From NCBI GenBank assembly GCA_021734445.1, contig JAIPIY010000001.1, positions 185,306-249,305 on the forward strand: DNA of 64,000 nucleotides. Direction: 5' to 3'. The notes beneath the pieces were generated by a model. That model ran no database searches, had not been told where the DNA came from, and worked only from the letters and a program-made list of their open reading frames with translations. Both the position numbers and the translations under genes were made by a program. Position 1 is the first letter of the stretch; each line of letters opens with the position of its first letter. Below are positions 1 to 64,000 of the stretch, piece after piece. The stretch is from Minisyncoccota bacterium. Its GTDB lineage: Bacteria > Patescibacteriota > Minisyncoccia > Phycocordibacterales > UBA1006.

Positions 1-178
1 TACCAATGAATCAACTAATACATGTGTTGTGCGAGATTCAGCAAAAACCGTTGCCGTACGAAAATCTTTTACTGCAGGTTGCACTACCCCAGCAACAACC
101 GCCAGACTGGTAAACATAAACACAATTACTGATGTAATTAATGCGGCGCCCTGATTATATTGTAAAGATTTTTTTTTC
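1..178 (-). CDS. Partial CDS running off the window start: small membrane/pilin-like protein. N-terminus is MKKKSLQYNQGAALITSVIVFMF...
   Basis: Reverse-complement translation of bases 1-178 gives an open frame starting at ATG 176-178, with a hydrophobic segment after a Gly. The position is immediately downstream of the pseudopilin genes. It is absent from the ORF track because it is truncated by the window edge. Confidence 0.3.
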
Positions 179-181
179 ATA

Positions 182-736
182 TTAATAACTACCTTTTATG
201 GTTACACCAAATAATGTATCAATATTTTTTGTTCGAGATCCAGCAAACGCAGTCATACCAATATCAAACGAAATAAAATTTGAATCAGCACCTTCTCCAG
301 CCATTGGATTTGCAGAAACTGATCGCACGAGAAATCGATCAAAGACCACTCCTGTTGGGTTCAATGGTCCTTGTACCACCCCATCTTGTTCTAATACCAA
401 AGATCCTGCATTATCCAAAAAGAAACTGGTAACCTGGGCTACATCATCTTCGGTGCGCGATACGGTCAAGATACTAGAATTCACGCTTAGTGTTGAATCT
501 TGCAATACAATAGTATCTGCATTTCGCACTTCGAATATCATCCGATCAAAACCACTGGTCGTTGTGTGCAATAATGCCCGGGCCATACGAATTTCTTGCA
601 AAGAACCCATTGTCGTAATCAGCGCAGTTACCATAATCCCAGACAACAGCGTAAATAATGCCATGTACATTAATGTCTCAATAAGTGTTACACCTTTTGT
701 ATAAAAACTATTGTTTTGTTTTTTTTGTATAGACAT
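182..736 (-). CDS. Prepilin-type N-terminal cleavage/methylation-domain protein (minor pilin / pseudopilin)
   Basis: The N-terminus KGVTLIETLMYMALFTLL fits the class III signal (G/FTLIE) followed by a hydrophobic helix. It is the last gene of the pilB-pilC-pilin operon. Confidence 0.7.
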   Translation of the reverse strand: MSIQKKQNNSFYTKGVTLIETLMYMALFTLLSGIMVTALITTMGSLQEIRMARALLHTTTSGFDRMIFEVRNADTIVLQDSTLSVNSSILTVSRTEDDVAQVTSFFLDNAGSLVLEQDGVVQGPLNPTGVVFDRFLVRSVSANPMAGEGADSNFISFDIGMTAFAGSRTKNIDTLFGVTIKGSY

Positions 737-739
737 AGA

Positions 740-1222
740 TTAATCGCGGAAAATATCAAAAACGTATCCTTCTTGAGTTTCGACCATTTCGCCCCCCTGC
801 CAAGAAACAGAAATTACCACCCGACGACCCTGCTCATCTTCGTCTCCAGAAGATGCAATGTTGCTATTACCATCTCGGTATACAGGATACAGAGTAATCG
901 CTCTGGAAAACTTACCAAATGAAGATGCGCCGGAAATAATTTCAAAAGCATTCCCATCCCACACAATATCGTACGGATTTTCTGTATCCATTTCTTCTAA
1001 CAATGAAAAGGAAGTATCGCGAGTAAATCGCACCAATTCAAAACCAGTCTCGGCCAATAGCTGAGCCTGTGCGCGGTCTAATGATAATTGATTCATACGT
1101 AAAGCCTGAACAGAAACAAACACCAATGAAATAATCACCGTCAATAATATGGCGCTACCAACAACAACCTCTACTAAACTTATCCCAAAAGATTTCAAAG
1201 TTGTATGTTGTTTATATTTCAT
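740..1222 (-). CDS. Prepilin-like pseudopilin
   Basis: The N-terminus FGISLVEVVVGSAILLTVI has the Gly followed by a hydrophobic stretch with Glu at +5. There is a 3-nt gap to the neighbouring pilin genes. Confidence 0.6.
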   Translation of the reverse strand: MKYKQHTTLKSFGISLVEVVVGSAILLTVIISLVFVSVQALRMNQLSLDRAQAQLLAETGFELVRFTRDTSFSLLEEMDTENPYDIVWDGNAFEIISGASSFGKFSRAITLYPVYRDGNSNIASSGDEDEQGRRVVISVSWQGGEMVETQEGYVFDIFRD

Positions 1223-1223
1223 A

Positions 1224-1685
1224 TTATGGTGATCTTTCTAATAATCCAGTAGGAGTTACTGTAAAGACATACTCTATTGTACCATCCGAAGACGAAAGAG
1301 TGAACTGTCCAGGATTTGTTATCGCACCAGAAAGACGCGCAAAAGAAAAATCATCCCCGCTGTTTAAATCAATGGAAGATAACGTAAACCCGGATTCAAA
1401 TACAAATTCTTCGATATCATTTGATCCCGTATAAGAATCTCCTTGAAAGAGAATAATAGATTCAGTATCTAGAGCAATTCCGTATGAAGATAATTCTTGT
1501 GAAGATATTGTTTTTGTACGAGCTTCAAAAAATAAACTCTCGATCATTTCAATATGAAATCTGGCAACCTGACGTTGTTCTACACCAGATAACCGAGGAA
1601 TCGTGATCGCAGTAATAATACCAATAATCGCAATGACAATCAGTAGTTCGATTAGAGTGAATCCCTTTTTCCATAATGCAATCAT
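1224..1685 (-). CDS. Type IV pilin / competence pseudopilin (major pilin candidate)
   Basis: Canonical N-terminus KKGFTLIELLIVIAIIGIITAI. It is separated from pilC by a 1-nt gap. Confidence 0.8.
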   Translation of the reverse strand: MIALWKKGFTLIELLIVIAIIGIITAITIPRLSGVEQRQVARFHIEMIESLFFEARTKTISSQELSSYGIALDTESIILFQGDSYTGSNDIEEFVFESGFTLSSIDLNSGDDFSFARLSGAITNPGQFTLSSSDGTIEYVFTVTPTGLLERSP

Positions 1686-1686
1686 A

Positions 1687-2901
1687 TTATGAAATTCCTT
1701 CCATTAACGAATACATCGGCGTAATCATAGATACCGCAAAAAATCCAACTGCACCCCCGACAAAAATCATAAGAATAGGTTCCACAATAGTAGATAAATC
1801 TTTTGTTGCAGCAGATACTTCTTCTTCGTAGAAATGTGCGATTTCCAATAACATGGTGGATAATTTTCCGGTTTCTTCTCCTACCTCCATCATTTCTCCT
1901 ACCATTAACGGATACCATCTGGTTGCACCCTTGAAAGCAATGGACAGGGTTTCTCCTTTTTCTACATTTTTTTGTGCTTCGATAATAATATTTTTATAGT
2001 GTACATTTTGTAACACGTCACGGGTAATTTCCAGTGATTGTCCCATGTTCACCCCAGAAGATAACAATGACGACAACGTACGTGCAGTTTGTGCAGCGTA
2101 TGACTGTTGTACAATGCCCCCAATTACAGGAATATGCGGAATAATCCAATCAAAAAAACGAGTTCCTTTTTCTGTTCTAGCCAACCAGGTAATTCCTGAA
2201 AAAAATGCAGCTACACCACCGATTAATAAAATAATATGATTACGCAACAAATCACTGACGGTCATAATAAATCTTGTACTTGCTGGTAATTCCATTTCCA
2301 TATCGGTAAACACTGCAGTTAATGTAGGAACAACATAAATCATCATAAGAACCCCAATAATAATAATTGCACATAATACAACCGCGGGATACATTAATGC
2401 TCCTTTTATTTTTCGTTTCAAGGTATAAGTTTTTTCCAAATGTACACTGATTTCAGAAAGTACGTCGGGCATACCTCCAGATTCTTCTCCTGAACGAACC
2501 ATAGAAATAAAAAATGGTTCGAATACTTTTGGATATTTTTCCAAACTTTGACTAAAGCTTTTCCCTGATTGAATATCAGCTTGAATATCATGCAAGATTG
2601 ATTTGAATAGTTTATTTTTTGTTTGTTTTTCTAAAATAGATAATGCACGTGACAATGCCAATCCGGCAGATAGCATCGATGAAACATTGTGGGTAAAAAA
2701 TATTTTTTCTTTCAAAGACACCTTTCCTAGAAACCGATCGGCGACATCTAACCAAGAACCTTTTTCTGATAATGGAGTCAATGACAAAACCGTTTCTTCT
2801 TTGTCTCGTAATTCCATTAATACAGCATGCTTGTCAGCACCTTCGATATCTCCGGTATTCATGGTGCCTGTTTTTGATTGTGAAACGTAATGAAATTTCA
2901 T
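1687..2901 (-). CDS. pilC: Type IV pilus assembly platform protein PilC / GspF family
   Basis: 404-aa polytopic membrane protein with the duplicated T2SS-F domain architecture. It lies directly downstream of the pilB ATPase. Confidence 0.9.
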   Translation of the reverse strand: MKFHYVSQSKTGTMNTGDIEGADKHAVLMELRDKEETVLSLTPLSEKGSWLDVADRFLGKVSLKEKIFFTHNVSSMLSAGLALSRALSILEKQTKNKLFKSILHDIQADIQSGKSFSQSLEKYPKVFEPFFISMVRSGEESGGMPDVLSEISVHLEKTYTLKRKIKGALMYPAVVLCAIIIIGVLMMIYVVPTLTAVFTDMEMELPASTRFIMTVSDLLRNHIILLIGGVAAFFSGITWLARTEKGTRFFDWIIPHIPVIGGIVQQSYAAQTARTLSSLLSSGVNMGQSLEITRDVLQNVHYKNIIIEAQKNVEKGETLSIAFKGATRWYPLMVGEMMEVGEETGKLSTMLLEIAHFYEEEVSAATKDLSTIVEPILMIFVGGAVGFFAVSMITPMYSLMEGIS

Positions 2902-2904
2902 AGA

Positions 2905-4650
2905 TTATTCTGAAACAACGCGTAGGACCTCTTCTTTTGTGGTCATTCCCTGTATTGCAAGAAAAATACCGTCTTCTAATAATGTCATCATGCCATCTTT
3001 TTTTGCTTGTTCTTCTATGTCGTCCCCTGTTGCACCCTGAATAATAAGATTTTTAATTGCCGGGGTGATAGGTAATACTTCGTGAATACCCATACGACCT
3101 TTGAATGCATCTTCTTCATGACCCGAGGTTGGACGATAAAAAGGAACTTTTTCCCAGGTAGCATTTGCATCTACCACATTTTCTTGTTTCAAAAATTGCA
3201 TCATACGGTCTAGATCAATTTCTTTGCCCAACATTGCGACTTCATCTTTATTTAAAAAATATTGCTCTTTTTCTTCTCCTAGTTTACGAACCAAACGTTG
3301 TCCAATAACAACATCTAGTGTTGATACCAAAAGAAAAGGTTCGATTCCCATATCAATCAATCGTGGAACTGACCCAGCAGAAGAATTCGTGTGTAATGTT
3401 GATAGAACAAGGTGTCCCGTCAAAGCAGCATTAGTAGCTAACGAAGCTGTTTCTGTATCTCGAATTTCACCCACCATGAGAATATCTGGATCTTGACGCA
3501 ACAATGAACGAAGGCCATTTGCAAACGTAAAACCAATATCCGCACGTACCTGGCTTTGGTTGATGCGTGGCATTTGGTATTCAATAGGATCTTCGACGGT
3601 TGAAATATTTACGTCCGGAGTATTTAAAATATCTAATAATGTATACAACGTTGTTGATTTTCCAGAACCCGTTGGCCCTGTTGCCAAAATCATTCCTGTT
3701 TTATGTTTCAATGCACGATGAATAGATTCCAATCCTTGCCCATGAAATCCAAGACCTTCTAATGTAAAACCAGAAACTGATTCACGCAATAAACGCATAA
3801 CAATTTTTTCACCATAGTAGGTTGGCAATATCGAAACACGGAATGAAACTTTTTCATTATTCAAATCAATTTTGAAACGACCATCTTGGGGCAATCTTTT
3901 TTCATCTAATTTCAAATTAGACAGAACCTTGATACGTGCAGACAATCCCGAACCAGCGGTTTTTGGTAATTCCATAGCATCCCGCAAAATACCATCGATA
4001 CGATACCTCACCACCACACCCTTTTCATGTGGTTCGATATGGATATCAGAAGCACCCTGTAAAATAGCATGTGATAACAAGGTATCTACAATTTTTACCA
4101 CCGGTAAATCTTCTGCTAATTTTTTCAAATCTTCTTCCGATTGATTATCAGAAACATCATCATTAATTTTTTCTAAATGGATAGATTCTTTTTTGATAAT
4201 ATCATCAAATTCCCCCTGTAGACTTTTTCGGTATTGTAGTAATACATTTTTAATAGATTCAGTAGATGTCAGACGTGGCAATACTCGCAGTCCAACCTTT
4301 TTTTTAATAAATTCTATCGCAGGTAAATCACCCACATCCAACATGGCAACCTCTAACCCTGCAGGCGTTTTACGATAAGCAACCAAATTATGATTGCGGG
4401 CAATAGGTTCAGGGATCAAAGACAATACATCCATAGAAATCTTTTCGTGCGACAAATCAACAAAAGGAATTCCTGTCGCCCAAGCTTTTACACGACGAAG
4501 ACCATCTTCGGAAACATCATTGTTCGACAATAACACTTCTTCAATTGTTTTTCCTGTTTTTTTCGCTTGGGTTTCTGCATTTTTTAATACAGCAGAAGAA
4601 ACCATTCCAGCATCAAGTAAAAATTCTTTTAGTCTGTCTTCAGGACTCAT
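2905..4650 (-). CDS. pilB: Type IV pilus assembly ATPase PilB / GspE family
   Basis: Has the Walker A motif GPTGSGKST and Asp/His boxes, plus the N-terminal GSPII_E domain. 581 aa. Confidence 0.9.
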   Translation of the reverse strand: MSPEDRLKEFLLDAGMVSSAVLKNAETQAKKTGKTIEEVLLSNNDVSEDGLRRVKAWATGIPFVDLSHEKISMDVLSLIPEPIARNHNLVAYRKTPAGLEVAMLDVGDLPAIEFIKKKVGLRVLPRLTSTESIKNVLLQYRKSLQGEFDDIIKKESIHLEKINDDVSDNQSEEDLKKLAEDLPVVKIVDTLLSHAILQGASDIHIEPHEKGVVVRYRIDGILRDAMELPKTAGSGLSARIKVLSNLKLDEKRLPQDGRFKIDLNNEKVSFRVSILPTYYGEKIVMRLLRESVSGFTLEGLGFHGQGLESIHRALKHKTGMILATGPTGSGKSTTLYTLLDILNTPDVNISTVEDPIEYQMPRINQSQVRADIGFTFANGLRSLLRQDPDILMVGEIRDTETASLATNAALTGHLVLSTLHTNSSAGSVPRLIDMGIEPFLLVSTLDVVIGQRLVRKLGEEKEQYFLNKDEVAMLGKEIDLDRMMQFLKQENVVDANATWEKVPFYRPTSGHEEDAFKGRMGIHEVLPITPAIKNLIIQGATGDDIEEQAKKDGMMTLLEDGIFLAIQGMTTKEEVLRVVSE

Positions 4651-4726
4651 AGTAGCTTTATTATATCATAGAACAGTCAAGAAAAAATATTTCTTGACTG
4701 TTCATAAATCAAAAAAGTGGGAATAC

Positions 4727-4751
4727 TAAAACCCCTCAAGATGAGGGGTTT
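4727..4751. terminator. Hairpin aaaacccctc-aagat-gaggggtttt between the surface-protein gene and pilB
   Basis: Perfect 10-bp stem flanked by A and T runs. It separates the 4873-7386 gene from the pilus operon. Confidence 0.5.
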
Positions 4752-4872
4752 TAGTAAAGAAATTTCTATATCAAGATTATATCATTTTGAATTTTCGTGG
4801 CAATGGTAATTATTAACTGTTGTTAACAAGAACTACCCTTTCTAATCCTTGGGTGTTTTTTGATTTATACTT

Positions 4873-7386
4873 TTAGTTCACTTTCAAACAAATAGCTTCT
4901 GCATGTGCATCATTTGATTCTGCACCAGAGCATTGAACCCGCCAACCTTGTACATTATTAAATCTTGGTGTATCTAAAATATTTGTTGGGGTACATGAAC
5001 CACCAGCACTCGCTCCGGTACCACTAGTAGAAGGACAATTACCATTCATAACAGGAACAGGTTGAGATATTTTTATTTCACTTTCACAATCTCCTCCACC
5101 ACCTATAACGATATAACCAACTGGACACCACGCATAGGCAACATGGACCGGATTATCTCGACGAACACGAACAATGGAATCACCCTGTATTAGACTACTA
5201 TTAATTGTTTTCCAAGCTGCACTACCTGTTGCATCTGATGTAAGGACTTTTCCATCACCAGGGTCACCACCTGTTATTTTTACTTTTCCTAATATATCTA
5301 ACTTTGTCTCTGTTAATTGAGATGAATGACCGATAACAGTTTTGGAATTTTGATTGGTTGACATAGACACATAATTGGGCATTGAAGTAAACGGTGTATT
5401 AATTTGTGTAGCATTAGTACTAGAACGAACTCCTGAATTACTAACCCATTCACCTTCACCAGGTGCAGTACTGACCCAAACCAGAGTAGATCCAAGACCT
5501 AATACAACATCACCATCTGGTAATGCATCTGATTCCCAAGTTGCAAGACCATTACTATCTGAAGTCAACACTTTTCCTTGACCAGGATTACCACCACGAA
5601 TTTTTACTAGTCCAGAAACGTCCAGACCAAGATTCTGATTAGTTACCGGAAGGCCAACATAGGTAATACTTCCATTAGACAGCCCTAAAATTGATGATCC
5701 TGCAACAATAAGATCTGAAGTACCCGACATTGTTGAACCAAGGTTGGCTCCAATACGAACTTTTCCAGATCCATTTGCAAGAAGAGTGTTATTAAGAACC
5801 CATGCAGTCCCATTCCAACGAAGAGTAGCGTCATTTGTTCCAGCAGGTAATGTGCTTGGGGCTGGACGCCATCGAGCATTACCACTAGAATCAATAGCTG
5901 TTAAGACATCTCCGGCCACAATAGCAGGACTAGCATTTGTGCTTCGAAATCTTACCTCTCCTGCAACATCAAGCATTGCATTAATACCACCAAAACTGAC
6001 CCCAGCATTAGAACCAGCTCCAACCTGAGTTGTATTTAATCCAACCCCAAGACCTTCTGGGAAAACACTAGTATTACGCGCATGTATCGCACCCTCTACG
6101 TCAAGTTTACGTAGAGGGTTTGCAATACCGATACCTACATTTCCTGTATTTTCTTTTATAACAAGAGCATTTTGTGCTTGAAAAGTATTTAATGATAACC
6201 CGGAACCATTTGTTGCACGGATAAATTGATGCTGATCACCAAGATAAAGAGAGGCATTGGTTCCTGACCCAGCCCAAGTACCACGAGCTCTAATATCTCC
6301 GCTAACATCTAATTTATAACCTGGGTTTGTAGCCCCGACACCAACACTTGTCCCATTATCAAACAATTGAGAATTTCCCAATGTAGTTCCGTCGGGTGTC
6401 CATTTTGAAAGATAATTAAGTGTTCCAGAACCAGTAATTCCTGTAACACCTACTGGTTGTTGAACAATCCAAGTTGTTCCATTCCAAACCAAGATATCCC
6501 CATTAGTAGAACCGTTAGGCAAACCATTTGGAGCTGGTTGCCATGTTGCATAACCTTGTGCGTCAGATGTTAACACGCTACCTGCGGCAGGTGTTACACC
6601 TCCAATGCCACGATATCTAAAAGTTCCTGCCAGATTTAATGTAGGAGATTGCCCCCCCATACCCTCAGCAGCAACAGATGCATTAGCAGGATTATACGCG
6701 TCAAATATTTTAACAGAATTACCAGAACTTGATAAGCCAGATTCTGCTGTCCAACCAAATACACCCGGTGAAATCACTCCATATCTTAGTGTTTGATTAA
6801 ATGTACCTGCAGGTAAATTAGTTCCACCAGAAGCAGGTGCCCAAGTCACTAATCCAGTTGAATCAACAGCAGTCAATACATCACCTGGATTATTAGGGGT
6901 CATTCCTCTTACCGAAAATTGACCATTTTGATTAACACTAATACCACTTAACGCATCAGCATCATTGACTTGCCCTGCACGGAAAACATCTATTGGATTA
7001 GAGGTCGACTGAAAAAAATTCGTCGATGTTTTCCATCCTGCAAAAGTTGATCCATTATTTTTAACAAAAAGAGCTATTGGATTAACACCAATACCGCCGG
7101 CCTTGAACAAATTATGACTACCAGTCGCACCAATATCACCACAAGATGTTCCACCACCAACCAAAACAGACCCTGACTGACAAGGCTGTATATCAACCTT
7201 GTGACTACCAAAAAATGGAGCACTTAGGATACCTTGTTTAATTTGTGCAAAAGGTCCAACGTTCAATGGTGCAATGTTTGCCCCACCTCCTGTTGGCGCT
7301 CCGCCTGGATAGGTAAAGGCAGATGTCTGTAATCCAAAAGCCAATACAGAGAATGCAAATAATGATGTGATAATAATTTTTTTCAT
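4873..7386 (-). CDS. Large secreted Gly/Thr/Asn-rich repeat protein with a Cys-rich C-terminal domain (candidate surface adhesin / fibre)
   Basis: Signal peptide MKKIIITSLFAFSVLAFGLQTSA. About seven copies of a GxVLTSDxxGxxxW(x)P module, for example GDVLTAVDSTGLVTWAP, GSVLTSDAQGYATWQP and GKVLTSDATGSAAWK. About 10 Cys in the last 90 aa. Confidence 0.6.
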   Translation of the reverse strand: MKKIIITSLFAFSVLAFGLQTSAFTYPGGAPTGGGANIAPLNVGPFAQIKQGILSAPFFGSHKVDIQPCQSGSVLVGGGTSCGDIGATGSHNLFKAGGIGVNPIALFVKNNGSTFAGWKTSTNFFQSTSNPIDVFRAGQVNDADALSGISVNQNGQFSVRGMTPNNPGDVLTAVDSTGLVTWAPASGGTNLPAGTFNQTLRYGVISPGVFGWTAESGLSSSGNSVKIFDAYNPANASVAAEGMGGQSPTLNLAGTFRYRGIGGVTPAAGSVLTSDAQGYATWQPAPNGLPNGSTNGDILVWNGTTWIVQQPVGVTGITGSGTLNYLSKWTPDGTTLGNSQLFDNGTSVGVGATNPGYKLDVSGDIRARGTWAGSGTNASLYLGDQHQFIRATNGSGLSLNTFQAQNALVIKENTGNVGIGIANPLRKLDVEGAIHARNTSVFPEGLGVGLNTTQVGAGSNAGVSFGGINAMLDVAGEVRFRSTNASPAIVAGDVLTAIDSSGNARWRPAPSTLPAGTNDATLRWNGTAWVLNNTLLANGSGKVRIGANLGSTMSGTSDLIVAGSSILGLSNGSITYVGLPVTNQNLGLDVSGLVKIRGGNPGQGKVLTSDSNGLATWESDALPDGDVVLGLGSTLVWVSTAPGEGEWVSNSGVRSSTNATQINTPFTSMPNYVSMSTNQNSKTVIGHSSQLTETKLDILGKVKITGGDPGDGKVLTSDATGSAAWKTINSSLIQGDSIVRVRRDNPVHVAYAWCPVGYIVIGGGGDCESEIKISQPVPVMNGNCPSTSGTGASAGGSCTPTNILDTPRFNNVQGWRVQCSGAESNDAHAEAICLKVN

Positions 7387-7449
7387 AATGTGTTTCTTTA
7401 TTAATAAAACTTGTCTTGTAATAATTGTACTATAAACGGTTATAAAATT

Positions 7450-8874
7450 CTATATCTCCTGGAATCCCGGTCGTGGAATCCCTCCTCCTGGTCCTGGGCC
7501 ACATTGTGGGGATATAACAATTATTGTGCTATCTGAAACCATTACCCCATTTGCGCCCGTACAACTCAGTGTATAAGAAGTAGGAGAAGTCGATGCAGTA
7601 ACGGATGCAGAATCTGGTCCGTTTGTAATTACCTGGGAAATGGATGGTGACATTGTACAATTACCTACAGCATTTGAAACATTCCAATTTAACGTTCCGT
7701 TGCTATCAGTAGTACAAGATGCAGATAAACTTACTGAAGCGCCACCCGCAGGACACATAGACAGTACAGTTTGCCCCGTATAAGAATTAATATCATTAAT
7801 ATCATTACTCATACAAGATGCGTAAAAGATAATATCTGGATTAAGATCTGTAGATTGAATAATATTCGTATTCATCATTGCATCGTTACTACCTGAATAG
7901 AAAGTTGATTGATCAAGAACATTAGGGCTTGACGTAAATTGACATGTACTCATATCAACATCTTGACCCTGTGCAATAATAATTGCTCCCTGGCCAGGAA
8001 TAATACAAGACGGTTTTGTATAAAGATTTATTTGAGGGTTAAAAGTTACAGAAGTATCTTTAATACACAATGTAGGATCGCTAGGATCAATCACATATCC
8101 TTGTGGAATAAAATAATGAGGTCCGCCTGTAACGTTTGTACAATATACTGGTGGATTTGGATTTAACTGAACCATGACACCTTTGAAAAATATCCAACCC
8201 AAATCAATATCACCCCACGCATATCCATATAATTCAGCCATTCCTGTTATTGGATCATAGCTAATCATATTCACACCATATGGTTGGCCGTTTTGTGCAA
8301 CTCCACCCAAACTAATCCATCCATCCCAACCACCACGTGCTAACGGATCTAATAACGCACCACTACATCCAGATTGAAAAACGGCGCACGCACGCGCCCA
8401 ACCTTCTAATCGTCCATTTTGAATATCTAAACGTGCCATTACTGCTGGAACAAAACCATCTGGAGTAACATCTCCTGCACCCTGAAATCGAATATACCCA
8501 CTGGCATTACCCATAATAACAGGGTTCATACCACCACTATGCGTTGCACCCAAAAAAGAAGAGTATGCATACCCTGTCATTTCTCCTGTATTAGGATTAA
8601 CCGTTACAGACCAAGTTTGTGAAGGAGGAGCCCAAGGAGGGGTTAATGTTGCAAAATCATCAGAATCAAAACTAATCCAACCACCACCACGTCCATATGC
8701 GCCACCTCCGGGAAAATTTGTTTGATCTGAAGGATCTCCTGCATCAGACCATGCAAAACCTGACATAGTGCCAGGAGTATTTTGTGCAAATACCGAAGTA
8801 TCCGCCAAAAATATAGCAAATACACCAATAAGAGAAGCTAGCCCGACGAACATCATGTGGCGAAAATGCATCAT
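7450..8874 (-). CDS. Secreted hypothetical protein, Cys-rich in the C-terminal half
   Basis: N-terminal signal peptide (MMHFRHMMFVGLASLIGVFAIFLA...AQ). Its start overlaps the upstream gene's stop by 4 nt, suggesting translational coupling. Confidence 0.5.
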   Translation of the reverse strand: MMHFRHMMFVGLASLIGVFAIFLADTSVFAQNTPGTMSGFAWSDAGDPSDQTNFPGGGAYGRGGGWISFDSDDFATLTPPWAPPSQTWSVTVNPNTGEMTGYAYSSFLGATHSGGMNPVIMGNASGYIRFQGAGDVTPDGFVPAVMARLDIQNGRLEGWARACAVFQSGCSGALLDPLARGGWDGWISLGGVAQNGQPYGVNMISYDPITGMAELYGYAWGDIDLGWIFFKGVMVQLNPNPPVYCTNVTGGPHYFIPQGYVIDPSDPTLCIKDTSVTFNPQINLYTKPSCIIPGQGAIIIAQGQDVDMSTCQFTSSPNVLDQSTFYSGSNDAMMNTNIIQSTDLNPDIIFYASCMSNDINDINSYTGQTVLSMCPAGGASVSLSASCTTDSNGTLNWNVSNAVGNCTMSPSISQVITNGPDSASVTASTSPTSYTLSCTGANGVMVSDSTIIVISPQCGPGPGGGIPRPGFQEI

Positions 8875-9233
8875 ATATTTGATTGGTTAAACATATTCAT
8901 AAATTCTTCATTTGATTGTTGTACTTTTTCTTGTTCAGCTGGATCAGTTACCGGTTCTGGTGTTTCTGAGGTATTTTCAACATCATTTGTGTTTTCTCCA
9001 GAAAATGCATCAAAGAAAAGTTCGTTTGATTGTGAAATCTCTTGTTGAATACGCATACTGTCTTCTTCTGTATAATTATATTCAGGTGCTGTCATCGTAG
9101 TAAAATCAACAGCAGGTACTGATTCATCAAATTTCTTTTGATCCTGAATAACAAAAATCACCACAAGGACAATAACAACCAAAAGAATGATTGTAATCCA
9201 GATCCATAGGTGTGGTGATTTTTTTTCTGGCAT
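8871..9233 (-). CDS. Small single-pass membrane protein with an acidic tail
   Basis: TM segment LWIWITIILLVVIVLVVIFVI followed by a D/E-rich tail. Sits in an operon with 7450-8874. Confidence 0.4.
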   Translation of the reverse strand: MPEKKSPHLWIWITIILLVVIVLVVIFVIQDQKKFDESVPAVDFTTMTAPEYNYTEEDSMRIQQEISQSNELFFDAFSGENTNDVENTSETPEPVTDPAEQEKVQQSNEEFMNMFNQSNI

Positions 9234-9236
9234 AGA

Positions 9237-9488
9237 TTAGTTTGATTGTGCTTCTAATTCTAACATTAACGCTGCGATTTCTTCTTCGGTCAAAGGTTCA
9301 GGAGCTGGCTGTGCTTCTAGTTCTGCCATGAGCTCCGAAACTTCTTCTTCGTTCATCGGTTCTGCTGATTGACCATCAGACAAAGAAGATTTTTTTGGTG
9401 CACGAAGTGCAATAATAATAACCACTAAGAGAAGAACACTGATAAGAAGAAGGATAATAGTACGAAACGATGAATTGCTTTTTTCCAT
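9237..9488 (-). CDS. Small single-pass membrane protein with an internal EEE(V/I)xxLMxELEAQ duplication
   Basis: TM segment IILLLISVLLLVVIIIAL followed by two acidic repeats. It resembles the protein at 60171-60434. Confidence 0.4.
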   Translation of the reverse strand: MEKSNSSFRTIILLLISVLLLVVIIIALRAPKKSSLSDGQSAEPMNEEEVSELMAELEAQPAPEPLTEEEIAALMLELEAQSN

Positions 9489-9555
9489 ATACTTTTTATT
9501 ATAACAGAAAAAAAATAAAACAACAGCAATGTGGGGAAAAGATTAGGAGATAGCT

Positions 9556-10803
9556 CTAAAGAACAAACTTACCATTTTTGTAGATGATAATTTCTTTACC
9601 ATCTTTTGTGTGTGCAACTACCGTTCGTGGTGTTGTGGAAATAATATCCGTATGTACCGAAGAATCATTGAATCCCAATTTTTTCCAACCAGCTGACGAA
9701 ACCGCAGTAGGATCACCATCATAACAATCATGATATGACATACCAACCGCAATATGTGTATTTCCGTTTGGCCCACCCATATTTTCATCAAATAATGTTT
9801 CAGCCATGAATTTTGTAATACGTGATAACCGTTTGTCAGTTAATGACCATTCTCCGACTTTGTTTGCGCCTGGGACCGCGATCATTTCACGTAATACATG
9901 TTGATTTTTGCTAGCTGTTGCTTCTACTACTAGACCTTTTTCAAATCGCAAGAAAATATCTGTAATCAAATTACCATATCTATATAATGGTTGATTGAAT
10001 TTTACCCAACCTTGTGCCCCTCGCCAATCTGGGGATGTAAACAATTCAAACGATGGAATATTACGACCTGAACCTCCTATGAATTTTCTTTTTTCTCCTG
10101 GGGTAATCCACAAATCAATATCAGGCCCGATAATATGAAATTTTTCTGTCTTTTTTGTAACTTCATTTAATTTCTTTTCATACACTGCCATATCTGCATA
10201 TAATTTTTTCCATACAGCAATGGGATCTTTTTTATCTAGATAACATGCACGGATAATCTGATCCCAATATTCTTGTACTGATAAATTTGCTTCGTCTGCC
10301 ATCGCCTGTGTGCCGTATAGTCCCAATGTCCAGGTAAATTTTCCCGCATTTTCTTTTTTCGTTAACCAATCACGAAAAGGTTTTACCGCACGACCTGATT
10401 GCATAATTTTCTTTGGATCTACACCGTGTAATGCATGCTTGTTTGCTTCGGAGACAATTGATATTTGATGATCAATAGTATCCGCCATCGCGCGAAGATA
10501 TTTTTTAGGGAAAAAATTTACCTGAGACTCGTCTGCATAATCAAAAAAATCTTTTGACATATTTAACGGTCGGTCATCCATACCAATATCATCGGGAACA
10601 TAATTTCCAATTACATGCCCACCTGATTTAATGACTGCTTTTTTTAATTCTGCATACAATGGTTTTGCAGATTCTGGACACGAAATACGCACCACGTCTC
10701 CACGTTTGATTCCCTTGCCGGAATTTAGTGCAAAATTAACCAGCACATTGGCATATTTTTCTAAAACTTTTTGTGGTGGGTGATACGGTATATTTTTTTT
10801 CAT
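9556..10803 (-). CDS. M29-family aminopeptidase (AmpS/PepS/aminopeptidase T-like)
   Basis: 415 aa. The N-terminus LEKYANVLVNFALNSGKGIKRGDVVRI and the C-terminal FDENMGGPNGNTHIAVG are conserved M29 motifs. Confidence 0.75.
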   Translation of the reverse strand: MKKNIPYHPPQKVLEKYANVLVNFALNSGKGIKRGDVVRISCPESAKPLYAELKKAVIKSGGHVIGNYVPDDIGMDDRPLNMSKDFFDYADESQVNFFPKKYLRAMADTIDHQISIVSEANKHALHGVDPKKIMQSGRAVKPFRDWLTKKENAGKFTWTLGLYGTQAMADEANLSVQEYWDQIIRACYLDKKDPIAVWKKLYADMAVYEKKLNEVTKKTEKFHIIGPDIDLWITPGEKRKFIGGSGRNIPSFELFTSPDWRGAQGWVKFNQPLYRYGNLITDIFLRFEKGLVVEATASKNQHVLREMIAVPGANKVGEWSLTDKRLSRITKFMAETLFDENMGGPNGNTHIAVGMSYHDCYDGDPTAVSSAGWKKLGFNDSSVHTDIISTTPRTVVAHTKDGKEIIIYKNGKFVL

Positions 10804-10851
10804 ATGTTGGTGATTATAGCAAAATCTGAAACATATGTCTTTTTCAATAAC

Positions 10852-10880
10852 AAAAAACCACCCTCGGGTGGTTTTTTGTT
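10852..10880. terminator. Rho-independent terminator aaaaaaccaccctcgggtggttttttg
   Basis: GC stem with symmetric A and T runs, downstream of the minus-strand gene 10896-11939. Confidence 0.6.
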
Positions 10881-10895
10881 TCTTTATAATTTTAA

Positions 10896-11939
10896 TTAAC
10901 TACTAGCTTGCATTGCTGAACTACGTGAACAAGTAAATTTAATTCTTCCAGCACCCCCTGAAAAACTTTCACCAAGGTTATTGTCTGTTTCAAATTCATG
11001 AGTACCGTTTAATAAGAAACCTCCCCCTGTTACTTCACAGGAATATACATAACGATGAGAACTTGGCATTACTGGTGTCGTTGGCTTGGTTTCATTATTG
11101 ATATCTTGTATATTTGCAACCACATGATTCATTTGATTCAAAGCTGTATAATTTGCAACACCTGTTACCGGAAAACCATATTTAGCCTGAAATGCACGTA
11201 TTTGGGCTTGAGTTTTTGGACCAGCTTTTCCATCTGCATTTCCAACATCAAAACCAGAACGATTTAATAACAATTGCAAATTCATTACATGAGATACTGG
11301 TAAAATTCTGTCATCTTGTAGATTTTCAGGATCCAAAGGACTTCCAGTAACATCAGTAATAGGATTTACACGTGCAGTAGTATTAACTTGTACTGGAGGC
11401 AATACGCAAGCACCAATAGAAACACTCCAAATTTGTCCTACTGGACATGATGGATTAGTACGCTGAGTAGTCGTTGTCATTGTATTTCCACTTGGCATTG
11501 TGATACTTGAAGAAGCATAACAACCCTGGCTAGCCCCACTGGATCCTACTGATGTACCCCATGAACCACCTGCGTCACGACAGATTTCCATACAAAGACT
11601 AAATGCAGATTGAGTTGATCCATTACAAGCATTAAATACATATGCCGTAGAAGGCGCTACTGTAACAGGGGAAATTACACAAGCACCAATTGTAACACTC
11701 CAAATCTGACCCGAAGGACAAGATGGATTAGTGCGAACTGTTGCATCTTTTGTTACCACGGGGTCAATCGTAGTAGTAGCCCGAGAAACCAATCCACCTA
11801 ATTGCAATCGGATTGATTCCAATTGTTGATACAGGTTTTGTAATACTGTTTGATCTGCGTTTGACTGTGCTTGTGCTGGATTTCCAAAAGAAAAAACCAA
11901 AGCAAAAACCAGAAATGCAGAAAAAATTATTTTTTTCAT
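10896..11939 (-). CDS. Secreted protein with an internal duplicated Cys module and a C-terminal peptidoglycan-binding-like domain
   Basis: Signal peptide MKKIIFSAFLVFALVFSFGNPAQA. Duplicated TNPSCP(S/V)GQIWSV(T/S)IGACV segments. The C-terminal LLLNRSGFDVGNADGKAGPKTQAQIRAFQAKYGFPVTGVANYTAL matches the PG_binding_1 pattern. Confidence 0.55.
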   Translation of the reverse strand: MKKIIFSAFLVFALVFSFGNPAQAQSNADQTVLQNLYQQLESIRLQLGGLVSRATTTIDPVVTKDATVRTNPSCPSGQIWSVTIGACVISPVTVAPSTAYVFNACNGSTQSAFSLCMEICRDAGGSWGTSVGSSGASQGCYASSSITMPSGNTMTTTTQRTNPSCPVGQIWSVSIGACVLPPVQVNTTARVNPITDVTGSPLDPENLQDDRILPVSHVMNLQLLLNRSGFDVGNADGKAGPKTQAQIRAFQAKYGFPVTGVANYTALNQMNHVVANIQDINNETKPTTPVMPSSHRYVYSCEVTGGGFLLNGTHEFETDNNLGESFSGGAGRIKFTCSRSSAMQASS

Positions 11940-12039
11940 AAAAAATTATACTAATTAATAATATCTAAACGAGAACACTTGCTACATATTGTAACCCCTT
12001 GATGGGATGTGTCAATGGTTATGAGGTGTATATGGGGAA

Positions 12040-12256
12040 AAGATGCTGTGGGGGTCTGCCCCCACAACTAGAGACTAATGACTAAAAGCTAGTAGCTAAT
12101 TTCTCCCCCTTTTCAAGGGGGAGATTAAGAGGGGGTTATGATATAAGGAAAGTTTAGGGATTATTGCCAGCTTTTAAGATTCCCGCTTACGCGGGAATGA
12201 CAACCGATGCTTTGTGGGGACAGACCCCGCAATGTGCGGGGTCTGTCCCCACTCAG
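12040..12256. repeat. Composite GC-rich palindromic intergenic repeat element, copy 1
   Basis: Ordered hairpins: tgtgggggtctgcccccaca, ctcccccttttcaagggggag, attcccgcttacgcgggaatgac, and ggggacagaccccgca-at-tgcggggtctgtcccc. The same module order and the same end (gtctgtcccc.ctcag.tat) recur at 26455-26685. Confidence 0.55.
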
Positions 12257-13792
12257 CTATGTATTTTTTGGGCGGTATTGCAATGCCTCTAGCACGTGTG
12301 ATTCTTGTATTTCTTCGGATTCATCCAAATCTGCAATAGTTCGTGCCAATTTGATAACCCGATGATACGCACGTGGGGAAAGTGATAATTTTTCTGCACT
12401 GGTTTGTAGTATCTTTTTTACATTTTCATCTAAATGAATTTTTTGAATATCTTTTGCAGATAATTCACTATTTTTCTTATTGTATCTTTGGTATTGTTTT
12501 TCTCTGGCCCGCTCTACGCGTTTTTTTATTGATTCTTGGGTCCCATGTGCATCAGGTTTTCTGTCGCCGGACAACGTATCATAATCAACATGTTCAACTT
12601 CGAGCCAAATATCAATACGATCCATAATAGGTCCAGATATTTTACGTTTGTATCGCGCAATTGCGCTGGGACTACATACACAGGTCTTTTTTCGTGACCC
12701 AAAAAATCCACACGGACACGGATTCATCGCTGACACCAATAGAAAATGTGCGGGAAATTTTGCACTGCCATGTGCACGAGAAATATGTACATGACGATCT
12801 TCTAATGGCTGACGTAATGATTCGATCACTCGTTTATCAAATTCAGGAAATTCATCGAGAAACAGAACACCTTTGTGTGCCAAGGTAACTTCGCCGGGCT
12901 TTGGAATTGATCCGCCCCCTATTACTGCAATATGACTGGATGTATGATGAGGGGAACGAAATGGAGGATGCATAATGACTTCTTTTTCCAATGTTCCCGA
13001 CAATGAATGAATACCTGTGATTTCTAATATTTCATCTCGAGACAACGCTGGCAAGATTCCAGAAAAAGCACGGGCCAACATGGTTTTTCCTGTACCCGGT
13101 GGTCCATACATACCAACATTATGTCCGCCCGCTGCGGCGATTTCTAATCCTCGTTTTGCATGTTCTTGGCTTTGCACATCATCAAAAGAAACGGGCGGAA
13201 CATATTGTGAGATATCTAATACAGTTTCGGGTTGTGGAGCCAGTGAAAACATTTCCATTGATTCAGTATTTTGTTTTGGTTGCAGATGACGCACAATATC
13301 AGACAATGTGCGGACGGGATACACAGTGATTCCAGAAACCAACGCAGCCTCTTTTGCATTATGTGAAGGAACATAAAATTCGGTAAATCCTTCTCGTAGT
13401 GCCATTTGTGCCAACAGTAATGCACCACGGATAGGTTGCAATTCGCCATTTAATGCCAGTTCACCGACAAATAATTTCTTTTCTGGATTAAAAGATAATT
13501 CTTCGGATGCCATCAAATATCCTAATGCAATAGGAACATCAAAAAATGAACCTTCTTTTTTTACTTCTGCTGGAGCCAAAGAAACAACTGTTTTTTGATT
13601 GGTATGTTTTGGAGAAGAGAATCCAGAATTTTTTAATGCAGATCCAACACGGTCGCGAGATTCTTCGACAGCCTTGTCTGGTAATCCAACCAACGTAAAT
13701 GCATTTAGTCCTGTTGCCAAATCAACCTCGACGGTTATTAGGTTACCCTGTGTTACATGTGGTTGTGCAGAATATACACGAGCAAATGCCAT
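12257..13792 (-). CDS. comM: YifB/ComM family Mg-chelatase-like AAA+ ATPase
   Basis: MAFARVYSA...LVGLPDKAVEESRDRV at the N-terminus and Walker A GPPGTGKT. The start is placed at the internal Met; the longer ORF N-terminus is an AT-rich read-through. Confidence 0.85.
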   Translation of the reverse strand: MAFARVYSAQPHVTQGNLITVEVDLATGLNAFTLVGLPDKAVEESRDRVGSALKNSGFSSPKHTNQKTVVSLAPAEVKKEGSFFDVPIALGYLMASEELSFNPEKKLFVGELALNGELQPIRGALLLAQMALREGFTEFYVPSHNAKEAALVSGITVYPVRTLSDIVRHLQPKQNTESMEMFSLAPQPETVLDISQYVPPVSFDDVQSQEHAKRGLEIAAAGGHNVGMYGPPGTGKTMLARAFSGILPALSRDEILEITGIHSLSGTLEKEVIMHPPFRSPHHTSSHIAVIGGGSIPKPGEVTLAHKGVLFLDEFPEFDKRVIESLRQPLEDRHVHISRAHGSAKFPAHFLLVSAMNPCPCGFFGSRKKTCVCSPSAIARYKRKISGPIMDRIDIWLEVEHVDYDTLSGDRKPDAHGTQESIKKRVERAREKQYQRYNKKNSELSAKDIQKIHLDENVKKILQTSAEKLSLSPRAYHRVIKLARTIADLDESEEIQESHVLEALQYRPKNT

Positions 13793-13894
13793 AGATATAT
13801 TTATTGTATAAAAAATAAAATAAATATACAAGAACACTGTGTATAAAAAATACACACATCATAAATATGGTGCGTATATTTAAAAAGATTCTTT

Positions 13895-14284
13895 TTATTT
13901 CATATGAGCAATAGAAGTCGGGGCAGCAGGATTTGCTTCTAGTCGTTCTATTTCAATAGGTTCACCAGATACTTCACAAATACCAAAAGTTCCATCATTC
14001 AATGCAATTTTTTGCAGTGCCTTGTCTACTTCACCCAATCGAATTTCTAATTCAGACAATGAGGCAACTCTTTCTTGGAAATCAACCACATTATCTGCTT
14101 GATCAACGAAATCTGGTTCTTGGGCATCTTGGTGTGCTGGTTGTGCCTCCCAATCATCCTTGTATCCTGTTGGGTGACCACTGTCACCTAATTCTTGTAA
14201 AAGAACCTTTCGTTCTTCTTCAAGTAATTTTTGAAAGTGTGCTATATCTAAATCATTTCTTTTCATATAGGCAAAGTGTACCAT
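13895..14284 (-). CDS. DksA/TraR-like protein with an incomplete zinc finger
   Basis: Coiled-coil region plus a C-terminal CEVSGEPIEIERLEANPAAPTSI that resembles the DksA C4 region but carries a single Cys. Family assignment is tentative. Confidence 0.4.
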   Translation of the reverse strand: MVHFAYMKRNDLDIAHFQKLLEEERKVLLQELGDSGHPTGYKDDWEAQPAHQDAQEPDFVDQADNVVDFQERVASLSELEIRLGEVDKALQKIALNDGTFGICEVSGEPIEIERLEANPAAPTSIAHMK

Positions 14285-14305
14285 AGTGAAAATAAAAAGA
14301 GAAGC

Positions 14306-16225
14306 CTAACGAAATTGCAAAAATGTTGATCTTGCCATTCTACGAATAGCCTCTTCCAACACGCTTTCATGGGTCGTAATCAGTAGGGTGTTTTCATTGA
14401 GAAAAGTATACAGCAAAACGGTTTCTTGTTCGTCATAAGTCGGCACAAATTGTGATTCTGTATCGAGAATAATTTTTTCCACATACTGATCCAAAGATTC
14501 TAAAAACCTCACCACCATTTCATCCGTAGAATTTGTCTGGGCAACCAATACATCTTCTTCTCCTATGCGGGCACATGCATTTACTCGATAGGTTGCCGCT
14601 GACAATCCCTGCAGTGATTGTTCAACAACGGAATCTGGCAATAGAGGACAACTGTTTGATCTATCAATAATCAAATCATCTCCTGATGGCGTAGTGAACA
14701 ACAGGGGAAAAATAATCGGTGCAGAAATTTCTTCTTCTAAGACAACACCTACAATAACTCCGTCATCTTGTACAGAAACTTCTTCTGTAGTTTCTTCTAT
14801 TACTTCTTCTGTAGTAATAGGTTCTTCGGTAGTATTTTCAGATTCAGAATTTGATTCCAGTCCAATATCAGACTCAACTCCATCTCCATCCAAAGAAATC
14901 TCAGAATCTTCTTGTGTTTCAACAACCGGCATATAAGTGCCTTGTAATAGAATAGTTTCTGGATACCAAATTAAAATATCTGATATCGCAAAAGATTCTA
15001 ACCGTGTATTTTCAAATGTTCGAGGTATCGCATCTGTTTCTCGAGAAACCAAAGCAGTATTAAACTGTGCACGTCTAATGTTGCGATTTTTCCAAAGAAC
15101 ATTTTCAAAAGGTGCACGTTCATAGGTCATACGCAAAGCATCGGGAGGTAATCCAAAAAGATTTTTTACATCAGCAATTAATGTATCTTCCCAAATTTGC
15201 ATTCCAGAAAATGCATTATCATAGGTGCTTACTCGAAGAACCATAAACGGATAATTTTGTGCACCAGAAAAAATACCATACATAAATGGAGATTCTTCCA
15301 ATGTTCCCAAAAATCCTAATGGTGCTTTTATTTGTAATGTCTCCAAGAATTGTTTGCTGGTCAACGGTCGGCTTCCTAAGCCTTCTGGAATAACAGGATG
15401 TAATGCAATAACAGAATTAAAAGTATATGCAGAAGAAAGAACTTCTTTTATTTTTGTTGCACTATCTAATAATGCAATACCTACGGGAAATGATATTACT
15501 GCATAATCATCAGAAGGTAGCAGTGTTGGTGCGCCTGCCTGATTATTTTGTTGCAACAAATTAATATTGGTAAATTTTGGTAGAACAAAAAACATTACAA
15601 TAAAGATGGCGCCAGCAAAAAATAAAAATGACCCAATGCCATAAAAAATGTTTTTTGTTGTAAATTTTGCATCTTGTTTTTTTTGTTGCTCTTCTTCATG
15701 CACAGTATCAAAAACGGTTGCAATCGTTGTTGGGTCACTGGTGGTGGTTACATGTTGTACATCACTGAAGTATGTTCGCATTGCAGAATCTTTTTTGGGC
15801 ATCAGCGTAGGATCACGCAATGGATCTTTTTGTCGTTCACGCTCATAGTCTTCGAATGAAACTTTTTCAGCATGCAGTGCATCGGCAAATTCTGGATGTT
15901 CGGTTGCAACCGTATCACCCGCACGAAGAACATCCACCAACGCAGGATCAGATGCATGTTCTAGCATGGTTACATCAACTACAGATTCTTTATCTTCTTC
16001 GGGAGTAACAGCATCTTCTCCTTGGGGAACAGAAAAGGAAATACCACCTACATCTTCTTGTTCTGCGTTTACTAATTCTTCATCTTGCTTGTTTACGATA
16101 CGAGAAGGTTCAATAGTATTATTAACATCAAACAAAGGATTATATTCCTGAGTTTCATCAAAAGATGTCGGTATAAAAAATTTCGCCTTTTTGAGAGAAG
16201 ATTGTGCATCTTTTTCATTGTCCAT
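14306..16225 (-). CDS. Hypothetical membrane protein with an acidic low-complexity region
   Basis: 639 aa with one clear TM segment (FYGIGSFLFFAGAIFIVMFFVLP) and an E/T/S-rich segment. No recognisable domain. Confidence 0.45.
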   Translation of the reverse strand: MDNEKDAQSSLKKAKFFIPTSFDETQEYNPLFDVNNTIEPSRIVNKQDEELVNAEQEDVGGISFSVPQGEDAVTPEEDKESVVDVTMLEHASDPALVDVLRAGDTVATEHPEFADALHAEKVSFEDYERERQKDPLRDPTLMPKKDSAMRTYFSDVQHVTTTSDPTTIATVFDTVHEEEQQKKQDAKFTTKNIFYGIGSFLFFAGAIFIVMFFVLPKFTNINLLQQNNQAGAPTLLPSDDYAVISFPVGIALLDSATKIKEVLSSAYTFNSVIALHPVIPEGLGSRPLTSKQFLETLQIKAPLGFLGTLEESPFMYGIFSGAQNYPFMVLRVSTYDNAFSGMQIWEDTLIADVKNLFGLPPDALRMTYERAPFENVLWKNRNIRRAQFNTALVSRETDAIPRTFENTRLESFAISDILIWYPETILLQGTYMPVVETQEDSEISLDGDGVESDIGLESNSESENTTEEPITTEEVIEETTEEVSVQDDGVIVGVVLEEEISAPIIFPLLFTTPSGDDLIIDRSNSCPLLPDSVVEQSLQGLSAATYRVNACARIGEEDVLVAQTNSTDEMVVRFLESLDQYVEKIILDTESQFVPTYDEQETVLLYTFLNENTLLITTHESVLEEAIRRMARSTFLQFR

Positions 16226-16315
16226 ACTTATATAGTATCACGAGACCAAATAGAATCACAATCATTTTTAAATGTAATAGGCATTTTTTTCATTTTTTAA
16301 AAACTATGATACACT

Positions 16316-16765
16316 TTGATCATGGATAATTTTTTAAACCGATTTTTAAAATCAAAACGAGACGGCGAAAATACCAATAAACCCACTTCTCCAGAATCTG
16401 GATTAGACGTTCCCCCATCTGTTGACCCTGCATATTTTTCAGAAATATTACACCATCTTGAATCAAATGGATTTGATCAATCAAAAGCTTCTGCCAGCAT
16501 TATCAGAAATCTTGGGGCAGAGAGTACAAAAACTGGTGAATATGTTTCATTTAGTGATATCACTATCAAACAAGCAACGGAAATTGCTCTTGACCCATCG
16601 CATCCAATCCATAAAGAAATAATTGATAAGAAAAAAGGAATTAGTGAATCAAAAAGAAACATGCTTGGAAAAGCATATGATGAGACATTCAACCCTAATC
16701 AACAATTTGCAGATCTGGGTGACACGATAGAAAACGAAGAAAAGGGAGGCACTCGAATCGATTAA
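16316..16765 (+). CDS. Hypothetical protein, paralog of the gene at 59694-60146
   Basis: Shares ALDPSHPIHKEI...EKGGTRID with ILDPNSPVHKLF...LKGGSRVD in the other copy. Followed by a terminator. Confidence 0.5.
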   Translation: MIMDNFLNRFLKSKRDGENTNKPTSPESGLDVPPSVDPAYFSEILHHLESNGFDQSKASASIIRNLGAESTKTGEYVSFSDITIKQATEIALDPSHPIHKEIIDKKKGISESKRNMLGKAYDETFNPNQQFADLGDTIENEEKGGTRID

Positions 16766-16774
16766 GAACCTATA

Positions 16775-16810
16775 ACAAAAAACAAGCAAGAAAATCTTGC
16801 TTGTTTTTTG
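16775..16810. terminator. Bidirectional terminator aaaaaacaagcaag-aaaat-cttgcttgttttttg
   Basis: 9-bp stem with flanking A and T runs, between the convergent genes 16316-16765 (+) and pnp (-). Confidence 0.55.
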
Positions 16811-16834
16811 TTATATATACATTAATATGTATTT

Positions 16835-18973
16835 TTATTTTTTCTGAACAATAAACTCAGGGTTATCTTTTTTGATAGATAAACTAATTCGGTCACGCTC
16901 TTTGTCGATAGCAACAACGGTTACCGGAACCATTTGTCCTTCTGTTAAATAATCAGAAACCTTTTCAATACGAAATGGTGCGATTTCAGAAACATGCACT
17001 AACCCATCAGCAAAAGGAGATATACTGACGATAGCACCAATTTCCAAAACTTTGCGAACGGTTCCTTGTGCAGTTTCACCCACAGTCCATTCTTTTGTCA
17101 TATTTGCAATCATGTCACGAGCCATTTCTGCAGATCCATTTTTTCCAATACAATATACCAAACCATCTTCTTCGATAGTAATTTCTGCACCAGTTTTTTC
17201 ACGAATTTCATTTATTGTTTTTCCTCCGGAACCAATCACCATACCAATTTGTGATGGATAAATACGCAATGAAACAATCTTGGGCGCATGCAAAGAAACA
17301 TCTAACCGAGGTTCTGCAATTGTTTGTTGTAGTACATCCAAAATCTGCAAACGAGCTTTTTTAGCTGAACCTAATGCATCAACCAAAATATCCACAGGAA
17401 TTCCATCTAATTTAATATCCAATTGAATTGCTGTAATTCCATTTCTTGTTCCAGCAACCTTGAAATCCATATCACCATAATGATCTTCTACACCCTGAAT
17501 GTCAGTTAACAATGCATACTGTGAAACATCTTCCGTGTTTAACATTAATCCAACAGAAATTCCCGCAACTGGCGCCAACAATGGAACACCTCCATCCATT
17601 AATGCCAATGTCGATGCGCACACCGACGCCTGTGACGTAGAACCATTTGATGCCATACATTCAGAAACCACACGAATCGTATATGGGAAAACTTCTTTCG
17701 ATGGAATGACAGAAACCAATGCTTTTTCTGCCAATGCACCATGACCAATTTCACGCCGATTTAATCCACCAAAACGCCCCGTTTCTCCAACAGAAAATGG
17801 AGGAAAATTATAATGATGCATGAAACGTTTTATACCTTTTGTTTCCATGCCATCCATCGTGTACGCATCTTCTGGACCACCCAATGTTAATACGGACAAC
17901 ACATGAGTTTCTCCTCGGTAAAAAATTCCTGTTCCGTGTAATAATGGTGACAACCCACCCGCCTGTGCATACAAATCACGCACCTGATCTAATGTGCGAC
18001 CATCGGCACGTTTTCCATGAGAAAGAGCTAATTCATGTACCATCGCATCAACCGTTATTTCATAATAATGATGTGCTTGAGCAAAAATATCATCACGGTC
18101 TACATACTGTTCACGTAATGCATTTCTGTATGTTTCTTCTACTTCGTGAAACACTTTTTTATCAGCAGTACCATTTTCTAAATGGTTCCACAAAATATCT
18201 CGTACGGTGGTGTGAAACACGTCAGCTAATTCTGTTGGCACCACCGGTAGGGGGATATCGCGTTTTTCTTTTGCAATCTTTGCAATAATATCTTTTTGAA
18301 ATTGTTCCAGTGTGGCAATCGCAGAAATAGCATCGGTAAAACTTTGTGCCATAATTTCTTCTGAAACCTGACATGCCATAGATTCAATCATCGTAATACG
18401 ACCTTGGCGCGCACACACCAACAAATCAAAATCATAATCGTATTCAGAAGTAGATTTTTCTGTAGATCGTACGTATCGATTTAATGCAATATCTTTTTCT
18501 CCTACAGGACGACGCAATGCCACCGCACCCACGGGTCCGTTCCACGGAATATCAGAAACCGCCAATGCCAACGATGCAGCATTGATACCCAGAATCACTG
18601 GATCAAACGATCCTACAGATAATACGGTTACCACAATTTGAATTGAATTTTTTATATGATGAGAAAACAACGGACGCAATGTTCGGTCAATAATACGACA
18701 TGCCAAAATTGCTGTTTCAGATGGACGACCTTCACGTCGCATAAAACGACTGCCTAATATTTCCCCACTAGCATAAAATTTTTCTTGGTATTCAACCTGC
18801 AAATTAAAGAACCCTGGATTATGATCTCCGTTTGCAGACATACATGCTGTTGCTAATACAACAGTATCACCCGATCGCATAATTACTGCACCATGAGCCT
18901 GGTCTACCAAATTAGAAAATTCGGCAACAATCTCGTGTTCACCCAATTGCACTTTGTATTCTTGTTTTATCAT
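16835..18973 (-). CDS. pnp: Polynucleotide phosphorylase (PNPase)
   Basis: 712 aa with two RNase PH domains and C-terminal KH and S1 domains. Highly conserved N-terminus. Confidence 0.95.
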   Translation of the reverse strand: MIKQEYKVQLGEHEIVAEFSNLVDQAHGAVIMRSGDTVVLATACMSANGDHNPGFFNLQVEYQEKFYASGEILGSRFMRREGRPSETAILACRIIDRTLRPLFSHHIKNSIQIVVTVLSVGSFDPVILGINAASLALAVSDIPWNGPVGAVALRRPVGEKDIALNRYVRSTEKSTSEYDYDFDLLVCARQGRITMIESMACQVSEEIMAQSFTDAISAIATLEQFQKDIIAKIAKEKRDIPLPVVPTELADVFHTTVRDILWNHLENGTADKKVFHEVEETYRNALREQYVDRDDIFAQAHHYYEITVDAMVHELALSHGKRADGRTLDQVRDLYAQAGGLSPLLHGTGIFYRGETHVLSVLTLGGPEDAYTMDGMETKGIKRFMHHYNFPPFSVGETGRFGGLNRREIGHGALAEKALVSVIPSKEVFPYTIRVVSECMASNGSTSQASVCASTLALMDGGVPLLAPVAGISVGLMLNTEDVSQYALLTDIQGVEDHYGDMDFKVAGTRNGITAIQLDIKLDGIPVDILVDALGSAKKARLQILDVLQQTIAEPRLDVSLHAPKIVSLRIYPSQIGMVIGSGGKTINEIREKTGAEITIEEDGLVYCIGKNGSAEMARDMIANMTKEWTVGETAQGTVRKVLEIGAIVSISPFADGLVHVSEIAPFRIEKVSDYLTEGQMVPVTVVAIDKERDRISLSIKKDNPEFIVQKK

Positions 18974-19164
18974 ATTTTACAAGAAAGCCCTCAGACCTTA
19001 GTTTTGTATCAAAACAGATACAACACTACCCGTCCAAAGACTTTCTCTGGTTATATACTAATGTGCACAATTGTATCCTAGCATGAATTTTGATAATGAG
19101 TAATATACCTATATATTGTTCATATGCAAAAAAACTGACTGTTAGTCGTATAATTTGTGACTGC

Positions 19165-19193
19165 TTGACAATTAACTTTATATATGCTATATT
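19165..19193 (+). promoter_or_regulatory. Candidate sigma-70 promoter: TTGACA, 17-nt spacer, TATATT
   Basis: Near-consensus -35 and -10 elements about 70 nt upstream of the 19266 gene. Confidence 0.35.
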
Positions 19194-19265
19194 ACTACCA
19201 GAACATCACCTAATCTCTAACAAGAAAGGGTGACAATAGTTGCCCTTTCATAACAATCATACACC

Positions 19266-19727
19266 ATGAAGAATACTATTGAACTCTTCAATTCTTTTTC
19301 CATCCCAACCAGATCAATTTGGTCATTGTTGGGATTCATTGCGATTTGCGGGTTTGGATATCTACAGTTTGTGCATTTCCTGGTTCCAGGGTTTGTAGAG
19401 ATTTTCTCATACAATGATTTGGACAATCCCATGGATATTTCAACCGCCTGGAAACTGATGTGGGTGCCGATTCTGACCTACACTATTGCAGGCACTGGAA
19501 TGTGCCTACTGATCAATATCTTCAAAAAATTGAAGGGATCCAATAAAAAAGGTCTCATTCGAGGCTTGATTCGAGGTTTCATTGTGGGTATGATTTCTAG
19601 CCTCTCCTTCGGTCTCTTCTTAGGTCTTCTTATGGGTTCCGCCTTGATATTCGTTATAGCATTAATTTCTGGTCTCTTTTTAGGTTTTTTCCTTGGTTTA
19701 ACGGTATTCTCATTTATGAAAAAATGA
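19266..19727 (+). CDS. Four-TM membrane protein with a Gly-zipper-rich C-terminal half; paralog of 59103-59579
   Basis: ...PTRSIWSLLGFIAICGFGYLQFVHFLVPG... aligns with ...STRSIWSMLGFITICGFGYLQAVYFIIPG... in the other copy. Confidence 0.55.
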   Translation: MKNTIELFNSFSIPTRSIWSLLGFIAICGFGYLQFVHFLVPGFVEIFSYNDLDNPMDISTAWKLMWVPILTYTIAGTGMCLLINIFKKLKGSNKKGLIRGLIRGFIVGMISSLSFGLFLGLLMGSALIFVIALISGLFLGFFLGLTVFSFMKK

Positions 19728-19744
19728 GTGCCCTAAAACAACAT

Positions 19745-19778
19745 CCTCTGTCACTGCAAAGTGGCAGAGGATTTTTTA
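19745..19778 (+). terminator. Rho-independent terminator cctctgtcactgcaaagtggcagagg + TTTTTT
   Basis: Stem-loop plus T-run immediately after the 19727 stop. Confidence 0.55.
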
Positions 19779-20221
19779 TTAATGGACTATCTCCTAGTAG
19801 CTAGTTACTAGGAGATAGCATGTAGTTCCCCGACCCTGCACAAAAAGACGCCAAGAAAACAATTCGAAAAGTACTAACTATGAATTGCATTTCTCGACCC
19901 TGCATGAGAAAGCGTTAAAAAAATCACCTCAAAAGTCTGTAAAGCAAAACATATGTTTGAGTAAAACGAGTTTATGTTTTGTAAGACTTTTGAGGTGATT
20001 TTTAGCTTTCGAGTGCGGGTCTGGTTTTTTTGTATTACTTTTTTGCCACCAAAAAAGTAATGATGTTAAATTTGAAATTGAAATAATAGAATATTCGTTG
20101 CATATCAAAACCCACCTTATCCCCCCTTCACAAAGCGAGGAAAATGCAATTCGTAGTTTTTTAGAATTTAAAACTTTTTATCAAAAAGGTACAAAACAAA
20201 ATTATTTGCTATACTGTCCCC

Positions 20222-21391
20222 ATGTCATCAAAAGAATTTTATACAAACCTTCCGGCCAGCCCAAAACACTTTGTCGATATCGTAGAACAAGAACACGGTG
20301 TGCCGTTACCAGACTCTTGGCACATTATTGTCACTGACGTCGAAGATTCCAGTGCACAGCTAGAACACTATCAACAGGTAAATATTCTCGCTGCAAGCAG
20401 CGTGGTATCGGTTTTGAATATTGTTGAATCACATCAATTACAAATTCCTTTTATTTACGGTGGTGATGGTGCAACGTTATGTGTTCCCGAAGAAACTCTG
20501 GCAGAATGTTTAGCAACATTACACGCATTAAAAAGTCACGCCTGGAATCAATTCAAAGTTATCCTACGTGTGGGGCATGTACAAATATCTGACGTACGAG
20601 CGCGTGGTCACGAAGTGTCTGTAGAAAAATTCCGCGTTAACCAAGCCTACACCCAAGCAATATTTTTTGGAACAGGAACCTATTTTGCAGAACGTCATGT
20701 CAAAGACGATACCACAACACAAATGTACAATGGCCCATTGGCAGTCAGTTTAGATTTGCATGGATTAGAATGCAAATGGTCTGAGATTCATCCACCCCTG
20801 CACACCGAAGAAGTTATCGCATTAATCATACAATCAACGGAAACAAAAAATTCACAGAGCGTCTATACAAAAATCCTTCGTGATTTGGATACCATTTATG
20901 GAAACTTTGAACAACGTCACCCCGTTGATCATGCACAACTGACCCCAACAAAAGATTTACGAACAATTTTGTATGCGTCACGTATTAAATTTGGAAAGAT
21001 AAAATGGAATTATATTTTCTATTGGTCTCTTCGTGGATTCTTTGGTCCATTGAAACAAAAATTTCAATATATGTTTCGTCTGGGAAAATATAAACATCTT
21101 GAAATCAGTGCAGATTTGATGACCGCCAGTGATACATTAAAGGTCAGTGGAAACCTGATGACTATTTTTGCAGGAACTCATGAAATGCGTAAAAAATTTT
21201 TTCAAATATTAGATGATATGGAAAGTCTAGGGATTATTTATTATGGTCATTCAATATCAAAAACCGCAGTGATGACCTGTTATATTGATCGCGGAAACAG
21301 TACCCATATTAATTTCTTGGATGGATTTGGTGGTGGATACAGTCGGGCCGCATTGGAATTAAAAGCAAAAACAAAACAGGCAAAAAAATAA
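20222..21391 (+). CDS. DUF3095-like protein (predicted nucleotidyl-cyclase-like fold)
   Basis: The N-terminal pattern FY..LP...F.DIV....VPLPDSWHIIVTDVEDSSAQLE..YQQVN..AASSVVSVLN matches, from memory, the conserved DUF3095 N-terminal region. Not verifiable here. Confidence 0.45.
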   Translation: MSSKEFYTNLPASPKHFVDIVEQEHGVPLPDSWHIIVTDVEDSSAQLEHYQQVNILAASSVVSVLNIVESHQLQIPFIYGGDGATLCVPEETLAECLATLHALKSHAWNQFKVILRVGHVQISDVRARGHEVSVEKFRVNQAYTQAIFFGTGTYFAERHVKDDTTTQMYNGPLAVSLDLHGLECKWSEIHPPLHTEEVIALIIQSTETKNSQSVYTKILRDLDTIYGNFEQRHPVDHAQLTPTKDLRTILYASRIKFGKIKWNYIFYWSLRGFFGPLKQKFQYMFRLGKYKHLEISADLMTASDTLKVSGNLMTIFAGTHEMRKKFFQILDDMESLGIIYYGHSISKTAVMTCYIDRGNSTHINFLDGFGGGYSRAALELKAKTKQAKK

Positions 21392-21428
21392 CCCGACCGC
21401 ATAGTGCATGCAGTCGGGTCTATTCATT
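21392..21428 (+). terminator. Weak terminator hairpin cccgac...gtcggg + tctattcatt
   Basis: 6-bp GC stem followed by a T-rich stretch after the 21391 stop. Confidence 0.35.
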
Positions 21429-21636
21429 GATGACTCTTTAATCATCAGAAGGAAACATTAATCTTACGGGGTAGAAAATAAACCCCGGATAAGATTTTTC
21501 CATTGTATAGAATGCAAAGGGTGTAAACCCAAATACCTTCCAGAATAAGATTTGAACAACTTCTGCAAAGAGCTTCATGGCGGGTGAGATTAGTTTATTT
21601 CACCATATCAAAAAACAAACAATCTGACAAGATTCT

Positions 21637-22149
21637 TTACCTTCCTCGGGAGATTAAATATTTCTTAGGGTTATCTGACAAATCAATAAAATCATCAACT
21701 ACTTCACGTAATTTTCCTGATGTCGATTTTCCAAACGAAGCAACCTCTACCTGGATAGCATGAATCTGAAGATATTTTACCAACGGCACATAATCTCCGT
21801 CACCAGAAACCAATACGATTGCATCTACTTTTGGTGCAATAGTAATTGCATCCACAGTTAATCCAACATCCCAGTCACCTTTTTTTGCTCCACCAGAAAA
21901 TATCTGTAGATCTTTTGTTTTTGTTTCAATACCAATTTTAGTTAATGCATCAAAAAAACCTTTTTCATCTCCTGCTTCGGATGTAATCACATACGCGATT
22001 ACACGGACAACTTTTCTTCCGGCAACAGCTTCTTTTACAATAGCACCAAAATCTACTTTTCGTTTGTATAAATTTTTTGCACTGTGATATAAATTTTGTG
22101 CATCAATAAAAACAGCAACACGCTGTTCTTTGTGTTTAATAATACTCAT
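21637..22149 (-). CDS. NYN-domain (LabA-like) predicted RNase
   Basis: VAVFIDAQNLYHS... DVGLTVDAI... DAIVLVSGDGDYVPLV are classic NYN/PIN-like acidic motifs. Confidence 0.8.
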   Translation of the reverse strand: MSIIKHKEQRVAVFIDAQNLYHSAKNLYKRKVDFGAIVKEAVAGRKVVRVIAYVITSEAGDEKGFFDALTKIGIETKTKDLQIFSGGAKKGDWDVGLTVDAITIAPKVDAIVLVSGDGDYVPLVKYLQIHAIQVEVASFGKSTSGKLREVVDDFIDLSDNPKKYLISRGR

Positions 22150-22270
22150 ATATAAAAATTATGTTTTTAAAAAATCTGCTTACAGTATACCAAACAATCC
22201 CAATAATAAAAAAGACCTCTATGCACAATAAACACAAATGCCACCAATTTGGTGACATGTGCAAGATTGA

Positions 22271-22537
22271 TTATCGTTTTAGATCCAATTCTTTTAGTAC
22301 TTTTTTGTACATTTTTTCGTCGTGTTTTTTCAAATATTCCAAATGTTTTCTTCGATCAGCAACCATTTTCAAAAGACCTCGTTTAGAATGCAAATCTTTT
22401 GCATGAGTTTTCAAATGAAGTGTTAATTCGTGAATCTGTCGAGTCAACAATGCAACCTGTACAGCAGAAGAACCAGTATCCTCGTCACTGACTTGGAATT
22501 TTTTAATGATGTTTTGTTTTACTTTTTTCGTAAGCAT
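22271..22537 (-). CDS. rpsO: 30S ribosomal protein S15
   Basis: 88 aa: MLTKKVKQNIIKKFQVSDEDTGSSAVQVALLTRQIHELTLHLKTHAKDLHSKRGLLKMVADRRKHLEYL. The longer track ORF (to 22732) is read-through, so the start is placed at the internal Met. Confidence 0.9.
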   Translation of the reverse strand: MLTKKVKQNIIKKFQVSDEDTGSSAVQVALLTRQIHELTLHLKTHAKDLHSKRGLLKMVADRRKHLEYLKKHDEKMYKKVLKELDLKR

Positions 22538-22599
22538 GAGTGTATCATAGCATAGATAACGTTTTTTTGCAAGCCCTAATATGAGGGTAATGTGTATAT

Positions 22600-22636
22600 A
22601 AAAAAGACCCCCGAAGCGTGTTAGCGTCGGGGGGTG
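22600..22636 (-). terminator. Minus-strand rho-independent terminator or attenuator about 60 nt upstream of rpsO
   Basis: On the minus strand it reads cccccgacgctaacacgcttcggggg followed by TCTTTTTTAT. Whatever minus-strand transcript precedes it would end here. Confidence 0.5.
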
Positions 22637-23405
22637 ATGGCGATTGCATTGCGGTTCAAAAACCAGCAAGCGGGCGCTCATCGGGTCTACTCGAACATAA
22701 GGTGCCTCTCGTAAGAGGTCTCGTCTTAACAAACTTGTGTATTGTTTCTTCGAAAAGAAATCAACTGGGGGATCAGCCCAACCACAAGATGATCGGTAGT
22801 CGTTTTAAAAATGATTACCAGTGCATATAGTTTTCCGGTCGAGGATTCCGCAGTACCCTTTTGGTCACTGCGGGGTTGGATGTGAACTTGATTTGCTGTG
22901 CTATTTAGCTCTCTCTCGAAGAGAAACTTCAGGGTGGTCAGCCCGCGCACGACCTTTTGTAAAGAGCATTTTTTTACTTTGCCGTAAAGTGTTTGGCAGA
23001 CAAAGTAAGGTTAGTACCATGAGAGGATTTTCCTCTCACTTTATTCAACTCCCAGGCCAAGACGGCAGCGGGATAAAAATGAGACGAGAGTTTTTGTGAT
23101 TTTGATGCTTTTTGGTGTGAAGCTGTTACACCTTTGGATTTTTAGTGCTACATGCGCACAACGAAGCAATCGCTGTATCACACACTAAAAATCCTACGCT
23201 TTCTTTATTAAATGCATTACCTATCACAAAGAACACCTCATCTCTGGATACAAGTATAGCATATCCACAAGATTTGTCAAGCAATTTTCTGCTTTTTATT
23301 ATTTTCTTTTTCCAAATCCTAAAAAACTATTATAAAATAAGGATTTTTTCACTGTATAAAAAAATCACCCCGCCGTTCGCAAACGACAGGGTGGTGGGAT
23401 TCATG

Positions 23406-23969
23406 TTAGATTCCCAATATTTGATACTCTCGTGTTCTGATGATTCCAAAAATAGATGCTGGAACCATCTTTTTTACACGATCATAATCATGTTCGACAA
23501 TCGCCCGCTGAACAGCATCCAGCGTTACTCGCGACCTCCTTTCTCCTTTAACCAAAAAATTCTGAACCTCTGGAAAAAGAAACTTTGAAAAGAAGATCTG
23601 AAGCCTCTTTTTTAGGTATCCCCAACTGTATGCAGGGATAACCCCATACACACAATCTCTGGCACCAAAACGAGAAGCAATTTCACTAGGCGAGAAAAAA
23701 TTTTTAGAATATCCTTCAACCGAAATCAACGGATTTTCATATCCTGCCTCTGCAAGAAAATCCTCGACCATAGCGATTCTCAGTTCGTGCTTGTATAAAT
23801 ATGTTCCCATGGGTTCATTAGGCACCACGATGATCAAATGAAAGCCTTCTTGTTTGGAACAATGTTGCAAGATTCTCAGCATTGCACTATCTGATTTTGT
23901 GAGTGGATCAAATTGATTCACAAATAACACTTTATTTTCTGTACCACTGGGCAAGCTTTGATTTTCCAT
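23406..23969 (-). CDS. Cytidylyltransferase-superfamily protein, NadD-like but with a degenerate HxGH motif
   Basis: N-terminal VLFVNQFDPLTKSDSAML resembles GGTFDPxHxGH with H.GH replaced. The C-terminal VTLDAVQRAIVEHDYDRVKKMVPASIFGII resembles the NadD ISSTxIR...VP..V region. Confidence 0.3.
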   Translation of the reverse strand: MENQSLPSGTENKVLFVNQFDPLTKSDSAMLRILQHCSKQEGFHLIIVVPNEPMGTYLYKHELRIAMVEDFLAEAGYENPLISVEGYSKNFFSPSEIASRFGARDCVYGVIPAYSWGYLKKRLQIFFSKFLFPEVQNFLVKGERRSRVTLDAVQRAIVEHDYDRVKKMVPASIFGIIRTREYQILGI

Positions 23970-24065
23970 GATTTCCAGTTTTTGGTGAAACTTTGAAATG
24001 AAAAAGAACTATCTCCATATAACCAAATATACTCTACAAAGTCAAGAAAAAATTGTAATATCTAA

Positions 24066-25038
24066 ACACTTCTGGCACTTTTTACTAAAATTAGTAAATG
24101 TCAGTACAAATGCCAAAAACTACACAAGAAGAACGATTACGATGGATATTACCCATCATTAACAAAGAAATGAAGCTCATTGAGGTAGCCAAGATATGCC
24201 CTCATTCACCCCGAAGTTTAAAACGATGGAAGAAGGCATATGATCTCCATGGAATGCAAGGACTCATACCACAAAGTACAAAACCAAAGACTCACCCGAA
24301 TGAAACCCCCATACGTATCAAAGAACAGGTCATTGCAAAGAGAAAAGAGACCAAACTCTGTGCATTGAAGATACATTGGAAACTTAAAAAACAAGGGATC
24401 ATTGTTCCCATCAGTACCACAAGTAAAATCCTCAAAGATGCAGGGCTTGTGAAGAAATACCGAACCAAGAAAATCAAATACAAACATATTAAGGTACAAC
24501 GACAACCAGGAGAACTCGTCGAAATTGATGTCAAACATGTCCCTGGTGGCATACAAGGCAAGAAATACTACCAATATACTGCCATTGATACTGCATCACG
24601 ATGGAGACATCTCGAGATATTTGATCAAGAGAGTACGTTCCACTCAGTTTCCTTTTTAAAGATGGTGATGCAGAAATTTCCCTACACCATCAAAGCAATC
24701 AAAACAGACAATCACGCTACGTTCACAAACTACTACCTTGGTACCAACAAACGGAGTGATGTGACCGTGAAGACACTCCATGCTTTAGATGTGTTCTGTA
24801 TGGAAAACAACATGGTGCACTACCTCATTGATCCAGGAAAGCCAACCCAAAATGGTACCGTTGAACGAAGTCATGGTGAAGACAATCGAAAGTTCTACCA
24901 GCAAGAGTCATTCTCTTCAGTGCATCAGCTCAAAAACAAGATTCGTATTTGGAATACCTATTACAATGATCTTGAACATTGTAGCTTAGGTGGAAAAACT
25001 CCTAATGAGGTGTTAGAATTAAAGTGACAGAAGTGGTT
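24066..25038 (+). mobile_element. IS481-family insertion sequence, about 0.97 kb
   Basis: Imperfect terminal inverted repeats acacttctgGcacttt (24067-24082) and aaagtgaCagaagtgg (25021-25036; 15/16 match) bracket a single DDE transposase gene. The right IR overlaps the ORF stop. Confidence 0.6.
24098..25027 (+). CDS. IS481-family DDE transposase (HTH + rve integrase core)
   Basis: N-terminal HTH (LIEVAKICPHSPRSLKRW) and an rve core containing ...YTAIDTASRW...IKTDNHATF...NGTVERSHGEDNR... Confidence 0.85.
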   Translation: MSVQMPKTTQEERLRWILPIINKEMKLIEVAKICPHSPRSLKRWKKAYDLHGMQGLIPQSTKPKTHPNETPIRIKEQVIAKRKETKLCALKIHWKLKKQGIIVPISTTSKILKDAGLVKKYRTKKIKYKHIKVQRQPGELVEIDVKHVPGGIQGKKYYQYTAIDTASRWRHLEIFDQESTFHSVSFLKMVMQKFPYTIKAIKTDNHATFTNYYLGTNKRSDVTVKTLHALDVFCMENNMVHYLIDPGKPTQNGTVERSHGEDNRKFYQQESFSSVHQLKNKIRIWNTYYNDLEHCSLGGKTPNEVLELK

Positions 25039-25101
25039 AGAGAGGACAAAATTACCCCCGCCAAGAATGCATGGCAGGGGTACAATAGGTGCAAATAAGA
25101 C

Positions 25102-25506
25102 TCATTCATTTATATTCTCGAAACACATCAATTCAATAAATGCTACCAATTGGGTCTTTGTTGTGTGTCGATGAGTATCCTGAAGATACGTTTCCGTATC
25201 TCGATCATTTTCGGTACGGAATTTGTGCGCCAACGTATGAATTGCATATTCATACGCCTGCTGATAAAAATCATTTGCCGACTGTCGCGACATTCTACTT
25301 GATTCATATGTACAATAATCGATAAACTGATCAAAACATTGCTTTACTTGATCATTATTTTCATATGTCACACAATCTTCAAATACAGATAGTACCTCTA
25401 AAAATGAGGATTTACACGAATCAAATGCAATTTGCTGTTCTGATTCCTGTGCGAAAACAGAAAAAGAAATGCAAAAAAGGGTCAAGGTAAACCAAGCTGT
25501 TTTCAT
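25102..25506 (-). CDS. Small secreted Cys-containing hypothetical protein
   Basis: Signal peptide MKTAWFTLTLFCISFSVFAQ. 6 Cys. Confidence 0.4.
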   Translation of the reverse strand: MKTAWFTLTLFCISFSVFAQESEQQIAFDSCKSSFLEVLSVFEDCVTYENNDQVKQCFDQFIDYCTYESSRMSRQSANDFYQQAYEYAIHTLAHKFRTENDRDTETYLQDTHRHTTKTQLVAFIELMCFENINE

Positions 25507-25730
25507 GGTGTATGGGTTTGAGTTCAAAGGGCAAAGGTTAATTTATCTACATGAAATCATGTTTCAAATACAAAGTCAATGAGGGTATTGACAAACTTTG
25601 TGAGTATGCTATAATACGTTACAAGTTCGTAGTACTTTGAAATACAGCTTTGAAACAGTATCGCTCGTTTTTTTCGCAAAGATTGTTGAAAAAACGAGCG
25701 ATATTGCTCGAACTTCAAAAACCTTTCACA

Positions 25731-26348
25731 GTGAAAACATTCACCATCAGTCCTGACCTCAAGGTCACAAAGGGAATTGCCGTTTCCCTTGACGATAACG
25801 GCAAACTTGTTCTGAACCTCGGGGGAAAGAAGCGCATGCCAATCTTCCAAGGGGATATCGATGACGTGGCCAGTGGTCGGGTATCTAATCTTCACGCCTG
25901 GATCAAAGAGGGCAAGTTTCTCGAGCTCTACCGCCAAGACACCGACCCAGCAAAAATGGCCAAGAGCGATGCTCACGGCATCCTGGTCAAAGTTCAGGAA
26001 CCCGGCTTCCTCAAGGAGCCGAACCTAGGCAAGCGTCAGTGGCTTCAGAACACCCACAAGATGGGTGGCAACGAGGCGTTGATCCTGATGCGGTTCAATG
26101 ATGATGGTGTGTTGGCCTTTCAGGCTGGCGACCGCCATTTCGTAGCATCGAATCAGCATGCCGGAGTCCTGGTGGCCATGGACGGCCAAGCCTACAACAA
26201 GATGGCACGTGCTGCCATTAAGAAGGCCGAACCGTCCCAGGCACTGACCCAGCAGATCCACAAAGTCTGCCAGGAACGCGCCAACCAGTCGGCCAAGTCC
26301 GCCTCCAAGAAGGAGGTGGGAGATGCAGAACTGAAGAAGGTCGCCTAA
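25731..26348 (+). CDS. Hypothetical protein encoded by a markedly GC-rich (about 55%) gene; start uncertain
   Basis: The open frame 25650-26348 has a 5' part that is a 15-bp-stem hairpin (25659-25703), so the start is more likely GTG 25731 or ATG 25836. Codon usage is G/C-ending, unlike the host genes. A strong terminator follows. Confidence 0.5.
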   Translation: MKTFTISPDLKVTKGIAVSLDDNGKLVLNLGGKKRMPIFQGDIDDVASGRVSNLHAWIKEGKFLELYRQDTDPAKMAKSDAHGILVKVQEPGFLKEPNLGKRQWLQNTHKMGGNEALILMRFNDDGVLAFQAGDRHFVASNQHAGVLVAMDGQAYNKMARAAIKKAEPSQALTQQIHKVCQERANQSAKSASKKEVGDAELKKVA

Positions 26349-26367
26349 AAACGACTGACCTCAGTTG

Positions 26368-26403
26368 CCCCGTTACGCGCAATTCGCGTAACGGGTTTTT
26401 TTA
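26368..26403 (+). terminator. Rho-independent terminator cccgttacgcg-caatt-cgcgtaacggg + TTTTTTT
   Basis: Perfect 11-bp stem plus T-run directly after the 26348 stop. Confidence 0.65.
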
Positions 26404-26454
26404 TTTCAGAATTTATAAATTATGTACACCCCTTATACAAACAAATAAACATCT

Positions 26455-26685
26455 ATAACCCCCTCTTGGTCTCCCCCTTGAAAAGGGGGATAGGTAAATG
26501 AATTTACTAGTTTTTCCTCCCCTTGTGAAGGGGAGGGTTAGGGTGGGGTTTTTCACTTCATAGCCACTCCTGTCATTCCCGCGTAGGTGGGAATCTAAAA
26601 AATAATATGCGTAATTACAAAAACAAACCCCCGTATGAATTGTGGGCGGGTCTGTCCCCCCTCAGTATATTTTAGAAATCAACAA
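26455..26685. repeat. Composite GC-rich palindromic intergenic repeat element, copy 2
   Basis: tctcccccttgaaaagggggata, ctccccttgtgaaggggag, gtcattcccgcgtaggtgggaatc and gggcgggtctgtcccccctcagtat appear in the same order and with the same end as copy 1 at 12040-12256. Confidence 0.55.
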
Positions 26686-26708
26686 AAAGAATATGCTACA
26701 ATAGCAGT

Positions 26709-27635
26709 ATGAAAACCCTCCAAGAATGGAAACGAGAATTTCTTGAATATTTGGAAATCGAAAAAGGTCGAGCCATAAAAACAATTCAGAACTATGATCA
26801 TTATCTGACTGTTTTTATCAATCAGACAAAAGTCACCACACCCGAAGATGTCACATCTCCATTGGTTCGGGATTTTCGACTGTGGTTAAATAGACAGTCA
26901 TCAGGAAACAATCGCGCCACAGGTGCGACCATGTCAAAAAAAACTCAGAATTATTATTTGATTGCTATTCGTTCTTTTCTCAAATACATGACAAAACATG
27001 GTTGCAAAACAATGTCTGCAGATCAAATAGAATTAGCAAAAATAGGAGAACGATCTATTGATATTATTTCTGATACAGAATTACAAAGATTATTAGATGC
27101 ACCAGATGCCGAAGAAAATACTGAAATCAAATACCGAGACAAAGCAATTTTAGAAATGCTTTTTTCTACAGGGTTACGTGTATCTGAATTATGCTCTTTG
27201 ACCAACGACATTGATTTGTCTCGTGATGAATTTTCTGTACGCGGAAAAGGTGGCAAAGTTCGTGTAGTATTTTTATCCCCTGATGCAAAAACTGCCTTAC
27301 AAAAATATTTCAAAGAACGCAAGGATTTTTCAGATGCACTATTTGTCAGCGTTTCACAAAATAAAAACAAGGTAGATGCGAACAAAGGATTAGATAGAAG
27401 ATCTATTGAACGTATTGTAAAAAGATACGCAACTCTTGCTGGTATTACAAAAAAAGTAACCCCCCATGTTATCAGACATTGCTTTGCTACAGACCTTCTA
27501 TCCAACGGAGCTGACATTCGATCGGTGCAGGTAATGTTGGGTCATGCCGATATTTCAACCACCCAGATTTACACGCACGTTACGGATGCAAAACTAAAAG
27601 AGGTACATCAAAGATTTCATGGGAAGAAAAAATAG
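26709..27635 (+). CDS. Tyrosine site-specific recombinase (XerC/XerD-like)
   Basis: N-terminal SAM-like core-binding domain. The C-terminal catalytic motifs include the arginine in ...TGLRVSELCSL... and ...HVIRHCFATDLLSNGADIRSVQVMLGHADISTTQIYTHV (H-x-x-R ... Y). Confidence 0.85.
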   Translation: MKTLQEWKREFLEYLEIEKGRAIKTIQNYDHYLTVFINQTKVTTPEDVTSPLVRDFRLWLNRQSSGNNRATGATMSKKTQNYYLIAIRSFLKYMTKHGCKTMSADQIELAKIGERSIDIISDTELQRLLDAPDAEENTEIKYRDKAILEMLFSTGLRVSELCSLTNDIDLSRDEFSVRGKGGKVRVVFLSPDAKTALQKYFKERKDFSDALFVSVSQNKNKVDANKGLDRRSIERIVKRYATLAGITKKVTPHVIRHCFATDLLSNGADIRSVQVMLGHADISTTQIYTHVTDAKLKEVHQRFHGKKK

Positions 27636-27655
27636 AGAATTGTTTCCAGGATAAC

Positions 27656-28414
27656 CTATTTTTGGATTTGCCTTGCACCCAACCAAGCAAGTTCAAATAT
27701 TTTTCTTTGTGCATCAGTTATTTCTTTACTCTCTACAACAACTGCAAATTTTTCTTTCCAGGAAATTACCAGCAACTTATTATCATAAATATTTGTTTCT
27801 GTCGTAAAATAAAAATCATTTTTGGGAACCAATAGTGATTCTCGTAAATTTTCTTTATCATATTTTATAATTTCTTTACTGACTTCATCATCGGGTGCAA
27901 TAACCCTGACCTTGATATTTCTAGATGCTTTTTTCTTTGAATATTCTTTGAAATATTCTGGATCAATTGCATCAAACATACTTGTTCCAACAGCATAGAC
28001 CAGTATTTCAGTTTTTGATTGTAATGTATCTTCAAAAGCTTCTTTTATTTCTTGTATTCCTGTATAAAATTTTACAGAGGGTTTCTCTTTTTCATAAAAC
28101 AGAGATAACAATTCAGGTAACAGCGTAACAGCATTTTTTAGTTTTTTTTCTTCTTGTTCAAGGCTTTGTTCTAAAAAAGAAACTAATTTCCGAGGATTTT
28201 CTGCTATAAATTTTTGTATTTTTGCATTATTTTGAATCGTGACAACTTTTTTTCTGATAAGGTTTTCCAAAATATCGTAACACGTGGTACGATTTATTTT
28301 TGATTTCCTGGCAATAACAGTTGCCGTAGCAGGCCCCAATTCTAATAATGCCAAATATACATCAGCTTCACGAGAGCTAAAACCCAGTTGTATTAATTGT
28401 GATGAAGTAACCAT
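27656..28414 (-). CDS. TrmB-family transcriptional regulator
   Basis: N-terminal wHTH LGFSSREADVYLALLELGPATATVIARKSKINRTTCYDILENL plus the TrmB C-terminal domain. The start is placed at the internal Met. Confidence 0.7.
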   Translation of the reverse strand: MVTSSQLIQLGFSSREADVYLALLELGPATATVIARKSKINRTTCYDILENLIRKKVVTIQNNAKIQKFIAENPRKLVSFLEQSLEQEEKKLKNAVTLLPELLSLFYEKEKPSVKFYTGIQEIKEAFEDTLQSKTEILVYAVGTSMFDAIDPEYFKEYSKKKASRNIKVRVIAPDDEVSKEIIKYDKENLRESLLVPKNDFYFTTETNIYDNKLLVISWKEKFAVVVESKEITDAQRKIFELAWLGARQIQK

Positions 28415-28774
28415 GGCTGCATTATATACTATATGACATATATTGTCGATTAATATCCACACATATTTTTATCTATTTAGATATTATAAAATAATGGTTT
28501 ATTGATATTCTGATATAATTTTGTCGTATATAATTGACAAATACTTATTTTATTACTATAATAATAGTGAACTTAATGAACCTTAAAAACAAAAAAATGA
28601 ATCCAGAAATCTTAAATGACGTTAATATTGATACCGTGCTTAATGCACTACTTATTCACTTAATTGTAACTACTATAATTATTAGTATTTTGACGAGTGG
28701 TCCATCTAAACCAAAAGATAAGAACGAGGAAGAGGATTAATATAAACAATCTTTAAACTAAAAACAGATTTAAA

Positions 28775-29485
28775 ATGAAAACCATATTTGTATCACTCTT
28801 AATACTTTTATTATTAATACTAGGTACTCTTGTTTTTGGTGTACTTATATTGAGAAAGCCTGACATCTTTAAAAAACTAATAAGAGAATCCAAGTACAAA
28901 TTTCGAAATACAGAGATTTTTGTTACTGTCGGAACTTTTCTTATGGGAGACCTTCTAAGATCAAACAATGATAAATTCACCATTGATGATCTTGTATTAC
29001 AAGACATCTCGAGCAGGAACTTGTTGCTGAAGCCCTATAAAAAACTACAAAGATACCAGCTCGTACCTTTAACCTTGGACAAAATTGGAATTGTTAATAC
29101 TGAAAAGAAAGACTTTTTCAATCTTGAGGAAATTTATCATGAGGCAGAGCTCCATGGTTATGGCGTCATTCCTGACATTGTTGCTCTTCATTTTGTTAAT
29201 TTCTATAGTGCAGAAATTCTTTACTATGGAAACGCCCAACTAAGGTCGAACTTGGCAATCCATCCCGTTCGGTGTTTTATACCATATCCTATTTTCTCTG
29301 GTTACTCTAAGACTATCTGGTCCCTCTCTGCCAATAAAAAAAGTGAAAAGGTTCGCTTGATTCGTAGTGGAGATGCAGGAAGTATTGATATGAGCAACAG
29401 ACAAGAAATAGAAAGAATTTGGTGGTTTGTTCAACTAAAGAAACCCTGGACGGATGAATTGAGAGACTTTCTTAGAAACGAATGA
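28775..29485 (+). CDS. N-terminally membrane-anchored hypothetical protein
   Basis: TM segment IFVSLLILLLLILGTLVFGVLIL. Preceded by a 300-bp AT-rich region and followed by a terminator. Confidence 0.45.
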   Translation: MKTIFVSLLILLLLILGTLVFGVLILRKPDIFKKLIRESKYKFRNTEIFVTVGTFLMGDLLRSNNDKFTIDDLVLQDISSRNLLLKPYKKLQRYQLVPLTLDKIGIVNTEKKDFFNLEEIYHEAELHGYGVIPDIVALHFVNFYSAEILYYGNAQLRSNLAIHPVRCFIPYPIFSGYSKTIWSLSANKKSEKVRLIRSGDAGSIDMSNRQEIERIWWFVQLKKPWTDELRDFLRNE

Positions 29486-29501
29486 TTATTGACCTCATCA
29501 G

Positions 29502-29531
29502 AGCCTGACCAAATTGGTCAGGCTTTTTTAC
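29502..29531 (+). terminator. Rho-independent terminator agcctgacc-aaatt-ggtcaggct + TTTTTT
   Basis: 9-bp stem plus T-run after the 29485 stop. Confidence 0.55.
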
Positions 29532-29625
29532 TGAGACATAACCAGATACTTGAATTACTATTTTAAAAATTAGCCAGCGACCATTTTTTCTTTTCCCTTG
29601 TTCATTCTCGTGATACTATGTACAC

Positions 29626-30300
29626 ATGAATCACAAAGACCAACTACAATCTTTGAAAGACTATTTTACCCAAGCATATGTAACTGGTACCGACGTATGG
29701 ACACACATTCCCTACCAAGACACAGCGTTTGGAATTTTATCGCAAACTGATTTACCCAAAGATCCTTTTGTATTAGACATTGGTGCAGGTCGTGGACGTT
29801 GGGGTTTGAAACTGGTTGAAGCTGGTGCAAAAGTTATCGGTATCGACATTGTCCCTGAAATTGTAAAAAAAGCAAATGAAGAAATAAAACATCTGGGCAA
29901 AGAATCTCGTATTCGTTTTGTCGAAGCAGATGTATTTGATATACCATTGGCAGATACCAGTTTTGATATGGCAACCGATATTGGCACGTTACAACATATT
30001 CCCCATACCACGTGGCAACATTATGCTGACGAAGTAGTTCGTATTTTGAAACCACGTGGGTATTATTTTAATGTATCTTTATCACGTGCAACCCCAAGAT
30101 TTTTTGATACTCTGCCACCAACATTAGAAGAAGGTCATGTTACAAAATTTGGTGTTCCTTATCATTTTTTTACCAAACACGAAATCCGCGAACTGTTTGA
30201 ACCTGAATTAGAATGCATTGATCAGGATGTGGTGTTTATTAATACAAAAAATGGCCCAGAAAAACAAATCGCATTATTGTTCTCGCTGTTTCAAAAATAA
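29626..30300 (+). CDS. Class I SAM-dependent methyltransferase
   Basis: Motif I VLDIGAGRGRWGLKL, an acidic loop at IGIDI, and the motif post-I/II spacing. Confidence 0.75.
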   Translation: MNHKDQLQSLKDYFTQAYVTGTDVWTHIPYQDTAFGILSQTDLPKDPFVLDIGAGRGRWGLKLVEAGAKVIGIDIVPEIVKKANEEIKHLGKESRIRFVEADVFDIPLADTSFDMATDIGTLQHIPHTTWQHYADEVVRILKPRGYYFNVSLSRATPRFFDTLPPTLEEGHVTKFGVPYHFFTKHEIRELFEPELECIDQDVVFINTKNGPEKQIALLFSLFQK

Positions 30301-30659
30301 ATAATAACCCCAACCACCTGATCTTTTTCTATTTTTAGCTTATTTTAACATTCTACCATTCGTGCGAAAGGTTCCATATATAAAAAGAGCTGTTTTATTT
30401 CGATTAAAATAAAAGACCCCCACCGAAATGATGAAGGTCCTCGATACGAAATGATTGGGGTCATACGCACATCCATATAGCAATACATCCAACAAGAACG
30501 TAGGGCCAATACTGAATAGTGGTCAGAATACACCAAGCAAATACAAAAAGAGCAATTATTGTTTTCATGTACATCAATTAAGGTTCGCGACCAAATGTAA
30601 CACAATCATGAATCAGATGCAATCACTATCAAGAAAGTATGTGATATACTAGTAATTAT

Positions 30660-31457
30660 ATGAAAATCATCTCATGGAACGTAAATGGTATTCGTGCTGT
30701 GCATAGAAAAAATCTTTTGGTGCCTTTTATCACCGAACATGATCCAGACATTATTTGTTTCCAAGAAACAAAAGCACAACAATCTGAATCTCCTGTTAAT
30801 ATTCCTGTATACCAAGAATATTGGAATTCTGCAGAAAAAAAAGGATACAGTGGTACTGCAATTTTTACCAAAGAAAAACCCATTTCTGTTACCTATGGTT
30901 TTTCTGAATCGGTGAATAAAAAATATAATTTCAAAGATTCTTTTGGAGACACATCAAAAGAAGGTCGTGTCATAACAGCTGAATATAAAAAATTCTTCTT
31001 GGTAAATGTATACACACCAAACGCAAAAGATGACCTGGGGCGATTACCTATGAGGTATGATAATTGGGATCCAGCTTTTCTAGAACACTGTAATGAATTG
31101 CAAAAGAAAAAACCCGTCATCATGTGTGGAGATTTTAATGTAGCTCATACCGAAGATGATTTGGCCCGACCAAAACAAAATATTGGTAACAAAGGTTTCA
31201 CCAACAAAGAACGAATCGGAATCGACAACATTATCACAGCTGGTTTTGCAGATACATTTCGATTATTCACCCAAGGTAACGGACACTACACCTGGTGGAG
31301 TCATTTTGGAAAATCACGAGAAAGAAACGTTGGATGGAGAATAGATTATTTTTTTGCTTCAAAAAAACTGACATCAAAAATTAACCAAGCAAAAATATTG
31401 CCAGATATCATGGGTTCTGACCATTGCCCTGTTTCTCTTGAAATTGACTTGGGTTAA
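30660..31457 (+). CDS. xth: Exodeoxyribonuclease III / AP endonuclease
   Basis: MKIISWNVNGIRA...ICFQETK... and C-terminal ...DYFFAS...SDHCPV are EEP-family Xth hallmarks. Confidence 0.9.
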   Translation: MKIISWNVNGIRAVHRKNLLVPFITEHDPDIICFQETKAQQSESPVNIPVYQEYWNSAEKKGYSGTAIFTKEKPISVTYGFSESVNKKYNFKDSFGDTSKEGRVITAEYKKFFLVNVYTPNAKDDLGRLPMRYDNWDPAFLEHCNELQKKKPVIMCGDFNVAHTEDDLARPKQNIGNKGFTNKERIGIDNIITAGFADTFRLFTQGNGHYTWWSHFGKSRERNVGWRIDYFFASKKLTSKINQAKILPDIMGSDHCPVSLEIDLG

Positions 31458-31494
31458 CCCGCATGATATTGTAAAAATAGATAAAACTTGAACC

Positions 31495-31926
31495 TTGGAA
31501 ATCATGAACGGACAAAAAGTTCCTCAAAGATATAATCTGATGAAGATTACTATCTGGTGTGCATTATTTGCACCCCTATTTTTCGAAATTTTTAATGCGT
31601 GTACGGGGTTTGTCCTTGTAAAGCATGGTGTTATGGAACGTTGGCCAATATTTGCCTATATGACCATCCCATTTATTGCTGGGGCAATCATCCAAAAATT
31701 ACAGCACATAAGGCCCGACATTCTCACTAGAATATTTCTCATGATGTGTTGGGTATTAGCATTCTTTGTATCTTCCCTGTTTTGGGAAAGCCTCTTACGG
31801 CAAACCCCGCAAGGAATTCAGGCAGTAAGGATGCTGGTAATGTACCCAACATTAATTACTGGTATTTGCTTTGCTTTTGGCCTAAGCATTAGGGCAACCA
31901 ACTTATTTCAAACACAGACCAAATAG
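31495..31926 (+). CDS. Hypothetical polytopic membrane protein
   Basis: Four predicted TM segments and no recognisable domain. Confidence 0.45.
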   Translation: MEIMNGQKVPQRYNLMKITIWCALFAPLFFEIFNACTGFVLVKHGVMERWPIFAYMTIPFIAGAIIQKLQHIRPDILTRIFLMMCWVLAFFVSSLFWESLLRQTPQGIQAVRMLVMYPTLITGICFAFGLSIRATNLFQTQTK

Positions 31927-31936
31927 TTCATATCAT

Positions 31937-32009
31937 CCCGCCACAGAACATCGTGGCGGGATTTTTTATACATAAAAATATGCCCGTGGTCGCTGTTGCA
32001 ACCACGGGC
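31937..32009. terminator. Back-to-back terminators: cccgccacagaacatcgtggcggg+T7 and gcccgtggtcgctgttgcaaccacgggc
   Basis: Two GC-rich hairpins between the convergent genes 31495-31926 (+) and 32032-32667 (-). Confidence 0.55.
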
Positions 32010-32031
32010 ATTTGATTTTCAGGAGCTTTTT

Positions 32032-32667
32032 TCAGGATCCGAATTCCTGCCGATAAAGAAGGGCTATGTCACCCATCTGATCTTTAAAAGCAACCAGTTT
32101 ATCGCGAAAATTTGCAGCCTCTTCATAGTGGTGCTCCCTTACTAATCTGTCTTTTTCAGAATTCAAACGGTCAATCTCCAGAAAATTTGGATACTGTGGA
32201 TTCAAAAAATCCAGTCGCTTCTGAATACCTTTCAAGTAATCTTGCGAATCTTTTGATGCGACCAGTTCTACCGAGAAAGAAAAATCGGGCGACCAATAAC
32301 CCAAATCTTTGAATTCGATTAAAATCTCAGCGAGACCTTTTCCGATGCGGAATGCCTCCCTCATTTTTCTGAACTGAATACGACCAGCCCCTGACCCTTC
32401 TTCAATCCAGACATTTGAGATGTCGGAAAAAGAAAACGGCGGAATTTCTTCTCTGTTCTGCAAAATAAATACGACAGATTGTATTTCTTCTGTCGAAGCT
32501 GTCACCGGATTCAATACAGATCCACTGCAAAGCAAATTAATCTGCCAAGCAAAATCTTTCGATTGTGAATTAATACCAATTTTCGGTTGATCCAAGACTA
32601 GACGGAGCAACAAAAGGTTCAAAGCGTTCATGGTGTAGCTGTTAATGGAACAATAATTTAAAAACAC
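32032..32667 (-). CDS. Hypothetical protein with a C-terminal UVR (UvrB/UvrC-type) motif
   Basis: The C-terminal LEIDRLNSEKDRLVREHHYEEAANFRDKLVAFKDQ fits the UVR-domain consensus. The true start is probably at Met 32631. Confidence 0.45.
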   Translation of the reverse strand: MFLNYCSINSYTMNALNLLLLRLVLDQPKIGINSQSKDFAWQINLLCSGSVLNPVTASTEEIQSVVFILQNREEIPPFSFSDISNVWIEEGSGAGRIQFRKMREAFRIGKGLAEILIEFKDLGYWSPDFSFSVELVASKDSQDYLKGIQKRLDFLNPQYPNFLEIDRLNSEKDRLVREHHYEEAANFRDKLVAFKDQMGDIALLYRQEFGS

Positions 32668-32763
32668 TTTTACATATTTATTTCATAATGTCAATTTGTG
32701 TATTTTTATTTCATCAATATACCAAAAGGTTTTTAAAAATAGGAATTAAATACTGTAATGATT

Positions 32764-33540
32764 TTAAACTTTTGGTAAAGAATTCCAAAGCAATTTGAAC
32801 ATTGCTTGTAATAAACCTTGCATAACATTGTCTCTAATAAGAACAATCTTTATTTCTTTGCCATCTGCACGAATAAGACCAATAGTATTTCCAAATATTA
32901 TAAATACACCCGGAATAGAAACCTTTTCTTCGAGAAAACGAAAATCTCGAAATTTTCCAATTCTTTCACTCATTTTTTTATATTTAAGAACAGATCTATC
33001 AGTAATAGAATATGCTGTCGTGTTAAATTCCATTCTGCGCAAAGAGTATAGTTTATATAGCTGCTCAACAGAAAAAACATTAAACATCGTATCCATAGTA
33101 CCGAACCAATAGACATCAGATCTCTCATTTAGCATTTTTTCAATTAAAACTAGGATGCCAGGTTTTCCTTCAAGGGTTTCAACATCAGTTTTTTCATTAA
33201 CATTTTTATCTAAATTTTCTACAAGAGAAATCATATTTTCTACAAAACCTTCTTTTCTTTGCAACTCTTCTTTTTCTTCATTTATGAATACGCGAAGCGT
33301 CTGTGGTTCTGCGATGCCGAGGAGCGTTCTCTTCCCTTTTCTTTTTTCAATAAGCAATCCTTTCTTTTTTAATTCTTCAAGCTCAAGATACACAGTAGTC
33401 CTTTTTATATTTATCAAGCGTGAAATTTGCGAAGGATTCAAAAATCCTTCTTTTGCAAGCACGCTATATACAAGAGATTGTTTTTCAGTTAATCCCAGAG
33501 CCTTCTTTGCTAAGCTATTTATTTCCTTAAGTGTCGACAT
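32764..33540 (-). CDS. TrmB-family transcriptional regulator (second copy)
   Basis: wHTH LTEKQSLVYSVLAKEGFLNPSQISRLINIKRTTVYLELEEL plus the TrmB C-terminal domain. Confidence 0.65.
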   Translation of the reverse strand: MSTLKEINSLAKKALGLTEKQSLVYSVLAKEGFLNPSQISRLINIKRTTVYLELEELKKKGLLIEKRKGKRTLLGIAEPQTLRVFINEEKEELQRKEGFVENMISLVENLDKNVNEKTDVETLEGKPGILVLIEKMLNERSDVYWFGTMDTMFNVFSVEQLYKLYSLRRMEFNTTAYSITDRSVLKYKKMSERIGKFRDFRFLEEKVSIPGVFIIFGNTIGLIRADGKEIKIVLIRDNVMQGLLQAMFKLLWNSLPKV

Positions 33541-33708
33541 ATTATGTCACTTTATTATATGTATAATATCCTTATTTTGCAAGTTATTTAAAGATTTATT
33601 TATAATAAATAATAACTTATTCATATCTATTGGCATTCTTTTGAGATTCAAGATATTGTGTGTTTAGAAACTAGGGAATAGTTCCTTGATAATTAAATAG
33701 AAAATAAG

Positions 33709-33984
33709 ATGACAATCTTCACTTTTATCTGTTTAATCCTCTACTCTTGCGTGGGATTTCTAGGATTATATTCTTGCTTTAAGGCAACAAAACGCGTTAA
33801 AAGGATTTATTCAAAAAAAGCACTCCTGATTATTGCACCCGCTATGTACATGCTGGAATTTATTCCATTAGTATTTTTAAGTGCATTAATTGCGGTGCCA
33901 AATGGTTGGCTCACTGTGTTGTTACTCTTATTACCATTGGTGTTGAATATAGTGGTTGTCAAAATTGCTTCTATTAAAAGATGA
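33709..33984 (+). CDS. Small three-TM membrane protein
   Basis: 91 aa, entirely hydrophobic helices. Divergent from the TrmB gene. Confidence 0.35.
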   Translation: MTIFTFICLILYSCVGFLGLYSCFKATKRVKRIYSKKALLIIAPAMYMLEFIPLVFLSALIAVPNGWLTVLLLLLPLVLNIVVVKIASIKR

Positions 33985-34027
33985 CAGACATACTAGCCCT
34001 ACAGACAATTATGTCTGTAGGGCTTCT

Positions 34028-35542
34028 TTATTTCTTTACTCCATGCTTTTTGTGAAGTTTCGCTTTTTCTTCTTCATCAACGGTTTCTTTTTTTTCTTTC
34101 CCTTGATCCCCTAATTGTTTCAATTCCCCATCAGATAATTTTTCTAATTCTGTTACACGTGAAACAAGATATTCAATAGTATTTTTTGTAGGATCTTCTA
34201 TGATTTCTTCTAACAATGCATGTAGCATCCAACCCATACGTGGACCCGGTTTCATATGCATTTCTTTGATCATATAACCACCATCGATTTTTAGCTGTGA
34301 AACACTGATTGGGTCGCGCAAAGTCTCTTCGATCATTGCAAAATATTTTCGCAGACGGTATGGAGCTTCTTTTTTCTTCATACCTACACGGTCACATTCG
34401 CGAATGCGCATTAATTCCCAAATAGCATGATCTTCACGTGAAACATCTTTTTCTACATCTGTTGGTGCCATATTATTAATCATTCTTCGCACGGGAGATA
34501 GGGTTATTATTTCGGTATCCGAGAAAAACATATGCCAACGAACCAGCCGTGAAACTATTTCAATATCTTTTTTAGGGAATTTCAATCGTGACATAATATC
34601 TTTTGCCATTCGTGCACCCACTACCTCGTGCCCAAAGAAAGTATACTTATCTTTGTTTTTATCATATCGTCTGGTTCGTGGTTTTCCAATGTCATGAAAC
34701 AATGCAGCCAGTTTCACATGAAACGAATAGTTTTTATCAGCAGCATGCTGTAATGCATGACAAAGATGATCAAACACATCATATATATGTGCACCTTTTT
34801 GTTCGCATTTTATTCCCTCTAATAGTTCAGGAATAATATATTGCATCAGCCCTAGTTTCACGAGAAACCCAATACCCACGGATGGTTCACGTGAAACAAT
34901 AATTTTTACAAATTCATCACGAATTCTTTCACGTGAAACCTTTTCCAATAGATTAGCATTCTCGAAAATTGCCTGCATTGTTTCATGTGAAACAGAAAAC
35001 CCTAATTGAGCCGAAAAACGTACTGCTCGCATCATACGTAATGCATCTTCTTTGAATCTTTCGTCAGGATTTCCCACTGCTCTAACGGACATGTCTTTTA
35101 TATCCTCATGTCCTTTATATAAATCAATCAAATGTCCGATAGACAGATCGTACGCCATGGCGTTTATGGTAAAGTCCCGACGCATCAAATCGTCCTCTAA
35201 TTTTTTACTGAATACTACCTGATCAGGATGTCGATGGTCGGTGTATCCAACGTCTAGACGATATGGGGTAATTTCCACGGTACGAATATTCGAATCAGCA
35301 TCTTCGGTTTCATCTACAATACCCACCGTCCCAAATGTATTTTCATACACAACCCGAAAACCAGCGGTTTCAAAAACCTGCATAATTTGTTCAGGGTTTG
35401 CATCAGTTGTAATATCCCAATCATTTGGGGTTCGCCCCATAATCATGTCACGTACACAACCACCCACCAGATATGCTTCGTATCCAACTGATTGCAATGT
35501 CTTTATTTGAGCTATAATTTTTTCTGGCACCTGAAATTCCAT
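34028..35542 (-). CDS. cca: CCA-adding tRNA nucleotidyltransferase with an HD domain
   Basis: Pol-beta NT motif YLVGGCVRD...DWD and the HD motif LAALFHDIGKP. 504 aa. Confidence 0.9.
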   Translation of the reverse strand: MEFQVPEKIIAQIKTLQSVGYEAYLVGGCVRDMIMGRTPNDWDITTDANPEQIMQVFETAGFRVVYENTFGTVGIVDETEDADSNIRTVEITPYRLDVGYTDHRHPDQVVFSKKLEDDLMRRDFTINAMAYDLSIGHLIDLYKGHEDIKDMSVRAVGNPDERFKEDALRMMRAVRFSAQLGFSVSHETMQAIFENANLLEKVSRERIRDEFVKIIVSREPSVGIGFLVKLGLMQYIIPELLEGIKCEQKGAHIYDVFDHLCHALQHAADKNYSFHVKLAALFHDIGKPRTRRYDKNKDKYTFFGHEVVGARMAKDIMSRLKFPKKDIEIVSRLVRWHMFFSDTEIITLSPVRRMINNMAPTDVEKDVSREDHAIWELMRIRECDRVGMKKKEAPYRLRKYFAMIEETLRDPISVSQLKIDGGYMIKEMHMKPGPRMGWMLHALLEEIIEDPTKNTIEYLVSRVTELEKLSDGELKQLGDQGKEKKETVDEEEKAKLHKKHGVKK

Positions 35543-35628
35543 ATAGCATAAAGTGTATACTAATTGGGTTGATTTTCAAAGCAAAACAGTATACACTTTG
35601 AAAGTCTTATCAAAGATGTGCAATATAT

Positions 35629-35700
35629 GCACCTGTGGTGAAATGGATATCACAACGGTCTTCGGAACCGTTATTCTAGGTTCGAATCCTGGCAGGTGCA
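35629..35700 (+). tRNA. tRNA-Arg (anticodon TCG), CCA not encoded
   Basis: Hand-folded cloverleaf: acceptor gcacctg/caggtgc, D-arm gtga-aatggata-tcac, anticodon arm acggt-cTTCGGa-accgt, T-arm ctagg-ttcgaat-cctgg, discriminator A. Confidence 0.75.
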
Positions 35701-35868
35701 CAAAAACAATCGAATACAATACAACGTATTTTATACGTATTGCTTTTGCAATGTGTCAGGATTTGAAAAAGTCGCCCGCAAAGCCGACAAAGTCGTAGGC
35801 GACGACGGGGTCGAGCGAATGAGATATTTTAAGTCCGCGCGACGGACGAAAAAATATCCATGAGGGTG

Positions 35869-35895
35869 ACTGAATCCTGGCAGGTGCACAAATAA
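35869..35895 (+). repeat. Direct repeat of the 3' 21-23 nt of tRNA-Arg (gaatcctggcaggtgcacaaa), about 170 bp downstream
   Basis: Exact match to 35682-35704. att-site-like duplication of the tRNA 3' end. Confidence 0.5.
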
Positions 35896-36001
35896 ATATA
35901 AAACAGTGAAACATACTATGTTTCACTGTTTTATATTTAGAGTAATAAAATAAAAAAAACCGCCAGCATTACCTGAAACGGATTTGGAGTCTCCCCCTAA
36001 A

Positions 36002-36280
36002 TTAATTATTCTTTGGAATTCTTTGTTCAAGTAGGTACACAGCAAGCCATAACAATGAAACAATAACCACTGACCAAAAAAACAAGCAACCGACACTTGC
36101 CATCACAAAAATAGCAAATATATTAAGAATATCAAAACTTTCAATGAATCGAATAAGTAATTTGAAAAGATCAAAAGTGCCATCCTTAAAAAAGATCCAA
36201 TATGGAACATAATAAAAAACAAAAAGGATGCACGTCCAAAAAAGAAAACTGAGAATTCCAGGAACAATTTTTGCCTTCAT
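36002..36280 (-). CDS. Small hydrophobic membrane protein (hypothetical)
   Basis: 92 aa, three TM-like stretches. AT-rich, so it may be spurious. Confidence 0.3.
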   Translation of the reverse strand: MKAKIVPGILSFLFWTCILFVFYYVPYWIFFKDGTFDLFKLLIRFIESFDILNIFAIFVMASVGCLFFWSVVIVSLLWLAVYLLEQRIPKNN

Positions 36281-36391
36281 GAATGCATGATGTTGGTTTC
36301 ATTTAGTGTCACTTTTTTATTAAATAAAGTCAATATATTAAGTAAAAAGATTGCATATTCATAAAAAAATAGCTATACTACAAAACGTTAT

Positions 36392-36407
36392 GCGGGTATG
36401 GTTTAGT
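36392..36407 (+). repeat. Duplicate of the first 16 nt of tRNA-Gly(GCC) (gcgggtatggtttagt), about 90 nt upstream of the intact gene
   Basis: Exact 16-nt match to 36479-36494, followed by an unrelated hairpin tccgccagaaaacaaggcgga. Confidence 0.4.
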
Positions 36408-36478
36408 TCCGCCAGAAAACAAGGCGGATAAAGTCCGAACACGTACGGTTAACATAATTACATAAAGCAACGACAAAT

Positions 36479-36549
36479 GCGGGTATGGTTTAGTGGTAGA
36501 ACACGTCCTTGCCAAGGATGAGTCGGGAGTTCGATTCTCCCTACCCGCA
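36479..36549 (+). tRNA. tRNA-Gly (anticodon GCC), CCA not encoded
   Basis: Acceptor gcgggta/tacccgc, anticodon arm cgtcc-tTGCCAa-ggatg, T-arm gggag-ttcgatt-ctccc. Followed by a long hairpin terminator at 36555-36594. Confidence 0.85.
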
Positions 36550-37303
36550 CAAAAACACAAAAGTCTGAATATTATAATATTCAGACTTTTGTGTTTAACC
36601 CAGAAAGAAAATGAATCAAAATAAGATGATCAGCTGGAGATTATATAAATTGCTTTAAAGTACATCTATAGAATCTAACGGACATATGTGATACATGTCC
36701 GTTATTACCACGTTTTTCTTTAGATTAATACAATAATAAAAGACACCATCCTGAAAAATCCCCTGAAATCAACAAATTGTGGATATCTCTGTGTACACGG
36801 TGCACAAATAACACATTTTTATAAACGACACAAGATGTCTTTTATACTAAAAACCGTAAAAAAGCCTTATCCTACAACACCCCACCGTTTTTTCACATAA
36901 ATATTGTTTTTTAAGGGATTTTTACTATTCACAGATATCAAAGTGTTTCACGTGAAACATATGTAAAAATACACAAAATGTTACATGTGAAACACTATTT
37001 TTATACTAAAAGCTGCTGACATAGTTTCACGTGGCACAAATTAGAGATATTTAGTCTGAGCATATTAAAAAGTTTCATGTGAAGCAAAACTCTGGTTCAT
37101 AAATTAGTTTAACATGAAACTTTTATAAGAAATCAAAAATCCCAGATTCCCGAATACTCGGGAATGACAAATGAGACATAATAGTCCATCTCCATCACTT
37201 TCAGCGAATAAAAATAACTTATGGCAAATAAAATCCCGATACATATACTTGTTTCACATGAAACGCAAAAGTAGTATAATAAAAACACCTGAAAAGGTTT
37301 CAC

Positions 37304-37708
37304 ATGAAACAATTTACATCAAAAACACAGAAAATAGGGGAAATTGGTGAATCTTTGGCTTGCAAGTTTCTCGTGAAACATGGTTTTTCGATTATTGAGA
37401 GAAATCACACAAGAAAATGGGGTGAAATCGATATTATTGCGGAAAAGAGCAGCGTTTTGCATTTTGTCGAGGTAAAAACAGTTTCATGTGAAACAATTGA
37501 TAAAATAGGGAATGATCCAAAGTATATGCAAGTGATTCAGAACGTGCACACAAAGAAAGTTTCTCGTATGAAAAAGATTATTCAAACATACCTATTAGAG
37601 AATAACGTTTCACATGAAACCAAATGGCAATTTGATATTATTGCTGTTCATCTGGAAAAAGATCACAATCGTGCAAAAATTACTATACTAGAGAATATCA
37701 TCCTTTAA
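37304..37708 (+). CDS. YraN-family (UPF0102) predicted endonuclease
   Basis: GEIGESLACKFLVKHGFSIIERNHTRKWGEIDIIAEK...HFVEVKT matches the YraN core and has an insertion. The ATG is at the centre of a GTTTCACATGAAAC palindrome. Confidence 0.7.
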   Translation: MKQFTSKTQKIGEIGESLACKFLVKHGFSIIERNHTRKWGEIDIIAEKSSVLHFVEVKTVSCETIDKIGNDPKYMQVIQNVHTKKVSRMKKIIQTYLLENNVSHETKWQFDIIAVHLEKDHNRAKITILENIIL

Positions 37709-37856
37709 TATTATAAGGAGAGGTACCTTTATTTGATTTGCGTTTTCGACGTTCTTCATGTATCATTGTTGTGTACTTTGAGAAAATATGAGAATAGAGA
37801 ACAATGGTAAATATGTTAATTTTAAAGAGTGAAACATTTTATTTTTTGTGACATAT

Positions 37857-37896
37857 GTCGGGGTGTGGTGTAACGGCTAACATGCTGGTTTTGGGG
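37857..37896 (+). repeat. Copy of the 5' half (about 40 nt) of tRNA-Pro, 30 nt upstream of the intact gene
   Basis: tcggggtgtggtgtaacggctaacatgctggttttggg is identical to 37926-37965, then diverges. Confidence 0.55.
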
Positions 37897-37926
37897 AATA
37901 ATAGAATGTACTTTTATAATTTGTGT

Positions 37927-37999
37927 CGGGGTGTGGTGTAACGGCTAACATGCTGGTTTTGGGTACCAGTGACTCTGGGTTCGAATCCCAGCACCCCGA
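37927..37999 (+). tRNA. tRNA-Pro (anticodon TGG), CCA not encoded
   Basis: Acceptor cggggtg/caccccg, anticodon arm ctggt-tTTGGGt-accag, T-arm ctggg-ttcgaat-cccag, discriminator A. Confidence 0.85.
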
Positions 38000-38055
38000 C
38001 AGAGATTGTAATGTGCTTTGTGTATTATTCCAGATGTCCGGGGGACATCTGTGGC

Positions 38056-38088
38056 CCAAAGGGCAGTGACTCTGGGTTCGAATCCCAG
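38056..38088 (+). repeat. Copy of the 3' 33 nt of tRNA-Pro (variable loop, T-arm and acceptor), about 55 nt downstream of the intact gene
   Basis: gtgactctgggttcgaatcccagcaccccgaca is identical to 37969-38001, with no matching 5' acceptor strand. Confidence 0.55.
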
Positions 38089-38207
38089 CACCCCGACATA
38101 CGCCGTAAGAAATTTTGTTGTTCTTATTCATATGTGCAAGAAATCTCATTACTGTAACTAGGTTTATAATTTATTAAAAATTACACAAAACCCTAACAAT
38201 AATCATT

Positions 38208-38501
38208 ATGTCTCCAGAGGCATACCAATTTTTAAAAACAAGAACCGCCGAAACCAACCCTCCAGAGATTGAAGGTGTTTTTTCTTTTCAGGAACTTTCT
38301 CAAAAACTTGCAGATGCAAAGGATTTTCAAACAGCTCGTGAGATATATCAAACAAGTATTACTTGTGCACAAAATGAATCCATTACAGAAATAGATAGAG
38401 ACGAATTACAAGTGTGGGCGCTAGGAAAAATGACTGAATTTGCAAAATCAGAAGAAGAAAAATCTATCATCGAGGATTACTATAAAGCAAACAACTCATA
38501 A
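38208..38501 (+). CDS. Hypothetical acidic protein
   Basis: 97-aa ORF in an otherwise empty interval. No recognisable domain. Confidence 0.35.
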   Translation: MSPEAYQFLKTRTAETNPPEIEGVFSFQELSQKLADAKDFQTAREIYQTSITCAQNESITEIDRDELQVWALGKMTEFAKSEEEKSIIEDYYKANNS

Positions 38502-38601
38502 AAAATAATTTTTCACTAAAATTGTTTTGACAAATAGTCTCATACATGCTAAAAAGTACTTAGCTTGTACTTTTGCAGGTGAACCTTAACAATCAGATCA
38601 A

Positions 38602-39915
38602 ATGGACGTAGTCTTAATCATGGCGATTTTTGTGTTTGGTTATCTAACCATAACCCTTGAGCATGTTGTCAAAGTTGACAAACTGGTACCTGCCCTCATT
38701 ATGATGGCATTATTGTGGACAGTAGTAGCGGTCTTTCATGTACCGGTATTTACTATTATTGATGGTTTAGTGCCATCACACATGGACGAGATGCTGGTAC
38801 ACCATCTGGGCAAGACAGCCGAGATATTGGTGTTTCTTATCGGTGCTATGACCATAGTGGAAATCACCGACCATTTCAATGGCTTCGGTGCGATCAAACA
38901 GTTCGTGAGAACAAAAGATAAAAAAGTGCTATTGTGGATTATGGGCGGTCTGGCGTTTATCCTTTCCGCTATCATCGATAATCTCACAGCAACCATCGTG
39001 CTCATCACCATTCTGAAAAAACTGGTGCCTGATGCCAGGTCGCGCATGTGGTATGCAGGTATGATCATTATCGGTGCGAATGCCGGTGGCGCATGGTCAC
39101 CGATTGGTGATGTTACCACAACCATGCTTTGGATAGGAGACAAAGTGACTGCCGGGAAACTGGTCACGAACCTACTGCTCCCATCTTTCATTTGCATGGC
39201 ACTGCCAACATTTATTGCGTCACTTCTACCAGCCTTCAAGGGTCGAATTGAGATTCCTGAAACTAATGCCGAGGATAGAAAGGCAAGCCTGAGCATGTTG
39301 ATCATCGGTCTGGGTGCGATTGCATTCGTACCGATTTTCAAGACCCTCACGCATCTTCCGCCTTATATCGGCATGATGTTATCGCTTGCGATTGTTGCCA
39401 TTGTTGCCGAGATAAAGAGCAACCGTGAATTCAGGATGTCTGAGAGGGGTGAAGGGACAGCGCATCATAGCTCTGTCCATAAGTCACTGAGCAAGATCGA
39501 GATGCCCAGTATCCTGTTCTTTCTGGGGATTTTGATGGCCGTTGCAGCCCTGGAAAGTGTGGGTATGATCTTCCGAGCTGGAGAATCAGTGCGTGCCGTT
39601 ATTCCCGATGAGGTGTTCGTGGTGTTGCTGGGTTTTGGCTCGGCAATCATCGACAACGTGCCTCTAGTTGCGGCTAGTATGGGTATGTTCAATTTGCCAA
39701 CTGACCACGCCACCTGGCATTTCATTGCATTCTCTGCCGGAACAGGTGGAAGTATGCTGATCATCGGTTCGGCAGCGGGCGTGGTGGCAATGGGCATGGA
39801 GAAGATCAGCTTCATGTGGTATCTGAAAAACATCGCATGGCTTGCCATGATTGGGTTCTTGTCTGGATGCGGTGTGTTTCTTTGTATGGTGCGTCCAGAA
39901 GTGCTTGGATTTTAA
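38602..39915 (+). CDS. ArsB/NhaD-superfamily ion transporter (NhaD-like Na+/H+ antiporter or anion permease)
   Basis: 437 aa with 11 or more TM helices. The internal duplicated ...IIDNLTATIVLITIL... / ...AIIDNVPLVAA... motifs are typical of this permease superfamily. Confidence 0.6.
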   Translation: MDVVLIMAIFVFGYLTITLEHVVKVDKLVPALIMMALLWTVVAVFHVPVFTIIDGLVPSHMDEMLVHHLGKTAEILVFLIGAMTIVEITDHFNGFGAIKQFVRTKDKKVLLWIMGGLAFILSAIIDNLTATIVLITILKKLVPDARSRMWYAGMIIIGANAGGAWSPIGDVTTTMLWIGDKVTAGKLVTNLLLPSFICMALPTFIASLLPAFKGRIEIPETNAEDRKASLSMLIIGLGAIAFVPIFKTLTHLPPYIGMMLSLAIVAIVAEIKSNREFRMSERGEGTAHHSSVHKSLSKIEMPSILFFLGILMAVAALESVGMIFRAGESVRAVIPDEVFVVLLGFGSAIIDNVPLVAASMGMFNLPTDHATWHFIAFSAGTGGSMLIIGSAAGVVAMGMEKISFMWYLKNIAWLAMIGFLSGCGVFLCMVRPEVLGF

Positions 39916-39927
39916 GTGCTTCAAACC

Positions 39928-39964
39928 AGCCCGGTCTCTGTTATGGAGGTCGGGCTATTTTTTA
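39928..39964 (+). terminator. Terminator-like hairpin gcccggtctctgttatggaggtcgggc + ATTTTTTAT
   Basis: GC stem plus T-run after the 39915 stop. Supports a downstream start for mgtE. Confidence 0.45.
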
Positions 39965-40000
39965 TATATGAAAACAAATGCTATACTCTTATCATTCATT

Positions 40001-41341
40001 ATGGATATCCAATTGCAAACAATACAAAAATATATCAAAGAAAAAAATCTCCAGGGATTAAAAAATATCTATGGAGATATTCCACCTGCGGACCTTACCA
40101 CATTATTTCACCAATTGAATCCTGGTGAACGATTATTCTTTTTTCGATCATTACCCAGACTGGTTGCGGCCCAAGTTTTTTCTCATTTGGATCCTGACGA
40201 AGAGAATAGTTTAATTTTAAAATTAACTGACAAAGAAGCCCGTCAATTATTACATGATTTGGACCCTGATGACCGTACAGAATTTTTTGAAGAATTACCA
40301 GGTCGTCTTACACAAAAAATTCTTAATTTATTAGATGATGAAAATGTTGCAGAGATACGCATGCTATTAGGATATGCAGAAGATACCGTAGGCAGATTTA
40401 TGACACCTGATTATATAGCAGTACGTCCATCGTGGACAGCCGTTCAGGCAATGAATCATGTCCGAGAATGGGGAAATGAAAGTGAAACCAGTGATGTGAT
40501 TTATGTAACCAATGCATCTTGGGAATTACAGGGTGCTATCAGTCTACGTCACCTTGTACTATCAGATCCAGAAACATCTGTTGAATCAATTATGAAATCA
40601 CCAGCCATTGCAATTCACGCACACGAAGATCAAGAATCAGCTGTCCATATGATGCAAAAATATGATGTTAGCGTTCTTCCAGTTATAGATGCACATAATA
40701 TTTTAGTTGGAATCATTACTGTTGATGATGTGTTGGATATTGCAGAAGAAGAAACTACCGAAGACTTTCACCGAAGTTCTGCTATTGATGCATTCCAAGA
40801 AAGCTTCTTAAAAACATCTATATTTTTTCTCTATAAAAAACGTATTGGCTGGCTGGTATTATTAACGTTTGTGAATATATTATCAGGAGCAATCATTATG
40901 AGCTACGAAGCGACATTGCAACAAGCAATTGCATTAGTTGCATTTTTACCTCTTTTGATTGGTAGCGCAGGAAACTCAGGATCGCAATCAGCGACATTAA
41001 CCATTCGTGCAATGGCAACAGGGGATGTGCACATGGGGGATTGGTTGATCGTTATCTGGAGAGAATTAAGAACAGCTCTTTTGTTAGGTAGTACCATGGG
41101 TGCAGTTGTTTGGGGATTGGGTATTTTTCGATCAGGAGAAACAGTAGCTCTGATTGTTGCACTGACCATGGTTATGATTGTGTTGTTGGGAAGTTTATTG
41201 GGTGTATGTTTACCATTTGTTTTATCAAAGCTAAAATTAGATCCTGCTACAGCTAGTTCACCATTGGTTACATCAATCGCTGATATTTTGGGGGTGTTTA
41301 TTTATTTGATTATTGCAAAAGCTTTGTTGGGAATAGCGTAA
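40001..41341 (+). CDS. mgtE: Magnesium transporter MgtE
   Basis: MgtE N-domain, tandem CBS domains and a 5-TM MgtE channel domain (...AFLPLLIGSAGNSGSQSATL...). The start is placed at MDIQLQ; the longer ORF overlaps the upstream gene and terminator. Confidence 0.8.
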   Translation: MDIQLQTIQKYIKEKNLQGLKNIYGDIPPADLTTLFHQLNPGERLFFFRSLPRLVAAQVFSHLDPDEENSLILKLTDKEARQLLHDLDPDDRTEFFEELPGRLTQKILNLLDDENVAEIRMLLGYAEDTVGRFMTPDYIAVRPSWTAVQAMNHVREWGNESETSDVIYVTNASWELQGAISLRHLVLSDPETSVESIMKSPAIAIHAHEDQESAVHMMQKYDVSVLPVIDAHNILVGIITVDDVLDIAEEETTEDFHRSSAIDAFQESFLKTSIFFLYKKRIGWLVLLTFVNILSGAIIMSYEATLQQAIALVAFLPLLIGSAGNSGSQSATLTIRAMATGDVHMGDWLIVIWRELRTALLLGSTMGAVVWGLGIFRSGETVALIVALTMVMIVLLGSLLGVCLPFVLSKLKLDPATASSPLVTSIADILGVFIYLIIAKALLGIA

Positions 41342-41342
41342 A

Positions 41343-42497
41343 TTACAGATGACTATGTCCGTGCCCATGTGTATCTTGTGGTCCTTCTTCTTGAATTTTT
41401 TTATAAATTTCTTTTCTTCGTTTTCCTAAAATTACCACTGCAAGAAATGTTGTAACGGGCACCGTAAAAATCAATCCTATCGAACCCACAATGGTTCGCA
41501 CAATTTCTGTAGCAATTACTTCTTGGTTCATAACAATATCAAATGATGCCTGGGATGTTGCCATATATAATAGCAAGGGAAGACTAACTCCAACATACGC
41601 CAATACTAGTGTATTTACCAGTGCACCCACGTGTTCCTTACCTACACGTAATGCTTTTTTATATACTTCTTTTTCGGAAACTTTTTCGTCCATACCATAT
41701 AATTCATGTACTACCGCTGTTTGTGTAATCGCAATATCATCCAACACACCCAATACACCAATAATAATTCCTCCCAATAAAAGCCCAACGAAATCCAAAT
41801 TACCTAATGTATTAAAATTCAAATACACGGATTCTTCTGATGCAAAACCAGATAACTGTGTCCATGAAATTGCCATCTGCGCCAATAATCCAGTCAATAA
41901 AACCGTCCCAACGGTACCAGCCAATGCAATATGTGATCGTATATGAAATCCATGGGTAAAATAAATAGCAAACAAAAGTATCAACGAAGCCACCGATACA
42001 CTGACAAAAACCGGAGGATATCCCTTGAGCAACAAGGGAACCAAAACAAAAATAATAGCTAACAAACTAGCAACCAAAGAAACCAAAGATCGCACCCCTT
42101 GGAATTTTCCAAAAATCAAAATAATTCCCGCAAACAGTAATCCTAATAACAACAAAGATTTTGTTCTGTTTATCTCGTGTACCTGAAAATATTCACTACC
42201 GTCTGTGGCAATAAAATAACGAATAAAAAATGCATCACCTTTTTCCAGAGGTCGATAGTCGTTGGTAAAAGAAACAATTCTATTTTTTTCTTCACCTTCT
42301 TGAATTTGTGCTTTGACTTGTTGCAACGTTACATCACCAATACCCGTCATAAATTCAGTTGTCTCACTGGTAATTTCCAGAACCCTGGCTCGCCAGATCC
42401 CCTGAGACGTATCAATAATTTCTTGTGCAAAAAGAGAAGGCGCGTACGAACCAAAGAAAGCTGTAAAGAACAAAATTGTAAAGAAAGTTCTTTTCAT
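41343..42497 (-). CDS. YibE/F-like polytopic membrane protein with a His-rich C-terminal tail
   Basis: Signal/anchor plus an about 100-aa extracytoplasmic domain, then 6-7 TM. The C-terminus is ...GPQDTHGHGHSHL. Co-directional with and adjacent to the Fur-family gene. Confidence 0.35.
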   Translation of the reverse strand: MKRTFFTILFFTAFFGSYAPSLFAQEIIDTSQGIWRARVLEITSETTEFMTGIGDVTLQQVKAQIQEGEEKNRIVSFTNDYRPLEKGDAFFIRYFIATDGSEYFQVHEINRTKSLLLLGLLFAGIILIFGKFQGVRSLVSLVASLLAIIFVLVPLLLKGYPPVFVSVSVASLILLFAIYFTHGFHIRSHIALAGTVGTVLLTGLLAQMAISWTQLSGFASEESVYLNFNTLGNLDFVGLLLGGIIIGVLGVLDDIAITQTAVVHELYGMDEKVSEKEVYKKALRVGKEHVGALVNTLVLAYVGVSLPLLLYMATSQASFDIVMNQEVIATEIVRTIVGSIGLIFTVPVTTFLAVVILGKRRKEIYKKIQEEGPQDTHGHGHSHL

Positions 42498-42500
42498 AAA

Positions 42501-42941
42501 TTATTTTTTACGTGTGCATGTTTTACAAGTACCAAAAAATTCTAACATATGATCTGCTATGGTAGAAAATTTATGCGAACCCCGAGTAACAGACTGTATA
42601 TTTTTACCCAATACACATGCCGACACTGGTTCGACATCATGACACTGTGTGCACACAATATGATGATGGTGATGATCAGACATAATTTCAAAAAAAGTTT
42701 TGCCTGTCTGAAAATACATTTTTCGAACCAACTCTTTTTCAACAAATTGTTCGATGATACGATATGCCGTTGATTCATTCATGTCGACAGGTGACAGTGA
42801 TAAAATATTTGGAATAGAAAGTGCACATTTTTTCTTTATGAGAATATCGTACACCGCGATACGTTGCTCTGTTGCACGCAATCCGACAGAACGTAAAACG
42901 TCCACAGTGGTTGTCGGGTTTTTTGATAGCAGTTGATGCAT
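42501..42941 (-). CDS. Fur-family metalloregulator (Zur/Fur)
   Basis: DNA-binding N-domain (...LRATEQRIAVYDIL...) and a metal-site cluster HHHHHIVCTQC ... CKTC. The start is placed at the internal Met. Confidence 0.75.
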   Translation of the reverse strand: MHQLLSKNPTTTVDVLRSVGLRATEQRIAVYDILIKKKCALSIPNILSLSPVDMNESTAYRIIEQFVEKELVRKMYFQTGKTFFEIMSDHHHHHIVCTQCHDVEPVSACVLGKNIQSVTRGSHKFSTIADHMLEFFGTCKTCTRKK

Positions 42942-43047
42942 ATCTATACAGTACGCAAAAATACACAAAACTGCAAGCAATATAGTTGCAAGTAATTTGC
43001 AAGTATGCTACTTTGAAACTATTATCATTAAGAGCAATCTGTATAAT

Positions 43048-43914
43048 ATGAATATAACAATGATTCTCTCAGCTCTGTTTATTTCTCTTACCTCTTTTTC
43101 TGGGGCACTATTTGCTTCACAAAAAGCATACTCTTGGCTTTTTGAAAAAAAGAACATCAAATTTTTAATTACTTTCTCTGCAGGTATTTTTGGAACAACT
43201 GCAATTTTACTATCTTTTGAGACTTTTGAAATGTTGTCAAAAACTCAAGCTCTGATTGCGGTAATTTCTGGTTTTGTATTCATGTTAATATTGCACAAAT
43301 TATTACCAGAAAGTCATCATCATGATACTAAATGTCCCAACTGTGAACCAAAAATAAAGAAGACGGGGATTAAAATTTTAGTAGGAGACACTATTCATAA
43401 TATTGCCGATGGTCTTGTTCTTATCTCTGCATTTAGTGTTTCAAAAGAATTTGGTTTTTTTGTCACGATAAGTATTTTGATTCATGAAATCATCCAAGAA
43501 ATTTCTGAATATTTTGTTTTACGAGATTCTGGTTTCTCAAGAAAGAAAGCTCTAGCTTTTAACTTCTTGTCATCTTTGTCTATCTTTGTTGGGATTTTAA
43601 TTGGATATGTATTAATCCAAAATGAAACAATCCAAGCAGTCTTGTTAGGTTTTTCAGCTGGTATATTTTTACACATCGTCTTTCATGATCTGCTTCCGTA
43701 TCACGAACTACAAAAAAATGATACTAAAAATTCTTGGAAACATATTCTGGTTTTATGTTTGGGTATTGGAATTATGATATTAATTAATATTGCAACACCG
43801 CATACTCATACACACAATGATGCAGAACATATGCGTGAAACAAATACCGATCATACACATTTTGAAGATGAAATGATGCATGAAGATAGTTTAGATCATC
43901 ATCATATAGATTAA
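43048..43914 (+). CDS. ZIP-family divalent metal transporter (ZupT-like) with a His-rich C-terminus
   Basis: IHNIADGLVL and LIHEIIQEISEYFVL correspond to the ZIP HNxxDG and HExxxE metal-binding helices. Divergent from the Fur-family gene. Confidence 0.65.
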   Translation: MNITMILSALFISLTSFSGALFASQKAYSWLFEKKNIKFLITFSAGIFGTTAILLSFETFEMLSKTQALIAVISGFVFMLILHKLLPESHHHDTKCPNCEPKIKKTGIKILVGDTIHNIADGLVLISAFSVSKEFGFFVTISILIHEIIQEISEYFVLRDSGFSRKKALAFNFLSSLSIFVGILIGYVLIQNETIQAVLLGFSAGIFLHIVFHDLLPYHELQKNDTKNSWKHILVLCLGIGIMILINIATPHTHTHNDAEHMRETNTDHTHFEDEMMHEDSLDHHHID

Positions 43915-44234
43915 TCGACTTTTGATGACTATTTTTGCATTAAGTTCACGCACTATATTCATGTCATTCGCTTTCACGAAAATAATACATATGAAACATA
44001 ATAGATAAACTTGTTTCACACACTGTGAAACTCTACATAAGCCCATGAATCGTATAATAATGAATCATAGTATCTTTTTTAATGAGATATAAGTTTCACA
44101 AAACATAAGAACATTGCTTTTATGTGAACAAGGTCTACAAGAGCTGTGTTTCACGAAAAATCATGCCAGGGGGTGCAAAAAAATCTAAAATGTGTATAAT
44201 AGAAATGTTCAAGAAGGTGCAACAGCCAAATAAT

Positions 44235-44308
44235 GCGGGACTAGTTTAGTGGTAGAATGACTGCCTTCCAAGCAGTAGACAAGAGTTCGATTCTCTTGTC
44301 CCGCACCA
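44235..44308 (+). tRNA. tRNA-Gly (anticodon TCC) with encoded CCA
   Basis: Acceptor gcgggac/gtcccgc, anticodon arm actgc-cTTCCAa-gcagt, T-arm aagag-ttcgatt-ctctt, discriminator A then CCA. Confidence 0.85.
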
Positions 44309-44369
44309 TAACATACATACTTTTTGTATAACACATATAACACTTCCGATATGGAAAATTTCGTAAAAT

Positions 44370-46451
44370 GTGTATAATATACATATGAACGAGAGAATCC
44401 CATTAAACAGTAAAGCTCTCCAACAAGAAGGTGCCCCTGAGACCTTTTTAGACGAGATCTCAGAAAAAGCACGACATGACAATATAGAAGATGAATATTT
44501 AAGTTTTAAAAACGGTTTAAGTAAATATAATCTATCTAATCCAAATCTAAAATCTTATGTTCAAGAAGTTTTTTCTAACAGGGATTTAACCCTGCAGTTA
44601 AGTTTCCTATTAGAGATTTATCCAATAATGATGGGAGTAAGCGATACAATCAGTGATATTTTAGATAGTATATCAGACTTTGAGCTAAAAGATTCTCATT
44701 CTTTTGAAAGAAAGTATTATAAACATGTTGAATCGGAGGTTATGAATCTTAAAAAGCTTTTTGATATATTATCGGGAATTAAGTTAGACAAAGATGCTCC
44801 GGCTTTCGTAAGTCTTCTAAAAAAGATAGCAGAGAAAGAAATACTCGAAGCATTTTTATACCACAGCAATCATAATCCGGACACAAAACTCCATGAATAT
44901 TATTCTGAAAAAAGTAGCGAATATAATCAAGAGTATGTATATCCTGGTTTACCAGTTTATAATATCTACCCACAAAAAATTTCAAATGATTTTTGGGGTT
45001 ACACAGAAGATGGTAAACTTATGATTGCTCGTTCTTCACCAGAAAAAACGTTAGCACTTGAAAATTTAGAAAGAGAAATAAATACTAAATTATCTAATGT
45101 AAAAGAGTCTGTAAGTTTATCTAATTTATTTTCAAAAAGAAATAATATTCTTAAAGAAATAGAAAAAAGAAAAGCTAAACCTATCACAGTGAATGATGTA
45201 TATCGTAGTTCTACTATAGAAAAAACATCAGAAGAGCTCACAAAAGAATTTATGTTCCTAAAGAACATGAGTGGTTTTTTAGGAAGTTATTTAAAAGTTG
45301 ATTTCTTAAAATTGTCATTAGGTGAAACTTTTTTGGTTTTACAATATTTGGAAACCAAGAACGAGGAATCCTTAAACAAAGTTTTAAAAATTGCAAGTAA
45401 ATTTCCAGCAAACAATAATTTTTGGAAGACCTTTCTCTCTATTGAACATGGCGGGCAAGAAATGGGAGATAAGATTCTCACCATTGGTGAAAAATTACCA
45501 AAAAATATCGCAGAAAAAGTGTTTACAAAATATAGTGAATATATTGATGCAGTTGAAAACACAGATAATTTTGTTACTGAACTATATACAAAACAAAAAC
45601 CAAAACCCGAAGTAGTACAAAAAATCAAAGAAAACCTTCTTGTAAAAGGGAAGAATATATTACTTTCTCAATATGAAAAAATCCAAACGGGAACATTTGA
45701 TGAAAAAAAATTCCAAGAGTTTATAGATGGGGCAAAAGCGGATATTGACCTATTCAAAAATACATTCAAAATTACCCTAGAAGAAAATCCTGACACAAAT
45801 TTTGAAGATTTTTTGGGAATGAGAACAGAGATGAAACCTGGTACAGAAATCGAGCAATCGACCATACAAAGCATTGACACTATAATCGAAAAGAATTACA
45901 AAGAAGAAGAACTTCGAAATTCAGTTAAAAATTCATTTCATCAATCTCTTCATCATCCAACAACCCAAGTTTCAGTATTAAAACGAGAAGATAAGATTAT
46001 CGCATCAAATCGAATTGATTTCAAAGAAGATGGTACATTGTATTTTGGTACATTTAATGTTGACCCAGATTATTGTAGTTCTAAAATAGGTGATGCGTTT
46101 TTCAAAGCGACGATACTTCCTTATATGGAAAAACACGTCATCCAAGCAGATTGTTCTGCCCGTCAACCTATTAGCGCATATTATATTGAATCTGGATTTA
46201 TTGGTACTGCATTATATGATTATAATGGTGAACCATCTCTTTCAATAGAAACAACTTTGGATTCAGTTTTTGATTCAAAAAAACTTTCAAAAAAAGAGGT
46301 ACTCGACCTCCTTGACTCTGGTGATACAAAATATACTATAAGAAAGTTCGCTAACCAAGAAGATATTACCCACAACTATCCTGCTGATAAAAAATTAACC
46401 CGATTTTTCTTTGATAGAAATTCTAAAGAATGGATTGCTCTTTGGGAGTAA
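44370..46451 (+). CDS. Large Lys/Glu-rich hypothetical protein
   Basis: 693-aa uninterrupted ORF with no recognisable motif. Its 3' end overlaps the convergent TrmB gene by 29 nt. Confidence 0.45.
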   Translation: MYNIHMNERIPLNSKALQQEGAPETFLDEISEKARHDNIEDEYLSFKNGLSKYNLSNPNLKSYVQEVFSNRDLTLQLSFLLEIYPIMMGVSDTISDILDSISDFELKDSHSFERKYYKHVESEVMNLKKLFDILSGIKLDKDAPAFVSLLKKIAEKEILEAFLYHSNHNPDTKLHEYYSEKSSEYNQEYVYPGLPVYNIYPQKISNDFWGYTEDGKLMIARSSPEKTLALENLEREINTKLSNVKESVSLSNLFSKRNNILKEIEKRKAKPITVNDVYRSSTIEKTSEELTKEFMFLKNMSGFLGSYLKVDFLKLSLGETFLVLQYLETKNEESLNKVLKIASKFPANNNFWKTFLSIEHGGQEMGDKILTIGEKLPKNIAEKVFTKYSEYIDAVENTDNFVTELYTKQKPKPEVVQKIKENLLVKGKNILLSQYEKIQTGTFDEKKFQEFIDGAKADIDLFKNTFKITLEENPDTNFEDFLGMRTEMKPGTEIEQSTIQSIDTIIEKNYKEEELRNSVKNSFHQSLHHPTTQVSVLKREDKIIASNRIDFKEDGTLYFGTFNVDPDYCSSKIGDAFFKATILPYMEKHVIQADCSARQPISAYYIESGFIGTALYDYNGEPSLSIETTLDSVFDSKKLSKKEVLDLLDSGDTKYTIRKFANQEDITHNYPADKKLTRFFFDRNSKEWIALWE

Positions 46452-47205
46452 TAGACCAAAGATATTCAAAAACCGCTTTGTGCATTTTGTAGATAGAAGC
46501 ATCTTCGATAATAACTCCGATCATTGAATTTTCTTTTAACGTTATATAGGATATTTTATTTTCATAAATTTGCATAATCGTTTCAAATTCAAGGGCGTCA
46601 AATTTTGCAAATTTTGTTTCTGTTATTTCTGTATGGTATTCTTTGATCGTTGCACGAGCCTGTGGTGTATCCAACATCATACCTTTTTTCTGTATTCCTA
46701 TTTTTTTTCTTTCCTGTGTATATTCTTCGTTTATTTTAGGAATATATTTCATGACAGCGTCTAAATCAACATAGGTGTATATTACTGTTTCTTTAGGAAC
46801 AGTCAGAGTATCCCACAACACCTTTCGTATCCCACTTAGCCCTTCATAAAACTGAATATTGGGTTTATCTGACAGTAAATTATATTTTGAAACAAATGAT
46901 CCCAAAGAAACAGCCACGGTTTCTTTTGATAAGGTGATTGCTTTTTCTTTTTGTTCAATAAAGCGCAGTATCTGAGAAGGGTGCTCTGGAAAAAAAACTG
47001 CAACGCTACCAGAACCACCTTTTTTTGAAACTAACAACATTCCCTCTAATTGTTCTAACACCTTGTATACTAGACTTCTTTTGATTCCAGTCCATGTTGC
47101 TAATACACTGGCCTTTTGTGGACCTTTTTCTAATAGGGCATTATAAATCAATGCTTGTTCTTCAGACAAACCAGCTTCGATAAGTATATTTTCTTCAGCA
47201 ATCAT
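46423..47205 (-). CDS. TrmB-family transcriptional regulator (third copy)
   Basis: wHTH LSEEQALIYNALLEKGPQKASVLATWTGIKRSLVYKVLEQL plus the TrmB C-terminal domain. Confidence 0.65.
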   Translation of the reverse strand: MIAEENILIEAGLSEEQALIYNALLEKGPQKASVLATWTGIKRSLVYKVLEQLEGMLLVSKKGGSGSVAVFFPEHPSQILRFIEQKEKAITLSKETVAVSLGSFVSKYNLLSDKPNIQFYEGLSGIRKVLWDTLTVPKETVIYTYVDLDAVMKYIPKINEEYTQERKKIGIQKKGMMLDTPQARATIKEYHTEITETKFAKFDALEFETIMQIYENKISYITLKENSMIGVIIEDASIYKMHKAVFEYLWSITPKEQSIL

Positions 47206-48309
47206 ACAAAAAGTATAGCATATATTATATTGTTATGCAAATATGACAATATGATTATTAAATATATGTTATAAAATAAGGGCTTTTTATATATAAAAGT
47301 GTTTTTGTTATCATAACATTGACAGATAGAGAAATAAATGCTATACTGTAGCCAGAAGATTGATTAGTTCTTTAAGAGATATGTTCAAAACATCTGGAGT
47401 TCACTCAAACGGTCAGGGGAGCCAAAAACACCCCAATCAAGGCAATAGCCAAGATGAGGAGAGAGTAACTCGTGAAAAATAGATGCTTCAACCATATCTG
47501 TTTGCGACAGACCTTTGGATGACAACAGCAAACTTGTCAGAAAAAGGAACCACCTGTCACCCGGTATCATCACACAAGATACAACGCTATCGTGAAGATA
47601 TTGACTGGGACAGCAAGAAATTAACCCGTCTTGCTCCCAGAAATATCTTTAGGATCTCAATCTGCCTTCGCTAAAGCTACGGCATGATAAAGAGGAGAGA
47701 ATAAAGAGAGAAAGCACTTTGACAACAAAATAAAAACAGGCGCATAGCATCTGCACAGGTGACATATTCACGACAGGATGATCTGCGAGCCTGAACCTAA
47801 AATGTATTTAAACGGTATTCATATGACAAGAGAGAGTGTGATATGGATACCGCGGATACAAAGGTGTCGTATCGAATATATGTCCAAGTAGTATCTTTTT
47901 GTAGATTTCCTTGGACACAGGACAAAACTAACTGTTCGAGGAGATCTACAAAAATCTCTCTCCTCGAAGATAATTACACATAACATATATTCCATACGTA
48001 GACATCTTTGTATCCGCGGTGAAAGCCGTTGTCATTCCAACTGACATAAAACAGTGGACGCGAAAAGTAATCAGTGCGAGAAACGATTGCAGTTACATTC
48101 TTGTTCAATTTGGCAAAAGTGATAAGTTTTTACAAAAAAGATTTATCACTTTTGCCAAAGAAAACCCATGCGGTGAGTATCTTGCGTAAAACAAATCCGA
48201 AAAAGGCATGCCAGCCAGCAAGTCGGATAGGTAAGAGTTGACTGCAGGGGAAAGACCTGATGTAAATCCCAGATAAACTTCAAATCCTCGACTGGGCGAG
48301 GTGAAAAAA

Positions 48310-49665
48310 ATGAGAGGAACAACGCACAATGGCAGTCATTTCGCCAACAAAGGAACATCTCGATCTAGTGGAGAGAGTATGTTTTCAGTTGGCAATCTTG
48401 TGGCATTTCGCTACAACTATTATTCTTCTCCAGACGGGAGAAGCAGTAGTCGAGGTTTATGTCCGACTACAAACCATTATCTGCTTCAAGAGGAGATTCT
48501 CCTCGAAGAGTACGACAACACAAGCCATGACGGCTATGGGGGTGGAGATTACGACATCCGAGAGATTGTTGAAATGTCGGACATTTTCTGGCACGAATAT
48601 TCAGCAGATGTTGTACTTAAGACATTCTTGCTCCAGGTTTTGGAGACCAACAAGAATATTTTTTTCAACAACTTCATCTCCGGTGATATTGCCGAGGTGA
48701 GAAATCACCCAGGCAGATTTCTTCATATTTACGAAATCCCGGAAGGGTATCGTGAATGTGAAGCTGAGACATTCGAGGCAACTGTCGAAAAAATCAACCT
48801 ACAGAAAAAGCAGGAAGATGATTTCGAGGTTGAGAAAGTAGCAAAGCGTTACCGCGGAATTGAGCTTGTTTTTGGTATCACCGCCAATGGGTGGTACGCT
48901 AGTCGTGCATCATTCGGGAAGCATTCTGTGCAACTCCAACATAAACATGATGACACTCGCAGAAGTCACTACAGGTTGGTGATTATGCCCTGCGTACCAA
49001 ATGGTAGTTATCAGTTTTATATTGGTGGAACTCCTATGTACTTGCATTTACAAGACGGAAGAGAGCCATCAATTGACACATTGACTAACACCCATTGGGC
49101 CAACAGCCAAAGCTGGAAGTATTGCGAAATTCAGACCTTAACAATTGAGAAAGGCTGGATATTCATTAATGGAGAGGATGTGTTTGAAAACACAAAGAAA
49201 ATCATTGATGAACTACGGGCGTCTCAAAAAAGTGCCCGTAATAATAAGTTTGAGGAACTTTCAAAAATCGTTGCTGAAAAGCATAGTGAAGGAATTCTCA
49301 AGCTTGTACTTCGCAAGAAGGGTTCAGTTCTTGCAATTTTGAAAGTGTTGAGCGAAAGTCCGACACAAGTAGAAATTGTTGATCTGGTAAAAATCCTAGA
49401 GCTATCAAGCTCTGCACCAGTAATTGCCAATCTCATAGATTTTGTAGCCAGTAAAGTAAACCCTTTCAAAGCAGCGAAAGTTGCCGAGAAAGCATACGCC
49501 TGGTCATACCTTCGAAACGCCTTACCGGGCGTTGGGTTCACTGGATACTTTGAAGACGCCAGTACGGCGTTACAGATTTATTCAAAGAACTGGAAAGCAG
49601 AAACCAGAAGCGGAGATAACTCCGCAATGGAAGATGCTCTTTGGAGGGCAGGGTTAATAAAATAA
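48310..49665 (+). CDS. Hypothetical protein in a GC-elevated island
   Basis: RBS gaggtg lies 7 nt before ATG 48310. About 450 aa, no recognisable domain, codon usage unlike the host genes. Confidence 0.45.
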   Translation: MRGTTHNGSHFANKGTSRSSGESMFSVGNLVAFRYNYYSSPDGRSSSRGLCPTTNHYLLQEEILLEEYDNTSHDGYGGGDYDIREIVEMSDIFWHEYSADVVLKTFLLQVLETNKNIFFNNFISGDIAEVRNHPGRFLHIYEIPEGYRECEAETFEATVEKINLQKKQEDDFEVEKVAKRYRGIELVFGITANGWYASRASFGKHSVQLQHKHDDTRRSHYRLVIMPCVPNGSYQFYIGGTPMYLHLQDGREPSIDTLTNTHWANSQSWKYCEIQTLTIEKGWIFINGEDVFENTKKIIDELRASQKSARNNKFEELSKIVAEKHSEGILKLVLRKKGSVLAILKVLSESPTQVEIVDLVKILELSSSAPVIANLIDFVASKVNPFKAAKVAEKAYAWSYLRNALPGVGFTGYFEDASTALQIYSKNWKAETRSGDNSAMEDALWRAGLIK

Positions 49666-49846
49666 CGGGTTAGGGTTAATCAAAGGGCAAGCGACATAAA
49701 AATCGCTTGCCCTCGTTATTGAAATCTTGAGTTGTAAAAGATTCGAGGTTTCATTGCGAGTTAAGTTGAACTAAAAACTTTACACAATCCGGGTGTAGAA
49801 TTCTTGCTTGTGCAAGTTTTGTAGTCGAGAGGCAACGGAAGAAAGA

Positions 49847-50266
49847 ATGGTAAAAAAAAATTTGAATTTTTTGCAACTTGTTGAGGTTCTCGATGGATTT
49901 GGAGGACCACTCCTTGGAATGATTTCTCTGTTTATCAAACAACAATGGGAAATCCTTGTCTGTGTTGAAAAAGCAGACCAGATCTGCCGAGAATACTTAC
50001 TTGAAGAGGTTGATGGATTCATAACCGTCAATATTGATTATGCTTTCGAATATGATGCGAGTGAACTTATAATCCACTACAATTCCCGTAGTGGGAAATA
50101 TTATAAGTTTACCATCTCAAGAGAGTTTGGATTTCCACGTGGTGGACTGTGTCACAGCATGGAATATCCTGAAGATTCAGCGCTGGCTGATTTTATTCAA
50201 GAAGTGTCTTCTTTATCAGGGAGACATCCAAATCCTCTTTTTCGCGGGAGAGAAACCAATGAATAG
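49847..50266 (+). CDS. Hypothetical protein (island gene 2)
   Basis: RBS ggaag lies 6 nt before ATG 49847. Preceded and followed by the ggttagggttaa + hairpin module. Confidence 0.4.
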   Translation: MVKKNLNFLQLVEVLDGFGGPLLGMISLFIKQQWEILVCVEKADQICREYLLEEVDGFITVNIDYAFEYDASELIIHYNSRSGKYYKFTISREFGFPRGGLCHSMEYPEDSALADFIQEVSSLSGRHPNPLFRGRETNE

Positions 50267-50395
50267 TGGTTAGGGTTAAACTGGGCGAGCTCAACGTAGC
50301 TCGCCCTTTCTATATCAATACGAAACACTTTTTGGTGTTGATTAGAGAGAGATTGACTTATTTTGTCTGGATGATATTGTAAAGATAAACCAACC

Positions 50396-50749
50396 TTGTC
50401 AGCTATGAACAATCAAGATGTAATTGCACGATTTGATCGACCCAACAAACAATGGAACGTCTCAGCACCGGACTTTATGGGAGCCCTTGATACTTGTATC
50501 ATTAGCGGATGCACCATTGAAATTCCTGAAGATGCTACAGGTATCCAGGATGTAATATTCCACGGGTCACACCTTCAAAACCCCGAAGAGATGGAATTGT
50601 CTGGAGAGATTACTTCCGTCCTCTTTAACTCTGAAACAAAGCGTTTCGAGGATACCAGTGGTAAAGAAGTTGTCATCAATGGACAACATGTTCTTTGTTC
50701 TGAAATTGGAATGGTTTTCCACATATCGGAATCAGTTACACCCCAGTGA
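50396..50749 (+). CDS. Hypothetical protein (island gene 3)
   Basis: 117-aa ORF followed by a strong terminator. Confidence 0.4.
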   Translation: MSAMNNQDVIARFDRPNKQWNVSAPDFMGALDTCIISGCTIEIPEDATGIQDVIFHGSHLQNPEEMELSGEITSVLFNSETKRFEDTSGKEVVINGQHVLCSEIGMVFHISESVTPQ

Positions 50750-50754
50750 GCCCC

Positions 50755-50807
50755 GCCCTGTTGTCTGCACATTCGCAGGCGACAGGGCTTTTTTTTGACT
50801 TTACAGA
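50755..50807 (+). terminator. Rho-independent terminator gccctgttgtctgcacattcgcaggcgacagggc + T9
   Basis: Long GC stem plus TTTTTTTTT immediately after the 50749 stop. Confidence 0.65.
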
Positions 50808-50848
50808 ATCCACGTGCTATTCTAAAAAAGAACCAAAACCGACTGATC

Positions 50849-51205
50849 ATGTACCTTGTATACTGGAATTTGCTTGCAAAGAAGTGGGTATGCCATCATG
50901 CAGGAAAAACAACAGAAGAAACTTTTTTCTCTGGAACAAATGCAAATTTTTGGATAATCCCACAAAATCGCTTAACGGCATTGAGTCAAATAGAGACAAG
51001 GCCCGAGCTAATAGCCCCCAATGAACATGTTCATGCATTCATTGGACTGAGTACGATAGGACACCATCGACAATTTAAATCTCAGGAAGAGACTGAAGTG
51101 TACCATGATCTTACATCAGGTCTTTTCAAGAAGAAAGAAACGGGAGAAGAAATTCATAACGCACCTCAAATTCTTTTCACCGATTCTGGCAAGATGTTTG
51201 TCTAA
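50849..51205 (+). CDS. Hypothetical protein (island gene 4)
   Basis: The ORF begins inside the preceding terminator, so the start is placed at Met 50849 (MYLVYWNLL...). Followed by a terminator. Confidence 0.35.
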   Translation: MYLVYWNLLAKKWVCHHAGKTTEETFFSGTNANFWIIPQNRLTALSQIETRPELIAPNEHVHAFIGLSTIGHHRQFKSQEETEVYHDLTSGLFKKKETGEEIHNAPQILFTDSGKMFV

Positions 51206-51226
51206 TCTCAATCGGAAACCAATAAC

Positions 51227-51258
51227 CCGCACCCTATCAAGGGTGCGGTACTTTTTTA
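51227..51258 (+). terminator. Rho-independent terminator ccgcaccc-tatcaa-gggtgcgg + TACTTTTTT
   Basis: 8-bp GC stem plus T-run. Confidence 0.6.
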
Positions 51259-51329
51259 TACAAAAATTTTATAAAACAAAAACCCATCACGGGAGAGTAA
51301 CGGGTTTTTGTTTTATAGAGCAAGAAAAA

Positions 51330-51608
51330 TTATTTTCCAGCTACCAAATCTTTCAAAGCTTTTCCAGCTTGGAATTTTGGAACTTTTGTTGCAGCAACTT
51401 TTACCATTTCACCTGTTCGAGGGTTTCGAGCTTCACGTGCAGCACGTGGTTTTACTTTGAAAATCCCAAAACCAGCGATTGAAACATCTGTTCCTTTTTT
51501 CAAAGACCCAGCGATTGCTTCAAAAATTCCTGAAACAACACCTTCTGCTTGTACTTTTGTACCACCTAATTGTTGTTGTACCATTTCTATAAGATCATTT
51601 TTGTTCAT
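51330..51608 (-). CDS. hup: HU-family DNA-binding protein
   Basis: MNKNDLIEMVQQQ...GFGIFKVKPRAAREARNPRTGE is the signature HU arm. Confidence 0.9.
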   Translation of the reverse strand: MNKNDLIEMVQQQLGGTKVQAEGVVSGIFEAIAGSLKKGTDVSIAGFGIFKVKPRAAREARNPRTGEMVKVAATKVPKFQAGKALKDLVAGK

Positions 51609-51777
51609 ATGCGTATATAATTACTTTTAAAACTTGTTAATAATGATAGAGCATCACCAGAGCGATACTGCATCGATAGGAACCTTCATACGTTATTATA
51701 GGACATGGGTAAAAAAAGAGCAAGTGTTTTTTGAAAAAGGATGAATAAACACAAGGGTATTTTGCTGTCCATGTCAA

Positions 51778-53298
51778 CTATCTCGCGTATTCGATAATTC
51801 TTTGCTCTCGGATCAATGCAACTCGAATTTCTCCTGGATATTTTAGATCACTTTCAATTTTCTTTGCGATATCACGTGCTAATTGCTTGGCATGCAAATC
51901 AGAGACTTTTTCTGGGTATACAAACACACGAATTTCACGTCCTGCAGACAGTGCATACGATTTTTCAATACCTTCGAAGGAATTTGCGACGGCTTCTAGT
52001 TCTCGTAATCGTTTTAAATAGTTTTCTACGGTATCACGACGTGCCCCTGGGCGACCTCCTGATATCATATCGGCAGCCTGAACGATGATTGCCTCGATAG
52101 ATGCGTGTGGATAATCATCATGATGTGATTTCATTGCGTCAATAACCCGTTCATCTACGCCGAATTTTTGTAAAATACGAATTCCGATTTCAATATGAGT
52201 ACCCTGGACTTCATGATCCAATGCTTTTCCAATATCGTGTAATAATGCACCCGCTTTTGCTATGGCAACATCAGCGCCCAGTTCTTCGGCCAACATTCCT
52301 GCAATATGAGTCATTTCAATAGAATGCTGTAACACGTTTTGCCCATAGCTGGTTCGGAAATACAGTCGACCCACAATAGAAACAACCCGTGGATCCAAAT
52401 TGAATATACCACATTCATAAACCGCTTGTTCTCCTTTTTCTTTGATAATTTTATTGATTTCAGTTTTTGCTTTTTCAACTATTTCTTCTATTTTTGCTGG
52501 TTGAATACGTCCATCTAAAATAAGATTTTCCAATGCCAATCGTGCAATCTGACGACGAATAGGGTCAAATGATGAAATAACAATAGTTCCCGGAGTATCA
52601 TCAACAATCAATTCAACACCCGCTGTTCGTTCAAAAGCACGAATATTTCGTCCTTCTTTCCCAATAATTTTTCCTTTAACATCATCGTTCGGTATAGAAA
52701 CAGCCGTAGTGGTTACTTCGGATGCGGTCGAAGAAGCCAATCGGTTGATCACCGTAGCCAGTATATCTTTTGCTTTACGTTCGGTTTTTTCCTGCATAAA
52801 CAATTCTTGTTTTTGCATGTGGACCAACAAATCTTCTTCATATTGCTTTTCCACATCACGAAGCAATATATCCCGCGCTTCTTCTGATGATAATCGTGAT
52901 ATTTTTTCTAGTTCTTTTCTTTTTTCAAGTTCAGAATTTTGTATTCTTTCTTTGATTTTTTTTACTTCTTCTATCTTCACCTGCAATAACATTGATTCAC
53001 GATCCAAATCTGTTTGGCGCTTATCCAACAGTTCTTCTTTTTTCACCAATCGATCTTCAGTTTTTTTCAATTCAACCCGAGTTTCTTTTTCTTCTTGTTC
53101 CACCATCAATAGACGGTCTTCTGCTTTTTGTTTTGCTTCGTCTTTTATCTTTTGAGCATCATCTTTTGCTTGAAGGGTCATTTGTTTAACCTCGAGCTCT
53201 AAAGATTTTCGTTGCGAAATAGCAAAAAGATATCGCGCAATATACCCCAAAACACCCCCGACAATCAGGGTGACAAAAACGAGAATGATAGTATTCAT
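51778..53298 (-). CDS. rny: Ribonuclease Y
   Basis: N-terminal TM helix, coiled coil, a KH domain and the HD domain (LLHDIGKALDHE). The start is placed at MNTIIL. Confidence 0.9.
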   Translation of the reverse strand: MNTIILVFVTLIVGGVLGYIARYLFAISQRKSLELEVKQMTLQAKDDAQKIKDEAKQKAEDRLLMVEQEEKETRVELKKTEDRLVKKEELLDKRQTDLDRESMLLQVKIEEVKKIKERIQNSELEKRKELEKISRLSSEEARDILLRDVEKQYEEDLLVHMQKQELFMQEKTERKAKDILATVINRLASSTASEVTTTAVSIPNDDVKGKIIGKEGRNIRAFERTAGVELIVDDTPGTIVISSFDPIRRQIARLALENLILDGRIQPAKIEEIVEKAKTEINKIIKEKGEQAVYECGIFNLDPRVVSIVGRLYFRTSYGQNVLQHSIEMTHIAGMLAEELGADVAIAKAGALLHDIGKALDHEVQGTHIEIGIRILQKFGVDERVIDAMKSHHDDYPHASIEAIIVQAADMISGGRPGARRDTVENYLKRLRELEAVANSFEGIEKSYALSAGREIRVFVYPEKVSDLHAKQLARDIAKKIESDLKYPGEIRVALIREQRIIEYAR

Positions 53299-53550
53299 AT
53301 ATTTATAAGCACAGAACAAGGCTACACAAAAATGGACTACTCGCTTTCAAAAGAACCCGTGAACCTTTTCTTTGAACTATTTCAAAGAAGAAAGGTCTTT
53401 TACAAGGAATGGTACAAAAATCTCTGCATACACCCGTTATGTGCACCATACAATGAGATTAATAAAAAATACACGACATACTGAGAAAATACCATGAGAT
53501 GTGTATTAATCTCATGGTATCACAAAACATTGTAAATTGTCGAGAAAAAT

Positions 53551-54471
53551 CTAAAAATCGCCTTGATTCGAAGCAAAAGACTCTTGTGGCAACATAACCA
53601 TACTCAAAGACTGTGCAAATTCTTTTGAACGTCTTCGGAATGAATCTGGATACATAGGGAAATAGCTATTTCCTAATTCTGCAACTTTTGCCAAAGATTG
53701 TGACAATTGCAAAGCTAATTGATCTGCAAAAAGAGGATGATTTGATTTTTGATCAACAATAAATGCATACATTTCTTCTAATCGATTCGAATATTCATCC
53801 AAAGACAAATTTCGACACCAGTTTGTAACATTGTCTAGATCAAAAAAATGCAATTCTCGTGCGCGAACGTATTCATTCAAATACCCTTCTTTCAAAGGTT
53901 TTAATAATTCATTCACCTGATATGCCGTTATCGCCAATGCATCGCCTTCTTTATACACATCTCCAGCGCATTCTTTTGCTATTTCTGCCAATGGGCGTAT
54001 GTTTCGCACCATATCATAAAAATATTCTTCACGTCCTGTACCTGGTAATGAAGAAAACAATGTTGCCAAAGATTCTCGTACCAAATCAGCAAACGCTCGT
54101 CTGTCTTTTTCTCCAACCAGAGGTAATTTGGTATTTTCTAAAAATGATTTCAATTGATCAGTGTCTTCCAATGTCAACAAAAGTTCTTTTTGATAGGTAT
54201 TTTCATCTGAAAAAGAAGATTCTAACGAAACGCCGAAACCAGCATTTCGAAGAGTAGGGGCATATGCAATTTGAAATTTCTCCGGAGAAATTTGATTATG
54301 CAAAGGGTCTTTTGGGTCTGGGTGTTCATCACCCATATCACGACCAGAAGATGCATCTGGGGTATACATACGCGCACGATCTAATGCATCCAAGCAGTTT
54401 GCAATATTCTCCAATTCTGGAGACTGAAATGCTTCACGAGATTGAAAAACAGGAGTTCGTTCCATAGACAT
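53551..54471 (-). CDS. Hypothetical protein translationally coupled to clpP
   Basis: Its ATG overlaps the clpP stop (TAATG). 306 aa with no recognisable domain. It occupies the position where clpX usually lies. Confidence 0.5.
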   Translation of the reverse strand: MSMERTPVFQSREAFQSPELENIANCLDALDRARMYTPDASSGRDMGDEHPDPKDPLHNQISPEKFQIAYAPTLRNAGFGVSLESSFSDENTYQKELLLTLEDTDQLKSFLENTKLPLVGEKDRRAFADLVRESLATLFSSLPGTGREEYFYDMVRNIRPLAEIAKECAGDVYKEGDALAITAYQVNELLKPLKEGYLNEYVRARELHFFDLDNVTNWCRNLSLDEYSNRLEEMYAFIVDQKSNHPLFADQLALQLSQSLAKVAELGNSYFPMYPDSFRRRSKEFAQSLSMVMLPQESFASNQGDF

Positions 54472-55058
54472 TATTTACGTTTATCAATAATTTTATCAAC
54501 GATACCGTATTTTTTGGCATCTTCTGCATTCATATAAAAATCACGCTCTACATCGGTTTCAATTTTTTTAATAGCTTGTCCTGTATTTTTTGCAAGAATT
54601 TTATTCAAATTATCACGTGTTTGCAAAATATGTTTTGCAGTAATAGCGATATCGGTTGCCTGACCTTCGACACCACCTAATGGCTGATGAATCATGACTT
54701 CGGCGTTTGGTAGGATAAAACGTTTTCCTTTTTCTCCTGATGACAACAACAATGCCCCAGCCGAAGCAGCCATACCCACACAAATAGTCGAAACTGCGGG
54801 CTTAATAAAATGCATGGTGTCATAGATTGCCATCGCTGCAGTTACCGAACCCCCAGGGGAATTGATATACAACTGAATATCTTTTGTGCTGTCTTCGGAT
54901 TCAAGAAACAATAACTGGGCAATAATAATATTAGCTACATGGTCATTAATCGGGCCACCCAAGAAAATAATACGTTCACGCAATAATCGTGAATAAATAT
55001 CGTACGCACGTTCACCAAATTGTGATTTTTCGATAACGGTTGGAATAAGAATTGACAT
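54471..55058 (-). CDS. clpP: ATP-dependent Clp protease proteolytic subunit
   Basis: Catalytic triad context ...[11 protein letters not shown]... HQPLGG ...; 195 aa. Confidence 0.95.
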
Positions 55059-55132
55059 AATATTTAAAATAAAAGGAATAATCTGTATCTCACGTGGTTA
55101 GTATAACAGAATTGTATTAAAAAATCATTTCT

Positions 55133-56113
55133 TTAATACAAAGAGATTTTCAAGCTTTTTTGAAGATTATATGTATTCCCGTGGCTCAATAGCCCTCGAT
55201 ATGAATTTACTGTTTCAGGTTTTGGATAATTTCTAAGGTTTTTTATCACCTTTCGCTTGGTTGTTGTTCTTATCTGACGATAATGAGGAAAATGTACCCA
55301 GCCCAAGAAATCAACGCCCGAAGCATATGTTTTTATGTACACTTTATCTGGATGAAGCTGTAATTTTAACGTGTTATTTAAAAATAAGTTTATGTTAGAT
55401 AATAAATTTTCAAGATATTTTTTGTCTTGAGACAAAATAACGAAATCATCAGCATATCGAATATAATACCTTACCCGAAGTTCTTGTTTCATATACATAT
55501 CAAACTCATGCATATAAATATTCACAAGCAACTGCGATGTCAGATTCCCCAGTGGCAACCCAACACCTTCTCGAGTTATCTGAAAGCTTTTTATCACTTG
55601 ATGTATCAACCACAACATCTCATCATCTGCAATATGTCGTTTTAAAATAGATTTTAGTACATCATGATCAATACTTGCAAAAAATTTTCTCACGTCACAT
55701 TTTAAAACGTAACATGTTTTTGTATTATTTTTTGATACTTTATTTGCGAACACCTTAAATCTTTCAAACGCCCGATGGGTACCTTTATATTTACGACATG
55801 AATATGAGTCATAAATAAATCTATCATCAAAATACCAATACAATTCTTTATAAATTAAATGATGTACCACCCTATCACGAACAATTGCTTTATGAATATT
55901 TCTTGGTTTAGGGTCAGAAACATTAAATGCAAAATATCCTGAATGTTCGTAGGTTCTTGTATGTAACATAGTATGTAGTTCTATAATATTATCTGCAAGA
56001 TGTGCTTCAAATTCCATGACATCTTTTTTATTACGCTTGCCACGGATAAAACGCCCCCATGTCGAGAGAATATTTTCTATTGATATGATATTATGATAAG
56101 TATGAGTGAACAT
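55133..56113 (-). CDS. Diversity-generating retroelement (DGR) reverse transcriptase
   Basis: RT motifs 1-7 are present, including YADDFVIL. The DGR-specific motif-4 signature GLPLGNLTSQLLVNIY (SQ instead of SP) is also present. 326 aa, adjacent to the TR/VR pair. Confidence 0.8.
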   Translation of the reverse strand: MFTHTYHNIISIENILSTWGRFIRGKRNKKDVMEFEAHLADNIIELHTMLHTRTYEHSGYFAFNVSDPKPRNIHKAIVRDRVVHHLIYKELYWYFDDRFIYDSYSCRKYKGTHRAFERFKVFANKVSKNNTKTCYVLKCDVRKFFASIDHDVLKSILKRHIADDEMLWLIHQVIKSFQITREGVGLPLGNLTSQLLVNIYMHEFDMYMKQELRVRYYIRYADDFVILSQDKKYLENLLSNINLFLNNTLKLQLHPDKVYIKTYASGVDFLGWVHFPHYRQIRTTTKRKVIKNLRNYPKPETVNSYRGLLSHGNTYNLQKSLKISLY

Positions 56114-56495
56114 AATAAAAACATTAAATCTACCCCCCCCCCCGTTAGTATTGGTACGAGCAAAAGAAGTGTATCGTGTGTGGCACTTGCATCTTTCTCA
56201 TGTTAAACGAGTTGATCGTTATACTATTGGAACAAAAATTGATGATGAATTTATATCTATTCTTGAAATAATATTCCGAGCAACTTTTGCGTATGATAAA
56301 TTTGAAAAACTTTCTCTTGTGTCACAAGCTCTTGGTAAAAATGATCTTCTAAAATTCTTTCTGCAATTAGGTTGGGAACAAAAAGTTCTTAATCACACAA
56401 TATACGGACAACTCATTATTCTTTTGGATGAAGTTGGACGTATGTTAGGTGGTTGGAAGAAAAATCTCCAAGAAAAAACTCCCACCAACAAATAA
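56106..56495 (+). CDS. Avd-like accessory variability determinant, on the opposite strand to the RT
   Basis: The C-terminal LLDEVGRMLGGWKKNLQEK resembles the bAvd C-terminal EVGRILGSWI helix. About 125 aa with helical-bundle-like composition. A non-ATG (GTG/TTG) start is needed. Confidence 0.55.
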   Translation: MNIIKTLNLPPPPLVLVRAKEVYRVWHLHLSHVKRVDRYTIGTKIDDEFISILEIIFRATFAYDKFEKLSLVSQALGKNDLLKFFLQLGWEQKVLNHTIYGQLIILLDEVGRMLGGWKKNLQEKTPTNK

Positions 56496-56515
56496 GTTAG
56501 TGGGAGAAAAAAATG

Positions 56516-56637
56516 AGTAGCAGAAGCACAACAGGCAATTGTCACCGTCCCAGTCATTCTCGAAGTTCCCGAGGTTGAACTTCCAGTCACCGTCCGAGTT
56601 CCGGTTCACGTTCGGCACCCTGTGGTAACCGTCAGAG
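56516..56637 (-). repeat. DGR template repeat (TR)
   Basis: About 122 bp, aligning without gaps to the VR at 56983-57104. 20 of 22 mismatches are minus-strand A in the TR against another base in the VR. In frame it encodes an Asn(AAC)-rich segment NVNRNSDGDWKFNLGNFENDWDGDN. Confidence 0.75.
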
Positions 56638-56977
56638 GACGCCCAAGCTTTTTGTATGAAATATTGTCTATTCCACCACATCTAACACCAGTCAGACGTT
56701 GTATTTCATTTGGAGTTTAAAAACTCTCTCATATTTCACACCGACTTATTTTTGTTTTTTCATTCAAGGAGGCTCTCGTTTCAAAGGCGTACCCATCAAA
56801 CTTCTCGCCAAAACCCTGTACGAGATTTCAATGCCGTGAAGTCGTAACCGCACGTTCGTATCTACTTTCCAAAATCAGTATAACTGAAATATAAAAAATA
56901 AAAAAGAGCACTTGCTTTCGCAAGTGCTCAAAGGGTCAAAGACCCAAATTAGAAACAAGGTACCAAGTGCCAAAGGA

Positions 56978-57643
56978 CTATAAGTCGCAGAAGCACAACA
57001 GGCAACGGACACCGACCCAGTCAAGCCCGAAGTCCCCGAGGAGGAACCAACAGCCACCGTCCGAGCACCGGAACACGAGCGGCACCCTGCGGTAACCGTC
57101 AGAGTCTTTCCACAGAGAATCCTTTTCATCAAAGGACACTGTGTATTTACCCACCGGAAACTCGTCTGGCTTGTTGGCTTGCAACAAAGTGAGACCTTGT
57201 CCACCCACGAGGATGGCATGTTGCTTCGCAAGGAATCTCATACAATCTTCGCTGGTTACCGTTGCCAATATCGGGAAGATTCGCACGCGATACTTCTTGC
57301 TCGGCTCCAGCTCGTTGGTCGCTTTCGCAAAATTCTTGCTGGTAAGGGCATCATTGAAGTAATACGTGGTTGAAAGCAGTTTGGTCTTCCCGGCAAAGGT
57401 ATCGAGCTGGGTGTCGTGCTTGTAATCTGACGGCACCGTGAACTCGAAATCCTTTATTGCGGGACCGAAACGCTGGTCCACCATGGCAAGTTTTTGCAGG
57501 ATCGGCTTGATCTGTTTCTGCATTTCACCACCAGATTTGATAATTTCCTGAGCCTCTTCTTTTGAGAGGTTCAACGCCCTGAGACCATCTCGAAAGAGGT
57601 CGGTCAGACGATTTTCTTGGCTTGACGTGATCTTTTCAGTCAT
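56978..57643 (-). CDS. DGR target protein with the variable region at its C-terminus
   Basis: The last 41 codons (...DGYRRVPLVFRCSDGGCWFLLGDFGLDWVGVRCLLCFCDL) overlie the VR. A hairpin agcacttgctttcgcaagtgct lies 50 nt past the stop. Confidence 0.7.
   Translation of the reverse strand: MTEKITSSQENRLTDLFRDGLRALNLSKEEAQEIIKSGGEMQKQIKPILQKLAMVDQRFGPAIKDFEFTVPSDYKHDTQLDTFAGKTKLLSTTYYFNDALTSKNFAKATNELEPSKKYRVRIFPILATVTSEDCMRFLAKQHAILVGGQGLTLLQANKPDEFPVGKYTVSFDEKDSLWKDSDGYRRVPLVFRCSDGGCWFLLGDFGLDWVGVRCLLCFCDL
56983..57104 (-). other. DGR variable repeat (VR) inside the target gene's 3' end
   Basis: See the TR entry. The 3' 17 nt adjacent to the stop are near-identical to the TR (IMH-like), and the 5' 14 nt are identical. 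Confidence 0.75.
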
Positions 57644-57840
57644 CGTTCTTGTTTTTAAATCGTGAAAAAGGACTATTCCTGATTCTGGTATATCATAGCA
57701 TGAATGAGTATAAAAGTCAAATATTAGACTTGAATTCTTTGGGATTCCCTCATGCGCCTGCCTTTGCCGGCAAACAGGCGGGAATAACTGTTGGATGTGT
57801 TCAGATTCCCACCTACGTGGGAATGACAGCAGAGGAGGAG

Positions 57841-57870
57841 GAAAAACCCCGTCGCTCGCGAGCGACGGGG
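57841..57870 (-). terminator. tig terminator ccccgtcgctcgcgagcgacgggg + T-run on the minus strand
   Basis: Perfect 12-bp palindrome; on the minus strand it is followed by TTTTTC. The same hairpin family occurs at 59641-59672. Confidence 0.55.
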
Positions 57871-57876
57871 TTAAAC

Positions 57877-58947
57877 TTATTTCTTACCTCCTTTTTCCAA
57901 AAATCCAAAGACTTTTTGGTTGGTTACCACCTGATCCACATACGCACGCACATGTTGTTCATCAGCATCTTTGTAGTTTTCCATAACCTTTGTAACTTCT
58001 GGTAGTAATTCTTCTTCTGTTGCCTGCAATTTTTCTTCTTCTGCAATTTTGGTAACTACCATTTGCATCAAAGCTCGTTTTTCTGCATCTGGTCTCCAAT
58101 CGTTTCGTAGATCTTCTCGAGTTTTGTTAATATGCTGTAGATAATCATCTGTTTTGATACCCATGTTTGCGATATCTCCTTCCATGCGGTGCATCATGGT
58201 ATCCAATTCATGTTCTACAATAATATCTGGCAATTCTACCGCAGTTTTTTCCAAGATAGCATCCATGATCAACAGCCGTACACGGTCTGATTCTTTTTGT
58301 TCTTTTTCTACCAACATGTTTTCTTTGATTTTTGCAGTCAATTCATCCACTGTTTTAAAATCTCCAATAGTTTGTGCAAAAGCATCATCCAACACTGGCA
58401 AATCTTCTTCTTTTATTTCATCTTTTCCATGAGAACACTCTTCTCCTTCTTCACACGTATGAGGGCCTGCTTCTTTTTCTGCTCGCATTTTGCGTAATTG
58501 AAGAAGGGTTTTCTCCATTTCAGCATCTTCTACCGTGACTGTCTTTTTTTCTTTGAGATTTTTTTCTGCAATTTTTGTATATTCAGGAAGTTTGATTTCA
58601 GGCAAAACTGCAGTAACGATTTTGTATTCTACAGGATTTCCTACAGCCAATTTGGTCAGGGTAATTTCAGGTCGTCCAATAGCATCTATTTTGTGTTCCA
58701 TCAAAATATCCACATAATGTTTTCCTACTGCCAAATATGCCATTTCTTCTAAAATAGGGGTTTCACCAACCTTTGCAACAAGGATTTTTTCAGGAACTTC
58801 GCCTTTGCGAAAACCATCAATTTTTACATTTTCTGCAACACGTTTTACCGCTTGGGCGCGATATTTTTCCAACATATCAGCTGGAAGGGTTGCGGTTATC
58901 TCAACTTGGCTTTTTGGTAATGTTTGTATTTTTGCTTGTGTACTCAT
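57877..58947 (-). CDS. tig: Trigger factor (short form)
   Basis: N-terminal ribosome-binding domain (...ENVKIDGFRKGEVPEKIL...) plus PPIase/C-domain remnants. Upstream of clpP in the canonical arrangement. Confidence 0.8.
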   Translation of the reverse strand: MSTQAKIQTLPKSQVEITATLPADMLEKYRAQAVKRVAENVKIDGFRKGEVPEKILVAKVGETPILEEMAYLAVGKHYVDILMEHKIDAIGRPEITLTKLAVGNPVEYKIVTAVLPEIKLPEYTKIAEKNLKEKKTVTVEDAEMEKTLLQLRKMRAEKEAGPHTCEEGEECSHGKDEIKEEDLPVLDDAFAQTIGDFKTVDELTAKIKENMLVEKEQKESDRVRLLIMDAILEKTAVELPDIIVEHELDTMMHRMEGDIANMGIKTDDYLQHINKTREDLRNDWRPDAEKRALMQMVVTKIAEEEKLQATEEELLPEVTKVMENYKDADEQHVRAYVDQVVTNQKVFGFLEKGGKK

Positions 58948-59102
58948 AGTGTTGTATCTTAACCCCGAATGGCTGTTTTGTCAAAGCAAAGCAGTATAAA
59001 AGTTTGACACTTTGTACAACTGTGATATACTACACACAGAAGCATTGGAATCGTTCCACTGCACATAACAATAATTGTTGAACCTTAAAAAAATCAACCG
59101 CA

Positions 59103-59579
59103 ATGAACATGCAAGAAGCTGTTTCTGAGAACAAGAAAATTTCTTTCTCTATCTCCACACGATCTATCTGGTCGATGTTAGGATTCATTACCATCTGCGG
59201 GTTTGGATACCTGCAGGCGGTGTATTTCATCATTCCAGGAATAACAGAGTTTCTGTCTTATTTCGACAATGAACCTGTATCGATTGAAACGAGCGTGCGC
59301 CTGATTTGGGTGCCCATTATTGGCTATTTGATCATCGGAACAGGTATTTGTCTACTGGTGAATGCCTTCAAGAAATTGAATGGGTACACTGAAAAAGGTC
59401 TCATCTCGATTCTTGTAGTAGGTCTCATGATAAGTTTTATGGGGGCACTCTCTGGTATTATGACATCATTTATGATGGATAATGGAATTCCTTTTGGTTT
59501 AGTGGGAGGGCTTATACTAGGTGTTATGATAGGTCTTCTATGGGGTCTCGTGGTAGGGTTTATCGAAGAGTTCAAATAA
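59103..59579 (+). CDS. Four-TM membrane protein, paralog of 19266-19727
   Basis: See the 19266 entry. Followed by the terminator ccccgtcgaccatctttggttgacgggg + T7. Confidence 0.55.
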   Translation: MNMQEAVSENKKISFSISTRSIWSMLGFITICGFGYLQAVYFIIPGITEFLSYFDNEPVSIETSVRLIWVPIIGYLIIGTGICLLVNAFKKLNGYTEKGLISILVVGLMISFMGALSGIMTSFMMDNGIPFGLVGGLILGVMIGLLWGLVVGFIEEFK

Positions 59580-59693
59580 CCCCACACAACAACACACCCC
59601 GTCGACCATCTTTGGTTGACGGGGTATTTTTTTACTCATCATAAATCAAAACCCCGTCGTTCGCGAACGACGGGGTGATTGTTAAATTATTAG

Positions 59694-60146
59694 CTAGTCC
59701 ACCCGAGAACCTCCTTTTAATTCATTATCTAAATCATCATCAAGATCGATAAATGGTTGAGTGGGGTCAATTTCTTCTCCTTGAACTCTTTCAATAATAC
59801 CTCTTTTGGTATCAAATATCCCTTTTTCAACCTGACTAAAAAGTTTGTGTACAGGAGAATTTGGATCGAGAATAATTTGTTGAGCTTCTTTTATGTATTT
59901 TTCCATGTGGGGAATGTAATCACCGTATTTATCTACGGATTGTTTGTGATACGATTGTACATCTAATCCGTCTCTGCTTTTATACAAATGTTTACTGTCA
60001 CCAAAATCACCAGAAATATGTGCTACAATTTTCCAGAAATACTTTTCATCACAACCTGGGGGAACTGGACTGTTTTCTGGGTTCTTTTTATTTGGCAATC
60101 CTTCATGCATATCTATAATCGTATCATACAAAAAACACCCCGCCAA
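59694..60146 (-). CDS. Hypothetical protein, paralog of 16316-16765
   Basis: Shares the DP(N/S)(S/H)P(V/I)HK and C-terminal (L/E)KGG(S/T)R(V/I)D motifs. A terminator hairpin lies downstream. Confidence 0.5.
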   Translation of the reverse strand: MAGCFLYDTIIDMHEGLPNKKNPENSPVPPGCDEKYFWKIVAHISGDFGDSKHLYKSRDGLDVQSYHKQSVDKYGDYIPHMEKYIKEAQQIILDPNSPVHKLFSQVEKGIFDTKRGIIERVQGEEIDPTQPFIDLDDDLDNELKGGSRVD

Positions 60147-60170
60147 GGGGTGTTTTTTGTAGAGAATTTC

Positions 60171-60434
60171 TTATTCCATTTCTTCTAATTCGGCCAAATC
60201 AGCATCCAATTCTGCGAAATCCATTGATTCTAATTCTACCTCGAGAACCTCGGTAGATTCATCAGATGCATCTTGTTCGGCAATAGTTTCAGTATCTTCT
60301 ACGGCATACATGTCTTCTTGATCAGACACATTTGCACCTCGAATCCAAAGAAAAATTGCCAATAGCACAATAATGCCCATAACCGCCCACGCCCATGTAG
60401 TATTTTTTGTTGATTCTTGTGTTACTGGGTCCAT
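60171..60434 (-). CDS. Small single-pass membrane protein with an acidic tail
   Basis: TM segment WAWAVMGIIVLLAIFLWI plus a D/E-rich tail, similar in architecture to 9237-9488. Confidence 0.4.
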   Translation of the reverse strand: MDPVTQESTKNTTWAWAVMGIIVLLAIFLWIRGANVSDQEDMYAVEDTETIAEQDASDESTEVLEVELESMDFAELDADLAELEEME

Positions 60435-60435
60435 A

Positions 60436-61131
60436 TTATTCTTTTTGAGATTTTAGCATTGGTAATAGTTTTCCAAACGATTCACGCAATAAACCTAATT
60501 CTGCACGAATTTCTTTTGCTGAATCCATGAAGATTCCATGTTGTTCTCGTAATTCTTGGTTTAATTCTGATGGGGTAGATCCTGATATTTCAATATTACC
60601 AGCCAATACCGCCAACGCTTTTACTGAAACTTCTATTTCTGACAATTGTGTTCGCATATTAGCAACCAATGATTCTGCATCTGACGTATCCATACCTGCA
60701 GATTGCATTACGGTAATACGTTCTGATGCTCGATCCAGAAATCCCGATATTTTTTGCACAGCAGATTCAAAACCAAAGACCATACGACTGTGTATTTTTG
60801 TTGCCATTTCTGCACGTCGTTCCATCATGATTGTTTTTTCTTTTTCTATTCGTTCTTTTGTTTGCAGACGAATATCTTGTAACGCATCATGTTTTTCTTT
60901 GCGGAAATCAGCAACCTGCATCATACGTGCCTGAATATCTTCGGCATTATCGATACGTTGTTGCTGAATGTCTTGAATCGCTTTCATGCGTTCTTGCATC
61001 ATGTCAGCTTGTAATTGTTTTTGTTCCATACGCACAGACATATCTGCACGTACAGCAGTTTCTGCCTGGACAAATGAAATGCCCAGACCAAAAAAGACAA
61101 ACGCACTGGTGAAAAAAGTAATATATTTCAT
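60436..61131 (-). CDS. Secreted coiled-coil hypothetical protein
   Basis: Signal peptide MKYITFFTSAFVFFGLGISFVQA, then Q/E/R/M-rich heptad-like sequence. Confidence 0.45.
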   Translation of the reverse strand: MKYITFFTSAFVFFGLGISFVQAETAVRADMSVRMEQKQLQADMMQERMKAIQDIQQQRIDNAEDIQARMMQVADFRKEKHDALQDIRLQTKERIEKEKTIMMERRAEMATKIHSRMVFGFESAVQKISGFLDRASERITVMQSAGMDTSDAESLVANMRTQLSEIEVSVKALAVLAGNIEISGSTPSELNQELREQHGIFMDSAKEIRAELGLLRESFGKLLPMLKSQKE

Positions 61132-61200
61132 AAAAAATTGATTAATGAATAACCTAGAAGGAATCAATCCTTCGTCTTTTCATTATACCATATTCCCTAT

Positions 61201-61232
61201 AAACAAAAGAGCCCATCAGGGCTCTTTTGTTT
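61201..61232. terminator. Terminator aaagagccc-atca-gggctcttt with flanking A and T runs
   Basis: 9-bp stem downstream of ppa on the minus strand. Confidence 0.55.
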
Positions 61233-61245
61233 ATAATATGTTTCC

Positions 61246-61785
61246 TTATTTCCCAAATTTTTCTTTGTATAATTGAATCGATTTTTCTATCGCTTCGATG
61301 GCTTCTTGTTTACCGCCTATATGGGGAATAGTTACGATAACTTCTTCTCCATCTTTTTTTAATTTTTTGTAGGTTTCAAAAAAGTGTTTGTATTCTTTTA
61401 GTGTGTGTTTATTTACATCCTGCAAATCTTTGATATCTTCCCATCTTTTATCTTCTACAGGTACAGCAATAATTTTGTAATCAGATTCTCCATCATCAAC
61501 CATTTGCATCACTGCAACTGGTCGCACGCGGACCAACACGCCAGGGAACAATGGGTATGTAGTTAACACAACCACATCCAATGGATCATTATCATCCCAC
61601 AGTGTCTGCGGAACATATCCATAATCAAATGGGTATGCGGCTGCAGAATAATTTGCTCGATCTAATGCAATTAATCCTGTTTCTTTATCTATTTCATATT
61701 TGTTTGGAGAATTTTTTGGAATTTCAATAATTACATTTAATTCGTCCGGCGTATTCCCTCGAGAAACGTCATGCCATAAATTCAT
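61246..61785 (-). CDS. ppa: Inorganic pyrophosphatase (family I)
   Basis: ...VIIEIPKNSPNKYEIDKETG...DPLDVVVL... and ...HFFETYK are family I PPase signature regions. Confidence 0.9.
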   Translation of the reverse strand: MNLWHDVSRGNTPDELNVIIEIPKNSPNKYEIDKETGLIALDRANYSAAAYPFDYGYVPQTLWDDNDPLDVVVLTTYPLFPGVLVRVRPVAVMQMVDDGESDYKIIAVPVEDKRWEDIKDLQDVNKHTLKEYKHFFETYKKLKKDGEEVIVTIPHIGGKQEAIEAIEKSIQLYKEKFGK

Positions 61786-61807
61786 ATATTTTATATTAGA
61801 TAAATGA

Positions 61808-63148
61808 TTAATTAGTTTCCTCTGTATTAGATTCAGATGCTGCGATTTTTTCTTCAGCTTCTGATTCAGTCACATCGTCTACTGAAACTTCTTCTTGTGA
61901 TTCGGCATCAACAGTAGGCTCGTCCGTAGTTCCGTCATCAACAATTCCTTCTTCCAAAGTTTCTTCTGCATTATTTGATTCTTCTGGAGATTCTGTTCCT
62001 TTGATATCAATTCTCCATTCAGTTAATTTTGCAGCCAATCGTACGTTTTGACCGCCTTTTCCGATAGCTAATGACAATTGGTCTTCGGCAACTTCGATAT
62101 GTGCTGTTCGGTCTTCTTCGTTTAGTTGAATATCAATCACACGTGCAGGGGACAATGCAGAAGAAATAAATTCTGATGCATTTTCTGACCAAGGAATAAT
62201 ATCAATTTTTTCATTTCCTAATTCTCCCATCACGGTAACTACACGAATTCCTTTTTGACCAACACATGCACCAATAGGATCAATATTATCATCATTGGTG
62301 AATACTGCGATCTTTGTTCGAGAACCAGCTTCGCGTGCAATCGCTTTTATTTCTACGATACCGCTGGCAACCTCGGGAGATTCTAATGAAAACAATGCTT
62401 CGACAAATCGAGGATGACTACGAGACAATTTCAATGAAACACCTCGGGCACCTTCTTCTACTTGATACAAATACGCTCGGATACGTGATCCAACGCGGAA
62501 AATTTCTCCTGGTATTTGTTCTTCTCGTGGCAATACAGCGACTGCGCGGTTGATATCAATATAGATATTTCCTCGGTCTACACGTTGTACAATACCACTG
62601 ATAATTTCTCCTTCACGTCCAGAAAATTCTTGGACCACGACATCTCGTTCTGCTTCGCGGATACGTTGGATGATTACCTGTTTTGCGGTTTGTGCTGCAA
62701 TACGGCCAAAATCATCTTTTACTTCTAATGGGAAAATAATTTCTTCACCCAATGATGCATCGTTTTTCATACGACGTGCATCTTCGATCATAATATGTTG
62801 TTCTGGATTAAATCGTGTTCGTTCGTCATCTTCTGCACGTTCTTCGGGTTCTTCACCTGGGCCTGCCCGCTCGTGACTCGCAGTGGCAGACGGGACCGAT
62901 TCTTCCTCTGATTCTTCTGGTATCACATACACCAATGATTCATCGACAACGGTTTTTACTTGTTCGAATGCGGTTGTCCCATCGTCTAAATTAAATTGCG
63001 CACGAACAATTTGACCACGTTTTCCGTAGTCTTTTTTGTATGCAGCAGCCAAAGCCTGTTCGATTGCTTCGATTATTTTTTCTTTTGGAATGTTTCGCTC
63101 GTCTTCTAGTTGAGCTAATGTTGTGTTGAGTGCTTTTAAATCAAGCAT
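61808..63148 (-). CDS. nusA: Transcription termination/antitermination factor NusA
   Basis: N-terminal NusA domain, S1 and two KH domains, and an acidic C-terminal tail. 446 aa. Confidence 0.9.
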   Translation of the reverse strand: MLDLKALNTTLAQLEDERNIPKEKIIEAIEQALAAAYKKDYGKRGQIVRAQFNLDDGTTAFEQVKTVVDESLVYVIPEESEEESVPSATASHERAGPGEEPEERAEDDERTRFNPEQHIMIEDARRMKNDASLGEEIIFPLEVKDDFGRIAAQTAKQVIIQRIREAERDVVVQEFSGREGEIISGIVQRVDRGNIYIDINRAVAVLPREEQIPGEIFRVGSRIRAYLYQVEEGARGVSLKLSRSHPRFVEALFSLESPEVASGIVEIKAIAREAGSRTKIAVFTNDDNIDPIGACVGQKGIRVVTVMGELGNEKIDIIPWSENASEFISSALSPARVIDIQLNEEDRTAHIEVAEDQLSLAIGKGGQNVRLAAKLTEWRIDIKGTESPEESNNAEETLEEGIVDDGTTDEPTVDAESQEEVSVDDVTESEAEEKIAASESNTEETN

Positions 63149-63408
63149 GATAGTGGAAACACCAAAATAAAGATTATTCTTGTACCTTGCGTGTTTGTAT
63201 TTAATTGTTAAACCCTTTTAAAAAACAAAGCCCGTTTTTGACGGACTGGAAAAGGATGGTATCACTATATCAGAACGGGGGAGGTTTGTAAATAATGCGG
63301 CTTATGGACTTGTATTGTATGGATACCGGTGCAATTATTGACAAATCTATATAAAATGTTATCTTATTTCTGTAAGCAACTCAGCCTACACGCACATTAA
63401 AAAACCAA

Positions 63409-64000
63409 ATGACACAAGAACAACAGAAACTTTGGGACAAATTGTCGGGATACAATCTTGACAACCCCCAATCGGCATTACCATTCTCCAAACGCCTTGC
63501 GCGTGAGAACCACTGGTCGCAATCGTATACAAACAATGTGATCGAGGAGTACAAAAAATTCGCCTTTCTGGCGATGATTGCGGGACACCCCGTTACCCCT
63601 TCGGATGAAGTGGACCAAGTATGGCATCTGCACATGTTGTACAATGAGGAGTATTTTCAGAACTTCTGCGCGAACATTCTTCCTAAACCTTTGTACCATG
63701 GGCCAACAAAGGGTGGTCAGAACGAGAATGCCAAATATGACGACTGGTATTCAAAAACCAAGGAATCATACGAACGTATTTTCGAAATGAAACCACCAGA
63801 AAACATCTGGCCGGAGAACAGTGTTCGTTTTGGAAGAGTATTCGTACGCATTAACATGCACGAGCACGTTGTCATCAAAGCAGATGACTTTCCAATTCTC
63901 TCCCGCCTAATCATTTTCATCCTTGACCTCTTCCGCCCAAAAATTGCACCATCGTTGGTTCAGGTTGTGGGTCTATTTCTCGCGCTATTCCTTACCGGAT
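63409..64000 (+). CDS. Partial CDS running off the window end: hypothetical protein with a VWHLHML motif (possibly a GRDP/DUF1399-like domain)
   Basis: Stop-free frame from ATG 63409 to the window end (197 codons). Its C-terminal part is hydrophobic. Absent from the ORF track because it is truncated. Confidence 0.4.
   Translation, partial: MTQEQQKLWDKLSGYNLDNPQSALPFSKRLARENHWSQSYTNNVIEEYKKFAFLAMIAGHPVTPSDEVDQVWHLHMLYNEEYFQNFCANILPKPLYHGPTKGGQNENAKYDDWYSKTKESYERIFEMKPPENIWPENSVRFGRVFVRINMHEHVVIKADDFPILSRLIIFILDLFRPKIAPSLVQVVGLFLALFLTG

What the first reader, a model, noticed from the sequence alone, without database searches (positions are those of the whole stretch)
55133..57643. Complete diversity-generating retroelement inserted between tig and clpP, with Avd on the opposite strand
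A 122-bp minus-strand repeat at 56516-56637 (TR) aligns without gaps to the 3' end of the 221-aa gene at 56978-57643 (VR, 56983-57104).
- I counted 22 mismatches. At 20 of them the TR has minus-strand A where the VR has C, G or T, which is the hallmark of adenine-specific mutagenic retrohoming.
- The TR frame is Asn(AAC)-rich (NVNRNSDGDWKFNLGNFENDWDGDN), as in canonical DGR templates.
- The adjacent 326-aa RT carries the DGR-specific GNLTSQ motif-4 signature and YADD.
- An Avd-like gene (C-terminal EVGRMLGGW helix) lies between the TR and RT, but on the opposite strand, which is an atypical layout.
- A hairpin at 56907-56928 follows the target stop.
- The cassette sits inside the otherwise conserved tig-clpP interval.
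- The target has no signal peptide.
Basis: partly seen in the sequence, partly recalled or inferred. Interest (0 to 1): 0.85.

Follow-up and report, generated by a model that had tools for sequence, protein, structure and literature searches.

The report
Typical CPR-bacterium diversity-generating retroelement
This is a genuine, complete diversity-generating retroelement of the ordinary kind found in candidate-phyla-radiation bacteria; its reversed accessory gene is normal for that group, but its whole clade also shares a large structured RNA and a slippery repeat that I did not find described.

Summary
TR (56516-56637, minus strand) and VR (56983-57104) align without gaps, with 22 mismatches, 20 of them at TR adenines (Fisher p=4e-15). 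All 27 TR adenines sit at codon positions 1 or 2.

- **RT:** its best solved relative is the Bordetella phage DGR enzyme bRT.
- **Opposite-strand gene:** it passes the Pfam bAvd cut-off.
- **Target:** a 221-aa protein that models confidently as a distant C-type-lectin-like fold.
- **Host:** a Candidatus Pacebacteria (CPR) genome.

The "atypical" target–TR–(avd)–RT layout is the CPR norm. It is architecture B3 of Wu et al. 2018, found in 90% of their CPR set. I found it in 11 related genome loci, and avd lay opposite the RT in 65/65 metagenome loci where it was detectable.

A sibling element is demonstrably active. Two population variants differ at 10 bases in 5.8 kb, all in VR and all at TR adenines.

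Three clade-wide features were found in passing:
1. A covarying structured RNA of about 235 nt lies just 5' of TR and matches no Rfam family.
2. A terminator-like hairpin lies just 3' of TR.
3. A perfect poly-C or (TC)n repeat sits at the avd start. It usually puts the canonical avd ATG out of frame.

The parts
57692..57720 (-). Sigma-70-like promoter candidate for the target gene (TTGACT-17-TGnTATGAT)
   Evidence: 10 of 12 matches with an extended -10. This is a consensus match only.
56978..57643 (-). DGR target gene: 221 aa, with an N-terminal three-helix segment followed by a distant C-type-lectin-like domain, and no signal peptide
56983..57104 (-). Variable repeat (VR), encoding the last ~40 residues of the target
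   Evidence: The family alignment shows scattered hypervariable columns only here.
56987..57005 (-). Adenine-free 3' segment of VR (TTGCCTGTTGTGCTTCTGC), identical to TR 56520-56538; an IMH-like boundary
   Evidence: The next position (TR T / VR G, 56519 / 56986) differs in 7 of 12 family loci, while VR is always G. Information transfer therefore stops upstream of it.
56906..56929 (-).
   Evidence: The position is conserved but the sequence varies in related loci.
56877..56882 (-). TATACT, a candidate -10 box for the TR-containing RNA
   Evidence: T, A, A and T of TATAMT are invariant in 18 loci, directly after the target terminator. Its function is inferred.
56654..56855 (-). Conserved structured RNA domain 5' of TR. 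P1 56834-56855 (UACG-capped); P2/P2a/P2b 56760-56823 enclosing P3 56778-56801 (UACG-capped); an A-rich linker; P4 56654-56741 enclosing P5 and P6
   Evidence: 55 pairs, 35 with compensatory changes in 17 loci; 92-97% of cells paired, against 58-83% in shuffles and 31-53% when partners are slid. Models R1 and R2 each hit the window once. No Rfam family at E<=10.
56516..56637 (-). Template repeat (TR)
56479..56506 (-). Hairpin (11 bp, CUCCCAC.../...GUGGGAG) plus U-run directly 3' of TR. It overlaps the avd stop codon. It is a terminator-like end of the TR RNA and/or the counterpart of the Avd-binding stem-loop
   Evidence: terminator-like; conserved in the 12 family loci; compensatory A-U to G-C change in L012. 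RNAfold predicts a hairpin followed by a U-run at this position in most of 40 wider-clade loci, with varied stem sequences. Handa et al. 2024 report stem-loops just downstream of TR in 207 of 278 DGRs.
56106..56495 (+). avd (accessory variability determinant), on the strand opposite to target, TR and RT. The ORF as listed starts at GTG 56106. The clade's canonical ATG is at 56102-56104, the reverse complement of RT codon 4
   Evidence: Pfam PF22296 bAvd, 41.6 bits against a cut-off of 40. NCBIfam DivGenRetAVD, 51 bits, below its cut-off of 80. for the start codons.
56133..56143 (+). C11 homopolymer (G11 on the RT strand) at the 5' end of avd, 20-30 nt upstream of the RT start codon. With C11 the canonical avd ATG is out of frame; C10 or C13 would restore it
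   Evidence: the only C/G run of 8 or more in the 64-kb window; an SSR sits at the same place in 63 of 75 loci (poly-G/C 6-15 nt, or (GA/TC)n 17-35 nt); translation from the ATG stops after 34 codons.
55133..56113 (-). DGR reverse transcriptase, 326 aa, with LGNLTSQ and YADD
   Evidence: RVT_1; best PDB match 8ub7_A, E 3e-35. Its residue numbering (I181, G182, Q187, D215, D216) matches bRT as described by Handa et al.. Group II intron RTs score 1e-19 and the retron match 8e-4.

Best explanation
The region is a chromosomal diversity-generating retroelement of the type standard in candidate-phyla-radiation (Patescibacteria) bacteria. It corresponds to cassette architecture B3 of Wu et al. 2018 and probably to the Patescibacteria-restricted clade 2 of Roux et al. 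2021.

**Shown**
- An intact DGR-type RT and an Avd homologue are present.
- TR and VR are 122 nt long. Their differences are almost all at TR adenines, and all of those adenines sit at codon positions 1 or 2.
- The target is a 221-aa protein without a signal peptide. Its C-terminal domain models as a distant C-type-lectin-like fold.
- Across the family, variation is confined to the last ~40 residues of the target.
- A sibling element (RT 75% identical) has diversified its VR at TR-adenine positions only, between otherwise identical population variants.

**Inferred mechanism, by analogy with the Bordetella phage BPP-1 DGR**
1. The TR is transcribed.
2. RT and Avd reverse-transcribe it, misincorporating opposite adenines.
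3. The cDNA replaces the VR up to an adenine-free, IMH-like 3' boundary.
4. This rewrites about 20 codon positions of the ligand-binding face of the target.

**Inferred from the anatomy seen here**
- The target gene is its own transcription unit, with a promoter-like site and a terminator.
- The TR lies in a separate non-coding RNA of about 390 nt. This RNA has a -10-like box, a covarying 5' domain of about 235 nt with eight helices, the TR, and a terminator-like 3' hairpin.
- Because avd is antisense downstream of TR, the RNA scaffold that lies 3' of TR in BPP-1 is probably supplied here mainly by the 5' domain.
For: **TR/VR statistics:**

**RT.** The best solved relative is bRT at E 3e-35, against 1e-19 for group II intron RTs. 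bRT residue numbers match those in Handa et al..

**Avd.** Pfam bAvd is above its cut-off.

**Host and family.** The exact match is a Candidatus Pacebacteria MAG protein. There are 219 homologues, and every source-named one in the listed hits is from a CPR lineage.

**Layout.**
- The same layout is found in 11 genome loci.
- avd is on the opposite strand in 65/65 metagenome loci where it is detectable.
- B3 accounts for 90% of CPR DGRs (PMC5758913).
- CPR DGR targets typically lack TM or known domains (PMC8144416).

**A-bias in relatives.** All 11 related TR/VR pairs show it, for example 14/14, 18/18, 11/11 and 20/21 mismatches at TR adenines.

**VR-restricted variation.** Within 90%-identity protein clusters, 15/15, 19/20 and 9/10 variable columns fall in the last 42 aa.

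**Sibling element.** L108 and L117 differ at 10 positions in 5.8 kb. All are in VR and all are at TR adenines.

**RNA anatomy:**
Against: - No reads were available, so activity in this particular organism is not shown. An independent Logan assembly (L025) is 100% identical over 16.9 kb.
- Two TR/VR mismatches are not at adenines.
- With C11 the clade's canonical avd ATG is out of frame. Avd here depends on a GTG start 4 nt downstream, or on slippage.
- NCBIfam's Avd model scores below its cut-off.
- The transcription start, the RNA 3' end and the role of the 5' RNA domain are inferred from conservation only.
Confidence: 0.9

Rival explanations
1. The cassette is a DGR that was active in the past but is now silent or decaying in this organism.
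For: - The canonical avd ATG (56102) is out of frame with C11, and translation from it stops after 34 codons.
- There is one non-adenine TR/VR difference inside the mutable part, G>T at 56583. Two related strains keep the TR base there.
- Two assemblies are identical, with no visible VR variants.
Against: - RT, avd (from GTG 56106) and the target are all open and full length.
- The catalytic motifs are intact.
- All RNA elements match the clade models at high score, 105 and 138 bits.
- The strain L024, 89% identical, has C8. That is a difference of exactly 3, so the GTG frame is preserved.
- VR density of change between strains is 17 per 100 nt, against about 3-5 per 100 nt elsewhere in the gene.
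Confidence: 0.12
2. The RT belongs to another retroelement class (retron, group II intron, or defence RT), and the repeat is an ordinary duplication of a gene 3' end.
For: NCBIfam's best-scoring model is the group II intron RT/maturase, at 142 bits. No DGR-specific RT model matched in that library.
Against: - That score is far below the model's cut-off of 300, and every other RT model is also below its cut-off.
- bRT is the best solved match by 16 orders of magnitude.
- An Avd gene, A-specific mismatches (p=4e-15) and the absence of third-position adenines cannot come from a plain duplication.
- No intron RNA domains or msr/msd match was found in Rfam.
Confidence: 0.01

Closest known systems
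CPR-set DGRs with cassette architecture B3, TR-(avd)-RT (Wu et al. 2018, NAR, PMC5758913); probably the Patescibacteria-restricted DGR clade 2 of Roux et al. 2021 (PMC8144416), although I built no RT tree
   Same: - The gene order and orientation are the same: target, TR, reversed avd, RT.
- The host is a CPR bacterium and the location is chromosomal, among housekeeping genes.
- The target is small, with no transmembrane segment and no recognisable domain.
- The mismatches are A-specific.
   Different: Nothing in the layout differs. This particular target family (VR ending ...CLLCFCD) could not be matched to Wu's UVR1-6 classes because their supplements were not available. The 5' RNA domain and the avd repeat are not mentioned in the papers I could read.
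Bordetella phage BPP-1 DGR (mtd-avd-TR-brt) and its DGR RNA ribonucleoprotein (Handa et al. 2018, PMC6182149; Handa et al. 2024, bioRxiv 10.1101/2023.10.23.563531)
   Same: - The RT is homologous: E 3e-35, with (I/L)GxLTSQ and Y(M/A)DD.
- An Avd is present.
- TR adenines are placed at codon positions 1 and 2.
- VR lies at the 3' end of a C-type-lectin-type target.
- A stem-loop sits directly 3' of TR, as the BPP-1 Avd-binding stem-loop does.
- The RNA stems are capped by UNCG-type tetraloops.
   Different: - avd is reversed and lies between TR and RT.
- After the first stem-loop, the region 3' of TR is antisense avd preceded by a U-run. The 140-nt Sp scaffold (primer strand, cPRT stop, thumb ring, bRT-binding stem-loop) therefore has no evident counterpart there.
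- Instead, a structured domain of about 235 nt lies 5' of TR.
- The element is chromosomal, not phage-borne.
- The target has no tail-fibre context.
C-type-lectin-fold DGR variable proteins (Mtd, TvpA, and FGE-type DUF323/DUF1566 targets)
   Same: - VR is C-terminal.
   Different: - There is no sequence-level match to any Pfam, NCBIfam or PDB entry.
- Foldseek finds nothing significant.
- The protein is only 221 aa, is cytoplasmic by sequence, and has a conserved Cys-rich end (CLLCFC).
Simple-sequence contingency loci (poly-G/C or dinucleotide tracts at gene 5' ends in Neisseria, Haemophilus, Campylobacter)
   Same: - It is a perfect homopolymer or dinucleotide repeat placed just after a start codon.
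- Its length differs between lineages (6-15 nt, or 17-35 nt).
- Two repeat types occupy the same site.
- The reading frame relative to the start codon is usually off.
   Different: - No length polymorphism was seen within one population sampled in 11 contigs.
- Switching has not been observed.
- The gated gene would be a cofactor of a mutagenic RT, which I did not find described.

Membership tests
Diversity-generating retroelement (DGR) | Reverse transcriptase of the DGR clade, with motif 4 (I/L)GxxxSQ and Y(A/M)DD | tested here: met
   LGNLTSQ and YADD are present. The best PDB match is bRT (8ub7_A) at E 3e-35, against 1e-19 for group II and 8e-4 for the retron match. No RT tree was built.
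Diversity-generating retroelement (DGR) | A TR/VR pair whose differences are concentrated at TR adenines | tested here: met
   20 of 22 mismatches are at TR adenines, and 20 of 27 adenines are changed, against 2 of 95 other bases (p=4e-15).
Diversity-generating retroelement (DGR) | VR inside, typically at the 3' end of, a protein-coding target, with TR adenines at codon positions 1 and 2 | tested here: met
   VR encodes residues ~181-220 of 221. Adenines fall at positions 1/2/3 as 9/18/0.
Diversity-generating retroelement (DGR) | IMH at the VR 3' end, a non-identical IMH* at the TR 3' end, and a GC-rich inverted repeat downstream | tested here: inconclusive
   A 19-nt adenine-free identical segment is followed by a TR-T / VR-G difference, which fits a 3' boundary. 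The short hairpins just after VR show no covariation: 72.9% paired against 72.0% in shuffles. The only strong inverted repeat there is a terminator. Wu et al. find the inverted repeat in only 34% of DGRs.
Diversity-generating retroelement (DGR) | Ongoing mutagenic retrohoming (VR heterogeneity within a population) | not testable with these tools
   No reads were available, and two assemblies of this organism are identical. By proxy, a sibling element differs between populations only at VR positions opposite TR adenines: 10/10 and 15/15. Variation within protein clusters is confined to VR.
CPR-type DGR, architecture B3 (Wu et al. 2018) | Core order TR-(avd)-RT with avd on the reverse strand, in a CPR host | tested here: met
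   Coordinates. The exact-match target protein is annotated to a Candidatus Pacebacteria MAG. The definition and the 90% figure are. Relatives share the layout.
Avd (bAvd-like, PF22296) | A protein of about 110-135 aa matching the family profile above its curated cut-off | tested here: met
   Pfam: 41.6 bits against a cut-off of 40, E 1.9e-10, covering profile positions 9-106 of 107. NCBIfam NF033474: 51 bits, below its cut-off of 80. The structure was not predicted.
C-type-lectin-fold variable protein | The VR-bearing domain adopts the C-type-lectin fold | tested here: inconclusive
Phase-variable contingency locus | A slippage-prone repeat in the coding 5' end or promoter whose length changes switch expression within a population | tested here: inconclusive
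   The repeat is present and conserved in position in 63/75 loci. The canonical ATG is in frame in 7/7 repeat-less loci but in only 8/51 repeat-bearing loci (P=0.004 against one third). However, all 11 contigs of one species carry G10, and switching has not been observed.
Any described RNA family (Rfam 15, including the RT-1 to RT-19 motifs of Weinberg et al. 2017, which I assume from memory are in Rfam) | A match of the 5' RNA domain to a curated covariance model | tested here: not met
   The E-value-mode scan of 54900-58000 found no match over 56640-56873. The only hits were sub-threshold and terminator-like, at 56471-56522 and 56896-56954.

The most novel reading that the evidence does not exclude
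In this large CPR DGR clade the machinery may be organised and controlled differently from the Bordetella paradigm, in two ways.

(a) **RNA organisation.** The template would be carried by an autonomous non-coding RNA of about 390 nt. Its protein-recruiting and priming scaffold would be the covarying eight-helix domain 5' of TR, not a spacer 3' of TR.

(b) **Control of Avd.** Production of Avd, and hence adenine mutagenesis itself, would be gated by a slippage-prone poly-C or (TC)n tract placed right after the avd start codon. This could work by DNA-level phase variation or by transcriptional or translational slippage. Most cells would then keep the hypermutator off.

I put (a) alone at about 0.5 and (b) alone at about 0.3. 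The probability given below is for (b), the more novel part.
Probability: 0.3. Interest if true: 0.7.

Novelty: new member of a known kind. Interest (0 to 1): 0.38.

Why it matters
As found, the element adds one more example to a class already known to be abundant in CPR bacteria, so the finding itself changes little. The by-products have more value, because all mechanistic knowledge of DGRs comes from one phage element whose RNA scaffold lies 3' of the template.

- **5' RNA domain.** A clade with thousands of members carries a conserved, strongly covarying domain 5' of the template and only a terminator-like hairpin 3' of it. This gives a concrete second model for how RT and Avd recognise, prime and stop on their RNA. 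It also provides two covariance models that locate TRs in CPR genomes.
- **Repeat at the avd start.** If the repeat proves to switch Avd on and off, it would be a case of a stochastic switch controlling a targeted hypermutation system. That bears on how cells limit the cost of self-mutagenesis.
- **Target family.** It is cytoplasmic by sequence, has about 220 known members and no known domain. It remains an open question what a diversified intracellular binder does in an episymbiotic bacterium.

Tried and rejected
- **Second target.** I looked for a second VR or target in the window using the TR 18-mer, blastn of the TR and tblastn of the target. None was found.
- **Hairpins after VR.** I tested the short hairpins right after the VR stop (about 56962-56974 and 56929-56941) as DGR recognition hairpins. 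RNAalifold predicts nothing, and the pair counts equal the shuffles. Rejected for lack of support.
- **Linker pairing with antisense avd.** I considered a cPRT-stop-like duplex between the linker before TR and the antisense-avd RNA (the EVGRML/GGW codons). Synonymous changes there do not preserve pairing, for example L005 CCTCC against GGTGG. Dropped.
- **A-rich linker pairing with the 3' U-run.** The sequence is of too low complexity to test, so this is left open.
- **SSR length polymorphism.**
  - L002 and L003 are identical.
  - The P0136 look-up collapsed 23 places into one.
  - Only two near-identical pairs exist among 63 loci.
  - All 11 contigs of one species carry G10.
- **Literature.** The supplements of Wu et al. 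are not held. Paul et al. 2017 (PMC5436926) is not held. Prior description of the target class or the RNA could therefore not be excluded.
- **Foldseek against PDB.** Nothing significant.
Full report
**1. The observation**

- RT at 55133-56113(-), 326 aa.
- An ORF on the opposite strand at 56106-56495(+), 129 aa.
- The target at 56978-57643(-), 221 aa.
- clpP at 54471-55058(-) and tig at 57877-58947(-) on either side (Pfam).

My recount of the repeat gives a gapless 122-nt alignment of 56516-56637 with 56983-57104, with 22 mismatches. Twenty are at TR adenines (A>T 9, A>G 7, A>C 4). The other two are G>T at 56583 and T>G at 56519. Twenty of 27 adenines are changed, against 2 of 95 other bases (Fisher p=4e-15).

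All 27 TR adenines lie at codon positions 1 or 2 (9, 18 and 0), and there are five in-frame AAC codons. The repeat finder finds the pair independently. The 3' 18-mer occurs exactly twice in the window, against 0.01 expected.

**2. The parts**

*RT.* It matches RVT_1. Its best solved relative is 8ub7_A, a 328-aa chain, at E 3e-35. Group II intron RTs score 1e-19 and the retron match 8e-4. In the printed alignment the chain's I181, G182, Q187, D215 and D216 coincide with the bRT residues named by Handa et al., so 8ub7 is the Bordetella phage DGR RT. The query has LGNLTSQ and YADD at the matching places. NCBIfam has no DGR RT match, and all of its RT models score below their cut-offs.

*Avd.* The opposite-strand ORF passes the Pfam bAvd gathering score (41.6 against 40). 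It matches NCBIfam's Avd model below its cut-off (51 against 80).

*Target.* It has no Pfam, NCBIfam or PDB sequence match. It has 219 homologues. Every hit that a source names is from Paceibacterota, Nomurabacteria or Minisyncoccia. The exact sequence is a hypothetical protein of a Candidatus Pacebacteria MAG on a 252-kb contig.

- An AlphaFold model built from 38 family members is confident (pLDDT 92.9). It shows three N-terminal helices followed by an alpha/beta domain.
- Foldseek finds nothing significant, although its weak top hits are again C-type-lectin domains.
- I therefore call the fold a distant C-type-lectin-like one, not a confirmed member.
- The N-terminus is hydrophilic and helical, so there is no signal peptide.

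**3. Is the layout unusual?**

No.
- Wu et al. 2018 define architecture B3 as TR-(avd)-RT with avd reversed. [quoted passage not shown]
- Roux et al. 2021 describe a Patescibacteria-restricted DGR clade whose targets typically lack transmembrane or known domains (PMC8144416).
- Nineteen genome loci encode a relative of the target. Eleven of them carry target(+)-TR(+)-avd(-)-RT(+) exactly as here.
- In all eleven the TR/VR pair is 120-126 nt with A-dominated mismatches, for example 14/14, 18/18, 11/11 and 20/21.
- Eighty metagenome loci were anchored on RT relatives of 57-73% identity. avd is on the opposite strand in all 65 where it can be detected.

**4. Position in the genome**

Only one other locus has tig, clpP and rny nearby: L019, equivalent to L002 and L003, from Minisyncoccia. 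There tig and clpP are neighbours, and the cassette lies on the far side of tig in the opposite orientation, next to ppa and nusA. The window has the order nusA-ppa-...-tig-[DGR]-clpP-rny.

Other members sit next to unrelated housekeeping genes. The cassette therefore moves as a unit among core genes. "Inserted between tig and clpP" is a fair description of this genome but is not a property of the family. Six genome loci carry the target gene with no RT, avd or TR within 7 kb.

**5. Is it active?**

No reads were available, and a Logan assembly (L025) is identical to the window over 16.9 kb. The indirect evidence is strong.
1. Against two related strains (L023 at 92% and L024 at 89.5% nucleotide identity), substitutions pile up in VR and fall at TR-adenine positions.
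2. Within 90%-identity clusters of target homologues, the variable columns lie almost only in the last 42 residues: 15 of 15, 19 of 20 and 9 of 10.
3. One sibling species was sampled in 11 contigs (RT 75% identical to the window's).
   - L108 and L117 differ at 10 positions in 5.8 kb, all in VR and all opposite TR adenines.
   - L118 has 15 VR differences, all opposite TR adenines, plus 4 inside the TR.

The family is therefore diversifying in nature. For this organism, activity remains an inference.

**6. Transcription units and RNA (found in passing)**

Related loci have a strong hairpin plus T-run at the same position but with unrelated sequences. That is how terminators behave. A promoter-like site lies at 57692-57720.

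*Start of the TR RNA.* Directly after the terminator, a TATAMT box has its T, A, A and T invariant in 18 loci (window 56877-56882).

*The 5' domain.* From there to the TR the sequence is a conserved structured RNA. RNAalifold on 17 loci predicts 55 pairs, 35 of them with compensatory changes. In window coordinates:
- P1 is at 56834-56855 and is capped by UACG.
- P2, P2a and P2b span 56760-56823 and enclose P3 (56778-56801), which is also capped by UACG.
- An A-rich single strand follows.
- P4 (56654-56741) encloses P5 and P6.

*Covariation tests.*

| Alignment | Paired cells | Shuffled | Partners slid |
|---|---|---|---|
| 3' half (P4-P6), 12 loci | 96.8% | 83.2% | 31-53% |
| 3' half (P4-P6), 52 sequences | 92.0% | 68.5% | 36-50% |
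| 5' half (P1-P3), 46 sequences | 94.2% | 58.5% | up to 50% |

*Distribution.*
- Model R1 (3' half) hits 48 of the 52 RT-anchored loci that have enough upstream sequence. All but one truncated hit at a contig end lie on the RT strand, ending about 480-650 nt before the RT start.
- Model R2 (5' half) hits 45 loci.
- Each model hits the window once.
- Most of these loci lack the window's target family, so the RNA belongs to the RT clade, not to this target.

*Prior description.* No Rfam 15 family matches it at E<=10. Weinberg et al. 2017 linked their RT-10 motif to the BPP-1 TR-RT spacer (PMC5737381). From memory, their RT motifs are in Rfam, and none appears here.

*The 3' hairpin.* Directly after the TR comes a hairpin plus U-run (56479-56506), which is terminator-like. 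It is conserved in all 12 family loci, with one compensatory change. RNAfold predicts the same arrangement, with varied stems, in most of 40 wider-clade loci. It overlaps the avd stop codon.

*Comparison with BPP-1.* Handa et al. 2024 found the following for BPP-1:
- An Avd-binding stem-loop lies immediately 3' of TR.
- It is followed by the primer strand, the cPRT stop, the thumb ring and a bRT-binding stem-loop, all within the 140-nt spacer.
- Their survey inspected only 40 nt upstream and 100 nt downstream of TR.

Here, what follows the first stem-loop is a U-run and antisense avd. I therefore infer that the TR is carried by a separate RNA of about 390 nt, and that most of the scaffold has moved to the 5' side. 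This is inference from conservation. The priming site is unknown.

**7. The repeat at the avd start (found in passing)**

The window has C11 at 56133-56143. It is the only C/G run of 8 or more in 64 kb. Across 75 loci that have both an RT start and avd, 63 carry a perfect repeat at this spot: poly-G/C of 6-15 nt in 54, and (GA/TC)n of 17-35 nt in 9.

In the repeat-less loci whose RT codon 4 is CAT, the reverse complement of that codon is an ATG in frame with avd (7 of 7). The canonical avd start therefore overlaps the RT start by 12 nt (ATGnnnnnnCAT). In repeat-bearing loci that ATG is in frame in only 8 of 51 (frames 0/1/2 = 8/21/22; P=0.004 against one third).

In the window the ATG (56102) is out of frame and translation stops after 34 codons. 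A GTG at 56106 is in frame. The related strain L024 has C8, a difference of exactly 3.

In the sibling species that is visibly diversifying, the tract is G10 and the ATG is in frame. But all 11 contigs carry G10, so no polymorphism is seen in consensus assemblies.

Possible readings are:
- a contingency switch on Avd;
- programmed slippage giving low Avd levels;
- a pyrimidine/purine-rich untranslated element, with translation starting downstream;
- partly, homopolymer length error in assemblies.

I found no paper linking DGRs to homopolymer tracts or phase variation in the held library.

**8. Tested and not supported**

The short hairpins just after VR show no covariation. A duplex between the pre-TR linker and antisense avd is not maintained through synonymous changes.

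**9. Verdict**

As a DGR it is a new member of a known kind. The interest lies in the clade-wide 5' RNA domain, which is well supported as a structure and was not found described, and in the avd repeat, which is well supported as a feature but whose function is open.

Noticed in passing
window 56654-56873 (-); also L004-L019, L024 and 45-51 of L026-L106: A structured RNA domain of about 235 nt with eight helices lies immediately 5' of the TR. Covariation is strong: 55 pairs, 35 of them compensatory. It is conserved across the RT clade whatever the target, and it matches no Rfam 15 family.
   Followed up: yes
window 56133-56143 (+), at the avd/RT junction; same site in 63 of 75 related loci: A perfect poly-C/G tract (6-15 nt) or (TC/GA)n repeat (17-35 nt) sits just after the canonical avd start codon. 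That ATG is in frame in 7/7 repeat-less loci but in only 8/51 repeat-bearing loci. The window has C11, which puts the ATG out of frame and a GTG in frame. The repeat may gate Avd by slippage.
   Followed up: partly
window 56102-56113: The RT and avd start codons overlap divergently. RT begins ATGTTCACTCAT, and the reverse complement of its codon 4 (CAT) is the canonical avd ATG. Each gene's promoter must therefore lie inside the other gene or further away.
   Followed up: partly
window 56479-56506 (-): A hairpin plus U-run lies directly 3' of the TR and overlaps the avd stop codon. It is found across the wider clade with varied stem sequences. It is probably the end of the TR RNA, the Avd-binding stem-loop counterpart, or both.
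   Followed up: yes
window 56877-56882 (-): A TATACT box, with T, A, A and T invariant in 18 loci, lies right after the target terminator. It is a candidate -10 element for a separate TR transcript. No -35 was recognised.
   Followed up: partly
window 55100-57650: Base composition contrasts sharply inside the cassette. RT and avd are about 31% G+C and the target gene about 51%, against about 38% in the flanks.
   Followed up: no
window 57877-58947 (-): The trigger factor is only 356 aa. It matches Trigger_N (4-150) and Trigger_C (199-337) but has no Pfam match to a PPIase domain in the ~50 residues between them.
   Followed up: no
window 57843-57872 and 59648-59676: Two copies, 93% identical, of a 29-nt perfect palindrome (AAAACCCCGTCGCTCGCGAGCGACGGGGT) follow tig and another gene. 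They form a repeated terminator-like element.
   Followed up: no
window 53551-54471 (-): A 306-aa ORF between clpP and rny has no Pfam or NCBIfam match. It is absent from the same interval in L019.
   Followed up: no
L019 (= L002, L003) 2396-9539, compared with window 51778-58947: The same synteny block (nusA, ppa, tig, clpP, rny) holds the DGR cassette at a different position and in the opposite orientation in a Minisyncoccia genome. The cassette therefore relocates as a unit.
   Followed up: partly
L001/L008, L009, L010, L013, L020, L021: Target homologues with typically diversified C-termini occur with no RT, avd or TR within 6-7 kb. They may be remote targets or orphans.
   Followed up: no
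L010 7419-7630: The target homologue carries an internal 99-nt tandem duplication that is 95.6% identical.
   Followed up: no
L118 positions equivalent to L108 3709-3719: Four differences between population variants of one species lie inside the TR itself, not in VR.
   Followed up: no
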